This document shows, in pieces, positions 1 through 64,000 of a stretch of DNA of 64,000 bases (positions within the stretch are counted from its first letter, which is position 1; each line of letters opens with the position of its first letter). The DNA is from Antedon mediterranea. Lineage: Eukaryota; Animalia; Echinodermata. The position numbers and the translations under genes were made by a program. The stretch is from contig NC_092677.1 of assembly GCF_964355755.1 (NCBI RefSeq), forward strand, positions 12,112,101 to 12,176,100, given 5' to 3'. The notes under the pieces are model-generated. The model was not told the origin of the DNA and made no database searches. It saw nothing but the letters and a program-made list of their open reading frames with translations.

Positions 1-561
1 TTATGTAACAAAACCTAAAAAAACTAAAGAATTACTTTTACTCTGCTGGAAAAAAAATAAAAACTTTGATTTCAATCGTTTATCTGCTTATCCAAAAACG
101 TAATATAGGAAAATATTTTATGATTTTTATTGGGAGATCATGGGCTGGCAATGATACACTTTAGGTTAAGATTTGCTGAGGCTTTATTCACCAAACCAGT
201 TCTTTTTCTTAAGATTATTTTTTTGTTGCTAAAGGAGCGGTCATGCTTTGGCCAATTTATCACTTTTGATGAGCTGTCATACATTATTTACCAGACGTAT
301 TAAAATATGCTGGCCTAAGTTGAATAAATTATGAGTAAGTTTTGTATAAGTATAGATCACCCTGAAACATGCGATGATATACGTATAATATATGTCTATT
401 GGTAAATCCAAATTAATTTTTGGTACGGTCGACAATTGGCAACATCATTTTTGTCACATAAAGTTTGATAGTGTAGACAGAGCTTTAATCATGCGTGATA
501 TATCTTAATAAGCAACTTCAAAGAATCTGAAACCTGATTATAAAAAAATTAACAGAATTAC

Positions 562-900
562 CTCCTTCGTTTAGAACAATACTGTGTACAGTTGTACTTT
601 GGCCATTCATTTCCAGACGGCAGTTATACTCTCCACCTCGAGGTAGATTAGGGTTTATTGTGAGTTTTCTTTGATATTGATATGGAAAGGTTGCTATTGT
701 ATCATCGGGAAGGTCAGAATTTTGTCCATTTGATGAAGATGGTAAGATTTCAAGGTCTTTTGTGCTATAACTTGTTAATGATAGTAAGGTACCAATGAAG
801 ACATTGCTTGAATCTCTACTCAAAATGTAACACCTCATTATATTGTGTATTTCGTTGTTGAGTTCTGGATTGGTCAATATTACTAAGTTCAATGGTCTAT
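562..900 (-). CDS. Exon: Ig-like domain (resembles the Tie-type N-terminal Ig)
   Basis: tttcag|AT...GAG|gtaatt, 339 nt. IMRCYI...[18 protein letters not shown] carries a GxYxC F-strand motif. Confidence 0.7.
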
Positions 901-3900
901 CTGAAAAAACAAACAATATAAAATTAATGAATGTTTATGAGTTGAATAGTGAGAATAGAGTTTAAAGATTTGTTCTATTTAACGAGGTGGAGCTGGGTTA
1001 AATAGAACAGGTCATCTTCAAGGTTAAAAATAGACATATTATAAGAACTCAATCACAGCTCGAAAAGTGGTCCATCACGGAGAAGGACCAACCAATAAGG
1101 CTGCATTAATGGACCAATCAGATACGTCCGTTTGAAGCCCCACCCATGCAGTCATCACGCATTGCATTGTAGCATGTTAAGGGCATCAACCCTAGAATAT
1201 ATTCTTATACGATCCATATATGCAAAAATTGAAGTTTTTTACCAAGAAATTATTTATTTTATTGCCATTCACAATAGAGTTAATTTTTAAAAAAGTTATT
1301 AAAACAAGCATGAATGTGCGATACTCGGGGTATAGCAAAAGAAGCTGTAATGACGTCATAAGAAGGGATGTAACGTCACATACACCTCATTAACCTCGCT
1401 ACCAAATACGTATATATTCCGAAAAGTTACGTCACATAACCGGAAATGGCATACTTTTTATTTATTTTGTTTTAAATACCTGGTGGGGTTTGGGGACTGC
1501 AGCACAGTTTATGACAGTATTTTAATAAATACCCGTCACAATGATCGGTTGTGCTTCTGCCATCAAGCATCAAGGACACAGGCTTTTCATTCAATAGCCA
1601 TCAGATTACCCCATGTCTGGGACCAACTTCCGAAATCATTGACAGATGCTGCAGTCCTAGAAAGCCCATCAGCCTTCATTAGAAAAGTTCACATTCATTG
1701 TGTTTCGCTTTAACTGTCTTTTTTGTGTAAACCGTCTTGTTGGGTCAACCGGCTCAGCTGCAATGATTAGGTCCATTTGAGGCTTAGGGAGTGGAGCACT
1801 AGGTCAGGATTGAACCCTGGATCTTGGGATTGGAAGGTTAACCACCAAGCTACAGCTCCACTGCATTAGTAAAATATTTAGGAACAAATTGATAAAATTG
1901 ATCTTGATTTCTAGATAATTTTTTGCTATGTTTGTAATCATATGGGAAAAAAAGCTTACCATAAACTATAGACACATCAGTTGGATCCTGTTTGAGGTAG
2001 GGTGCTAAAAAAGAAATTCAGAAGTTTAGAAATTACATTTATTCAGAAATTTAAGAGATTATATTGGGAATTTAACTACTTCAGGAAAAAGAAATGTTTG
2101 AATTTTTATTTAATGTCTTCTATTTTTCAATTTAACCGAGTACATACACAACATATAGTACCTCTATACCTTTAAACTTAATGTGAAAATGTGGCATAAG
2201 GCACAATTCTTCTTCATCTTCAAGATTCGAGTTAAGTATGAATAAAGTCAATATAAGTAAAATCTTTAAGAAATGAAGTACCATGGATATTATAATATCC
2301 CTACAGCTACACAGCAACAACACCTAACTATCAATAATGATATTGCAATTTGAAATCAATAAGTACAAACAATACAACCTTCATAGACATATTGTATGAG
2401 TAATTTGATTGGACATTAAGGGTCACATGATATTTATTACTTGGTATATGCTGTAATAAGAAATGTAAATAATAATGAAGAATCGGTTTGTTTATCATTT
2501 TTGTTTACATTTTTTTCTTTACCATATTTCATATATCATTAGGGATCTTCAGAGGTTCACAAGACAAACACAAGATGCTCTACATAAAAAAAGTCTTATT
2601 ACAAGTCTTTGGGAGTGGAGTTGTAATTTTGTCCTTAGAAAAATCCTGACATGTGACGGGACTTGAACCCAGGACCCTTGGAGTGGTAGCCAAGCATCAT
2701 AACCACCAAGCTACAACTCCATTAAGATTAAGAATCATTTAATCAAATGACAAGGTCTGTCTACACTATCAAACTTTATAGAACAAAAAATGTGATGTGC
2801 TCATTTATGGTGATGATGTGATGACCACTATCATTTTTGGAAATATCACTACCATATGGGCACATCTAGCTTAATGAACAGTATTTATCTGTTTTTGTAT
2901 ATCTCAGAGCAAACTATGTATATTTTATATGCAAATGACAATAAATAGAAATAAACTGATAATAAACAATAATAATACTAATAATATGCTTTACCATATT
3001 CACAGCATATATGTTTTGGAAATGTACAAGGATAGTCATTAAACCATGCTACATGGTTTTCAATACAATTTTCATTACCACCAGCATTATTTGGTTCACC
3101 ACTTCCAAAAGCTGAGAATTCAATAATATATGATATTAATAATGATATGAAAAGTAGCAAATCAATTGCACTCTGACCTATTATTATGTCATTTGTGGCA
3201 CTTCAAAACTAGTCTGGTTGTAAATACATTTATTTTAAGGGATTAAAATTATTCTACTGTGGTTGCTGCAGTAACTACATCTGTTTGCAATAGTAGATGC
3301 TTTTAAGTTATTTAGTTATGAGGTAGTACTTGCAACAGTGTGAATAATTTTATTAAACAGGTTTAAGACAAAATGTAGTTACTCAGTTACCGTGCAGAAT
3401 AATTGTTACATGGTTCCTTTATTCAAACAATTTAGGACTGATTGAACCTTAAGGAAATTCTTGTTTGGGAGTTTATAATTATTAATAATAAAAAAAAAAA
3501 TCAACCTTTGACAAATTTATATACAAAATAAAGAAAATCATAGTTCTCACGTGTATAATCACTCCATGGACTATAATCAACCATCCATTCAAAGAAGCCT
3601 TCAATATTTCTATCATGCAATGCGATGAAAAAACGTGCATTTATTTGAGAATAAACAAATGTCTGCTCTTCTGCATTGTTAATTACAACCAAGCCGGCAT
3701 CAAGTTCATTGCATATGTTCTCCCCGTCAGTGTAGATTTCAACACCATTGTGTACATAATAACAGGAATCTTCATAGAGTAGCCAACCATCATCACATTC
3801 AACTAGGAAAATAAAGATTACTATTAGGAGCTTTAAGGTGTGCGATGACCTATGACCTAGGAACTAGATACGTTATATTATTTCATTGTTTCTCTTGATT

Positions 3901-6900
3901 CGTCGACAACGTTTTAAGAAACTCTAGGATCAGACACCAACCAACAACACAATATGCATAGGCCCTGGGTTGAATTTCTCCATTTATTATAATTGTAATG
4001 TATTCGTTATTTTTAAATTTTGTTTATTCAAATCTTTTTGTAAAATAAACAAGACAACCGATGTGTTGATTCCTATTTTAGGCAATGCTACCATAAATAT
4101 TTACATATCAGACACTACTATAGCCATAGCACTAGTATTCTGAATATATATATATAAAATATATTAAAATATTGTGATAGCAACATGAACCAACAACCAA
4201 TTGTATGTTTAAAAAGTAAAAAAAACACATTTAAATGTGTTTTTTTTTCAAATGAATATAGAGGCATGTCATGTGATGAGTAGATGTAAAAACACTTTTC
4301 CCATCCATTGACAACAAACAAAAAGTTTATAAAATTATATTACCACAAACTGGATTAGTTGCATTTTCCATTTCTGATATATCTAAACATAATCAAAAAA
4401 TAGTTTATTAATCATAAGCTCTTTTAAATAGTCCACCAAGTTGCAAGTTTTTTTGTATCATGCCATGATCAAATGAATGAAGCATGAGAGTTTAGTGACA
4501 CAGACAGGTCTTTAACTGATTCCAAATCATTGCTCCATCTCACTTACTGGTAAAGTCAAAGAAATGTGACAATTAAAAAGAGGCCATGTTATTCTAATTA
4601 CACACATGACAAGATAAGTTTTTGAGAAACAAACATTGTTTATTGTGATTTAAGTGGCTTTTGTAATATAATTATAACAATACTATATTATTATAAAACC
4701 AAAGGCAAATTACTGAAAAATGACAATACTGTAGGCATCAGTGGCTGGATCTCAATGAAGATAATTGTATAGGAGTATTTTAAATGGTGTAACACAGTAA
4801 TACAAATTAATTAAATTTTTTATATTTTCTGTATATTTTATATTCATTTTTAACTTGTATTAAGTTGTATGTTACAGGGATTGCGGACACAAATGTGTTA
4901 TGGTGCTCTGTTGCTGTCGCAATCCCTGGACCGCTTGTTGTCGAATAAAGAAATGAAATGAAAAAATGAAATACAAAATAAAATAAGCAAAGAGGTAAAT
5001 CAAAACGTAAAACATCCAGAAAAATTAGCAGAGCTTTTGGGCAACACTAGCCCTTCATCAGTGCAATACTGAATTATAATGCATAATGATGAATGATTGT
5101 CCAACAATTTGTTTCTTACTTACCTACACACCCGAGAATTTCAAATCGCATACTAATATAGCTGTTCCAAGTGAGCGGAAGAATACGGATAAATTGAGCA
5201 TAGATAGCACGTGGAAACATATTAGTCACTGCAGTACTGGTGTCTGAGTTTCCAGTGAACACCTAAATAGATAGCAAATATAACAAAATAACAGGTCACT
5301 AAGAAAATTACCATGCTTATTCAAATTATATTTATCTATTGTAGGATACAAAAATATTAGAGCACCAACACCTATAGTTTTAACCATAAACGCAAAAAAT
5401 AATTTGTTTGTCTTATAGTATAGCTCAAACATACTTGACATGTTATGCCATTTAAACCAAACGCTAGATGGTAAATGGTTAACTGCAATACAAAGGCAAG
5501 TCCAAAGCAAAAGAACAACATAAAGGCTTACCATGACATCACAGCTGTCATCAACAAATATATCAAAGTTGACACCATCCAGACTAGAAGAAATATGGAA
5601 GGTTTTGACATATTGAATACTATTACGTCTGCCTTGCGTGATTACACCAGTTATTTGTTTCATGCCACTAAGATCCGTCTGTATCCATTGTTCCTGGTCA
5701 AGAGATGCAGCTGACCAGGAACCACCTCCTTCTTGAGAGTTAAGTCTAGAATATTGCACTGATAATGATGCCGAGTATTGACTTGATACTGTAATTTGTT
5801 CTACGGGAATCGTGCCATCTTCTATTCCAAGTTGACTAGGACATGGTGCTGAAAGAATAATGTTTAGTATTAAAATCGGACTTCTGTTGGGAAAAGGTTT
5901 CTATTGTGTAAAGTGTAATTAATACAGGTTTTGGTGAGTGGTTTTTTGGCGAATTTTCATCTTTAAAAATGTTCATTCATTTGGCCCAAAAGCACAGGTG
6001 TTTCATACATACAACTACAGACGGCAAGTCTAGTGGACTGTAACTGAAAGGGATAAGTGAGAAAGATCAATCAATCAATCAATCATAATTATATTTTCAA
6101 AAATATTTGAGATTATTATTTTCAGATGGGTAATATAAATTTAAAAACACTACCTTGTATCTCACAGTTTTCTCCTGTGAACCCACTTTGACATATACAG
6201 GTAAAACCTCCGAAAATTTGGCTACACTCAGCAGAATTTTGACATGGGTTTGGATCACAATAATTCACTGAAATAAAAAAATTAAACAATTATATTATTC
6301 ATTTTAAATAAATTAAATTATGTACACAATATTATTTGTTTTAAAAAACTATGTTGGATAAAGAAAATTAATAGACAAACTTTTTGAGTCAAATAAATAA
6401 ACTTGATTATTAAAACACAAAATATAATGTTAAAAAAAATGTTTAATGTATTATTACTGGTCCTCAAGTTTAACTGGAAACTGAGGGAATTCGGATTAGG
6501 CCCTCCACGGACCCACGGCAGCCAGCAGTGCAGAGCCTACCAGATCAGCAAACCGGGAGACGATCCCCTAATCTTTTCGAATAGTGTACCAAGTTCTTTA
6601 ACGTGCGCTGTTAAGTACACAGGACCAACGGCTTTACATCCCATCCGAAGGATGAGGCAATGAGAGTAAAGCATGTTGCCTAAGGATGCAATTAGTATGG
6701 TACTCGAACCCATGCCTATCACATGCTAGTCCGATATTACCATCACTCTCTGGTGTATATACAGCACCCGCCACTATTTCTAGCCGGTCTCCCATCCAGA
6801 ACGCAACCGGGCCCAACGTTGCTTAACTTTGGTGGTCTGACGAGAACCGGTGTTTTAACGCAGTACGGCCGTATATGATTTTTTAATACATAATTTTAAT

Positions 6901-9900
6901 GTTAATCCTTATATTCACAGGAGTAGAAATTTTGTTTTGGTTTTATATATATTAAGATATACAGTACAAGATTCATTAGGTCCAGAACTTAAATTTATGA
7001 CAAATCTTTGTGTTTAAAGGGTCTTTCACACCAAATCAAATCAAACGTCAATGTTTTGTTTTCACGTGGCTACACGCATATCGATTGGTGCATAGCCGCG
7101 TGGAGCTTTACTCAGGTATGTCAGTTTTGTCATACTATACATAAAAAATCACGACATAATTATCATATCTATCATAAGTTTAGCATGATAAAGGGAAACC
7201 GATCCTGAACTTTATGCAGAGGTCGTGTATTGTATAACATTTTGGTGAAGATTGTATTATTTGAATTTGAAAGTCAAATGCTGATTGGTTAATTCTATCT
7301 TTATCACGTTAAAATGGGTTAATCACGTTTCTCCAGCATGTTATGGTGATTACGTTATTTGATAATTTTAGATTCACAAACAATGACAGGCTTGATCATA
7401 ATCAGTAAGCATGATCAATGGTGAATGTGAACCCACCATGATAAACTTACTACACTAATTACAGTAAGTAACAATATTGTATATGAATTGGCCTACCTGG
7501 ACATCCAAGAATATCAAATCTAATGCATGTATAACCAACATATGATCGGGGATTGATACGGATAACTCGAGCATAAATAGGATTAGGAAACAAGGTGGTT
7601 TTAGCTGTGTTCCAGTTTACATTACCATCAAATGTCTAGAAAGAAATGAATATCCTACCTTAATTATTTTGCTAACATTCAAAATAGGGAAATGTAAAAT
7701 GACTGAATGAATTAAGCTCTGTCTACACTATCAAACTAGTTTGACAAAAAAAGTGTAATGTGCCCAAATATGGAAGTGATATGCCCAAACATGGTAGTGA
7801 TATGACATCATCATGTCCATATATGGGCACATCACAAATTACAGATGCAAATTAATAAATCAAACCTTTGAGCAAATCTAGGGTTGGTTTAATTTGTTTA
7901 CAGCTTTGCCTAGAAACGTACAATTTTTTGATGAATGTGAAATACACAGAAAACAACTATAACTGATTTTTTCAACTCACTAAAGACTGTGACTAAAAGT
8001 GTGACGTGGCCAAATATGGTAATGATATGCTCAAATATGGTAGTGATATGCTCAAATATGGTAGTGATATGGCATCACCTCCATGATCATGTCCATATAT
8101 GGGTGCATCACATTTTTGTTGTCACATAAAGTTTGATAGTGTAGACAGGGCATAAGTTTATAAAAAAAATTATAAAAAAGTTTATCCACCTCGCTTTTGG
8201 ATGCGTATAACATTTATGAGTACATAAAATAAGCAATGGGATTCATGGCAATGATTGTTGCCAATAATAGGTGCCAATAAAGGTATATTTTTACATATTT
8301 GATCTGACCTGCAAAGGGAAAACAATTTAAACATTTTTACAGTCACGTTTAATATAATAAACAAAGTTACTTACCAAAGCATTACAGCTGTCATCCAAAT
8401 ATAAATCAAAGTTACTACCATCCAGACTATATAAAATATGGTAGGTTGTGACATATTGATTATGTCGGCCTTGCGTGATTACACCATTTACTTGTGTGAT
8501 CTCACCAAGATCTACCTGTATCCATTGATCTTGGTTATTATGTTGCGCACACCATGAATTGCTTTGAGAGTTAAGTCTAGAATATTGCACTGATAATGCT
8601 GCCGAGTGTTGACTTGATACTGTAATTTGTTCTATGGGAACAGTGCCATCTTCTATTCCAAGTTGACTGGAACAAGTACCTATAAACATTTATAACACAA
8701 AAAATATATTCACAATGAATGATATAATAGTATTCTCTTAGGGATTCCATGTCAAACTATTCTCTTTATTTTTTTCAAGCTTGACTATTTTTCTATTTTA
8801 CAAAACATAGCAAGGTGTCCTTTCATTTTTAACCCATACAACTTTAGAACCCTATCAAGTCAGAAAAACCTGTGTGAATGCACAGAATGGCTGTAAAATT
8901 GATGAAAGATGCGTACAAAAACCTTCTATTTACTACATACTTTTTTTATAGCATGGAGAAATGATTATTGTAAGTTGAGAGCTTTTAGGATAGCTAAATA
9001 TCTCAGATGATTTTATATATAACTACCTGAACATCCAAGAATTTCAAACCTCATGCTGATATAGTCAAACCATGTGAGTGGGTTAATGCGAATAAATTGA
9101 GTGTAGATAGGACGTGGAAATGTATTGTTCACTACAGTGGTTATGTCCGAGTTTGCGGTGAATACCTAAAAAGAAAATGTTATGTATAAATTTTAGCACG
9201 TTTTTTTCAGTATAACATAACTACTGGTAATTGGAAACTATTTCTGCTTTGAAGCTACTTCTACCACAATTGTTGGTATTTTAGAAGAAAATCTATAAAT
9301 AATAATAATAATAATAAGAGGACCTAAATAAAAAAAAGAATTATTTTAATAATTAAATTATTTATTTGGACAAATAAAATGTTGACTTACAACAGCATTA
9401 CAGTTAGTATCGTCATATAACTCAAAGTTAACACCATCCATGCTGTAAGAAATATGGAAGGTTTTGACATATTGATTAAAACCGTGCCGACCTTGAGTCA
9501 TTACGCCAGTTATTTGTTTTGTGTCACCAAGATCTGTCTGTATCCATTGATCCTGGTCGAGAGATGCAGATGACCAGGAACCACCTCCTTCTTGAGAGTT
9601 AAGTCTGGAATATTCAACCTCTAAAGATGGCGAGTGTACACTTGATACTGTAATATTTTCTATAGGAATTGTGCCATCCTCTATTCCAAGTTGATCGAGA
9701 CAAACATCGGGAACTTTGTAATAATAAATAAATTATAGTTAAGAAAAAAACACTGAAGATATGATATCAAACAACAAATGTTCAATCAAATTTACATTTC
9801 AATAAATTGTGAAATACAGAGTGACAGAGGGCGTACTATTTCAGATATCTCAAGATGTTAATAAGCTTTGACTTCAATCACATATTTTTTTTGATTGCAA

Positions 9901-12900
9901 TAAAGCTTAATTGAATAATTCAATAATGAATTGGATATAAAGTTTGTTGTACACCACGTATAGTATAGTATATATATATATATATATATAAATCCAAAGG
10001 CAAATTACTGAAAAAAATGACAATGCTGTGGGTATCAGTGGCTGGATCTCAATGGAGATACAAAAATAAAAAGCGAAAAGCTAAATCAAAACGATAAAGT
10101 AAACAGCCAGAAAAGTTAGCAGAGCTTTCGGGCAACACTAGCCCTTCATCAGTGCAAGTGATATATATATATATATATATATAAATACATTAGGCAATGA
10201 ACATTAATTCGAAACCGCCCGGTGATATACTGAAATTGAATTAATTAATTTGAAACGATAAAGATGAGGAAATCTGTGAGAATATATATATACATATATA
10301 GTATATTCTCACATGAGGAAGACCAAAGATTGAAACTTCAAAACAAACTTTATATCAAGGAAATAAGAAAGTATTAACAACAAATGAACTGAGATAGCTG
10401 TTAATTAGCTTAAAGATATATTGTCCCACAAAAACATGAAAAATAAAGATTAATTGAATCAGACTTTGAATATGTTATATTGTAGTTTTAATCAAGGTAA
10501 TCACTTCAGTATAAAAAAAACCCTAAAAAAATGTTTTCACTTTTAAAATGACAAAATAAATGGTTAAACTCAACCAAAAACCCATTATCTGGCAGCCAAT
10601 TTTACAATTTTTTTGCTTTAAATTACAGTTATTTGGTCAAAGTGGATAACTATTATGTTACATTAAAATGGCATATTCAACAAAAATGTTGTTAAGAATT
10701 ACTTTTTCAGGAGAAACAATACATCTTTAATTAGGTTTGTTAAATAGTTACCTTGTATCTGACAGGTATCCCCTGTAAACCAACTAGGACATGTACAAGT
10801 AAAACCTCCTTCTGTTGAGGTACACACGGCAGAATTTTGACAAGGGTTGGAACCACAAAAATTTACTGAAATTAAAAAACGTCAAACTTAAGCTTTCCTT
10901 TTTTAAATATGTTAACTTGCTGAAATATAACTAACTGCCCCTGCTGCTTACTTACAGAAAATACCATGTTTTTTGGGCAGGAACAGTATAAGCTTGATCC
11001 CTTCAAGTCACCATCCATCCCTTAACGTCTAGAGTATTTACAATTTTAGCAACTTACCAGATGTTTCGCATATGTCTCCTTCATATCCACTTGTACATTG
11101 GCATGTAAAACTTGCTCCTGACTGGCTACACACGCCAGCATTCTGACATGGGTTTGGGCTGCATAGGTCACCTGAAAAATAAAACAAATAGATCAATTTT
11201 CTATGAACAGCAATAGACAACTATAATTACATTTTATTTATTATGGGGTTTTCGCACAAGCATAAAACAATTACTTTAACGATATTTCCCAACATGCAAC
11301 ACGCAGGGTCCGACAACTTTGTAAACAAATTGAGCTGCGCATGCGCAAGCATTGTGGAAGACTTTAGTTATGTGCGTCGAGACCCTTATGTATGAAAAAT
11401 AGCGTCAATGATAAACGTTAACAGAAGGGTATAGAAACATGGAAGAATTATTACAATTCTGCAAAATAATTAAAGATGTATTGTCCCTTGAAACACAAAA
11501 AATGAAAAAAAGAATATTCTAAATTTAAATTGGCCATATCAAAGTAATATTAAAGTTATTCACTTCAAGTCAAAAAATTCGAGCAGAAACAACAAATTTA
11601 CGTAATTAACAGCTAAATTAATTTGATTACATTTCGTCTGAAAAATAGTCGCGAGCGAATGTAAACAAAGATTTCAAACCATGAGTATACATTGTGCATG
11701 ATGCTAATTAGGATTGTTTACAACTCGCACGGTTGAGAAGGTGTTTTCACACAGATCGCGAGGAAGTTTTATGATTATGCATACAGAGTAGCCAAATAAG
11801 CGCATTGCATTATGAGATATGTTTTGATCGAAAACTTTGACTGGAAGTCAAAGTTATTTTTTGAACAAAAAAAACGTCTGTATTTCAGTTAAATGATTTT
11901 TTTTCCCACTAATTTTTGGTGAAAGTTAATAACTATTATGATACTTCAAAATGACCAACTTTTTTTCGAAATCTTTTTTTTTTTATTTTTTTGGAATTTG
12001 ACAAAGGGAAAATACATCTTTAAGCTAAACAATAATAATTGTTCATCGCAATATGCTATTTATCATCCAATATGCATGATTAAACATGCATAGCACCAAG
12101 GTATTCCATGATTTGTTTCAATACGAGCGGCAGATGTTGCGTGCGCGATACATGCGTTCTGTTCTACACTACACTGTCGAAGCGCAAAATCAGAATGAAC
12201 AAGTACGTTAACGTAAATGATCGCTGATCTACGCTAATATGCAAATGACTAGAATGTTAACGTTTAAGTGTTCCTGCGAAAGCTCCCTAGTTACGTCCGG
12301 TGAAAACCTTATTTCTTAAAAATGGAGTCAATGAAAAACGTTAACTGAAGGGTATCGAAACATGGAAGAACATTTAAATTCTGCAAAATTGGGCTAGGCT
12401 GGTTTGTGCTGCATAGGTCACCTGAAACATTAAAACAAATAGCATACTTTTCTATGAACAGCAACATAGTATATCTATTTAGTAAGTTTTCTTTTATATC
12501 AATTCTTAAACTTACTGAGTGTTTGGCATGTATTGCCTTCATATCCACTTGTACATTGGCATGTAAAACTTGCTCCTGACTGGCTACACACGCCAGAATT
12601 TTGACATGGGTTTGGGCTGCATAGGTCACCTGAAACATAACAAAATTAAAATATTGCCTTATAAACAGCAATAAATAATTATTATGTAACTTTTCTTTGA
12701 TATCGATTCTTAAACTTACTGAGTGTTTGGCATGTATTGCCTTCATATCCACTTGTACATTGGCATGTAAAACTTGCTCCTGACTGGCTACACACGCCAG
12801 AATTTTGACATGGGTTTGGGCTGCATAGGTCACCTGAAACATAACAAAATTAAAATATTGCCTTATAAACAGCAATAAATAATTATTATGTAACTTTTCT

Positions 12901-15900
12901 TTGATATCGATTCTTAAACTTACTGAGTGTTTGGCATGTATTGCCTTCATATCCACTTGTACATTGGCATGTAAAACTTGCTCCTGACTGGCTACACACG
13001 CCAGCATTCTGACATGGGTTTGGGCTACAATGATCAACTAAAAAATAAAGAAAAAATACAATAAGAAAAATGCATTTGTGATAATGATGACTAGGAGATC
13101 AAATGATGGAGGAAATTGTAAAAAGGTACAAAGCTAAGGTGTTGTAATATGTTCTTTTCTTATAACTTTGAACATTATATTTTAATCCAGACCTAGGATT
13201 GTTTAACCTGGGAAGTGTTAACATTTATATTAATAGAATTTCTGAAATAGTTCAGAATTTCATTTTAACTGTCAAAAGAAGGACCATGCACCCCAAGCAT
13301 GACTCAAATCTGCCTCTGCTTACCTGCACAGCCATAGAGTTCCATTCTCAAAGTTGGCCATGTCCTATAATCATGTGTATAAATACGAATATACTGAGCA
13401 TTCACAGAAGAGGAAAATGAATTGGTAACTACAGTGTCTTCATTAGAATTTCCAGGAAATACCTCCTTGAATGCATACAAAAAAAATAAAAAACTAGAAT
13501 TTAATTCGTCACTTTGACGAATTATAGGTGATCATTTTTATCATTTTAATGAAATTAACACTTTTTAAACATGCATGTACGTTAACATACGATCATTAAA
13601 AAGTTGATGTACGCCATCCTATGACATGATGCATATACACTTATAGTGCTGTTGTACCTATTATGTTTCATATACAATATGTACAGTAAATACTGTATAT
13701 CTATATACAGTGTAGCATAGGTGAAATTACGGGACCCACATCTTGCTCTATTTTTTTTGGTATGATGGAATTATCAAAATAAACTCGAAGATGACAATTT
13801 CGAAAGATAATGAATTGAGCAAATAAATATAAGGATTGGAAGAGAATTTGACACGTAGAAGCGCAATGCGCGCTCTTTGAAATTTGTATAACTTCGACTA
13901 AAGAAATTAAAAAACTACTTTTTAACTTCAACTGGCCATATGATAACATCACAACATCCGATAGGCTTAATTTTGATATGAATTCATATCTACATTTCAT
14001 CAGCTTTCATAATAAATTATAATCTTCAAGGTCACCTTTAATTCTGAGGAGCTATAAGATATTCAAATGTATGGTGTAGCTGAAATTACACAACCTAGGT
14101 TATTCAAGTTTTTACGCGTGATGACGTCATCACAATAAAAATGTTGACAACTCACGAGAAAGATAATTAATTGAGCAAGCACATACTAAAATGTGTGCGA
14201 AAATCGGGCTCAAATAACGGAGATGCGCTCTATTGAATGTGATAACCCACACAAAAAAGATAAAAATTACTAATTTTTAAATTCAAGTGGCCATTTGATG
14301 ACGTCATACCATTTTGTACGTCTAATATGTATATATATTTATATCTACAACTTATTGGCTTCCATAATAAGTTAAAAAAATTGGGGGTCACCTGCCATTC
14401 TGAAGAGTTATATTCATTTTAAAAAGGCCTTATTTTTTACCATTTTTAGCACTTTTGTACAATTAATGTGCGCATTTTGTCATTTTTAACGTGCTCGTAT
14501 AGCGTTATTTTAAGTCGGAATGGACTCAAAGTCGGAGAATGTACTAAGGATTGTGAGTAGAATATGATGTATACATCAAATTTTATTTTTTACCCTTTTT
14601 AAAAATCGCGTGCGCGAAAATGTGTTTTTACGCAGTAATTTTTTGAAACACGCAAATGGCCTATTTCATGCTCTAAATTGATAAAAACTAAATTTTGAGC
14701 TTTTTAAAATTTCAACGCGCGATTTCACGCGCATGACCTTGAAACGCCAGAGTTTTTATTTGCTAATATTTTTTACCTTGACCTCAAGTTTACCTGTAGT
14801 GATTTTCATTAATATGTGATAATGAATTATGGAGATATGATTGATAATGTGATTTCACAAAATGGCGTATACGTGATGTCACGGATGAGTGATCACGCTG
14901 AAAAGCTTATTATGGCTAAGTTAAAGTACTTGAAAGACAATGTGAAATTTTGGTAATCATTGACATTAAACTTTTTGAGATATTTGTTACACAAATTTGT
15001 ACAGAGAGAAATAAATAATAAGAATAAGAAGAAGAATAAAGATTTCATACAATAACAATAGGTGATCATTTTATTCTAAATGATCACCTAATAAGTATTT
15101 GTTGTTAGGCGTGTTAAAGGCCCATAAAATCAGCTCCCACTGGCCAGGTCACAGTTTTGAAATTAATAATTAATTATTCATAGTAATAATATTTACTTTG
15201 CAAATACAACGCATAATCTTGCCAGGAGCAACAGGCATAGGTCAGAACAGATAAACTATAATATTAATCAAATAATGTATTATATAATAAAAGATTTAAA
15301 ACATTATGTAATATCTTTATTAAATTGTTATCTTTCAAGTTTAAAAAAATGATGCAGCCCCCCATGGATTGCCATGAGTACTATACATACTATTATTAAC
15401 TAAAGTAATACAAAAGACAAATATAAACTAGAATTTAATTCGTCACTTTGACGAATTATAGGTGATCATTTTTATCATTTTATTGACATTCATATTTTTT
15501 AAACATGCACGTATGTTAACATACAATCGGAAAATGTTGATGTATGTCATCCTATTATACGCTTATAGTGCTGAGTTGTGCCTATTATATGCCATATACA
15601 GTGTAGCATAGGTCAAATTACGGGACCCACATCATGTTCTAATTTTTTTGTATGATGACGTTGTCAAAATAAACTTGAAGATAACAATATCGAAAGATAA
15701 TGAATTGAGCAATAAAATATAACAATTGGAAGAAAATTTGGCACGTAGAAGCGCGGTGCGCGCTCTTTAAAATGTGTATAACTTTGACGAAAGAGATGAA
15801 AAAATGACTTTTTAACTTCAACTGGCCATATGATAACGTCACAACATCCGATAGGCTTCAGTTTTATATGAATACATATCTACATTTCACTAGCTCTCAT

Positions 15901-18900
15901 AATAAGTTATAAACATCAAGGTCAACTTTAATTCAGAAAAGCTGTAAGGTATTCAAATTTACCTTGTAGTTGAAATTACGTAACCACCGTTATTTAAATT
16001 TTAAGACGTGATGACGTTATCCAAATGAAAATCTTGGCAATTCATAAGTAACATAATTGGTTGAGGTAGAATGTATTAAAAATTAAAAGAAAATCGATCA
16101 CAGATAAGCGAGTTGCGCTCTGTTGAATATGGTGGTCTATGACAAAAGGGGAAAAACTCCTATTTTAAAAATTCATGTGGCCAAATGATGACGTCATACC
16201 ATTTTGTACGTCTAATGTGTATATACATTTATATCTACAACTCATTGGCTTCCATAATAAGTTAAAAAAAATTGGGGGTCACCAGCCATTCTGAAGAGTT
16301 ATATTCATTTTAAAAAGGCCTTATTTTTTACCATTTTTAGCACTTTTGTACAATTAATGTGCGCATTTTGTCATTTTTAACGTGCTCGTATAGCACTATT
16401 TTAAGTCAAAATGGACTCAAATTTGGTGAATGTACTATGGAAGATGAGTAGAACGCAATTTGTACAAAAAATTGATATTTTTTACGCTTTCTATGTACGC
16501 ACGCGCAAAAACGTGATTTTGCGCAGTAATTTTGTAAAACACGCAAATGGCCTAATTCATGCTCTAAATTGATCAAAACATAATTTTGAGCTTTTTAAAT
16601 TTTTAACGCGCTATTTCAGCGCATGACCCTACGTGCGCGTGCATTTTTATTTGCTAATATTTTTACCCTTGATCTGAAGTTTACGTATAGTGAATTTCAT
16701 AAATATGTGATAATTAATTATGGAGATATGATTGATAATGTGATTTCACAAAATGGCGTATAAATGACGTCACGGATGAGTGATCACGCTCAAAAGCTTA
16801 TTAGGACTAAGTTAAAGTATTTGAAAGACATTCTGAAATTTTGGTAATCATTGACATTAAACTTTTTGAGATATTTGTTACACAAAATCTGTACAGAAAG
16901 AAATTGCGAAGAAACATTTTTTTTTTACAAAAACAATTTCTCACTAGAATTTAATTCGTCACTTTGACGAATTATAGGTGATCATTTTTATCGCTTTACT
17001 GACATTAATATTTTTTAAACATGCACGTACGTTAACATACAATAGGAAAATGTTGATGTATACCATCCTGTTATACGCTTATAGTGCTGAGTTGTGCCTA
17101 CTGTATATGCCATATACAATATGTACAGTATATACTGTATATCTATATACAGTGTAGCATAGGTGAAATTACGGGACACACACCATGTTCTAATTTTTTG
17201 GTATGATGGAATTATCAAAATAAACTCAAAGATGACAATTTCGAAAGATAATAAATTGAGCAAATAAATATAAGAATTGGAAGAGAATCTGGCACGTAGA
17301 AGCGCTGTGCGCGCTCTTTGAAATTTGTATAACTTTGACGAAAAAGATGAAAAAACTACTTTTTAACTTCATCTGGTCATATGTTAACGTCACAACATCT
17401 GATAGGCTTGGTTTTTATATGAATTCATATCTACATTTCATCAGCTTTCATAATAAATTATAATCGTCAAGGTAACCTTCAATTCTGAAGAGCTGTAAGA
17501 TATTCAAATTTACGGCGAAGGTGAAATTACACGACCTACGTTATTCAAGTTTTTACGCGTGATGACGTAATCAAAATGAAAACACTGACAACTTATGAGA
17601 AAGATAAATAATTAAGCAAGCACACACTGAAATTTGTGCGAAAATCGGGCTCAAATAGCAGAGATGCGCTCTATTGAATGTGATAACCTACACAAAACGG
17701 AAAAAAATCCTAATTTTTAAATTTAAGTGGCCATTTGATGACGTAATACCATTTTGTACGTCTAATGTTTATATACATTTATATCTACAACTTATTGGCT
17801 TCCATATTAAGTTAAAAAAATTGGGGGTCACCTGCCATTCTGAAGAGTTATATTCATTTTAAAAAGGCCTTAATTTTTACAATTTTTTGCACTTTTGTGC
17901 AATTAATGTGCGCATTTGTCATGTTTAACGTGCTCGTACAGCGTTATTTTAAGTCGGAATGGACTCAAAATCGGAGAATGTACAAAGGATTGTGAGTAGA
18001 ATGTGATGTTTACATCAAATTTTATTTTTTACGCTTTTTACGAATTGCGTGCGCAAAAACGTGTTTTTGCGCAGTAATTTTTTAAAACACGCAAATGGCC
18101 TAATTCATGCTCTAAATTGATCAAAACATAATTTTGAGCTTTTTAAATTTTTAACGAGCGATTTCACGCGCATGACCCTACGTGCGCGTGCATTTTTATT
18201 TGCTAATATTTTTACCCTTGATCTGAAGTTTACGTATAGTGAATTTCATTAATATGTGATAATTAATTATGGAGATATGATTGATAATGTGATTTCACAA
18301 AATGGCGAATAGATGACGTCACGGATGAGTGATCACGCTGAAAACCTTATTAGGACTAAGTTAAAGTATTGGAAAGACATTCTGAAATGTTGGTAATCAT
18401 TGACATTAAACTTTTTGAGATATTTGTTACACAAAATCTGTACAGTAAGAAATTGCGAAGAAACATTTTTTTTTACAAAAACAATTTCTCACTAGAATTT
18501 AATTCGTCACTTTGACGAATTATAGGTGATCATTTTTATCATTTTAATGAAATTAATTTTTTTTAAACATGTACGTACGTTAACATACGATAGGAAAATG
18601 TTGATGTATGCCATCCTATTATACGCTTATATTGCTGAGTTATGCCTATTATATGCCATATACAATGTACAGTATATACTGTATATCTATATACAGTGTA
18701 GCATAGGTGAAATTATGGGACACACATCAAGTTCAAATTTTTTGGTATGATGGAATTATCAAAATAAACTCGAAGATGACAATTTCGAAAGATAATGAAT
18801 TGAGCAAATAAATATAAGGATTGGAAGAGAATTTGACACGTTGAAGCGCAATGCGCGCTCTTTGAAATTTGTATAACTTCGACTAAAGAAATTTAAAAAC

Positions 18901-21900
18901 TACTTTTTAACTTCAACTGGCCATATGATAACATCACAACATCCGATAGGCTTAATTTTTATATGAATTCATATCTACATTTCATCAGCTTTCATAATAA
19001 ATTATAATCTTCAAGGTCACCTTTAATTCTGAGGAGCTATAAGATATTCAAATGTATGGTGTAGCTGAAATTACACGACCTAAGTTATTCAAGTTTTTAC
19101 GCGTAATGACGTCATCAAAATAAAAATGTTGACAACTTATGAGAAAGATAATTAATTGAGCAAGCACATACTAAAATGTGTGCAAAAATTAATCTCAAAT
19201 AACGGAGATGCGCTCTATTGAATGTGATAACCCACACAAAAAGATAATAATTACTAATTTTTAAATTCAAGTGGCCATTTGATGACGTCATACCATTTTG
19301 TACGTCTAATATGTATATATATTTATATCTACAACTTATTGGCTTCCATAATAAGTTAAAACAATTGGGGGTCACCTGCCATTCTGAAGAGTTATATTCA
19401 TTTTAAAAAGGCCTTATTTTTTTACCATTTTTAGCACTTTTGTACATTTAATGTGCGCATTTTGTCATTTTTAACGTGCTCGTATAGCGTTATTTTAAGT
19501 CGGAATGGACTCAAAGTCGGAGAATGTACTAAGGATTGTGAGTAGAATATGATGTATACATCAAATTTTATTTTTTACCCTTTTTAAAAATTGCGTGCGC
19601 AAAAATGTGTTTTTGCGCAGTAATTTTTTGAAACACGCAAATGGCCTATTTCATGCTCTAAATTGATAAAAACTAAATTTTGAGCTTTTTAAAATTTCAA
19701 CGCGCGATTTCACGCGCATGACCTTGAAACGCCCGAGTTTTTATTTGCTTATATTTTTTATCTTGACCTCAAGTTTACGTGTAGTGATTTTCAATAATAT
19801 GTGATAATGAATTATGGAGATATGATTGATAATGTGATTTCACAAAATGGCGTATACGTGACGTCACGAATGAGTGATCACGCTGAAAAGCTTATTAGGA
19901 CTAAGTTAACGTATTTGAAAGACATTGTGAAATTTTGGTAATCATTAACATTAAACTTTTTGAGATATTTGTTACACAAAATCTGTACAGAGAGAAATAA
20001 ATAATAAGAATAAGAAGAATAAAGATTTCATACAATAACAATAGGTGATCATTTTATTCTAAATGATCACCTAACTAGAATTTAATTCGTCACTTTGACG
20101 AATTATAGGTGATCATTTTTATCGCTTTACTGACATTAATATTTTTTAAACATGCACGTACGTTAACATACAATAGGAAAATGTTGATGTATACCATCCC
20201 GATATACGCTTATAGTGCTGAGTTGTGCCTATTATGTGTCATATACAATATGTACAGTATATACTGTATATCTATATACAGTGTAGCATAGGTGAAATTA
20301 CGGGACCCACATCATGTTCAAATTTTTTGGTATGATGGAATTATCAAAATAAACTCAAAGATGACAATTTCGAAAGATAATGAATTGAGCAAATAAATAT
20401 AAGGATTGGAAGATAATTTGACACGTAGAAGCGCAATGCGCGCTCTTTGAAATTTGTATAACTTTGACTAAAGAAATTTAAAAACAACGTTTTAACTTCA
20501 ACTGGCCATATGATAACATCACAACATCCGATAGGCTTAATTTTTATATTAATTCATATCTACATTTCATCAGCTTTCATAATAAGTTATAATCTTCAAG
20601 GTCACCTTTAATTCTGAAGAGCTATAATATATTCAAATGTAAGGTGTAGCTGAAATTACACGACCTACGTTATTCAAGTTTTTACGCGTGATGATGTCAT
20701 CAAAATAAAAATATTGACAACTCCTGAGAAGGATAATTAATTGAGCAAGCACATCCTAAAATTTGTGCGCAAATCGGGCTCAAATAACGGAGATGGGCTC
20801 TGTTGAATGTGATAACCCACACAAAAACATAAAAATTACTAATTTTTAAATTCAAGTGGCCATTTGATGACGTCATACCATTTTGTACGTCTAATGTGTA
20901 TATACATTTATATCTACAACTTATTGGCTTCCATATTAAGTTAAAAAAATTAGGAGTCATCTTCCATTCTGAAGAGTTATATTCATTTTAAAAAGGCCTT
21001 AATTTTTACCATTTTTAGCACTTTTGTACAATTAATGTGCGCATTTTGTCATTTTTAACGTGCTCGTATAGCACTATTTTAAATCGAAATGGACTCACAT
21101 TTGGTGAATCTACCAAGGAAGATGAGTAGAATGCAATTTGTACAAAAAAAATTGTATTTTTTACGCTTTCTAAATACGCACGTGCAAAAACGTGTTTTTG
21201 CGCAGTAATTTTTTAAAACACGCAAATGGCCTATTTTATGCTCTAAATTGATCAAAACTTAATTTTGAGCTTTTTAAAATTTTAACGCGCGATTTCACGT
21301 GCATGACCTTGAAACACGTAAGTTTTTATTTTTAAATATTTTTACCCTTCACCTGAAGTTTACGTATAGTGAATTTTATTGATATGTGATAAAGAGTTAT
21401 GGAGATATGATTTATAGTGTGATTTCACAAAATCGCGTATACGTGACGTCACGGTTGAGTGATCACGCTGAAAAGCTTATTATGGCTAAGTTAAAGTATT
21501 TGAAAGACACTGTGAATTTTTTGTGATCATTGCCATTCAACTTTTTGAGATAATTGTTACACAAAAAGTGTACAGAAAGAATAAAAAAAAAAAAAAAAAT
21601 AATAATAATAAAGATTTCATACAATAACAATAGGTGATCATTTTATTCTAAATGATCACCTAATAAGTTAAACTGAAATATGAATTATAAACTTTGAGCT
21701 GAAAGTTAGGAACCAAAATGGCATAATGATTCTGGTAAAAGAACATTTCAATACCGCTAAGTCAAACTCTGGAATAATCTTTCACCAGATATTCGCAGCT
21801 CTATAAATTCATTAACTTTGCAATCGTTTAAAAATTTGATTTAACTGGTTTTTTTCTCTTGCTTCTTATGATATTGTAGTCTTTAAAAACGTTCTCATAA

Positions 21901-24900
21901 TTTTCTACTTTTATTGTTTATATTTGTAATTTGTAAGTGTTAACTGGACTTCAAGGAAGAACAATGTACAAATAATGAATGAATATCCAGAATAAAGAAA
22001 GATTTCTATCTATCTATCTAAGATAGATAACCTAAAGCATGACCTTCTCTAAACAGTGTAGACTTTTCGGATTATTACACACATATTATAGTAAAATCAT
22101 AATTATACGGATTTCTTTAAGGATAGAATTCTAATGAAAAGTAAAAGCATTAATTAGCAAGTTGCCTCAAAATGTGTTCCCTACTTTATGGTGTCTTTTA
22201 TTTTAAAGTAAAATGTTACAACCAAATGTTTTTTTGTAAATTTTATTGTTTTTTTGACTCTCTTGAAAATAAATTTTAAAAATTTCAACTTACTCCACCG
22301 CTTTGAGTAGTTATGGCAATAAAATTACCCGCATCGTTTCTGTATTTAACCTTGTACTCAGTCATTCTTTCATTCCATTTTCCTTGAGTTGCCACTCGAG
22401 TGACTTGCTTTATGCTACCAAGATCAACTTGAATCCATTGATTTGTATTTGTGGTTCCAGCTGACCAAGCGGAACTACCATGAAGTCTTCCTTCAGAAGC
22501 TCTATAACTACCATAGTTACTTGACGACGTCATTTGACTATCGGTAATTGTACCATCCGCAATTCCAAGATTGTTGCTGCAGGATGCTGTAGGTAGAAAT
22601 TAAAAAAGTTATGATAAACTTAAGCATCACACCTGTTCTGGTCTGGCTCGTTTTCACAACGCGCGCTCCATGTGACTCTGCGCCAAATTCCTTACTTGAT
22701 ATATTTAAAATGCTTTATAATTCTAAACAAAGTCTATTTACCAGAGAAGTTGACAAACGAAATGAGGCCTAGAATTAAGGCAATCTGAAAAAAAAAGAAG
22801 AAATCCAAATAATTGTTGATATTATTAAAATTTTAACGAATCAGGAAAGTAAGTCAAGATGGATTAAACATCAAGACTCAACTCAGAAAAGCATAACATT
22901 GAAAATGCTGTGGGTAAAATACTGGGAGAAACATAATTTGTTATTAATTAAAGTAAAAAAAGAAATCCAAAAAAATTGTGTTCACAATTATTAAAATGGT
23001 AATGAATCAGGAAAGTAAAGTAAAGATGGATTAAACATCACCACTCAGATAATATTAGCATAACATTGAAAATGCTGTGGGTAAAATACTGATCTCAATG
23101 GAGAAATATAATTTGTTATTAATTAAAGTAAAAAAAGAAATCCAAAACATTTGTGTTCACTATTAATAAAATGTTAACGAATCAGAAAAGTAAGTAAAAA
23201 TGGATTAAACATCACCATGCAGATAAATAAGCATAACATTTAGAATGCTGTGGGTAAAATACTGGGAGAAACTTAATTTGTTATTAATTAAAGTAAAATA
23301 TGTTAAAGTAAAAAATGTTAACGTTAAATGTATTTCCCTAAAAAAAAATGTATTTAGAATCATGATTACATTAGAAAATCTTATTCCAAATATATACTTT
23401 TTTTAATCTTTAGTTAAATTCACTTAAAGCCTGCCACTTACAGAATGGTACTGGTACTGGTTCAAATAACCGTCTCACAGAGACATCTGGTAGCCATTGA
23501 CTTGAAGTTGGCATTTGGATGTGTTACTTGGATGGAATATTTTAAAAACACAAGACAACAAGAACAATTTAACTCTTAAGTTAGTAATAGTTTTTTTTTA
23601 GGATCTATAAAATTTGCTTACCATTTTATAACCGTCATACACAAACATTGTACTTCTTGAACAATATTTTGACAAACTAAACTGCCAAGACCAATAACAT
23701 GTAGCAACAGTCAATATTCTCAACAATAGCAAATTCAATTTAATATGTTGCTATGCAAGTTAAGACCAATAATCATTGAAGCAAAATCCAACAACTATTA
23801 TCATTGGAACCGCATGAAAACTATAACTATTGATCACATACTTTTGACAGCTTTCGATGTCTGTTATTAACAAAAAAAACATGTTTTGAAATCTATTGAT
23901 TGTTATAGTTGGTCGATTTTCTTCCTGTGTATTTTTTCCGGTGTGTTTGCATCACTAAGTTTTATGTATTAATTCAACCTACATATTGATTGCTTATAAT
24001 TGATCTTCAGTAATATTAACTCCTTTTTATGACTTTGCTGTTTTTCCTAACAAAATGTGCAATCTTGAGTAAATGTAACAGAAAACTGCCATTAACTCTA
24101 ATACAGAGATTAGATTTTATGCATGTGCAAAATAAAGCAAATTACAATGAATAATTTCTGAATAGATAGATTTTTTCCTATTTCAAATTTTAAAATATTG
24201 ATTCTCACGTGAGGAAAATTGGTCTTCTGAAAGGCAGCTGGTGTCGAAATGGATGGAGTTGAATGATTGTCTGTTTTATTTGAATGAGGCATATAGTCAA
24301 TATAAATATAACAATCATCTTAAATTGATATTCCATTATTCTGCTTCCACCTTCAATCAAATATCGAAGACTAAACCTTGTAAACAGACTGCTTTTTATT
24401 ACATGTTTATATTTGTGTATTTCTTAACTATGAGCTCAATTCAATTTACCTTTGGATAAATAAATTGGTCATTTTCAGTCTTTCCAAGGGTAGGTGACTG
24501 AATAATTTAGACATTTGTTCTATATTCATTAATACAAATGAAAGATACATACCCATTGTATTAATATATATTCTTGTGCTTGGTAACAGTTTTCTTCTCT
24601 AGATGCCATCACAAGTCTGCAAAAAAAAGTAAACCACACCTTCCCCACATCCCATCCCTTTGCTACCACCACCCCCCCCCTCCCCTTAATACAAGTAAAT
24701 TAGCCCTCTCCCTCCCACTAAAATATCTATGTTCAAGACTCATTTATTTTGTATTATAGTCTATTGGTTTAACTAACCTAAAATCTATGAATTCCAAATA
24801 ACAACATTTTTAATCATTATTATACCTAATTGGTGCTTCAATATTTTCCTGTGAAGATAAAAATGATACAAAAAGATAAAAATATAACACTAATTAGCAT

Positions 24901-27900
24901 AAAAATGGTTAGAAAACAATGAATTTGGAACCAAACCTGAAACTGTCATTACATTATTGTAATAACAAATGTTTACAAAACAACTGAAAAGAAAACAATG
25001 TTATACAATTAACATAAAGTAATATTAACAATTCAAATATTTGATATCACATAAAAATGTTTAATAGTCTGAACAATATACAGTATGTGTATGTAACAAA
25101 TCAACATACAATGTATAAATAATATTAAACTAAAACATCCCTTTCTGACAGGAAAAACAAGATGTTAAATAAACATGTAAACAAAACTACTTTTATGAAA
25201 ATATCAATAATATAAACTTGTATCATCAAAGTGATATTTATAAAAAGTAAATGAGAATAAAAATAACCAAAGCTGTGAATGGAAATAAATATGTTATAAG
25301 CGACACAAAATAGGTTATTAAACATACAAAAGCTTCCACATATTCAATGAAATAAACAGAAAAGACACATAAAAATTCAATGAAATTAAATGTGAGGAGC
25401 GGGAAGAGGGGTTGACCGACATATAACATGTATAATATTTACATAAATACAAATAAATTTACAATTAAGATTGCAAAAGCATACATCATATTATATTTAA
25501 TCAATTTCTCTACAATAAATATTTTCATTATTTTTTTTTAATGGATTTTTAAAGAAAAGAGAATTATATTACCACAATGTTGATCCAATGTATTGTTCAT
25601 TTCACCAGTAGCTGTTAGCAAAATATAATCAAGTGAAGGTGATAAATATTTTATGCGATTCCTAAAAAAACATTACAAGATACACATACATAAAACAAAG
25701 CTAACTGTGAAATATTAGCATCCAATCTTTAAAATGAGAAAAAATAAGGTGCTGTAGCAGGCCATATAAAACTGTTTAGCTTTTTTGTTATTCATTTTCT
25801 TTTAAAATTTAATTTTAGGAATCATGGCACAATTATACTATTACAGTTGATAAGTACATAATGTAGTTACTGCTGTTGAATAATATTAACATGTTCCCTT
25901 AAGCTTTATGGTCCAAAGGGCCCGAAGAGGGTAGGTAGGTAGGTAGGTAGGTTCCCTTAAGGCCAACTCAGACAGCATAATAGGAGATCCAACGTCTTGA
26001 CTCATCAGTGCTGTTGAATCCCAACTAGATGAGTTGTCTTGAGTTAGCGTGTTTACTTTTCTCCTGATAAGAAGTTTTGTTGGGCCTCATCGTACGACGC
26101 TGTCTGAGTTGGCCTTAATTGATATGAATTACTACAAACCTGGGCATCCTAGAATTTCGATCCTCATGCTTTTTCTTGATTGGGCGACCAATGGATGTAT
26201 ACGTATAAATGTAGCATAAACATGATAAGGAAACATATTTCTGACTGGTGTTGTCATATCCGAATTACCAGTAAACACCTACAAATTAAATAATTAAAAA
26301 TAAGTACTTAGATTTTTATTTAAGTATTTAGATGTAATGTTTCTATAACATTACAGCTGTAATATTGAAAATGTTAAAAACAAGCCTTTACCTCTCCCCA
26401 TTAAATTTTGAATTCTATAAAAAGCTAAAATCTTCCTTTCTTCCTTGAAAAACTATTTCTTTGAAACTGTAACAGAAATAAAAACATCACTTACCATTAT
26501 TTCACAACTTGAAGTGTGCATAATTTTTTGAAAGGCGATATCATCAAGACTGTAAGAAACTTGATAAGATTTAACCCATTGTGAATTTTGTGGGCGTCCT
26601 TGCGTGATAACTCCAGTTACTTCTTTCAAAGCACCAAGATGTACCTGTAACCACGGATAATCATCTGTGTTGCTGGCAATCCAAGCTCCGCTGCCCATAT
26701 TACGGTTGAGTCGACCATGATAAGCATTCGTTTTCCAAGAAGCTCCTGTACTTGATGAAGTCATTTGATCATTAGGAATCGTCCCATCTTCAACTCCAAG
26801 TGGGTTGATGCAAGAACCTAAAATTAAAATTAATTTGTTCAAAGTATATTTTTTTGTTTTAAATTAATGAATTATTAACAAGATTGTGTAACGGAACATA
26901 ATATCCCTATGAATTGAATCATTTTGAATTTCAAGCAAAAAATACAATTATAGACATAGTTAAGAATAATTATAATGTACTAAATGAGCTATGTCACACA
27001 TTTCATTTTCAGTTATTTATTTTGTATTTTCATACGCATCCAACAGCGCGTAACTCGCTAATTACAGGATGAATAAACTATATTATAATTTATCAGGCTA
27101 AAAACTAAGTCTCATTTGAGGCTGAGGGAGTGGAATTGAAAGAGTCATGAGTTACAACTCTTTCACCAGGTCAGGATTAAACCCTGGACCTTGGGATTGA
27201 AAGGCAAGGCTCCACTACTTTTTAAATAAACATAAAAAATGCATAAAAGTTCAAAGAAATGAAATGTGAGGAGCGGGAAGAGACTGACATATAACATGTA
27301 TAACCTTCACATAAATACAAACAAATTTACCTTTAAGAATTAAATCATACATCATACCTATCTATCTATACAATAAATAAGTTTTTTTTCCATTGATTTA
27401 AAAAAAAAAGAGAATTATATTACCACAAAGTTGATCCAATGTATTGTTCTTTTCACCAATAGCTGTTACCAAAATAAAATCAAGGTGATGATAAATATTT
27501 TATGCCATTTGTAACAAAGAAAAATTGCAACTACAGTACCATCATTGTGCAAAGTGCTTAAAATAATCTATGAAAACTACAGTATCATTCAATATATTGA
27601 TGAGAACATTACAAACTACAAAAAACAAACATAAAACAAAAATGTTTTTGTGGAGAGACGAATGAGCGCCGTTTGGTCGGGAAGCACTCGACACAAAGGG
27701 ACTCTTAGGGAAGAAGAAAGTTATCATGTGTGTGTACAGTTCAGCTCAGTAGGATGCAAGTCGCAGGTTATTCGCCCACATTCACTGCAATAGTAGCCTC
27801 CAATCATTAAAATGGAACCAAAAAAATGGCACGAAATAAACTCATTAGAAGGCAAGGAAACAATTGGATGGGTTATTATAACAAAATTAATGTTGATGAG

Positions 27901-30900
27901 TGCAATGAAGCAAATAATTTCATTTTGGTGAAAGGTTATATTATCTATATTATATGTGTGAGAGTTCGTACATTTGTCTGTTCGTTTTCTGTTTGTCCGT
28001 TATACAAATGACCGCAATTGTACCGGGAAAGTTCTAAACTATATTTCAACATCATACGCCATCTAGGATCCAATTTAGGGGCCAAAATGGATGTTTGTTC
28101 ATTATACAAATTTCTGTTTACTGCATGTACAGTAACCATACATACGGGGTATCAAAATGATCGCAATTGTACTGGGAAGGTTTTAAACTACATTTTAAAA
28201 AGTCCCGGATTTGGTGGGAGAGGGGGGGATTTTTAGGATCGGAGTAGTAGGCTATCAAATTGACCAGAATTGTGGTAGGAAAATGTTTTTTAAGTATCCC
28301 TGGGAAGGAGCTGGGAGTTTGGGGTGGGATGTATCACCATGACCGAAACTGTACTGGGAATGTTTTAAACTACATTTGAAAACTGCCACTGAGGGGTTAT
28401 GGGTTGGGAGTGATGGCATAATTTGTACTGGAACCATCTTAAACACATCACCCAGTATCTGGGGTGTGTTGGGAGGGAGGAGGAGTGGAAATACTGGCGT
28501 AATGAAGTAGCCTATATGATTGGAATTGTACTAGGTAAATTTACTACATTTGAACTGTCCAGGGGAGGAGTTTGTTGATTATGGCTGGGATGGTAAGAGG
28601 AGAAAGAAGGCTGGGAGACCACAGTATCAAAATGAGATATTTTAATTATCAGCCAATATGACACATATACATTTACACAGTTTACAACGTACTTAAACTA
28701 TACTCAAACTGCACTGGGAAGAATTTGTTTTAAAAAAAAGAGTGTGTGGTTTTATTGAAGAGGGATAGAGGTTGGTGAGTATAGGGCGTCAGGTGTTATG
28801 TACTGAGAAGGCTTTAATCTAATTTTGAAACCCACCCTGGGGCGGGTATAATTGCTAGTAATAATATATTATATGACACATAATTATTTGCCACATTGCA
28901 TGAATTTAAAACATTCATTATTTATTTTTATTCATTTAATATTATATTAACTACTGTGAATTATGCTTACTGCAGTAAAAAGGTTGCTAAACAATTGCAT
29001 GAACAGGTTAGAATAATCAAAATGTAGTTAGTTACTGCAGTAATTGTTACCTGGGCATCCTAGAATTTCGATTCTCATGCTTAGTTTATTTGAGTTGGTA
29101 TCCAATGGATGTATACGTATATATGCAGCATAAACATGATAAGGAAACATATTTCTGACTGGTGTTGTCATATCCGAATTACCAGAAAACACCTAAATAT
29201 GAGATAATTAAAAATAAGAGTTTTGTTTTTAAATATTTATTAAACAGTTGAACCTCATACAATTTTGATACTTTTTTAAAATTATCTTTATTTGGAAGCA
29301 GTTTTAAACTTCAGAAAGCTGAACGTGTATTAGTACTATTCATTATCACCGTTATATATTTTGATGTGTCAAATTTTTGTATAACATTAAAGCTGTAATA
29401 TTGTAAAATGTTGAAAAGAACCTCTACCTCTCCCCATTTTTTACTTCTAAAAAAAGCTAAAATCTTCCATTCTTCCTTTAAAAAAAAAATATTTCTTTAA
29501 AGATGTAATAGAAATAAAAACAATACTCACTATCATTTCACAACTTGTGTTCATAATTTGTTTAAAGTTGATGGCATCAAGACTGTAAGAAACTTTGTAA
29601 GATTTAACCCATTGTTCGTCAGAAGATCCTTGTGTGATAACTCCAGATACTTCTTTTAAAGCACCAAAATGTACTTGTAACCAAGGATAATTATCTATTT
29701 TGTGGGCTTTCCAAGCTCCTTTGCCTTCATTTCTGTTAAGTCGACCATAATAAGCATACGCTCTATCAGAATCTTTTGTACTTGATGAAGTCATTTGATC
29801 ATTAGCAATCGTTCCATCTTCAACTCCAAGTGGGCTGATGCAAGAACCTAAAATTCAAATTAAAAAATTATAAAAAATAATAATCAACAAATAAACAAGA
29901 TTGTATATCATATCATATCATTTATTTCGCCAATATACAGTACAGTACAAAGTAAGACATAAAATAAAACATTACAAAAGTAAGTCAATGAGGCCGAATT
30001 ACCTAAAAGTTATAAATAAAAATAACCGTTGAGAGGCTCTCCACATCGAAATACTTACATAAAATGAATAACACACAACAAAAAAACATGAATTCCTATA
30101 AAATTTAGATAAAACTATAAAATTTAAAGAAAATAATATAAGTTATTTTGAATAGCAAGTTACCACATTTTTCTTTAGAGCTTCCGATGTTGCAATCTTC
30201 CTCCTGCATGTCAACACCAGTGTAACACCAAGTGTTATTATGATGGCCTGGGTTACGACAAAAATTGTGATCACCCAAGCCTGCATCAGGGTCGCTTTCT
30301 AAGTGTTCCTGTAATGTCCACTTTTCGCATGTTTCTCCAGTGACTGTTGTATTTTGTTTACCTCTGTAATCGATGCCATTCGTGGTTTCATAACATTCTG
30401 AAAATTACAAATACAAAATAAAAACCATCCTCAAAAACTGTTTTACAGGTGGCCAAGAAATAAAAATCAATTTTGTATAAACAAAATGGCACAGACAAGT
30501 CATGCCTTCTTCAAATATTATCAATTTCATTAAAAAAAAAATGTTTTACGCATACAACAATGCTAATTACACAGGATGGATGAACTATAATCATGAGAGT
30601 GTAGTTGAAAGAGTAGCGAGTTACAACAAGGATTGAACCCTGGACTTTGTGATTGCAAAGTAAGGACGCTAAGCTAAACTTACCACAATCTGCTTTTGGA
30701 TGTCCGATATCACAATATTCCCAAATTACATCTGCTGTATAACACCAAGCTGTATGACTTCCATTTGGGTTTCGGCAGAAATTGTTATTTCCCAGTCCTT
30801 TGCTGGCATATTCCAGCTGCATCTGTATTGTCCATTGCTGACATGGTTTACCAGTATGTGTGTTATTTATAGAGCCTCTATAATCTGACCCATTGGCTTT

Positions 30901-33900
30901 TGCATAGCATTCTGTTACAACAAAAGAACATACTGTAACCAGTTTTAAAATAACAAATTATGACTGATATTGGAGTAGAAGCAGAATGAATTGGGATTTT
31001 TTCAAAATCCAACAGTGAGTTATGATTGGAGAGATTTAAAAGAAGAATCATGCAACAAATAAAGCCTTATTGTCTACACTATCAAACTTTATGTGTCAAA
31101 AAAACGTGATGTGCTTATATATGCACATGATGATGTGATATCACTAGCATATTTAAGCATAGCACTACCATATTTTGGTACATCACATTTTTTTGACACA
31201 AAAAGTTTGATAGTGTAGACATAGCTTAAAACAATGAAGTAATACAATTGTTTATCCTTGGTTATTAGAAACAATCAATATACTACTTTTCAGCCTTTTG
31301 GCTTCCACTCTATGAGTTTTTTTTAAATAAAATGAGTGAAAGAAGAAAATCGCAAGCCAGTCCAATAATAGTTTAGTTTTCAATAATAGAAATGTATATA
31401 TACTTTACCATATGTGATTGCAGCACAAGCAGGATTTAATACTTTTTCCTGCATACATGAATCTGGTGAAAATGAAAGAGAAATTATTAAAATGTGAATG
31501 AGGAAATAAAATGTGTATTTGTGATGTACCCAAATATGGTAGTGATATACCCAAATATGGTAGTGATATGGCATCATCATGTCCATATATGGGCACATCA
31601 CATTTTTTTTGTCACATACAGTTTGATAGTGTAGACAAGGCCTTAGTCAAGAATTTACTGTGGTTGGTTATATTTCATGGACACAGAAACCCTCCTTGTG
31701 GACATCCTGTGAAATGCACGAGGGACATTATATATTTTAACACTACAGCCAACCCTGATTCAAGGGGGACACTGCTTTCTATCTATATTCTGTTGGAAGC
31801 TGAAGGTCTATAATCTAGTTCTTGATTGTGTAACAGCCATCAAAACGTAATTATACTATGGTGTGATGCAGTGCTAAGCATGCGCTTTACCAGAATCATC
31901 AGTAATCGTCCCATCTTCAACTCCAAGTGAGCTGATGCAAGAACCTAAAATATCTCTATCAAAATAGTTTGACAAAAATGTGTGATGTGTCCAAATATGA
32001 TAGTGATATGCCCAAATGTGGTAGTGATATGACATCATCATGTCCATATATGGGCACATCACATAAATTTTGATAGTGTAGACAGAATTTAAGCGCTGAA
32101 CATAGAAAGTGTAAATATATATATATATAATAATAATAATAAATGAAAACTTATATAGCGCCGGTATCCTCCACCCATGTGGCGCTCATGGCGCTTTGTG
32201 CATTAACAACGTGCGAGAACATCAGCGAATAGCGACGTCTTTAGGTTGGTCTTGAAACTGTTTAGACTAGTTGAGCATTTAACTGTTGCTGGTAAGCTGT
32301 TCCATACACTTGCGGCCGCAACGTAAAAAGATCTCTGACCCCACTGATTTTTCGCTCTACACTCTTGAAGAAGGTTTTGTGACAATGATCGTAGGCCTCT
32401 GCGGGATGATTCGTAACGATCCACAAGGTCAGATAAATAAGCAGGAGCACTGTCATTTAGGATCTTGAATACAAACAACGCAAGTTTGTACTTAATACGT
32501 TGTTGAACAGGCAACCAATGCAAATCCATCAGGACAGGAGTTATGTGAGCGTTTGATTTTGTATAAGTTACAATTCTAGCTGCCATATTTTGCAAGCGCT
32601 GCAAACGTTGTATTTGAGATTTTGGTATGCCAAACAACAAGGCATTACCAATGTCAATTTTAGAAGTGACAAATGAGTGTACAATCAATTCAGCTGTTTT
32701 CTTGTTAAGATTACCGCAAATACGACCAAGGTTCCTAATCGATATGCATGCAGCTTTGGATACAGTTGTTATTTGTGCTTCCATAGTGAGATTACTATCC
32801 AGCATGATTCCCAGATTCCGAACCACCGATGAGGGAGCGATGTTAGAGTTTCCGATTCTGATATGTGTGATGTTGATTTTGGAGATGTTACATTTAGACC
32901 CGACGATAATAAACTCCGTCTTTCCATCATTCAACTTTAGGTAATTTGTTGTCATCCAATTGCAAACATCTTCTATACAGGCTTCCATCTTACTGATTGC
33001 TGCAGCAACATCCCTTTGCACTGGATTTACTGACACATAAATCTGTGTATCATCTGCATAGAAATGGAAATGTAGACTGTGTTTGCGAATAATGTCACCA
33101 AGGGGAAGCGTATAAATGGAAAACTGGCCAGGCCCAATTACTGACCCCTGTGGTACACCATATTCCAGGCAAGCTTCATCTGAGAATGCATCATTGATAC
33201 AGACTAGCTGACGTCTTCCTGTAAGATATGACTGGAACCAGTTAAGAGCAACACCATTTATGCCAATGCGATTTCTCAGACGGGTTATCAGTCTTTGGTG
33301 ATCAACTGTATCAAACGCTGCTGACAAATCCAACAACACCAATAGCGTTATTTTCCCATCATTCATTCCTTGTAACAAATCATTCTGTACCTTTAAAAGG
33401 GAACTCTCCGTGCTATGACATGCACGATATGCCGACTGGTAATTCTCATTTAAATTATGCTTTTGAAGATATGGAGTAATGCGTGATGTCACTACACGCT
33501 CCAGAGTCTTTCCAAGAAAAGAAAGATTCGACACCGGGCGGTAATTTTTCAGCGTGTTATGATCCAAGTTTTGCTTTTTTATTAAAGGACGAACGTGAGC
33601 AATTTTCAGTTCATCTGGCACTATGCCGGTATTAAGAGAATGGTTAATGATTTCCGTTATTATTGGAACGACTGCGTCTATACACTTCTTCAGTATAGAA
33701 GTAGGAACTGGATCTAACCTGCATGATTTTGTTGGTGATTTCATCAGAATGTTGCGGATCTCATCTTGAGATGCTGGTGTAAATGTTGTGAGATGCTGAT
33801 GAACAGCTGTCACAGGCTCATTAAATGACATGTCATCAATCTTGAAGTCGTCTCTGATGATCTTGATCTTGTGTACAAAGCAGGAATGGTTGCTTATAAA

Positions 33901-36900
33901 GCAGGAAATTTCCTGCTTTATAAGCAACCATTCCTGCTTTGTACACCATAGCTTTTGGAGGCGTGCCTTTATAACTATGCCTTTTGTTTGTTAACATTTT
34001 TGATTGGTTGATTTGTTTTATTATGTAATTTTGTGACTTATATATGTTATCCTTTGTTACAATTCTTTTCACCTGATGATGGGCTATGCCCGAAACATGT
34101 CGTTAAAATAAATCTATATTGAGGCAGTTTTAACTTATTTGATCTTGATTTTTATATATATATATATATAAATGGCTAAAGTTCAAAGGATCAGTCACCT
34201 TAACAGCTTTCAGATTGCATACATGTGTATTCAGCCATCAAAATATAAATAAACTATGGTGTGGTGTCTATTTATATCGCTTATTTTACCATATAAGTAC
34301 CACAACCATTGGTATTAAACTTACCTTTGTAACATCCTAGAATTTCAAAATTCCCCTGACAAATATCTTCTCCAAAAATATGTGGATATATATATATGAC
34401 TTTGGCATATACAGGAAGAGTGAACATATTGGTAACGTGACAGTTTGTGCTTGAACCTGGAAAAACCTAAAAGAAAATTAAACTAATAATCAGTAAACTC
34501 ATTTGTAACATGTAATAAATTAATCATGTTATATATTATTTTATTATTTTATAAAATATTCAAGATTTAGGAGAAAAAACAATTTAATTTTATTTTGTTA
34601 TGTTTATGTTATATGTACACATGTTTATATTTTCAAGATTTTACAAGTAAAGAATAATTATTATTACTGTATAATAATAACTTTTTTCCTACTAAATTAA
34701 TTGTTAATATTGTGGTAATTAATTAGTTAATTTTAGTAGCATATCATTATTAAATGCATTAACAAATCCAGGTTGCTGGGACACTCATTGCTTAGGGTGG
34801 TTGAGGCCATTAATTTCCCTGGTTCTTGCACTGCCTTTCTATGCATGGTGGCTCACGCGTTGCTGAGTCACTTTGGGCGAGTCACTTGTGGAGCTTTTTT
34901 TTCCTTTTGTATTTTACATTTTTTTTGTGTGTAAGGCTTTTATATGTTTACCGTATATTAACAATTGTAAATGAGTGCCCCATTTTGGCAGTTATGGCAC
35001 TTACATTTTTTTGTATTTATTATATTGTTGATGCTTTATGGAAATAAAGATACCGATATATATAAATTTGGCACCACTATTAATAATTCATTTGAAATGT
35101 TAGTGATACTTACTGTTGTTTCACAATTTATGTTACTAATTTGGTTAAAGCTAGTACCGTCCACACTATAACCAACTTCATAGGATTTTGAACTATTTGT
35201 TTTTAGTCCTGTTACTTCTGCTAAAGTTTTGAGATTCAAATGTAATGGATCATATGGGGATTGTGAACACTGTTGTGTTTGCCCATGTTCCAGCTCCAGG
35301 TCCTCACTGCAGAGGTCTGTTAAACATAATTTAATTATTAATTATCTCATAATGAAAACATTTTAATCAATTTTAAATTAACATCTAAACAATTGTATTA
35401 AAAAAATAAATGATAACATTCTGACACAGTGGCTATTATATAACACCTATATAAATTCCTGTCATTTGATTGGACGAATGTGGGTCACATGGCGTGCAAT
35501 AGTACGCACTATTCAACGATCGTTAAATAGTACTTTTTGAAACATTTTTGTGTACGAAAAAAAACGTCTAGATGTTATATAAAACAAATAATGAATGTTT
35601 TGTATTCATGTAATGGTACAAATAATGGCACTTGGTGAATGATGAAAGGTTATATCAACTCGGCTTTGCCTCGTTGATATAACCTTTCATCATTCACCTC
35701 GTGCCATTATTTGTACCATTGCACTCATAAACATTCATTATTTGTATATTATTCAACAGATCACAATTTTATAATATAATTTATTTGACATATGACTATG
35801 AAAGAGAACATTTTAATATGACTATAATACTTCCAAATATCATAATGTATTACAGTTTAAAAAGTTAAGTATTTAAGTGCTGACCGAAGGGATGACCGCT
35901 ATGATTTAAGGGTCATCTAAAATAACACTGTACGTCTGAATCCTTTTTCTATAATATAAGTTTACTGATTTTTCACGGATGGTAATTGTTAAGAAAATTC
36001 CTCATTTTCACATAAAGTCATATGGTTTCAAAATGAATTTAAAGTGTTCATTAAAAAAATATAAAAAACTATCATAAATTAAATACTAAATATGAATACT
36101 TACCATTTGATTTAATTCCTGAAATTAACAAGTAAAATATTTGTATATAAATAAAAATGTTTTTAAATGATGATAATAATAAAACCAAGAATACAATTTC
36201 AGAATTCTTTTCCCAAAGGAATGACGACAAAAAAAAAATTATATAAAATATATAAATATAAAAAATATATAAATAAAATTATTGTTGATATAAAGTTTGC
36301 ACACCACATATATTAATTCTGAAAAGAACTTTTCAGAACTAATACGTGGTGTACCGCAGACTTTTTATCAACATTTGATTACACCATGCAAACCTTTAAA
36401 CAATAAAATTATTAATTAATAATATAATCATAGTAGGATTGCGATTGGTGCATACATGTTTAGGTCATGTACATGTTCACATATAGATTCAACATAAACA
36501 ACGCTCCTCTAGAAATTGCACATTAAAACTAGATTTGAACTCGTCACTTTGACGAGTTGGTTATCCGCACGATAAACGTCACGCCTACTACGTCCCTGGA
36601 TAAGTTGTTAACCACAATTTAGCGCGTAGTAAAATTGCACGCACAGTAAAATAGCCAATCAGAACTTAGTCATATTTGTCCTGCTACATTATAGCAAGGA
36701 AATAAATGATTTGGGCTATACCAAACTCTGTTTACAGTATATACTGTATAAACAGTATAATCTGTATACATATTACATACAGTGTAGAATAGGTGAAATT
36801 AAGGGACCCGCCATTTATTCCTATTTTTAACATGGCGACAGTATCAAAATGAAACACTAAGATAGCAATTTCGGAAAAACATTATATCAGCAACAGCATA

Positions 36901-39900
36901 TTAACGTGAAGAAGAAATTTGAATACGTAAAATATAGATGCGCACTCTTTTAAATGTGATGAAATATGACAAAAGATGAAAATACGACTTTTTTATTCAA
37001 AAGGCCATAACATGACGTCACAACATCCGATTGTTAAAATGTTCACATGAATTCGTATCGAATAGCTTCCAGAAAACGTTTTAATCATGATTATCACTTT
37101 TATTCTGATGAGCTATAACAGATTGAAATTTACTGTAAATATGAAAATAAGTGACCCATGTTATTTACATTTTTAGACATGATGACGTCATAAAAATTAA
37201 AATATTTTTAATTCATGCGAAAGATAGTTAATTGACGAAGAAAATATCAAAATCTGGGTTAAAATTGAAAACGGATAAGTGGAGATGCGCTCTATTAAAT
37301 GTGATGCGCTATGATGAAAGATACAAAAATCCTATATTTTATATTCGGATGGCCATACGATGACGTCACAATGTCTGGTTAGCCATATTAATACATGATC
37401 CGATATCTACAACTCATCAACTTCCAGAATATGTAATAAAAACAACTTTCACTGTTTACAGTAGTTTAGAAACTACGACTGTATTTTTTAACTTTTTCAT
37501 CAAAAACGCGCGCAAATTGTCCAATTCTACGTGCTCGTATGACGTAATTTTAAGTCAAAATTGTTTAAAGATTGGTAAAATTACTAGAAAAGGCTGGAAA
37601 AACATAAATCACTCGAAAAAAATAGTTTTTAACTCTATGTGCACGTGTGGGAATTTTTGATAAGCTCGAAAAGACATGAAACGCGTAGAAAGTTGATTAA
37701 AAATAGATTTTTTGCATTATAAAATTTTAAACTTTCTTTGAAACATGCAATTTTTTTCCACAGACAGTTAGCGCAAGATATAAATTAAACTTTTGTTAAG
37801 TTTCAATTTAATTGTTATATGGTTTTCGATTTATGTTAAATACGCGAAATTCGTATAAACGCGTGTAAGTCATGCTGCGCAACTCTGACGTCATTAAAAA
37901 ATATGAGGTGCACAACTTCATGTGAATGCCCATATGTTGACAAAGTTATGAAATGTTATGTTTACACGTTTTTTAGTTACGCGAGACACAAAATTGACAG
38001 AAAGAATAATACAGAAAAAAAAAGATGATTTCAAGCAATTACAAGAAGTTATCTGCTGAATGCGGATAACTAATTAGTGATAAACGCATTAACAACCAAC
38101 ATAACTTCTGTAAGAAATTTTTAAAATAGAAACTAAAATAATTTGTATTCACTTACCAAAATGTTCACAAAGAAAAGAGCGCCCTTGTACATCACAAGAA
38201 ACATTTTTAAATTTGAAATCAGAATTTACATTCAAAACAGTACATTTCTTTGACTCGTCGAACTGAGTCAATGACCAGGCACCATATGACAATGAAGTTT
38301 TATCTGGCCATAAAAACCTATCCGATTGCAAATCATAGCGGAGTCCAATAAGCAGTGGTTGATTTATTGAGCAAAAGTGTTCTGAAAAATGTTCTTTAAT
38401 TAGTTCATATTCTGATTGTGTTTCTATCATGGCTAAATAAGCTCCATCATTTTCACACATGTTTGTTTGATGTTCATCTTCATAGATCTTATAACAGGAA
38501 TAGCTTATACTTGACAGAGAAACATATCCTGTTTTACATTCTGTAAACAACAAAAAATTAATTAAATAATAATAAATTAATGTTTTTTAGAAGTCAATTA
38601 CAGTGTATGTGATAAAAATTGTTGATAATCTCTAGTATGCAGAATCCTGTAACATTTTTCACAGCCAAAAATTGGTAGTTCATTAGTGATCTGTATAAAG
38701 AGTATTTAATACTAATATGCTAATATCAACCTTATTGGTCTGGTCGATGGAATATATATGTAAAGATAAAAATTAGCATAAACCTCTGCCTACACTATCA
38801 AACTAGTTACAAAGCTTAACAATAAAGATACACATTTCATTCACATATCTTGTGTGCAATTTTTCATCTCTATAAAGCTTGGTTTCCACTTGGATGCATG
38901 TAGTAATTAGGCACAGAGCAATCCAAATATTTAAATTGATCCATTGCTTTGTGTCAAATTACTTATGATGTCCTTGAGCATCTAAGTGGGAACCAAGTTC
39001 CAACAAAAATTGAAAAGAAATTTACCAGAAACTGCCAGTTCTAATTCTGAACTCGGACTTTCATAAACAACCTCATAGGAACTAATCCTTTTTCCAACAG
39101 TAATCGAAAACATTTTTGAAGTTTCAGGAAAAAGATTTGGAATGACAACAGTAGTTTGATCAGTCTGTGCCATTACAGTATTTGAACTGTTCTCTAGTCG
39201 CATCAAGACACGGTAGGACCTCGTATAGCTTTGGTCAACTTCCCAGTTCAAGACAACATTAGTGCCAATGGATTCAAAAGTCAGTGTGTGCACATCAAAG
39301 TTATCTGTAACAAATTAATTAATAAATAAACACGTGTAATTGAAATTTGAAAATTTAAACAATTTTAATGACTGTAAAAATGCAAATATTCAAATGCAAA
39401 TGTTGAAATGCAAATATACTTACGATTATCAGTTTTCTCAAATGTGGTGAATGCTATAAAATATAATTCTTCTGTTATTCAAGAACATAATAAAAGAAAT
39501 AAAGAACCTGCTTCCTAAAGTCTTATAAGTTTGATTGAAGAGCAAACTACTGTATTACCAAACCCTTTGGCCATTCCCAATTTGGCTAAAGCTCTGTCTA
39601 CTCTATCAAACTAAATGTGATGTGCCCATATATGGACATGATTTGAGCACATCACACCTTTTTTGTCAAACTAGTTTGATAGTGTAGACGGAGCTTTATA
39701 GAAACACCCTTAAAATTAAAAAATGGTCAATGAATGTAGGGAAGGCTGACACTCTCTCTAGTTCTGCAGTGAAGAAATCAGCATACAGTGTATGTATTAA
39801 AGCCTATTGTTCCTACGGTTGTATTTAAACAGCACTTTGTCCCTTCATTTTTTAAAATATTTATATATTATATAAATTATTTTATGTAAAGCTCTGTCTA

Positions 39901-42900
39901 CCCTATCAAACTTGTTTGACAAAAAATTGTGATGTGGCCAAATATGGTAGTGATATGCCCAAATATGGTAGTAATATGACATCATGTCCATTTTTGTTAC
40001 ATAAGGTTTGATAGTGTAGACAGAGCTTAACACTTACTTATTTCACAAACAAATTTTTTTAATTGATTATCACAAGAGATAGTTTTCCATTTCCCGGTTT
40101 CTACAAACAATGCAACACAATTGGAATCCGCAATATCCATTGAACTTTCGTAGAAATCTGTAAGATCAAAAGTATTTTTTTCCATGTTATGGTTTTCTAT
40201 AAATTTTCGATTTCTTCCTTTTCCTCATATCTTACGCACTTATGTTTTATTAGCACTCTAAAAATATAAGCATGTTAATAAAGGATTTTCTGTTTCTACT
40301 GACATGAATGATATTACTAGGTTAATTATTACTGGGTTAAGTATTACTAGGATAATTATTACTAGGTTAATTATTACTAGGTTAATTATTACTAGGTTAA
40401 TTATTACTGGGTTAAGTATTACTAGGTTAATTATTACTAGGTTAATTATTACTGGGTTAAGTATTACTAGGTTAATTATTACTAGGTTAATTATTACTAG
40501 GTTAATTATTACTAGGTTAATTATTACTAGGTTAATTATTACTGGGTTAAGTATTATTAGGTTAATTATTGTTTGTAATAATAGCCCTTTGGAAATTGGG
40601 AGTTTGGCCATTTATCAGACATAGCAAGATTACGATTTGCAACAATCAGTGGCCAAACTATGTCATGTTAATTTCTTGTTTGTATAGGACGTGTTTCCTC
40701 ACTCCTCACCTCAACAAAGTTTTTGGTTTCTAGACAACTACCGAAATTCATTGAGCAGACCTAGTTAGATTGTCTGTGCATCGCAAATCGAAAACTTCTT
40801 ACTTACTTATAGGTATGCAGTGCATGGAGACACAGAAGACAAATATTTGTTGAGGTAAAGATTGTTACTCACTTTCATATTCACTCCATTCGTTTGTTCC
40901 AACCCATTCAAATACTCCATGGATATTTTTACTGTGATAGCCAATGAAAAACTCTTGAATTCTGTTCAGTTTCTGGTATGTTTCCCTTATAAACTCATTT
41001 TCTTCAAGTGAGCTTATCACAATCAAGTTCCCACCCCTTTTAATACAATATTTTTCTGCTCTATTCCAAGAAAATGTACGTGAACAGAAGTAATAGTATG
41101 ATGAGTTATATGCAATCCATCCAGGTGGGATTGAGTCTAACAAAAACAAAATGGAGGTAGTTAGAATTTACACAATAACTATATTGTTTGTTGTTTGTTT
41201 TCAAAAGACTGAGTGTACTTTTAATGTAGATTAAGTGCAAAGGTAGCATGTACGCTGCCTCAACAGTATCTTGGCAAAGATGTATGGGCAGGGAAGAGTG
41301 ACATTACAATTGTATGTTGGAGTGATTGTTCGTCACATTGCTTGAGTCTTAAAGAAGACACTTAACTTGCCTCTACACACAGGTGTACAAATAGGTCTGG
41401 AATGGTTAAAACAAACATGCGCTGAATACAACTGTAGGTGCAACATTCTAGAGCTGAATGTGTTCCTTATGTGTTTGATCAAATGACCGTGGTAATAATG
41501 TGAGACTTTGGGCACTAAGTGCTATTTAATAGCAAAAAAAGTATTATTAAATTATCAAATTGTATTATGTAAAGGAATGGAATGGAAACTCACATTTGTG
41601 GCAAATTCCTACTCTAATACCATTATCATGATCACAATTCAAAGTGTTCAATGTATCATCTTTATAATAAACACAGTCATGTGAAAAAGCACTTTGCAAC
41701 CCTACAAGATTATACAAAAAAAAGCTTATATCAGATACAATGACATAATTTTCGGCAAAGGCACATGGCGAATTAAATAAAATTGTTTACTTTATATATT
41801 TCAGTATATCTTTATTCAAAAAAAGTTAAATGACACAAACAGCCGATGGCTGAAACCGTAGTCGTACATTATAAATATAAATATACAATCATGATAAAAA
41901 CAGGTAAAATATAAAATATATAAAAAAGCAGATCATGAAAATAACATTACAAAACATTAACTACATTTAACAGTCTAGCTATAGTAGGAACAGGTGATTT
42001 CTTAAATCGCTCAGTTCTGCCAAACGGAATACGAAGGAGGGGGCGAGACCGAAGGCCGACATCAAGTTCGCGACAATGAGGGAGCATAATCCGAAATATG
42101 TCAGAGGCAAGAAGTTTCTCACCAAAAGACAACACCAGACCCACCCTCCTCGTCGCAAGCGATGGGAGGCCGGCGATCTTTGTGTATATCTGAAAGAATG
42201 AGTGTCTTATTCTATGATCGCAATGATCAACAACTTTTAAGAATTAAAATATATATAAAAGCAAATACCTGGAGCATATATAAAGGGAACACGATAATTG
42301 TATCCATTCCAGAAATAAACATTATCTCCTTTCTTGCGCATTCCAATCAACAGCATTCCATTCCATTGATTAAATATACTATTATTTTTGAGCATGTTCA
42401 ATACAAATAGCTTGATATTGACAGAAGTAATGTGGACTAAATGTGAATGTTGACCCTTGCAATGGTCACTCGCTCTGTCCCAAGTAAGTGTATCATTTGT
42501 AAACATGTGAAAACATTGATTCTCAAAGCTAAACCAACCAGGAGAGCATTGACCTGTAAAAAAAATAAACAAAATTCATTTTCAAAAATTCCTTTAATTG
42601 TTGGTATAGATTTTAAATATTGATTTTGCCGGGTTCATAAAGTCCCCCAAAGCCCTTTAAAATTTCATAATAAAATATAACTTTCAGGCTCTTCTCTCGG
42701 AATGATACATTTTTTGTGATAATGTGATATAATGATATACTTTTATATTTAAGAAATTGACCTTTGTATCGGAATTCAAATAGGTTCACAAACTTGACCC
42801 AGAAAGTCCAAAGGAGAGTTTGTCCAGATGTTTTAATGACCATTTAGTTTATAATAGAATCCCTAAAGAAAACACTTAGCTTAATTTTGTGACTTTCCCA

Positions 42901-45900
42901 TCGTTAAACCAGGAGTGATCGACACTATTTAAGTACAGATTTGACAGTGTCATCCATCACAGAAATACCTTATTATACCGTTAATCACTCCCACTTAAAC
43001 ACCCCTGGATCAACTTAGGACCAATCGTTACCCTCACAGATGATGTAATGACATTATGCAAATGAACCGAGCCAATATACTCCCAAGTTTCAGAAGGGCC
43101 CAGACACACCTCACAGCCACTTCTCCAGAAGCAGACTAACACACTTCACACCTCACCGACAGCATCATTGATTGTCCGTTCCTTATCTATACTTATAGTT
43201 GTATATTGTACTGAAGTATTATACTGAATAAACAATATAGTGTTACGACAGTCAAGCGAGTTAGAGTCTTTCATTAGTACCTCAACAACCCAACATTATA
43301 TTACATGGTGGAAGACCCAAATTTCATAAGGAACGGAGTGAGAAAACAAGGAATAAACACTTAACAAGACACGAAGACGAAGACAAAGACAAAAATAACC
43401 ATATTTGTTTGAAAGGAGAGAAATTTACTTTGACTCAAAAGACAAGCTGAAATTATATTTGAATGAGATCGAGACAAGCAGAAATTTTATCAAATTATTA
43501 CCATTGGATGAAGACAAAGAAGATAATCGAGGAAGACACAAAAGACAAGCTGAAATTATATTTGAATGAAATCGAGACAAGCAGAAATTTTATGAAATTA
43601 TAACCATTGGATAAAGACAAAGAAGATAATCGAGGAAGACCCAAGAAGAATCAAAACAGAAGCAAGCGGACAAGAACTGTTTCGTTTAGAGACTTTCAAC
43701 TTCACGCCGTTTTTTTTTCGATCGTTTTTTTAACATTTACTTTTTTGAACATTGATGAACACCTTTCGCATTTTTTTTTAATTCGTTGTTTGAACATTTA
43801 AACATTTTTGAACACTTTTGCATTCTTTTAATTCATTTTAATTGGATCCGAAGCATTTGGGGTAAGTCGAAACCATTTCGAATTTTGATTTGTAACCTTT
43901 ATTGAAAAAGTGAGAGTTTACATATACACTAAATTGTTTTTGATATTTGATTAATAATTAATATTATAAAGTATGGTCGACGTTGTTGATAACGAAGTAA
44001 TTTTAAATGAGCCCGTCAATCCTCACCCCGTGCCCCACCTAAGACAAACCGATTTCCTTCCCAAAAGATATGACGGTTCCATAACCGATCACGACCAATG
44101 TAGTGCACATTACTTATCGTTTACCGACTACCTTGAGGCCCACACGTTAGAAAACCCTGTAAACAATGCCCAATTAATTAATGTAATAAGTATTTTTAAA
44201 CGTAGCCTTCAGGGCCAAGCTAGACTCTGGATTGAGGGAAAGCAGTTCGATTCACTAGAATCCTTAAAAACCCAATTCATCAACAGGTTTAGTAAAAACA
44301 AATCAATCTATGCGCACATAAGAGAATACGATTCAATTACATACACCACTGGCGACAACGCCGAAAAGCACTTAACCAAAATCAAACAAGCCGCAGACAG
44401 AATTGGATACGCTGACCAGCAGATAAAGAATAAATTTATTTCGACCCTTCCACCAAAATGTAGAGCAGCTGTAGCCATGTCCACCCCAATCGATGCCACT
44501 ATTGAAAATATTGTAAATAGCACACAAAATTACCTTGACCTTTCCGTAGATGATGCCACACGGGAAGTTTCATTCAATATCAATAAGGAAACAGATAGGC
44601 CTAATAGTCTCGAATCGCTCCAACATGAGATAAATTCTCTCAAGTTAGACATGGCCACAACAAAACGATCCCTTAATGATGATACTCGACGCTCACGTTC
44701 CCCCACCCGAAATTATATCCCAAGACGAAACCGAAGCCCAAGCCCATACAAACCCCGATTCCAGACCCCACCGACCCCAAGATATAGACAACCTCCCCCA
44801 ACCTGTTATTACTGCGGGAAACCAGGCCACATAGCAAGGCACTGCCGACAACAAAACCGCTCTTACGGAAACTATCCCCCGCCATACCCATACCAACAGT
44901 CAAACAATTACTACCCTAGCCACCAGCAGGATTTTTAAAAAGGGGACTAGATGCCGCCTATAATCTGGCCCCCCATACTAAATACGACAATTTTAAGGCA
45001 AAATACTTAGGGAATTCAGATAATATTGATTTGTTACTTAACGACAGAAATTACGTAAAAGGAAACTTACCAGATGGTAGAAATGTTTTAACTTTATTTG
45101 ACAGTGGTTCAACTAGAACTATAATCTCACAATCGTACGTTAATTCCTCACTTTATTTATCGCGTTTAAAGCCAGTTAAAGTGAACACAACTAAATTTAG
45201 ATTAGGTAACGGTGACTTCTTATATGCCAACCACTTAGTGCAATTCGAATTATTTATCCAAGGACACAAATTTAAAATTTCAGCATTAATCGTTAAAAAT
45301 TTGACAGGTATTGACCTGATACTTGGAACCGAAACATTGTCTGAACTCGACGGTACTTTAAATTTTAAGGAAAACACATTTCGCATTAGACCAAAGATTT
45401 TTAGCTTTCGTCCAGTACACAAGATTTTTCTTAAACCCGGTGATACTAAAACAGTTAAATTAAAAGGAAGGGTTCCCGCCTTCGTACGCAATTCTGATGT
45501 TGTTCTACATGCAACCACCCATATTTCAAAACTTTGTCCATCAGATATGTTAGTAAAATTACATAGAGGAGAAACCAACATTGATATCACTAACAACACA
45601 AACAGAAACGTATCTCTAAATACACATCAACCTATCGCGAGCCTTCACTTAAGCAACCTTGTAACAGTTACTAACGACCTACCAATTGATAGAATAAAGT
45701 TGACCAATGACAACGCAAACAAGTACCCACATTTAGAACGTACAGACCCATTGCTAACTTTAACCGAGGAAGAAATAATTAGAAAACAAGTTGATTTAAC
45801 AGACAGCGTTTTAACACATAGAGAAAAAGAAGATTTGTATAAAACATTACAACAAAACAGAAACGCATTTTCACTTTATGGTGAACTATCTAGCGGCCCA

Positions 45901-48900
45901 AACTTCAAAGCTGACATACACCTCTCTAACGATGAACCATTTTTTATTCGCCCATACTTCGCGACAGACAAAGACAAACATGTTATTGAGGCCGAATTGA
46001 ACAAATTAGTCAAACTAGGAATCTTAGCAGTAGGACACCAATCGTATACTTCCCCTGTCCTTCTTGTTTCAAAGAAAAATTCAAAAGATAAAAGAGTTGT
46101 CACAGACTTTCGCTATCTAAATTCCAGGATAAAACGTATTAATCACCCATTCCCATTATTGGCCGAAACTTTGAAAACAATAGGTAACGCTAATGCACAG
46201 ATTCTTAGCGTAATTGATTTGAAATCAGCGTTCCACTGTGTACCATTAGCCGAACATGCCAAACAATATACAGGTATAGCTTCATATCATGGTGGAAAAC
46301 ATTATTATTATAAGAGATTAGCACAAGGATTAAACGTTTCACCAGGTATATTTCAAGCAAAGATTGACGAAATTTTAAATGAAATCCCAAATTCTAGAGA
46401 ATTCTGTATCGCCCATCATGATGATATTATTTTATTTAGCCAAGACAAATTTGCTCATAAGCAGCACCTTGTTTCCGTTTTACAAGCCCTACAATTAAAT
46501 GGTTTTAGAATTTGCCCAAAGAAATGTAAGTTATTCAAGAATAAAGTGCAATATATGGGACACACCATCCTGATTAATTCTTCAGGACACGCATGTATCA
46601 CACCATTAGGCGACAGGTGTGCAGCTATCCGAAATTTGCCAGTCCCACGAACCCATAAAGAAACTAAACGATTTATTGGTGCAGTAAATTATGTATCCCA
46701 TTTTTTCCCTCAAATACAATCAATTTTACGTCCGTTACACACACTCGCAAGCAAACGCCGAAAATTTTGTTGGTCTACTGAACACCAGAAAGCATTTGAC
46801 GAAATTAAACATTTAATGGTTAAACCACCAACTCTTCAAATGCCTAGAAAAGAAGGTAGATTTACGCTATATAGCGACACTTCAAGAACCGCAACAGGTT
46901 CATATTTAACACAAACAGTAAACGGTAAAGAACACATAATAGGTTATTATTCCAAAATCTTACCACAAGCCTGTCAACGATATAGCGTCACAGAACTAGA
47001 GTTATTTGGACTTTACATTAACGTTTCAGCATTTCGACATTTACTAAAGGGTTGCGAATTTGATGCATTCGTAGACCACTCAGCAATTGTACAAATTTGG
47101 AATTCAAAAGATCAGCCATGTACACCCCGTCTACAGAAACTAATATTACGATTGTCCGGATACATTTTCCAAATTGGTTATAAGAAAGGAACTGAATTAG
47201 TTTTAGCAGATTTCCTCTCCCGAGCCCCTCGTGATGACGATTCCGAAATTGATCAAGTTGTACCCATTGCATTTAATATTACAGAGACTGAATCCTTTAA
47301 CCCGATTACAAACACATCTACTAGCAGACCAGTAACAAGGTCATACGCCAAGAAAATGGGAATAAATATACCTGACCTACATAAACCCAAACCCAAACAA
47401 ACGCCTGTCATTAATCAAAACCCAGTGACAACAAACACGCGACCTACACCTCAACCTACCGCTACACCACAGATAATCACGAGACAACAAACAAACGCAC
47501 ATCGATCACCGCCTATCATAACGCCACCTATCGTAACACCACCCCCAATACGTAATGTAAACATTCGACAACCTCCAGAGGAACGACTAGTAGACAAAAG
47601 TAAGCAAAACAAAGATACTACACATCGAAACGTACCAGTTGAATTGTATACATCGCCCAAACCACTAGTACCAAACATAACTGAATTTAAGTCAGCACAC
47701 ATCCCAAAACAACAAGACTTATATAGATTAATGGATGTTATTCAAAGAAAGATAATTAGAGATTATAACCTCCCAGTAGATGTTAAACAATTACGTGTTG
47801 AACAAGAAACTTCACCATTTTTTAAGCCAGTTTACGATTATTTAGTTCATGATATCCTTCCAGCTGATAAGAAAGCAGCTCGTGCAGTTCAGAATAAGTC
47901 AGAGCAGTACATATTGTGCAACGGTTTACTATTCCGTTTATTTTTCCAAGATAAAGGTGGAGAATTTGTATTGCAATTAGCTGTTCCTGAAAACTTAGCA
48001 GAGACTGTTATTTCTCAGTATCACGACAATTTGTTAAGTAGCCACCAAGGTACGATGCGTACTTACCTTACTATTAGGAAATTGTTTTACATGCCTCTTA
48101 TGTTCGAGAAAGTCAACAATTATACCCAAGCGTGTCTTAGATGTCAACAATTTCGTCCCAAAACCGATAAATTACGTCCTTTACACGATCGAGTAACAGC
48201 AACTTACCGTCCCTTTCATACACTCAGTCTAGATTTTAAGAGTATGCCAACTTCACCTTCAGGTTTTAAACATATTATGGTAGTATGTGATGAGATAACT
48301 AGATTTTTGATTTGTGTACCTTTGAAATCCATTGATGCCGAAACAATTTGTGAAGCACTAATTCAAAAGGTCATCAGTATTTTTGGACCCCCATCTCGTC
48401 TTATTTCAGATGCAGCAACCTCCCTTACAGGAAAATTATTAACACTATTATGTAACACCCTTAATATTGATAGGAAAATCATCAGCGTCCACAATCACGG
48501 TAGTTTACAAGTTGAACGTCATATCCGCACCGTATCGGACCTGTTAAAGGTCAACCTTAACCAATTCGGAACAGATTGGGTTAGATTTGTATCAACAACA
48601 TGTTATGCCTATAACTCGTTTTCATCCCCACATCTAGGAAACCACTCCCCTTACGAATTAGTTTTTGGCCGCCAACCTCCAAGTTTGACCTCATTAGCAT
48701 TTAACCCTATTTCAGGATTGTCTCATTCCTATGAAGAATACTTTGAACATCTCAAGAAGAAATTTCAAAACATTTCACAGACAATGCTACAATTACAGCG
48801 AACACAACAAAACGTCCAAAACTCAAAGATTTCCCAACGCTTAGAAAAAAGTCCAATTTACTCAGTAGGACAACTCGTATATTTATACAAGCCAACATCA

Positions 48901-51900
48901 TCATCACTAACAGCAAATTCAAAGAAAATCGCCGCAGAATGGGTCGGACCATTAGTGATTCATGAAGTACTAGACAGAACACACTACATCCTAGCGACGA
49001 TTAAAGGAGAAATACTTCGCGACGTATTCAATTATAACAGACTGAAACCCTGTTTTATGAGAACACCCAAAGAACGCAAAAATTTTACACATCTCCAAAA
49101 ACTTAAACAATTGTTAAATGAACCCACTGATGATAATAACGAGAAAATCCAAAACACCATTAATGTAGTAAATGACGAAACCAATGTTGAATTTGTAGAC
49201 GAACATGATAGGACACCCACCCAATTGCAATCAGATACCCTTACACATCCAACTAAGATAGAACCCCTTAACTTGCAACCTTACATTGACTGTGTAGAGA
49301 ATAACATGGGATTAGCAGCCCCATTCCAAATGAAAGAGGAACAAATTAAGGAACAAACTAATCTAATTATGACAGCACCTAATGATTCAAGTATGACATT
49401 AAACCGAGGTAGATTTAAAGCAGGACATTTCCAAGTTTTAGTTTCGTATTCTAAACCGACTTCAGCCAAACGCAACACTGATAAAACAAAACACGAATCT
49501 AATGATCGCAAATTTTGGTGGAATATTGACAGATATAACGATACAGATAAATTGATTAAAGAGATCATTAAAGATAAACAGATACCGATAAGTGGATCGC
49601 CAAAACGATTCATAAAACGTTTGTATAATGCAACGAATTACTGATTTAATTTTTTTTGCAAGATTATTTTTAAATTACGACATTTGCTAAATTAATGATA
49701 GCATAGTCTACGTATTTTTGATGAGATTTGTTTAATAATGATGTGATTTCAGTTAAAAGAGAATTGAATTTATGTTTAAGTATTGATTTTGTAACGAGTT
49801 TGATAAAGATTAATTTTGAATTTTGAATGATCGATATATTGAGATATTGAAAAGAACGACAATCATTTTGTAACAAATATTTTGTTGAACCTTTGAGTCG
49901 TTAATCTCAAGCATTAATTAATTGATATACAATAACAGGAGATTTTCTTAGTACTTTTAATTTTAATATTTTTTAAATTGAGTACAAAAGTCAAATTTGT
50001 CGATTGATTGAAATCGTAATTACCTGTGAATATAAATGCTTAAATCGATAAAGTTGTGACGATAATGATATATTGTGGATAAGTTTGTGTCAACGGGACA
50101 CACACATTTGTTTCTTTAAAGTTTTAAGTGATTGAGTTTGATATTTTGATTTTAGGCTAATCAGCCACAGTTTCTTGAATTTTATGTTTCGATTTGATTG
50201 ATTTATATTTGAAGGCCATTAGAACGCGATAAGTTGTCGCGCTATTTGATATATATTCATTGTACATATTCTTTAAGTTCTTTAAATTTGACCAATTGAC
50301 GTTTGATTAACGCTCGAGGGAGGAGTAGAGCCAATTACGAGCTATATATATAAACAACCGGATGGGCAGACTATAAATAAGTCGCACGAGCGTATCAAAT
50401 ATACAGTATTTACTGTCGAATTATAAGTTAATTTACTTTTGTGAGATTGTTATAATAGTTGAACTTGAAATTTTATTGTTTGAGTTTTATATCGTTTATT
50501 TAGTTTAATATTGTTTATTTTAAATACATTTTAATTTTATTTATCTTAATTTTAGTCAATTCCCAAATTTCCCCCTAAAATGGAATCCGAAAAGCTTGAC
50601 GTTACACAGTTATGCTTAAAACACAAAATTCAAATGACGCCCCTGTCCACAGAATGTGCCCTTATAAAGAAGATAATCCTTTACCAAAGCGAACAAAACG
50701 TAATTCTCCATATTACCAAAATGATGCCATTTACTTTAGATTCCTTGAAAAGAGTTTTATTATTCCTTTGCGACATCCGTCCAGCAGACCAACTGACAAA
50801 CCTCAAATTAAATACCCTTTTACACATTGGCAGTTATTTATGTTGTTTCGACAAAATGTCCTCCCCCATTATAGACTACATTTGGAAGCATAAGAGTGAA
50901 CCAGCCCTACTTGACTTTTCCACAATCGACCTTTCCATTAATCTAGACGGCATCGCCACTTGTATACCAAACACACATGAATTTCACAGACAACATATTT
51001 ATTCTATGACCCTCCTGCTCTTAGCAATTACAAAAGACATCAAAGCCCCACAATGCACAACATTTTTTTCAAGAGTCCGACAACAAACAGGCATCATACC
51101 CCAAGACGAATTAAAACCTAGCGAACACTCACCATTTGGATATGTTGTAACTAAATATAAGAAAAAACTATATTCGCACATTCGTAACATGCAGTACCTG
51201 GAAAATAAATACCAAGATACCCCCTGCCAAATTTGTCAATGTAACCCCGAAATTAAAAACTTTCATACTGATTGTACAATCAACAAATGCTGCGGAACAT
51301 TGTTTCACAAAAATTGCCAACAAATAAACAAGAAATACCAATGCTTGAATTGCGGTATGGTATATTTGAATGAGATGCCTTACACTGCTACCTACATGTT
51401 GGACGACGGCACACTGTGGACTACATCCCATTATTATCGATTATTATATGATTGATTTCAATTTATCCTTTATCAATTTTTTTTCTATTTCAAATAATTA
51501 ACGAGAGTCGACTTCTTGACCGATGTTTTTTAGGGAAACCCAACCGTTGTGATGTTTATATTTCGGTAATCCGAGTGTAGCATGCCTCCAAAGCAACGGA
51601 CCCACAATTATGTCGATCTTGAAGAACACTTTTGTTTTTTTTATATACATTTTTTGTTTCAAATTTTATATAAATTCCGGAATTTTTATACCAAATTCAT
51701 TTTTAATTTTATTTTTTTTAAGAGAGAGAAGAGAGAGAGTGAAAGTGATAAGGTTACACTTCAGAGTCAATGGTTTTGGCTAACTCAATTTTTGCATATA
51801 TGTATAATGTTTTTTTTCTTTTATATAACTTTAATTTTGCATGCCACTATTATAACCATTTTTATATGTTAAATAGATTAGAAAAAAAAAAAGGGAAACA

Positions 51901-54900
51901 GAGGGATGTGATATAATGATATACTTTTATATTTAAGAAATTGACCTTTGTATCGGAATTCAAATAGGTTCACAAACTTGACCCAGAAAGTCCAAAGGAG
52001 AGTTTGTCCAGATGTTTTAATGACCATTTAGTTTATAATAGAATCCCTAAAGAAAACACTTAGCTTAATTTTGTGACTTTCCCATCGTTAAACCAGGAGT
52101 GATCGACACTATTTAAGTACAGATTTGACAGTGTCATCCATCACAGAAATACCTTATTATACCGTTAATCACTCCCACTTAAACACCCCTGGATCAACTT
52201 AGGACCAATCGTTACCCTCACAGATGATGTAATGACATTATGCAAATGAACCGAGCCAATATACTCCCAAGTTTCAGAAGGGCCCAGACACACCTCACAG
52301 CCACTTCTCCAGAAGCAGACTAACACACTTCACACCTCACCGACAGCATCATTGATTGTCCGTTCCTTATCTATACTTATAGTTGTATATTGTACTGAAG
52401 TATTATACTGAATAAACAATATAGTGTTACGACAGTCAAGCGAGTTAGAGTCTTTCATTAGTACCTCAACAACCCAACATTATATTACAATAATCAACAG
52501 GATTTTGTAAGTTTTTATTGATTGATTGTTTTTATAATTATACTATGGTATATAGTATTAAGTATACTTACTTATAGGGCTCCAAGCTATATGAAAAAAA
52601 TAATGAATAGATTTATATAAATTAAGTAACATTTTATTTTTTAAACATCATATTAGAAAGCTTTTGCACGAGCATGTAAACTTTGTTGCTATTTCCCAAC
52701 ATGCAAGCTCCACCCACTTTGTAAACAAATCGATCTGGGTGTGCGCAGGTATTACGAAAAACCTTAGCTATGTGCGTTGAGAACCTTACTTCTGAAAAAG
52801 GGCGTCAATAAAAAGGTTTAACTAAAGGGTATTGAAACATGGAAGAATCATACATAGCTTTACAATCAAAACAACTTACAAGCTTCATTAAAAGCCCATT
52901 GGCTTAGATTTCCATACACGAGTTTGTATTTCGCAATCCATTTTCCCACTAGTACTGAAAACCTGGGATGCAATTCAGGATGCCATTGAGAAATGTTAAA
53001 ATTACTGTCAGTTGTCTGTCCAATGACAGCATAATTGTTAGACTCAAACAAAGAAACCACAATTCGGTAAATAACTGCAGGGCCATTTGTAATATCTTCA
53101 TTGTACCAATTTAGACTGTCTTCGGTGATTGTTGGACTTGCGGTTGGAATCTCTAAAAAAAGTATTTAAACTATTTAAAAACATTCATTCATTACTACTT
53201 ACTGTGTTTATTGAACCAGCAAGCACTTTTTTTTATTATAGGAAGAGGCTCAGCTTGTTGATACTATACAATATTGGATACCTTGTTGCTTGATCATAAC
53301 AAAAATATTACACCCAAAGTGGTCTAAACCTTTTTAAAAAGAATTTTTACCATTGTGTTCATCATGTAAAAGATTGTCTTCATTGTAATCTGTAAGAAAT
53401 TATTAAAAATGAAGTACAGAAGGAAACAACAAAGCAGGGTTTTAAAATGGATAACATACTGTGATTACTGTATGACGGGAATAAGCTAAATTAAAACTTT
53501 GGTAAATATATTGTTAAGGCAATTGTAAAGTATAATCACACAATCACTATTGCTTCTTACTCTATCAAACTAGTTTGACAAAAAAAAGATGTGCCCAAAT
53601 ATGGTAGCGACCTCATTGTGTCCATATATGGGCACATCACATTATTTTGTCACATAAAATTTTAATAGTTTAGACAGAGATTTGGTTTATTCAGAAGGAT
53701 TTTTTGTAGTATAGCACCACCTATTTGAACAAAAAATAATAATTCACCACAATTCTTGACAATTGATTTAAAAACCCAGAACATAACAATGTCATAGTTA
53801 CCAACCGTCTCGCATTGTGCGGGACGGTCCCACATTTTTAAGTTATTTTTAATGAAACACATGCATGACCGCATTTTTGTCACGCAATTAGCAGAGGTAT
53901 ATGCATCATTGTTCTCACAATTGAGAGGAAAATGCATTCAAATTAATTGGTATATTTAAAAAGTATAGAAAATTATGCGAGTATTTTATTATTATTATTT
54001 TTTTTTTTTTTTTTTTATTATATTCATATTATACCACCACATACTGTATATCAACAAAAATATTAATTTTTTTCCGTTATCGCTCGCCGTGACGAAGGAT
54101 GGGCCGATAGCAGGCATGTGACAATCAAGATTACTAATTGCCATTGGTCAGTGGATCAGTTCAATTTTTACCCTCCAAAAACAGAAATTTATAAATAAAA
54201 TAAATTCAAGAATCAGCATGAAAATAATGTTGAATTACAAATTACAAGTATAGACTCAAATTAGGTTTTAAAATAATGCATGTACTAATGCTACAGTGTA
54301 GTCTGTTCCACATTTCAAATCTTTCGAAATACAAAACTGTATCATGTTAAATTAAAATGTGCCCCTTTTTGAGCTATGATCATAAACTGACCTATATCAT
54401 AAAAAAACAAATTAAAATAAAGTTTCTTCTTACGTATTTCGCAGCAGAAAGCAGATTGAGTATCAGTACATGAAACATCAGTCCAATGTCCATCGGTAAC
54501 AGATAGCCTAGTACAACGTTGTCTATAGCCATCACTAGGAAACAAATCTGAAAGATCACAAAGGGTAAAGGCCTTAACTCCCTATTTTGTTCTGTTCTCA
54601 AAGACAATTAATTCAGCAACAGAATGATGCCGGGCTAGGCCTATAGCTAGCACACGTTACTGCTGTTTACCAGCTGGTCCTACAAAAGTAAGCCAAAATA
54701 GGTCTCTACGATAGGATATTTAAGTAATTCTATTAATTATGTAGTGTCACTAGTTTTAATTGCCATAGACCTTTATGTCATTTTAACTAAAGTTGTTTTA
54801 ATTCGTATAATGGTTTTATACATGTATGTACTGCGTCTATAAGCAATCATTGATTGGATATATGGCGCCTTATAAATGCTTTGATTATTATTATTATTTT

Positions 54901-57900
54901 TTTTACAAAACGTCCAGAATTACTGAAAAGTTAAACACTAACCTGGACATATGAAGCGAACTTTATAGTCACTACATATGTTGTCGCTTTGCTTTGCATT
55001 TGTACAACCAAGACCAAATTTAGTGTTGCAAGTGATGGTTTCTCCAGTAGTAGTGTAAAGTTGACCATCAACAGTTTCACATTCAATGTCTGTTGGATGC
55101 TTACACATTTGACCAGGGTTCCCCTAAAAGAGGGATTTAACATTATACACATTATATTATATACTTTTATTTTGTATTAAATGTACATTTTCAGAACTTG
55201 TTTTTTATTTTGTTAAAGTCAAATGGCATATCATTTTCTATAATTTATAAATATAATTCATTTCTAAAAAAGTATTGGCAACGTATGATAAAGTAATTGA
55301 AAATAAAACATGCACATACTGTTAATCATTACTTACATTGTACAATCTGTAAACAAGTTCCCAATCTCCACCATTACTGGGATCGTCTGTATCAAACCAT
55401 GGAGTCCATGGGTCTATAAATAAACGGTAGCATCAGCAATAATTACACTACATATACAGTCTAATATCTACAACAACTATCTAAATCATGGTATCACTAG
55501 GATAGCTTTGGCCTCAATTTTCCATGGCAAACTAAACAGCAATGCATTATTGAACATGTAGTTTATAAAGTTTTTCAATTTTTACTTACGTTTATAAGTA
55601 CTCCATTCATTGGTGCCAACCCATTCAAAGACATTTTCAATGTTCTTATGATGATATCCAATAGAGGTCCAAATAACTTCAAATTCAAGCTGTTTAAAGT
55701 GATTGCTTACAAATTCATTCTCCTCCCTAGAGCTGATTACAACAAGATTGCCACCATACTGAGAACAATATGAATCTGCCTCATTCCAAGATATTTCGTC
55801 AACTCCAAAATAGTATAGTGATGAGTTGTGAGAGATCCATCCTGGCTTAAATTCTTAAAAGTTAAATGTATTTTCCCCAAAAACATGAAAACAAAATAAA
55901 GATTAATAAAATAAGACTTTGAATATTGAATTTTGCAGTCTTTACAAAAAAATAATGATTTCACTTTATAAAAAGATCAAATTAAACCAAAAACCATTTG
56001 TCTGACAGACAATTTGACAATTTTTTGCTTTAATTACGGTTTTTTCAGGTAACACAACATTAAAATGGCAAAATAAAATAAAACAGATTTTTCAGGGGAC
56101 AATAATTATATCTTTAATGTAAATAATCAAGAGTAATTAAATGAAAAACAACTCTTTGAAATGAGACTTGGTTTACGCATAGTGTAGTTTAAACCATCAT
56201 GTAATTGGTGAATAACTTGCTGTTGGATAGGTATAAATAAGAATTTTTAATTGTTAATTAACTAATAACCAAACTGATAGGAGTGAGTGGCCGGCCGGTT
56301 AAGACAGTAGAACCGTAATTACGTAGCCATAATATCGGCAAGAGTTCACCGCTCACTTGCTCTATGGTTCTGGTTGTAAAACGAGTCTTCTTGGATAAGG
56401 ACTATAAACCAGTGTACACATATAGCTCATCTACATTGTAAAGAACCCAGTGCATCTTTCAAGATGAGTAGGGTTTACCCTGGTGTACTTCTAGTACACT
56501 CACAGCCAGGGATTATAACTGGATCCTTTGGGAGACCAGTGTTTGCCTGAAAGGATCACTCAGTATAAATAAAAACATAAATAATACTACCATAATTGCC
56601 TTGACAAACTGGAATGCCTGTGTGGCTATCTGTACATGAAATGTTTTGTAGTGAAAAATCATCCTCAACATTTACCAGAACACAATCAGCCTCATGTACA
56701 TCAATTGTCTGACCACAATGCCAATCTGCAGACGAATTAAAAATACAATTTATTCAGGATTACCACAACAATGATAATAAAAATACTAATGCTTCCAGAA
56801 AGAATAGCTGAAAATGATTTTAAGGTTTGTTGATTAGTGTTATTTATTAATAAAAGCTTTCAAATTGAAACAACCTAAGACGCCATGTTGTTGTCCAGAA
56901 AATGTCAGGGTTTTGATTTTTTTCCTTGTCTTTTCTGAGATTCAATCACCTTTATTTCCATTTCAATACATAATTTTGTTTATATAATCATTTTCATTAA
57001 TAAATGTCTTTTCAACAGCAACTGCTGATCCGTCATCTGGACCTATAGTAGAATCGAGCAAATTGGGTCTGATGACAAAACTTAACTTATGCAAATAGTA
57101 CATGCATATCATGACATCATAAGCCCCCTAGGTCGTCACAAAATTGAAAGTTTCCCAATAGCTTAATCATTATTATAGTAGTGGGACAATACAAATATCA
57201 AATAAATGTATTAACCTGGAGCATGTGAAAAATTTACAGCTACATTCTCATACGGAATATGTCCTTTCCAGACAAAAGCATCCTCGTCTTTTTTCATACC
57301 AACAAATAACCAATTGGCCTCTTCCATTTTCTGGGCTCCTAGCATGAGCAGTACAAAGTTTTTAATGTCGACGGACGTGATATGAGCTAAATGTGATTGT
57401 CTTGCCTTACAGTATTCATCTGCCTCATTCCAAGACATCCTTTCATCATTAATGTGAAAACACTGATTCTCAAAACTCATCCAGTCAGGTAAGCATTGAC
57501 CTAGGACAAAATTAATTAAATTTCAATTCCAAAAATGTTCATTTTAATTTTATTGTATAAAGTACTTCAAACACCAGGACCTACTAAAAGTGTATGACGT
57601 GGAATGAATGAAATGGAATGGCTGAAAAGGTATGGAAAGTGTATTTTTTCTATGTTTTCGTTTACAATGTTCATCACAGTGTGCAGTCTGCATACACGCT
57701 TGCTACTATAATTGCACTCTTGTTCGGACGTAGCAACAAATAAGCGCTTATTTTCATCCTAGGCCTGAGGGCTGAGGCATAACCGTTCGGATGTACAGAA
57801 TATGTACCGCTGAACCATGCAATAATAATCGAATCATGGCCTGAAATTAGGTTTAAAGGAGAATGATTGGATGAAGGATGAAACAATATGTATGCGGCAG

Positions 57901-59804
57901 CAACAAGCTAGTATGTACATAGGATGAATGCCTACTGTAGGGCCTGGCAACAGACTTTTGAACGACCTTGTTATCAGAGATTAATTATACGAAGTAGGCT
58001 GATGAGCCCTAAGAATTGTCATATATGGTCATTTCATGAGGCAATGCAAATTATTTTTGGTTTGTTTTTTACTACTGGTTGACATATTGATAAGTTACCA
58101 TGCTTATACATTCACGCCTTTCATATAGAGTACTGTAAATGTTGTTTTGGCTGAGGTCAAGACCTATTCTCTAATATTGCAATTACAAATTTAAAATAAA
58201 CCTACTATATATTGGAATCCATAGTCTAGGACTTGGTTTCCCAGCAACAAGAAAACCATCAACTCGTTTAGTAACTCCAATTACAATTGAGTATTCTCCT
58301 GATTCTTGTAGTCCAGTTACCTCCCATGTAGTTTTCTTTGTGACCCCGACCAATGCAGGTGTTGCATCTTGTGGTGGACGCCATTGATTGTAAATGTAGA
58401 TTCTGTAGTTGACAATTGGTTCAAGGCCATAGTCATGTCCAGATGTCCAATTTCTCCAAGTAATGATAACGCTGTTAGGTGTACGAAGACTAACCCATGG
58501 TGTGTCATATAATGCTGGCAAAACTAACACAAAAATAAAAAGATACTAATACAAATGGAGTTTGAATTGAAGGCAAAGGAGTATAGAAATAATTTATGTT
58601 TATGAGAGGAATGGTACAAATCATTCATGTTGCGTGTGTGTTAACGCAAATGAAATTGCAGTACTCGATTGTATAAACAACACTGCACTTTTGAGAGCGC
58701 TGTGAACCACAATCATCCATTCAAAGAATCTACTAACAGATATGTTTTACACATCTTTAATATAAATATAGTAATAAAACACTGCTAGTAATTGAATTTC
58801 TTTTAAAAAAAACTTATATATAGATAGATTGTATGATATATACATGTACTGGGTATACCAGGGATGAATGATTTTTATAAAGAAAATTAATTAAATTATC
58901 GGACCTGCTTATAGAAATCTGTCAAGTATAACAGCATTTACAAACCTGTTTGACAGCCTTCTCCTGCCCAGCCCGTCTCACATCCATTTTCACATGTACC
59001 ATTAAACTTGTGACAGTTTGCTTGATTATGACAATGACATTTCTTGTGACATTGTTCCCCAAAAAAACCAACAGGACAAGGTGTATCTGCTTCATAATCT
59101 AAATAAAACAAAACAAACTATCTTATTTTTTAACTTATTAAACTATTTAAACCAGATACACATCTAGTACATTTTTTTAGATGAGCAAGGGGTTACCATG
59201 GAGAGGGCGAGCCTTAGACACGCTACAGTAATCTTTAGGCATTTTTCCGTGTAATAAAAAGAAAAAAAACAGAACAATTTTTTATTAGAAATAATACCCG
59301 GTGGCATTGTAACTCCTTGAAAATTCGTAAAATCCAACTTAAGTTATAACATTATAAAAAAGTTTTGCAACACTACTTTTTTGTCTACAAATAATTGACT
59401 TTACTATCAATGTTGCAAAGGTTTATATTTTATGATAAACAATAGGAACCTATCCTTTAAGGAAAGTTGCAACATACCTGTACATGAGCTGTCGGCACAC
59501 AATTCAATACTGTATTTCTTTATCAAGTATTATTCATTTAGTAGCAAATTAAATCAGATATATATGTAAAAAGATTTTGTATCAAAATAAAAAAATGAGA
59601 GAAAGAACAGAGCATCTTAAAAATCCAAATTTGTTGGGTTAGCTTTTAGAAAAATTCAAAATGAAAACCAACCTAGACACTTGTGACCGGTAAAATTATG
59701 TGAACACATTACATTTGTTTTACATCCAGTCTGCCTATCATAGTCACTTTCACTGCAGTGAGCAATCTTCTTGCAATCAGAACCATACTCCGGATACCCA
59801 CAAG
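562..59804 (-). CDS. Large multi-exon mosaic extracellular protein gene (EGF, FN3, C-type lectin, WxxW, kringle, F5/8C discoidin, Ig-like), incomplete at both window ends
   Basis: About 45 GT-AG exons, all on the minus strand. Splice phases are compatible by manual check: phase 1 between domains, phase 0 inside F5/8C and WxxW. No start exon, TM segment or stop exon identified. Could be more than one gene. Confidence 0.75.
1483..1713 (+). mobile_element. Decayed 3' end of a non-LTR retrotransposon ORF2 (CR1/L2/jockey group)
   Basis: NTRH...[21 protein letters not shown]...S..AF resembles the LINE ORF2 C-terminal WNxLP motif. Confidence 0.5.
1960..2004 (-). CDS. Mini-exon ([15 protein letters not shown])
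   Basis: tttag|CA...ATG|gtaagc, 45 nt, phase 1-1, open. Confidence 0.6.
2610..2720 (-). mobile_element. tRNA-derived SINE head; related copies at about 1790-1860, 27125-27215 and 30600-30670
   Basis: Minus strand TGGAGTTGTAGCTTGGTGGTTA...GGGTTCAAGTCCC gives pol III A and B boxes. No intact cloverleaf; several diverged copies. Confidence 0.6.
2995..3111 (-). CDS. Exon: C-type lectin C-half with EPN motif
   Basis: [39 protein letters not shown], 117 nt. Confidence 0.9.
3551..3802 (-). CDS. Exon: C-type lectin N-half
   Basis: [15 protein letters not shown]...[13 protein letters not shown]...[16 protein letters not shown], 252 nt. Confidence 0.9.
4697..5066 (-). mobile_element. Penelope-like fragment with a mutated hammerhead, interrupted by a ~210-bp insertion ending in AATAAA plus a (GAAAT)n-like tail
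   Basis: Colinear with 9993-10160 except for an insert at about 4763-4970. Confidence 0.55.
5124..5262 (-). CDS. Exon: F5/8 type C C-part
   Basis: [46 protein letters not shown], 139 nt. Confidence 0.9.
5532..5848 (-). CDS. Exon: F5/8 type C N-part
   Basis: [13 protein letters not shown]...[16 protein letters not shown]...GVITQGR. Confidence 0.9.
6154..6267 (-). CDS. Exon: EGF-like domain
   Basis: [37 protein letters not shown], 114 nt. Confidence 0.9.
6445..6876 (-). mobile_element. SINE with a 5S rRNA-derived head, a tRNA-like segment and a Deu/Nin-like core
   Basis: 5S-like 6876-6757, then a B-box-like GGGTTCGAGTACC, then TCCTTCGGATGGGATGTAAAGCCG...GCACGTTAAAGAAC...CTATTCGAAAAGATTAGGGG. 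Confidence 0.7.
6757..6876 (-). pseudogene. Degenerate 5S rRNA sequence (SINE head, not a functional 5S gene)
   Basis: TACGGCC...AAAACACCGGTTCTCGTC...AAGTTAAGCAACGT.GGGCCCGGTT...GGATGGG.GACCG...GGGTGCTGTA follows the invertebrate 5S consensus with many substitutions. No oligo-T terminator follows. Confidence 0.85.
7497..7635 (-). CDS. Exon: F5/8 type C C-part
   Basis: [46 protein letters not shown]. Confidence 0.9.
8375..8679 (-). CDS. Exon: F5/8 type C N-part
   Basis: [13 protein letters not shown]...[18 protein letters not shown]...GVITQGR. Confidence 0.9.
9027..9165 (-). CDS. Exon: F5/8 type C C-part
   Basis: [46 protein letters not shown]. Confidence 0.9.
9391..9713 (-). CDS. Exon: F5/8 type C N-part
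   Basis: [13 protein letters not shown]...[17 protein letters not shown]...GVMTQGR. Confidence 0.9.
9993..10160 (-). mobile_element. Penelope-like pLTR fragment inserted in a (TA)n tract
   Basis: (TA)n on both flanks, contains a minimal hammerhead, second copy at 4697-5066. Confidence 0.6.
10119..10155 (-). ncRNA. Minimal type I hammerhead ribozyme motif
   Basis: GCA-CUGAUGA-A-GGGC(UAGUGUU)GCCC-GAAA-GC-UC-UGC: full core, stems I and II, palindromic AGCU stem III. Confidence 0.75.
10414..10726. mobile_element. Non-autonomous DNA transposon, Kolobok-like
   Basis: TTAA|AGATATATTGTCCC...AACAATACATCT|TTAA. Confidence 0.65.
10752..10865 (-). CDS. Exon: EGF-like domain
   Basis: [37 protein letters not shown]. 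Confidence 0.9.
11058..11171 (-). CDS. Exon: EGF-like domain
   Basis: [37 protein letters not shown]. Confidence 0.9.
11474..12019. mobile_element. Non-autonomous DNA transposon, Kolobok-like
   Basis: TTAA|AGATGTATTGTCCC...GGGAAAATACATCT|TTAA. Confidence 0.7.
12398..12421 (-). pseudogene. Truncated EGF exon copy
   Basis: Acceptor and GDLCSTN as in neighbouring exons, then the sequence switches to repeat DNA. Confidence 0.6.
12516..12629 (-). CDS. Exon: EGF-like domain (tandem copy)
   Basis: [37 protein letters not shown]. Confidence 0.88.
12720..12833 (-). CDS. Exon: EGF-like domain (tandem copy)
   Basis: Same as 12516-12629 at a 204-bp period. Confidence 0.88.
12924..13037 (-). CDS. Exon: EGF-like domain
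   Basis: [37 protein letters not shown]. Confidence 0.88.
13324..13465 (-). CDS. Exon: F5/8 type C C-part
   Basis: [53 protein letters not shown] acceptor, so the start may be 13462. Confidence 0.88.
13493..21663 (-). mobile_element. Five ~1.55-kb non-autonomous Helentron-like (HINE) units: one solo plus four in tandem
   Basis: Units begin on the + strand at 13493, 15427, 16943, 18491 and 20074 with ACTAG, hairpin AATTCGTCA-ctt-TGACGAATT and subTIR ATAGGTGATCATTT. Complete units end with an (AAT/AAG)n tract and the IR AGGTGATCATTT...AAATGATCACCT. Confidence 0.75.
22294..22586 (-). CDS. Exon: F5/8 type C N-part
   Basis: [22 protein letters not shown]...[18 protein letters not shown]...VATQG. 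Confidence 0.9.
22790..23300. repeat. About three tandem 170-190 bp units
   Basis: AAGAAATCCAAA...GAATCAGGAAAGTAA...GCATAACATTGAAAATGCTGTGGGTAAAATACTG repeated three times. Confidence 0.75.
25961..26114. mobile_element. MITE with 16-bp TIRs
   Basis: TTAA-GGCCAACTCAGACAGC...GCTGTCTGAGTTGGCC-TTAA. Confidence 0.75.
26140..26278 (-). CDS. Exon: F5/8 type C C-part
   Basis: [46 protein letters not shown]. Confidence 0.88.
26495..26817 (-). CDS. Exon: F5/8 type C N-part
   Basis: [22 protein letters not shown]...GAWIA...PWLQVHLG...GVITQGR. Confidence 0.9.
27944..28858 (+). mobile_element. Non-autonomous Helitron with internal tandem repeats
   Basis: A|TCTATATTAT 5' end; internal AATTGTACTGGGAAG...AAACTACATT repeats; 3' imperfect GC hairpin CCCACCCTGGGGCGGG followed by CTAG|T. 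Confidence 0.6.
29051..29192 (-). CDS. Exon: F5/8 type C C-part
   Basis: [47 protein letters not shown]. Confidence 0.88.
29531..29847 (-). CDS. Exon: F5/8 type C N-part
   Basis: [22 protein letters not shown]...GAWKA...PWLQVHFG...GVITQG. Confidence 0.9.
30164..30397 (-). CDS. Exon: kringle domain
   Basis: [27 protein letters not shown]...[12 protein letters not shown]...WCYT, 234 nt. Confidence 0.9.
30684..30911 (-). CDS. Exon: kringle domain
   Basis: [27 protein letters not shown]...[17 protein letters not shown]...WEYCDI, 228 nt. Confidence 0.92.
31409..31462 (-). CDS. Mini-exon ([18 protein letters not shown])
   Basis: accag|AT...ATG|gtaaag, 54 nt, phase 1-1. Confidence 0.55.
31891..31944 (-). 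other. Truncated F5/8C exon start (mini-exon or relic)
   Basis: [18 protein letters not shown] is near-identical to the start of exon 29847. A possible donor G|gtaaag follows after 54 nt. Confidence 0.45.
32129..33870 (-). mobile_element. 5'-truncated L2-clade LINE
   Basis: RT ORF followed by a 3' end AAAGCGCCATGAG...GGCGCTATATAAG and a (TTA)n tail typical of L2. Confidence 0.85.
32203..33870 (-). CDS. LINE ORF2 fragment: reverse transcriptase plus C-terminus, no endonuclease
   Basis: [46 protein letters not shown]. Uninterrupted frame. The first ~19 aa of the track ORF come from the adjacent palindrome. Confidence 0.9.
   Translation of the reverse strand, partial: KIKIIRDDFKIDDMSFNEPVTAVHQHLTTFTPASQDEIRNILMKSPTKSCRLDPVPTSILKKCIDAVVPIITEIINHSLNTGIVPDELKIAHVRPLIKKQNLDHNTLKNYRPVSNLSFLGKTLERVVTSRITPYLQKHNLNENYQSAYRACHSTESSLLKVQNDLLQGMNDGKITLLVLLDLSAAFDTVDHQRLITRLRNRIGINGVALNWFQSYLTGRRQLVCINDAFSDEACLEYGVPQGSVIGPGQFSIYTLPLGDIIRKHSLHFHFYADDTQIYVSVNPVQRDVAAAISKMEACIEDVCNWMTTNYLKLNDGKTEFIIVGSKCNISKINITHIRIGNSNIAPSSVVRNLGIMLDSNLTMEAQITTVSKAACISIRNLGRICGNLNKKTAELIVHSFVTSKIDIGNALLFGIPKSQIQRLQRLQNMAARIVTYTKSNAHITPVLMDLHWLPVQQRIKYKLALFVFKILNDSAPAYLSDLVDRYESSRRGLRSLSQNLLQECRAKNQWGQRSFYVAAASVWNSLPATVKCSTSLNSFKTNLKTSLFADVLARC
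33871..33946. repeat. 76-bp perfect palindrome
   Basis: GTGTACAAAGCAGGAATGGTTGCTTATAAAGCAGGAAA|TTTCCTGCTTTATAAGCAACCATTCCTGCTTTGTACAC. Confidence 0.95.
34066..34108 (+). ncRNA. Minimal type I hammerhead ribozyme in a Penelope-like pLTR fragment (about 33909-34152)
   Basis: UUUUCAC-CUGAUGA-U-GGGC(UAU)GCCC-GAAA-CAUG-UC-GUUAAAA, followed by AATAAA and later (TA)n. Confidence 0.8.
34325..34466 (-). CDS. Exon: divergent F5/8 type C C-part
   Basis: [47 protein letters not shown]. Confidence 0.8.
35114..35316 (-). CDS. Exon: shortened, divergent F5/8 type C N-part
   Basis: [12 protein letters not shown]...[16 protein letters not shown]...[13 protein letters not shown], 203 nt, phase 1-0. Confidence 0.75.
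35584..35745. repeat. Long imperfect hairpin of a foldback-type interspersed repeat; diverged relative at about 925-1020
   Basis: Arms of about 75 bp around CTCGGCTTTGCCTC. Element family uncertain. Confidence 0.75.
36104..36118 (-). CDS. Candidate 15-nt micro-exon (GIKSN)
   Basis: tttcag|GAATTAAATCAAATG|gtaagt, phase 1-1. Confidence 0.5.
36528..38073 (-). mobile_element. Diverged Helentron-like (HINE) element related to the 13.5-21.7 kb array
   Basis: ACTAG, hairpin AACTCGTCA-ctt-TGACGAGTT, subTIR GTTATCCGCA, terminal IR GTTATCTGC..GCGGATAAC, homologous interior. Confidence 0.7.
38157..38540 (-). CDS. Exon: complete C-type lectin domain
   Basis: ECKTGY...SCYKIY...[13 protein letters not shown]...LIGL...FLWPD...CTVL...FKNVSC...FLCE, 384 nt. 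Confidence 0.88.
38876..38999. mobile_element. MITE with Harbinger-like TIRs
   Basis: AGCTTGGTTTCCACTTGGATGC...GCATCTAAGTGGGAACCAAGTT. Confidence 0.6.
39026..39304 (-). CDS. Exon: fibronectin type III domain
   Basis: TNVVLNWEV...SYRVLM...[10 protein letters not shown]...FSITV, 279 nt. Confidence 0.8.
39890..40027. mobile_element. MITE, PIF/Harbinger-like, TAA TSD; about 10 copies in the window (~440-485, 2755, 7715, 8000-8150, 31070, 31520, 31955, 39590-39695, 53560)
   Basis: TAA|AGCTCTGTCTACCCTATCAAAC...TTTGATAGTGTAGACAGAGCT|TAA, with internal CCAAATATGGTAGTGATATG repeats. Confidence 0.8.
40038..40157 (-). CDS. Exon: C-type lectin C-half
   Basis: [39 protein letters not shown]. Confidence 0.85.
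40312..40570. repeat. 15-bp minisatellite (ATTACTAGGTTAATT)n, about 17 copies
   Basis: Directly visible, with variant unit ATTACTGGGTTAAGT. Confidence 0.95.
40873..41136 (-). CDS. Exon: C-type lectin N-half
   Basis: [14 protein letters not shown]...SWNRAEKYC...[15 protein letters not shown]...FFIGY...FEWVG, 264 nt. Confidence 0.9.
41594..41701 (-). CDS. Exon: C-type lectin C-half
   Basis: [35 protein letters not shown], 108 nt. Confidence 0.8.
41800..42180 (-). mobile_element. 3' fragment of a non-LTR retrotransposon
   Basis: GC-richer patch encoding LPSLATRR...GLRS...[17 protein letters not shown], then an AT-rich 3' UTR with AATAAA. Confidence 0.55.
42269..42553 (-). CDS. Exon: C-type lectin N-half
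   Basis: [14 protein letters not shown]...TWDRASDHC...HLVHITS...LLIGM, 285 nt. Confidence 0.9.
42723..43305 (+). repeat. 5' LTR (583 bp)
   Basis: No mismatch to the 3' LTR seen by eye. CCAAT boxes, octamer ATGCAAAT 43056-43063, AATAAA 43227-43232. Confidence 0.97.
43306..43318 (+). promoter_or_regulatory. Putative primer binding site
   Basis: TGGTGGAAGACCC directly after the LTR. Cognate tRNA not identified. Confidence 0.6.
43436..43640 (+). repeat. 103-bp tandem duplication in the element leader
   Basis: CAAAAGACAAGCTGAAATT...GATAATCGAGGAAGAC at 43436 and 43539. Confidence 0.9.
43973..44938 (+). CDS. gag: Gag
   Basis: 321 aa with capsid-like SLQGQARLW...LKTQFINRF and zinc knuckle [14 protein letters not shown]. 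Confidence 0.93.
   Translation: MVDVVDNEVILNEPVNPHPVPHLRQTDFLPKRYDGSITDHDQCSAHYLSFTDYLEAHTLENPVNNAQLINVISIFKRSLQGQARLWIEGKQFDSLESLKTQFINRFSKNKSIYAHIREYDSITYTTGDNAEKHLTKIKQAADRIGYADQQIKNKFISTLPPKCRAAVAMSTPIDATIENIVNSTQNYLDLSVDDATREVSFNINKETDRPNSLESLQHEINSLKLDMATTKRSLNDDTRRSRSPTRNYIPRRNRSPSPYKPRFQTPPTPRYRQPPPTCYYCGKPGHIARHCRQQNRSYGNYPPPYPYQQSNNYYPSHQQDF
44929..44972 (+). promoter_or_regulatory. -1 ribosomal frameshift signal
   Basis: G_GAT_TTT just before the gag stop, 6-nt spacer, hairpin GGGG-A-CTAGAT/ATCTGG-CCCC. The pol frame is -1 and open from here. Confidence 0.8.
44929..49644 (+). CDS. pol: Pol polyprotein (protease, RT, RNase H, integrase)
   Basis: LFDSGS; IDLKSAF, LAQG, HHDD; YSDTS...ELE...VDH...ADFLSR; H-H-C-C zinc finger, D-D-E, WVGPL. 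The frame is open upstream of the track start at 45031. Confidence 0.95.
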   Translation, partial: GFLKRGLDAAYNLAPHTKYDNFKAKYLGNSDNIDLLLNDRNYVKGNLPDGRNVLTLFDSGSTRTIISQSYVNSSLYLSRLKPVKVNTTKFRLGNGDFLYANHLVQFELFIQGHKFKISALIVKNLTGIDLILGTETLSELDGTLNFKENTFRIRPKIFSFRPVHKIFLKPGDTKTVKLKGRVPAFVRNSDVVLHATTHISKLCPSDMLVKLHRGETNIDITNNTNRNVSLNTHQPIASLHLSNLVTVTNDLPIDRIKLTNDNANKYPHLERTDPLLTLTEEEIIRKQVDLTDSVLTHREKEDLYKTLQQNRNAFSLYGELSSGPNFKADIHLSNDEPFFIRPYFATDKDKHVIEAELNKLVKLGILAVGHQSYTSPVLLVSKKNSKDKRVVTDFRYLNSRIKRINHPFPLLAETLKTIGNANAQILSVIDLKSAFHCVPLAEHAKQYTGIASYHGGKHYYYKRLAQGLNVSPGIFQAKIDEILNEIPNSREFCIAHHDDIILFSQDKFAHKQHLVSVLQALQLNGFRICPKKCKLFKNKVQYMGHTILINSSGHACITPLGDRCAAIRNLPVPRTHKETKRFIGAVNYVSHFFPQIQSILRPLHTLASKRRKFCWSTEHQKAFDEIKHLMVKPPTLQMPRKEGRFTLYSDTSRTATGSYLTQTVNGKEHIIGYYSKILPQACQRYSVTELELFGLYINVSAFRHLLKGCEFDAFVDHSAIVQIWNSKDQPCTPRLQKLILRLSGYIFQIGYKKGTELVLADFLSRAPRDDDSEIDQVVPIAFNITETESFNPITNTSTSRPVTRSYAKKMGINIPDLHKPKPKQTPVINQNPVTTNTRPTPQPTATPQIITRQQTNAHRSPPIITPPIVTPPPIRNVNIRQPPEERLVDKSKQNKDTTHRNVPVELYTSPKPLVPNITEFKSAHIPKQQDLYRLMDVIQRKIIRDYNLPVDVKQLRVEQETSPFFKPVYDYLVHDILPADKKAARAVQNKSEQYILCNGLLFRLFFQDKGGEFVLQLAVPENLAETVISQYHDNLLSSHQGTMRTYLTIRKLFYMPLMFEKVNNYTQACLRCQQFRPKTDKLRPLHDRVTATYRPFHTLSLDFKSMPTSPSGFKHIMVVCDEITRFLICVPLKSIDAETICEALIQKVISIFGPPSRLISDAATSLTGKLLTLLCNTLNIDRKIISVHNHGSLQVERHIRTVSDLLKVNLNQFGTDWVRFVSTTCYAYNSFSSPHLGNHSPYELVFGRQPPSLTSLAFNPISGLSHSYEEYFEHLKKKFQNISQTMLQLQRTQQNVQNSKISQRLEKSPIYSVGQLVYLYKPTSSSLTANSKKIAAEWVGPLVIHEVLDRTHYILATIKGEILRDVFNYNRLKPCFMRTPKERKNFTHLQKLKQLLNEPTDDNNEKIQNTINVVNDETNVEFVDEHDRTPTQLQSDTLTHPTKIEPLNLQPYIDCVENNMGLAAPFQMKEEQIKEQTNLIMTAPNDSSMTLNRGRFKAGHFQVLVSYSKPTSAKRNTDKTKHESNDRKFWWNIDRYNDTDKLIKEIIKDKQIPISGSPKRFIKRLYNATNY
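50580..51455 (+). CDS. ORF3 of the Gypsy element: 291-aa protein with a C-terminal RING-like zinc finger
   Basis: Intact ORF with aaaATGG context. C-x2-C-x17-CC-x4-H-x2-C-x8-C-x2-C at 51225-51353. No signal peptide evident. Confidence 0.8.
   Translation: MESEKLDVTQLCLKHKIQMTPLSTECALIKKIILYQSEQNVILHITKMMPFTLDSLKRVLLFLCDIRPADQLTNLKLNTLLHIGSYLCCFDKMSSPIIDYIWKHKSEPALLDFSTIDLSINLDGIATCIPNTHEFHRQHIYSMTLLLLAITKDIKAPQCTTFFSRVRQQTGIIPQDELKPSEHSPFGYVVTKYKKKLYSHIRNMQYLENKYQDTPCQICQCNPEIKNFHTDCTINKCCGTLFHKNCQQINKKYQCLNCGMVYLNEMPYTATYMLDDGTLWTTSHYYRLLYD
51878..51906 (+). promoter_or_regulatory. Polypurine tract
   Basis: AGAAAAAAAAAAAGGGAAACAGAGGGA abutting the 3' LTR. Confidence 0.85.
51907..52489 (+). 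repeat. 3' LTR (583 bp)
   Basis: Direct repeat of 42723-43305. Confidence 0.97.
52880..53152 (-). CDS. Exon: divergent FN3-like domain
   Basis: EDSLNWYN...IYRIVV...[11 protein letters not shown]...FSVLVGK, paralogous to exons 39026 and 58206, 273 nt. Confidence 0.75.
53351..53389 (-). CDS. Mini-exon ([12 protein letters not shown])
   Basis: cttacag|AT...ATG|gtaaaa, 39 nt, phase 1-1. Confidence 0.55.
54434..54547 (-). CDS. Exon: C-type lectin C-half
   Basis: [38 protein letters not shown]. Confidence 0.88.
54943..55123 (-). CDS. Exon: Mucin2_WxxW (CysD) domain C-part
   Basis: [20 protein letters not shown]...[35 protein letters not shown]. Confidence 0.9.
55337..55413 (-). CDS. Exon: Mucin2_WxxW (CysD) domain N-part
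   Basis: [18 protein letters not shown], phase 1-0. Confidence 0.9.
55590..55853 (-). CDS. Exon: C-type lectin N-half
   Basis: [14 protein letters not shown]...SWNEADSYC...[15 protein letters not shown]...IGY...[10 protein letters not shown], 264 nt. Confidence 0.9.
56258..56580 (+). mobile_element. tRNA-headed SINE with a Deu/Nin-like core
   Basis: AGTGGCCGGCCGGTTAAGAC head, core GGATAAGGACTATAAACC...GTAAAGAACCC...GAGTAGGG, A-rich tail. Confidence 0.6.
56591..56725 (-). CDS. Exon: C-type lectin C-half
   Basis: [45 protein letters not shown]. Confidence 0.8.
57216..57500 (-). CDS. Exon: C-type lectin N-half
   Basis: [14 protein letters not shown]...SWNEADEYC...HLAHITS...LFVGM...FVW, 285 nt. 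Confidence 0.9.
58206..58523 (-). CDS. Exon: fibronectin type III domain
   Basis: TPNSVIITW...PIVNYRIY...[16 protein letters not shown]...GKPSP. Confidence 0.88.
58946..59098 (-). CDS. Exon: MEGF/Tie-type EGF-like domain
   Basis: [43 protein letters not shown]. Confidence 0.9.
59673..59804 (-). CDS. Exon: MEGF/Tie-type EGF-like domain, divergent
   Basis: [43 protein letters not shown], 132 nt. Confidence 0.8.
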
Positions 59805-60053
59805 CTTTTTGCAATGAAACAAATACAACAAATATTACACATACTGCAGCCCTAACATAAAATAATGTTTTCCTATTGATTGATTGAATTTATTTGATGC
59901 TCAACATTAAAATTGCATACAGACAAAAGACAAAATAACGAGCATCAGGAACACCCATTAGGCCGGAAAAAAACCAGCCTATTTCCAATGGGGTCCAAAT
60001 TGCACATAATAAACAATAACAAATACAACATTTATTTAAAAAATACATATAAA

Positions 60054-63000
60054 ACTAGAAAGCCACTCCGAGAGGGCATACCTCCGCCTACTGTAAAATT
60101 CTCCTACATAAGATTTCTCCGGTAAAAAAAAAAAAATATATATTTGTGCGTGTCTTAATGCTGTTTGTGATTTAGGCTAATTTTATTACAAGCATGTGTA
60201 TGCGAGTTTGGTGTAATTGTTATGAAACAAGCCTTTCAATTAACAATAGCTTCAGTCGACTAACAAGAGAACAGCAACGCGAAAATCAAACAAGTGAATT
60301 TGAAAAGAAATAGGTTTTTTAAACTACCCGCATCAAAAAACTTGCACATTAAATCTAATTATGTTTTAAAATTACAAATCACAAATTATAACACTTGCCT
60401 CTTGTACAAAAATGAAGTTTTTTGGACAAGTAGTTCTCGAGAAAATGCAATTTCAGTTTACTTGTTACTTTAAGACTGGGTGCCGGCTTTTGAAAAATTC
60501 TGTCCTATCTTTTAACACTAGCAGGTCTAAAAAAGTATACTAAAAAGTGGTCCAGAATTGGGACTGTGGTCCCAAATGGTCCCAAAATTTAATGGAATGG
60601 TCCTTGACCACATATCTATATGTCTATTCATTTTGGTAAAGATCTTGTAATTACTTTTTGAGTAATCCTGCTAACAAACAAACAAACAAACAAACAAACA
60701 GACAAACAAACTAGCCTTCGCGCATAGCGCGATACTTGGCCAAATCAAAATTGGCCTTCTAAACAAACTTGACCTTGACCGATTTTAACCCGATCAAAGT
60801 TCAGTATATGTCATAAACCTCCCATTTAACATGAAAATAGAGACATAATTTCTCTAGATTTAATTATAAATCAGCCGTATAGGCCTAATTTATATACTAA
60901 TAAATATACTTGAACAAACAATAAAAAAAAATCTGATTTCGTTTCATTTCCCAAGGTGAGACTCGATCTCGGTAACTTAAATGCTGTAGACACCAGCACA
61001 GACCACCGAGCCATACACAACTGACTAACATTTGAAGAAAGATTCCTCTGTGTATTTACCATTGTGAGCGATAGAGCGATGACAAACACACACACAAACC
61101 GAACAATAGAACAGCAACGCGAAAAACACACTGGTGAATTTGAAGAGAAATAGGTTTTGTAAACTACTTGCATCAAAAAACCTGTATATTAAACCAATTT
61201 ATGTTTTAAAATTACAAATCACCAATTATAACTCTTGCTTCTTGTACAAAAATGAAGTTTTTTGGAGAAGTAGTTCTCGAGAAAATGCAATTTTAGTTTA
61301 CTTGTTAATTTAAGACTGCTCACCGGCCTTTGATAATTCTGTCCTTTCTTTTAACACTAGCAGGTCTAAAAGTAATTTTTAAAAGTGGTCCAGAATTGGG
61401 ACCATGGTCCGGATTTTAACCAAAATTGGGCAGTGTCGTCCTTGCACCAGGTGACATGTATGGTAGAAATTTGCAGTCATTCGAACCAAAACTGTGAGCG
61501 CTAGAGTGATGACAAACAAACAAACAAACAAACATACAAACAAACAAACAAACTAGCCTTCGCGCATAGCGCGATACTTGGCCAAATCAAAATTGGCCTC
61601 CTGACATTGACCCAATTTTCACCAAAAGTGTGTGTCTTATGCTGTGTGATTTAGGCTAATTTCACTACAATCATGTGTATACGAGTTTGGTGTACAGGTT
61701 ATGTAACCAGCCTTTCAACGAACAATAGCTTTAGTCGGCTAACAATAGAACAGCACGCGGAAAAAACACACGGGTGAATTTGAAAAGAATTAGGTTTTGT
61801 AAACTACTCGCATCAAAAAACCTCTATATTAAATCTAATTCAGTTTTAAAATTACAAATCACAAATTATAACACTTGCCTCTTGTACAAAAATGAAGTTT
61901 TTTGGACAAGTAGTTCTCGAGAAAATGCAATTTTAGTTTACTTGTTAATTTAAGACTGCTCACCGGATTTTGATAATTCTGTCCTATCTTTTAACACTAG
62001 CAGGTCTGAACATAATTTTTAAAAGTGGTCCAGAATTGGGACCGTGGTCCAGATTTTAACCTAAATTGGGCAGTGTCGTCCTTGCACCAGGTGACATGTA
62101 TGGTAGTAATTTGGAGTCATTCGAATCAAAACTGTGAGCGCTAGAGTGATGACAAACAAACAAACAAACAAACAAACACACACACAAACCGCACCAATCA
62201 ACATACTTGGCCAATTTTCAATTTGGCCAAGTAACAAACTAGCCTTCGCGCATAGCGCGATACTTGGCCAAATCAAAATTGGCCTCCTGACATTGACCCA
62301 AATTTGCACCAAAAGTGTGTGTCTTATGCTGTGTGATTTAGGCTAATTTCATTACTATCATGTACACGAGTTTGGTGTACAGGTTATGTAACCAGCCTTT
62401 CAACGAACAATAGCTTCAGTCGGCTAACAATAGAACACCAACGCGAAAAACACACGGGTGAATTTGAAAAGAAATAGGTTTTGTAAACTACTCGCATCAA
62501 AAAACCTCTAAATTAAATCTAATTAAGTTTTAAAATTACAAATCACAAATTATAACTCTTGCCTCTTGTACAAAAATGGAGTTTTTTGAATAAGTAGTTC
62601 GCGAGAAAATGCAATTTAGGTACTTGTTAATTTAAGACTGCTCACCGGCTTTTGATAATTCTGTCCTATCTTTTAACACTAGCAGGTCTAAAAATAATTT
62701 TTAAAAGTGGCCCAGAATTGGAACCGTGGTCCAGATTTTAACCAAAATTGGGCAGTGTCGTCCTTGCACCAGGTGACATGTATGGTAGTAATTTGGAGTC
62801 ATTCGACCCAAAACTGTGAGCGCTAGAGTCGAGTGATGACAAACAAACAAACAAACTAGCCTTCGCGCATAGCGCGATACTTGGCCAAATCAAAATTGGC
62901 CTCCTAAACAAACTTGACTTTGACCGATTTTAACCCAATCAAAGTTCAGTATATGTCATAAACCTCCCATGTAACATGAAAATAGAGACATAATTTCTCT

Positions 63001-64000
63001 AGATGTAATTATAAATTAGCCGTATAATTTATATACTAAGAAATATACTTGAACAAAAAAGACGAATAATAAAAAAAAAATCTCATTTCGTTTCATTTCC
63101 CAAGGTGAGACTCGATCTCGGTAACTTAAATGCTGTAGACACCAGCACAGACCACCGAGCCATACACAACTGACTAACATTCGAAGAAAGATTCCTATGT
63201 GTATTTACCATTGTGAGCGATAGAGCGATGACAAACACACACACAAACCGAACAATAGAACAGCAACGCGAAAAACACACTGGTGAATTTGAAGAGAAAT
63301 AGGTTTTGTAAACTACTCGCATCAAAAAACCTGTACATTAAATCTAATTATGTTTTAAAATTACAAATCACAAATTATAACACTTGCCTCTTGTACAAAA
63401 ATGAAGTATTTTGGACAAGTAGTTCTCGAGAAAATGCAATTTTAGTAGTTTACTTGTTAATTTAAGACTGCTCACCGGATTTTGATAATTCTGTCCAATC
63501 TTTTAACACTAGCAGGTCTGAACATAATTTTTAAAAGTGGTCCAGAATTGGGACCGTGGTCCAGATTTTAACCAAAATTGGGCAGTGTCGTCCTTGCACC
63601 AGGTGACATGTATGGTATTAATTTGGAGTCATTCGCATCAAAACTGTGAGCGCTAGAGTGATGACAAACAAACAAACAAACAAACAGACAAACAAACAAA
63701 CAAACAAACTAGCCTTCGCGCATAGTGCGATACTTGGCCAAATCAAAATTGGCCTCCTGACAATGACCCAATTTTCACCAAAAGTGTGTGTCTTTTGCTG
63801 TGTGATTTAGGCTAATTTCACTACAATCATGTGTATACGAGTTTGGTGTACAGGTTATGTAACCAGCCTTTCAACGAACAATACCTTCAGTCGGCTAACA
63901 ATAGAACAGCAACGCGAAAAACACACAGGTGAATTTGAAAAGAAATAGGTGGTCCGGATTTTTACCAAAAGTGTGTGTCTTAATGCTGTGTGATTTAAGC
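60054..64000 (-). mobile_element. Tandem array of a second Helentron-like (HINE) family, 620-850 bp units with (ACAA)n
   Basis: Units start on the + strand near 60709, 61551, 62237, 62854 and 63707 with ACTAG, hairpin TCGCG-catag-CGCGA and subTIR TACTTGGCCAA. Terminal IR TACTTGGCCAA...TTGGCCAAGTA near 62204-62233. Confidence 0.7.

Follow-up and report, generated by a model that had tools for sequence, protein, structure and literature searches.

An intact Ty3/Gypsy LTR retrotransposon of 9,767 bp, placed at positions 42723-52489 of the window (the whole 64,000-nucleotide stretch of Antedon mediterranea DNA that was analysed), carries behind its intact gag and pol a real third gene that is not env. 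This gene, ORF3 (50580-51455, plus strand), codes for a protein that bears a RING-like finger and could be placed in no family, as an earlier note on this DNA had proposed, and the profile, homology and Atlas searches uphold that description. The comparison with related elements suggests that the place behind pol may be a swappable slot served by shared splice signals, which is the best-supported new point of the analysis. Non-env third genes are already known; what is new here is a stand-alone RING-like ORF3 after pol, and no paper on such a RING ORF3 was found in the literature searched, with Repbase and most subscription journals outside its scope. In the preferred reading, held tentatively and at somewhat less than even confidence, ORF3 would be translated from a spliced RNA into an accessory protein that the element can do without; a helical region would serve for binding, and a RING-type finger would engage the ubiquitin machinery of the host.

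Structure and surroundings of the element

All parts of the element lie on the plus strand. The 5' LTR (42723-43305) has 583 bp, runs from TG to CA and has the target-site duplication ATAA just before it. A primer-binding-site-like sequence (43306-43323) begins with TGG directly after this LTR. The gag gene (43973-44938) codes for 321 aa with a CCHC zinc knuckle and is overlapped at its end by the pol frame (44920-49644), which lies in the -1 frame and codes for PR-RT-RNase H-integrase. The polypurine tract (51880-51906) ends directly 5' of the 3' LTR (51907-52489), also of 583 bp, which contains a poly(A) signal at 52411 and is followed by ATAA. The two LTRs are 100% identical and the 4-bp ATAA is duplicated on both flanks. 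The PR-RT-RH-IN order behind a CCHC gag, together with TG...CA LTRs, a primer-binding-site-like sequence, a polypurine tract and the duplication, is that of Ty3/Gypsy elements. Taken together, the identical LTRs, the ATAA flanks, the TGG of the primer-binding-site-like sequence, the polypurine tract and the gag and pol domains indicate a very young Ty3/Gypsy copy, intact as first described.

Several further features were observed within the element. The motif GGATTTTTAA at the end of gag, overlapping the pol frame (44920-44945), is a likely -1 frameshift site. The purine-rich 5' leader contains a 103-bp tandem duplication with 95% identity (43432-43637) as well as several short upstream ORFs. 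The linker between RNase H and integrase (47300-47700) is long and rich in Pro, Thr and Gln; it differs between organisms, with an in-frame 3-nt indel at 47600.

Minus-strand exons that were labelled by eye as C-type lectin-like and related flank the element on both sides (40865-42575 and 52866-55854), and discoidin-like exons were also seen by eye in the flanks. The lectin- and discoidin-like exons would suit an echinoderm. From the lectin-like exons on either side, the element seems to have inserted in antisense orientation into an intron of a lectin gene with several domains, as far as these labels by eye allow. Elsewhere in the window, a 595-aa open frame (32203-33990, minus strand) codes for a reverse transcriptase of a non-LTR retrotransposon that by eye resembles CR1/L2, and a 15-bp unit forms a tandem array (40267-40630) that is open in both directions. 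Positions 60166-63950 contain five related units (620-850 bp), all of which have an (AAAC)n tract and share a conserved 73-bp motif; they are possibly a tandem rolling-circle or satellite element.

ORF3 and its zinc finger

ORF3 begins 935 bp past the pol stop (49644) and ends 451 bp short of the 3' LTR. Translation of its 291 codons (the coordinates run through the stop) gives the frame without internal stops, in sense orientation between pol and the polypurine tract, that had been noticed at the outset. The claimed strong start context is AAAATGG, and the maximum 19-residue hydropathy of 1.11 agrees with the claimed lack of a signal peptide or membrane anchor. By chance, a frame with the composition of ORF3 would be open over 291 codons with p of about 1e-8. 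The codon usage of ORF3 (r of 0.63 with gag and 0.58 with pol) is as near to gag and pol as gag is to pol (r of 0.52). An env remnant or fusion glycoprotein was rejected as the identity of ORF3, which has no hydrophobic segment and no env family in Pfam; an SGNH or DEDDy hydrolase was also rejected, with no such family in the Pfam search of ORF3.

The N-terminal region (aa 1-215; 50580-51224) is predicted as helical at low confidence and belongs to no family found. It is followed by a RING-like C4HC3 zinc-finger motif (aa 216-258; 51225-51353), whose cysteines and histidine are exactly as first given, C216-x2-C219-x17-C237C238-x4-H243-x2-C246-x8-C255-x2-C258. Further possible zinc ligands, absent from the earlier note, are C221, H229 and C232. 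The third ligand is more likely C232 than one of the two adjacent cysteines, and the eight ligands C216, C219, C232, C237/238, H243, C246, C255 and C258 have the spacing of RING and RING-variant fingers. A loose C4HC3 pattern occurred in none of 100,000 shuffles of the ORF3 protein. Two other zinc domains were rejected against their consensus: in a LIM domain the middle ligand pairs are separated by two residues instead of the eight seen here, and the terminal C-x2-C pair of the ORF3 finger does not suit a C1 domain.

The C4HC3 RING variants FANCL, listerin/RINGv and NSE1 and viral RING ligases such as ICP0 and poxvirus p28 share with ORF3 the ligand order, the spacing and the arrangement of an adaptor region with a terminal finger. 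ORF3 differs from both the variants and the viral ligases in that no significant match in sequence or structure was found and the E2-contact residues are mostly missing. On a mapping of the E2 interface made by eye, I218 presumably fits. Four positions presumably do not: Q220, where a hydrophobic residue is expected behind the second cysteine, the tryptophan of the helix, the proline, and G259 at the linchpin. One of the five canonical E2-contact positions is kept on this mapping. RINGs that lose E2-contact residues can be inactive, according to the available text of PMC6487577. Because these residues are mostly replaced in ORF3, 'RING-like' is a fair term and 'E3 ligase' is unproven, and with about equal likelihood the finger is a partner or decoy RING or a ligase that works by itself.

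Sequence searches with ORF3 gave no homologue at E 0.001 in 1.84 billion representatives, and 0 of 239 candidates were homologues in a word-index search of a 5.8-billion protein set over proteins of 160-510 aa. A short-protein search with aa 195-275 returned no candidate. The whole protein had no usable match among the language-model neighbours of the Atlas, 0 matches in PHROGs and only three rows in NCBIfam (E 0.14-1.4); in Pfam no RING or PHD model scores, the top model being RH_dom (E 0.07-0.12). Rfam gave 0 matches. ORF3 was found in 0 of 42 metagenome stretches and 0 of 3 viral contig stretches, and tblastn against 29 pol-relative loci reached a best E of 0.09. The PDB sequence matches (best E 0.03; SspA and C2H2 fragments) were judged to be chance.

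In the Atlas, the top neighbours of aa 200-270 are unnamed Nucleocytoviricota proteins of 68-74 aa with scores of 0.91-0.92, followed by clusters of zf-RING_2, RINGv/listerin and FANCL_C at 0.87-0.90; a score of 0.9 is reached by 4-10 of 100 shuffled proteins, the shared features number 130-142 of 256 and the benchmarks are not made for parts of proteins. The ten best family-bearing matches of this segment belong to a single clan, the RING clan. The giant-virus and RING-clan neighbours are a lead and no match. The single-sequence AlphaFold models are of low confidence (pLDDT 42.4 for ORF3 and 49.6 for the isolated finger) and have a helical N-terminus and, in the isolated finger, a helix at aa 243-253 after H243. 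RINGs have a helix at the matching place. With the full ORF3 model, the best viral row of Foldseek was a Solumvirus RING-type protein (E 0.049) and the structure search returned generic helical matches (best Z 7.3, rmsd 2.4, 69 aligned). The isolated finger, itself a low-confidence single-sequence model, matched no RING structure (best Z 3.0). The earlier note had named the lack of a predicted cross-brace zinc fold as grounds against its reading; the low-confidence models gave no significant structural match to such a fold.

The C4HC3 order equally fits a PHD finger, and ORF3 could then be a PHD-like reader of chromatin or proteins that regulates transcription or shields the chromatin of the element without ubiquitin chemistry. 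The missing RING E2 contacts agree with such a reader, and F242-H243 and the aromatic Y253, two before the seventh ligand, are PHD-like by the consensus. On the other hand, only 8 residues, helical by prediction, separate ligands 6 and 7, no PHD cluster is present among the Atlas rows listed for aa 200-270 and Pfam gives no PHD match. Such a reader is distinctly improbable.

The slot behind pol and its expression signals

Named relatives of the window pol come from three organisms in 4 of the 120 rows listed, namely a sea cucumber (67% in RT-RH), a limpet (59-62%) and a nemertean. In a quick IQ-TREE of 79 rows, the window pol, the sea-cucumber protein and six other proteins fall together in a group whose branching is unresolved. 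The closest pol proteins have 70-74% identity and are without DNA context; the nearest relative with 3' sequence is L001, 66% identical in RT-RH. Among viral contigs one distant pol locus was found, and none by integrase; genome contigs contain two distant loci. Gypsy pol was also seen inside two bacterial metagenome-assembled genomes (L030 and L031), probably through contamination or misassembly.

The region 3' of pol was examined in 19 loci. In L001, a GDSL/SGNH-type ORF of 197 aa (L001:5217-5807) takes the place of ORF3 behind pol; its location inside the element is presumed, as the L001 contig stops before any LTR. The ORF matches Lipase_GDSL_2 at E 1.3e-5, under the curated cut-off, and is unrelated to ORF3. 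Upstream of the third ORF, the DNA of L001 and of the window does not align beyond the acceptor described below. Four to five tandem 40-nt repeats and a ACGTCACGTCAC motif were also observed upstream of the L001 ORF. The earlier note had held that absence of ORF3 from sister elements would count against it; in its nearest relative with 3' context the slot is present but filled by an unrelated gene. The more distant L003, L004, L005 and L007, which extend 2.6-5.2 kb 3' of pol, have no plus-strand third ORF of more than 95 aa, and in L010 the ORFs at this place reach only about 100-113 aa. In L028 a cut-off ORF of 203 aa lies behind pol (L028:2926-3534); an RKR site and, behind it, a hydrophobic stretch make it env-like by eye, and it has no Pfam match. 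The remaining loci, with at most 2.1 kb 3' of pol, show no third ORF. A fusion of pol and ORF3 in relatives was rejected: the 1,949-aa protein P0141 is a gag-pol, and no pol relative carries the finger motif.

Third ORFs of this kind are known from the bdelloid rotifer LTR retrotransposons Vesta and Juno, whose non-env ORF3s code for a GDSL esterase and a DEDDy exonuclease in the available text of PMC5408684. The likeness lies in family-specific third ORFs that are gained and lost in the env position, and the L001 cargo is of the same GDSL/SGNH type, so that it extends the rotifer-type esterase ORF3 to this Gypsy clade. The difference is that no RING or zinc ORF3 appears in that text ('ring' and 'zinc' have 0 occurrences), whereas the window ORF3 is no hydrolase and has no homologue.

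Predicted splice signals are also shared with relatives. The predicted donor GGG|GTAAGT (43859-43867, plus strand), 111 nt upstream of the gag ATG, is the top-scoring donor of the whole element by a simple weight matrix, and the relative L002 has GGTAAGT 113 nt upstream of its gag start. A comparable leader donor is absent in 5 other relatives with recognisable gag. The predicted acceptor TTAATTTTAG (50546-50555, plus strand) lies 24 nt upstream of the ORF3 ATG, and in L001 the identical 10-mer ends 21 nt ahead of the start codon of the third ORF; it is absent in 12 other loci. Donor and acceptor motifs are each single-copy within their own element. By shuffling, the donor motifs were obtained in 2/2000 and 18/2000 cases and the acceptor motif in 3/2000 each, for motifs that were chosen after inspection, with one relative behind each, in an AT-rich region. 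The window contains 4 copies of the acceptor 10-mer against 1.2 expected, one of which opens an apparent host exon (26818-26827). Env-type splice signals thus appear to be conserved, the leader donor with L002 and the acceptor with L001, and the pair would likely yield an env-style subgenomic RNA for ORF3. Among the sequencing runs, none of which is registered as RNA, no splice junction was listed. The gag-pol-ORF3 layout and the predicted subgenomic splicing resemble those of env-carrying Ty3/gypsy errantiviruses in the available text of PMC13524379, in contrast to which the window ORF3 is no glycoprotein.

ORF3 might instead, or in addition, be expressed as a self-contained cassette from its own promoter. 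The candidate (50292-50407, plus strand) is CpG-rich (CpG o/e 1.92) and contains CCAAT, TGACGT, a second CCAAT and TATA boxes at 50343 and 50372, including TATAAAT, with CAGT 32 nt downstream of the second TATA, an early-promoter spacing found in 37/2000 shuffles. No ATG occurs from 50404 to 50580, and the motifs fall within the stretch of low contig depth considered below. This route is doubtful, as it leaves unexplained the acceptor common to L001 and the leader donor common to L002, and no good donor lies between the CAGT and the acceptor.

The predicted splicing also recalls CERV of the C. elegans element Cer1, which in the available text of PMC10309623 is made from a spliced mRNA, has a C4 loop, is essential for RNA export and shares its N-terminal half with Gag peptides. 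Like ORF3, CERV is a non-env ORF with a cysteine finger in the env position of a Gypsy element, and it is spliced and regulatory; ORF3 differs in its eight-ligand finger, its own strong ATG and its seemingly optional nature. On this model, ORF3 from spliced RNA would aid the nuclear exit of unspliced genomic RNA, the finger serving in RNA binding or assembly. Its position, predicted splicing and cysteine finger are those of CERV, and an element whose splice signals are strong must have a way to export its RNA. Sister copies are nevertheless abundant though most appear to be without ORF3, whereas CERV is required for export in the same text, and the search of 1.84 billion representatives gave no sequence link. 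This export role is distinctly improbable, though supply in trans from ORF3-bearing copies would rescue it.

Sister copies and the possible role of ORF3

Contigs of sequencing runs were compared over 42400-51600 of the window, a range that ends short of the 3' LTR and of the cassette's right edge. Depth drops at about 50200-50380 and remains reduced over ORF3 (contigs of 4 of 13 runs listed). Single-contig depths, which are no copy numbers and come from 32 listed pieces of about 2,900, are 786 over ORF3, 2,526-2,627 over pol and 60 at the insertion junction in run X1; 55 and 143-269 over ORF3 and pol in X5, a ratio that matches X1; 370 and 471 over ORF3 against 2,887-4,638 over pol in X6; and 2.7 against 13-16.5 in X9. 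A loose contig end lies at 50264 in X1 and the long X9 contig ends at 50206. A short GC-rich hairpin (50225-50241) was observed just ahead of the apparent point of divergence of the sister copies.

ORF3 DNA is present in runs of three organisms (A, B and C). Its depth relative to pol is about 30% in organism A and less in B and C, over the pieces listed. In organism A, 796 nt of ORF3 are without a single difference in these pieces; a contig of organism B aligns over 469 nt without gaps and differs at 19 positions (96%), and a second contig of B has 49 differences and 10 gap letters across 377 nt. ORF3 is thus multi-copy and homogeneous in organism A. The depths suggest that about a third or fewer of the sister copies carry ORF3. 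As contig depth is no copy number and the listing has 32 pieces, they are read only as an ORF3 that is multi-copy and probably absent or replaced in most sisters. The concern about sister elements therefore stands in part, since most sister copies seem to depart from the window sequence ahead of ORF3; this partial absence would mark ORF3 as optional instead of false. A cargo carried by a minority subfamily would also not be needed for transposition.

The same depths (about 30% of pol in organism A or less in B and C) and the relatives without ORF3 would suit a neutral passenger, a gene piece recently captured, possibly from a large DNA virus, in one young subfamily. The identical LTRs mark a copy too young for visible decay, and giant-virus proteins are the nearest feature neighbours of the finger. 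However, a recent capture should show a close match if its donor was sampled, and no donor gene was found in 1.84 billion representatives. The codon usage that fits the element, the gap-free 96% copy in a second organism and the position of ORF3 in phase behind an acceptor-like signal likewise argue against a passenger, which is unlikely.

In the preferred reading of an accessory protein, splicing of the LTR transcript would join the leader donor (43862) with the acceptor (50555), in the manner of retroviral env, and the resulting RNA would be translated into a soluble ORF3 protein. The slot after pol would be a plug-in site with cargo exchanged between lineages. To the benefit of the element, the RING-type finger of ORF3 would engage the ubiquitin machinery of the host; in wider terms, it likely engages ubiquitin or chromatin machinery. 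At its most speculative, the target of the helical N-terminus would be a restriction or silencing factor of the host, and that of the finger an E2 or a partner RING, which it would recruit or jam. Viruses are well known to counter host silencing with proteins, and little of this kind is known for animal retrotransposons. The ligase with a counter-silencing function, as the earlier note proposed, is an attractive hypothesis. Its boldest form, in which the env splice slot is a plug-in port and a giant-virus-derived RING ligase counters host silencing or restriction in the manner of Vif or ICP0, supplied in trans to copies without ORF3, is quite unlikely. A small probability falls to none of the ubiquitin-accessory, passenger, PHD and CERV-like readings.

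Extra coding capacity is also described for other elements. The giant Gypsy element Burro of planarians carries domains of ubiquitination and apoptosis, including an AIR1 'RING Zn-finger' motif, BIR and MATH, in the available text of PMC6431247. There, however, the domains lie in a polyprotein of about 5,000 aa or an upstream ORF of 30-kb elements, whereas the window ORF3 is a stand-alone 291-aa gene behind pol in a 9.8-kb element. Plant LTR retrotransposons also have extra ORFs (PMC7264820, in part), and accessory domains occur in retrotransposons generally (PMC6338049, in part). In Troyka the Gag finger differs, and the part of PMC12440569 at hand mentions no comparable ORF. The survey of Chary and Hayashi reports Echinodermata without env-carrying Gypsy elements in the available text of PMC13524379, in whose seven supplements, as text, the terms RING, zinc, PHD, SGNH and 'additional ORF' are absent.

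The family is young and multi-copy, and its copies with and without ORF3, which seemingly coexist, offer a natural comparison for the benefit of the gene. The shared splice signals and the unrelated cargo suggest how lineages without env may reuse the env slot. Such reuse bears on the reported lack of env-carrying Gypsy elements in echinoderms.
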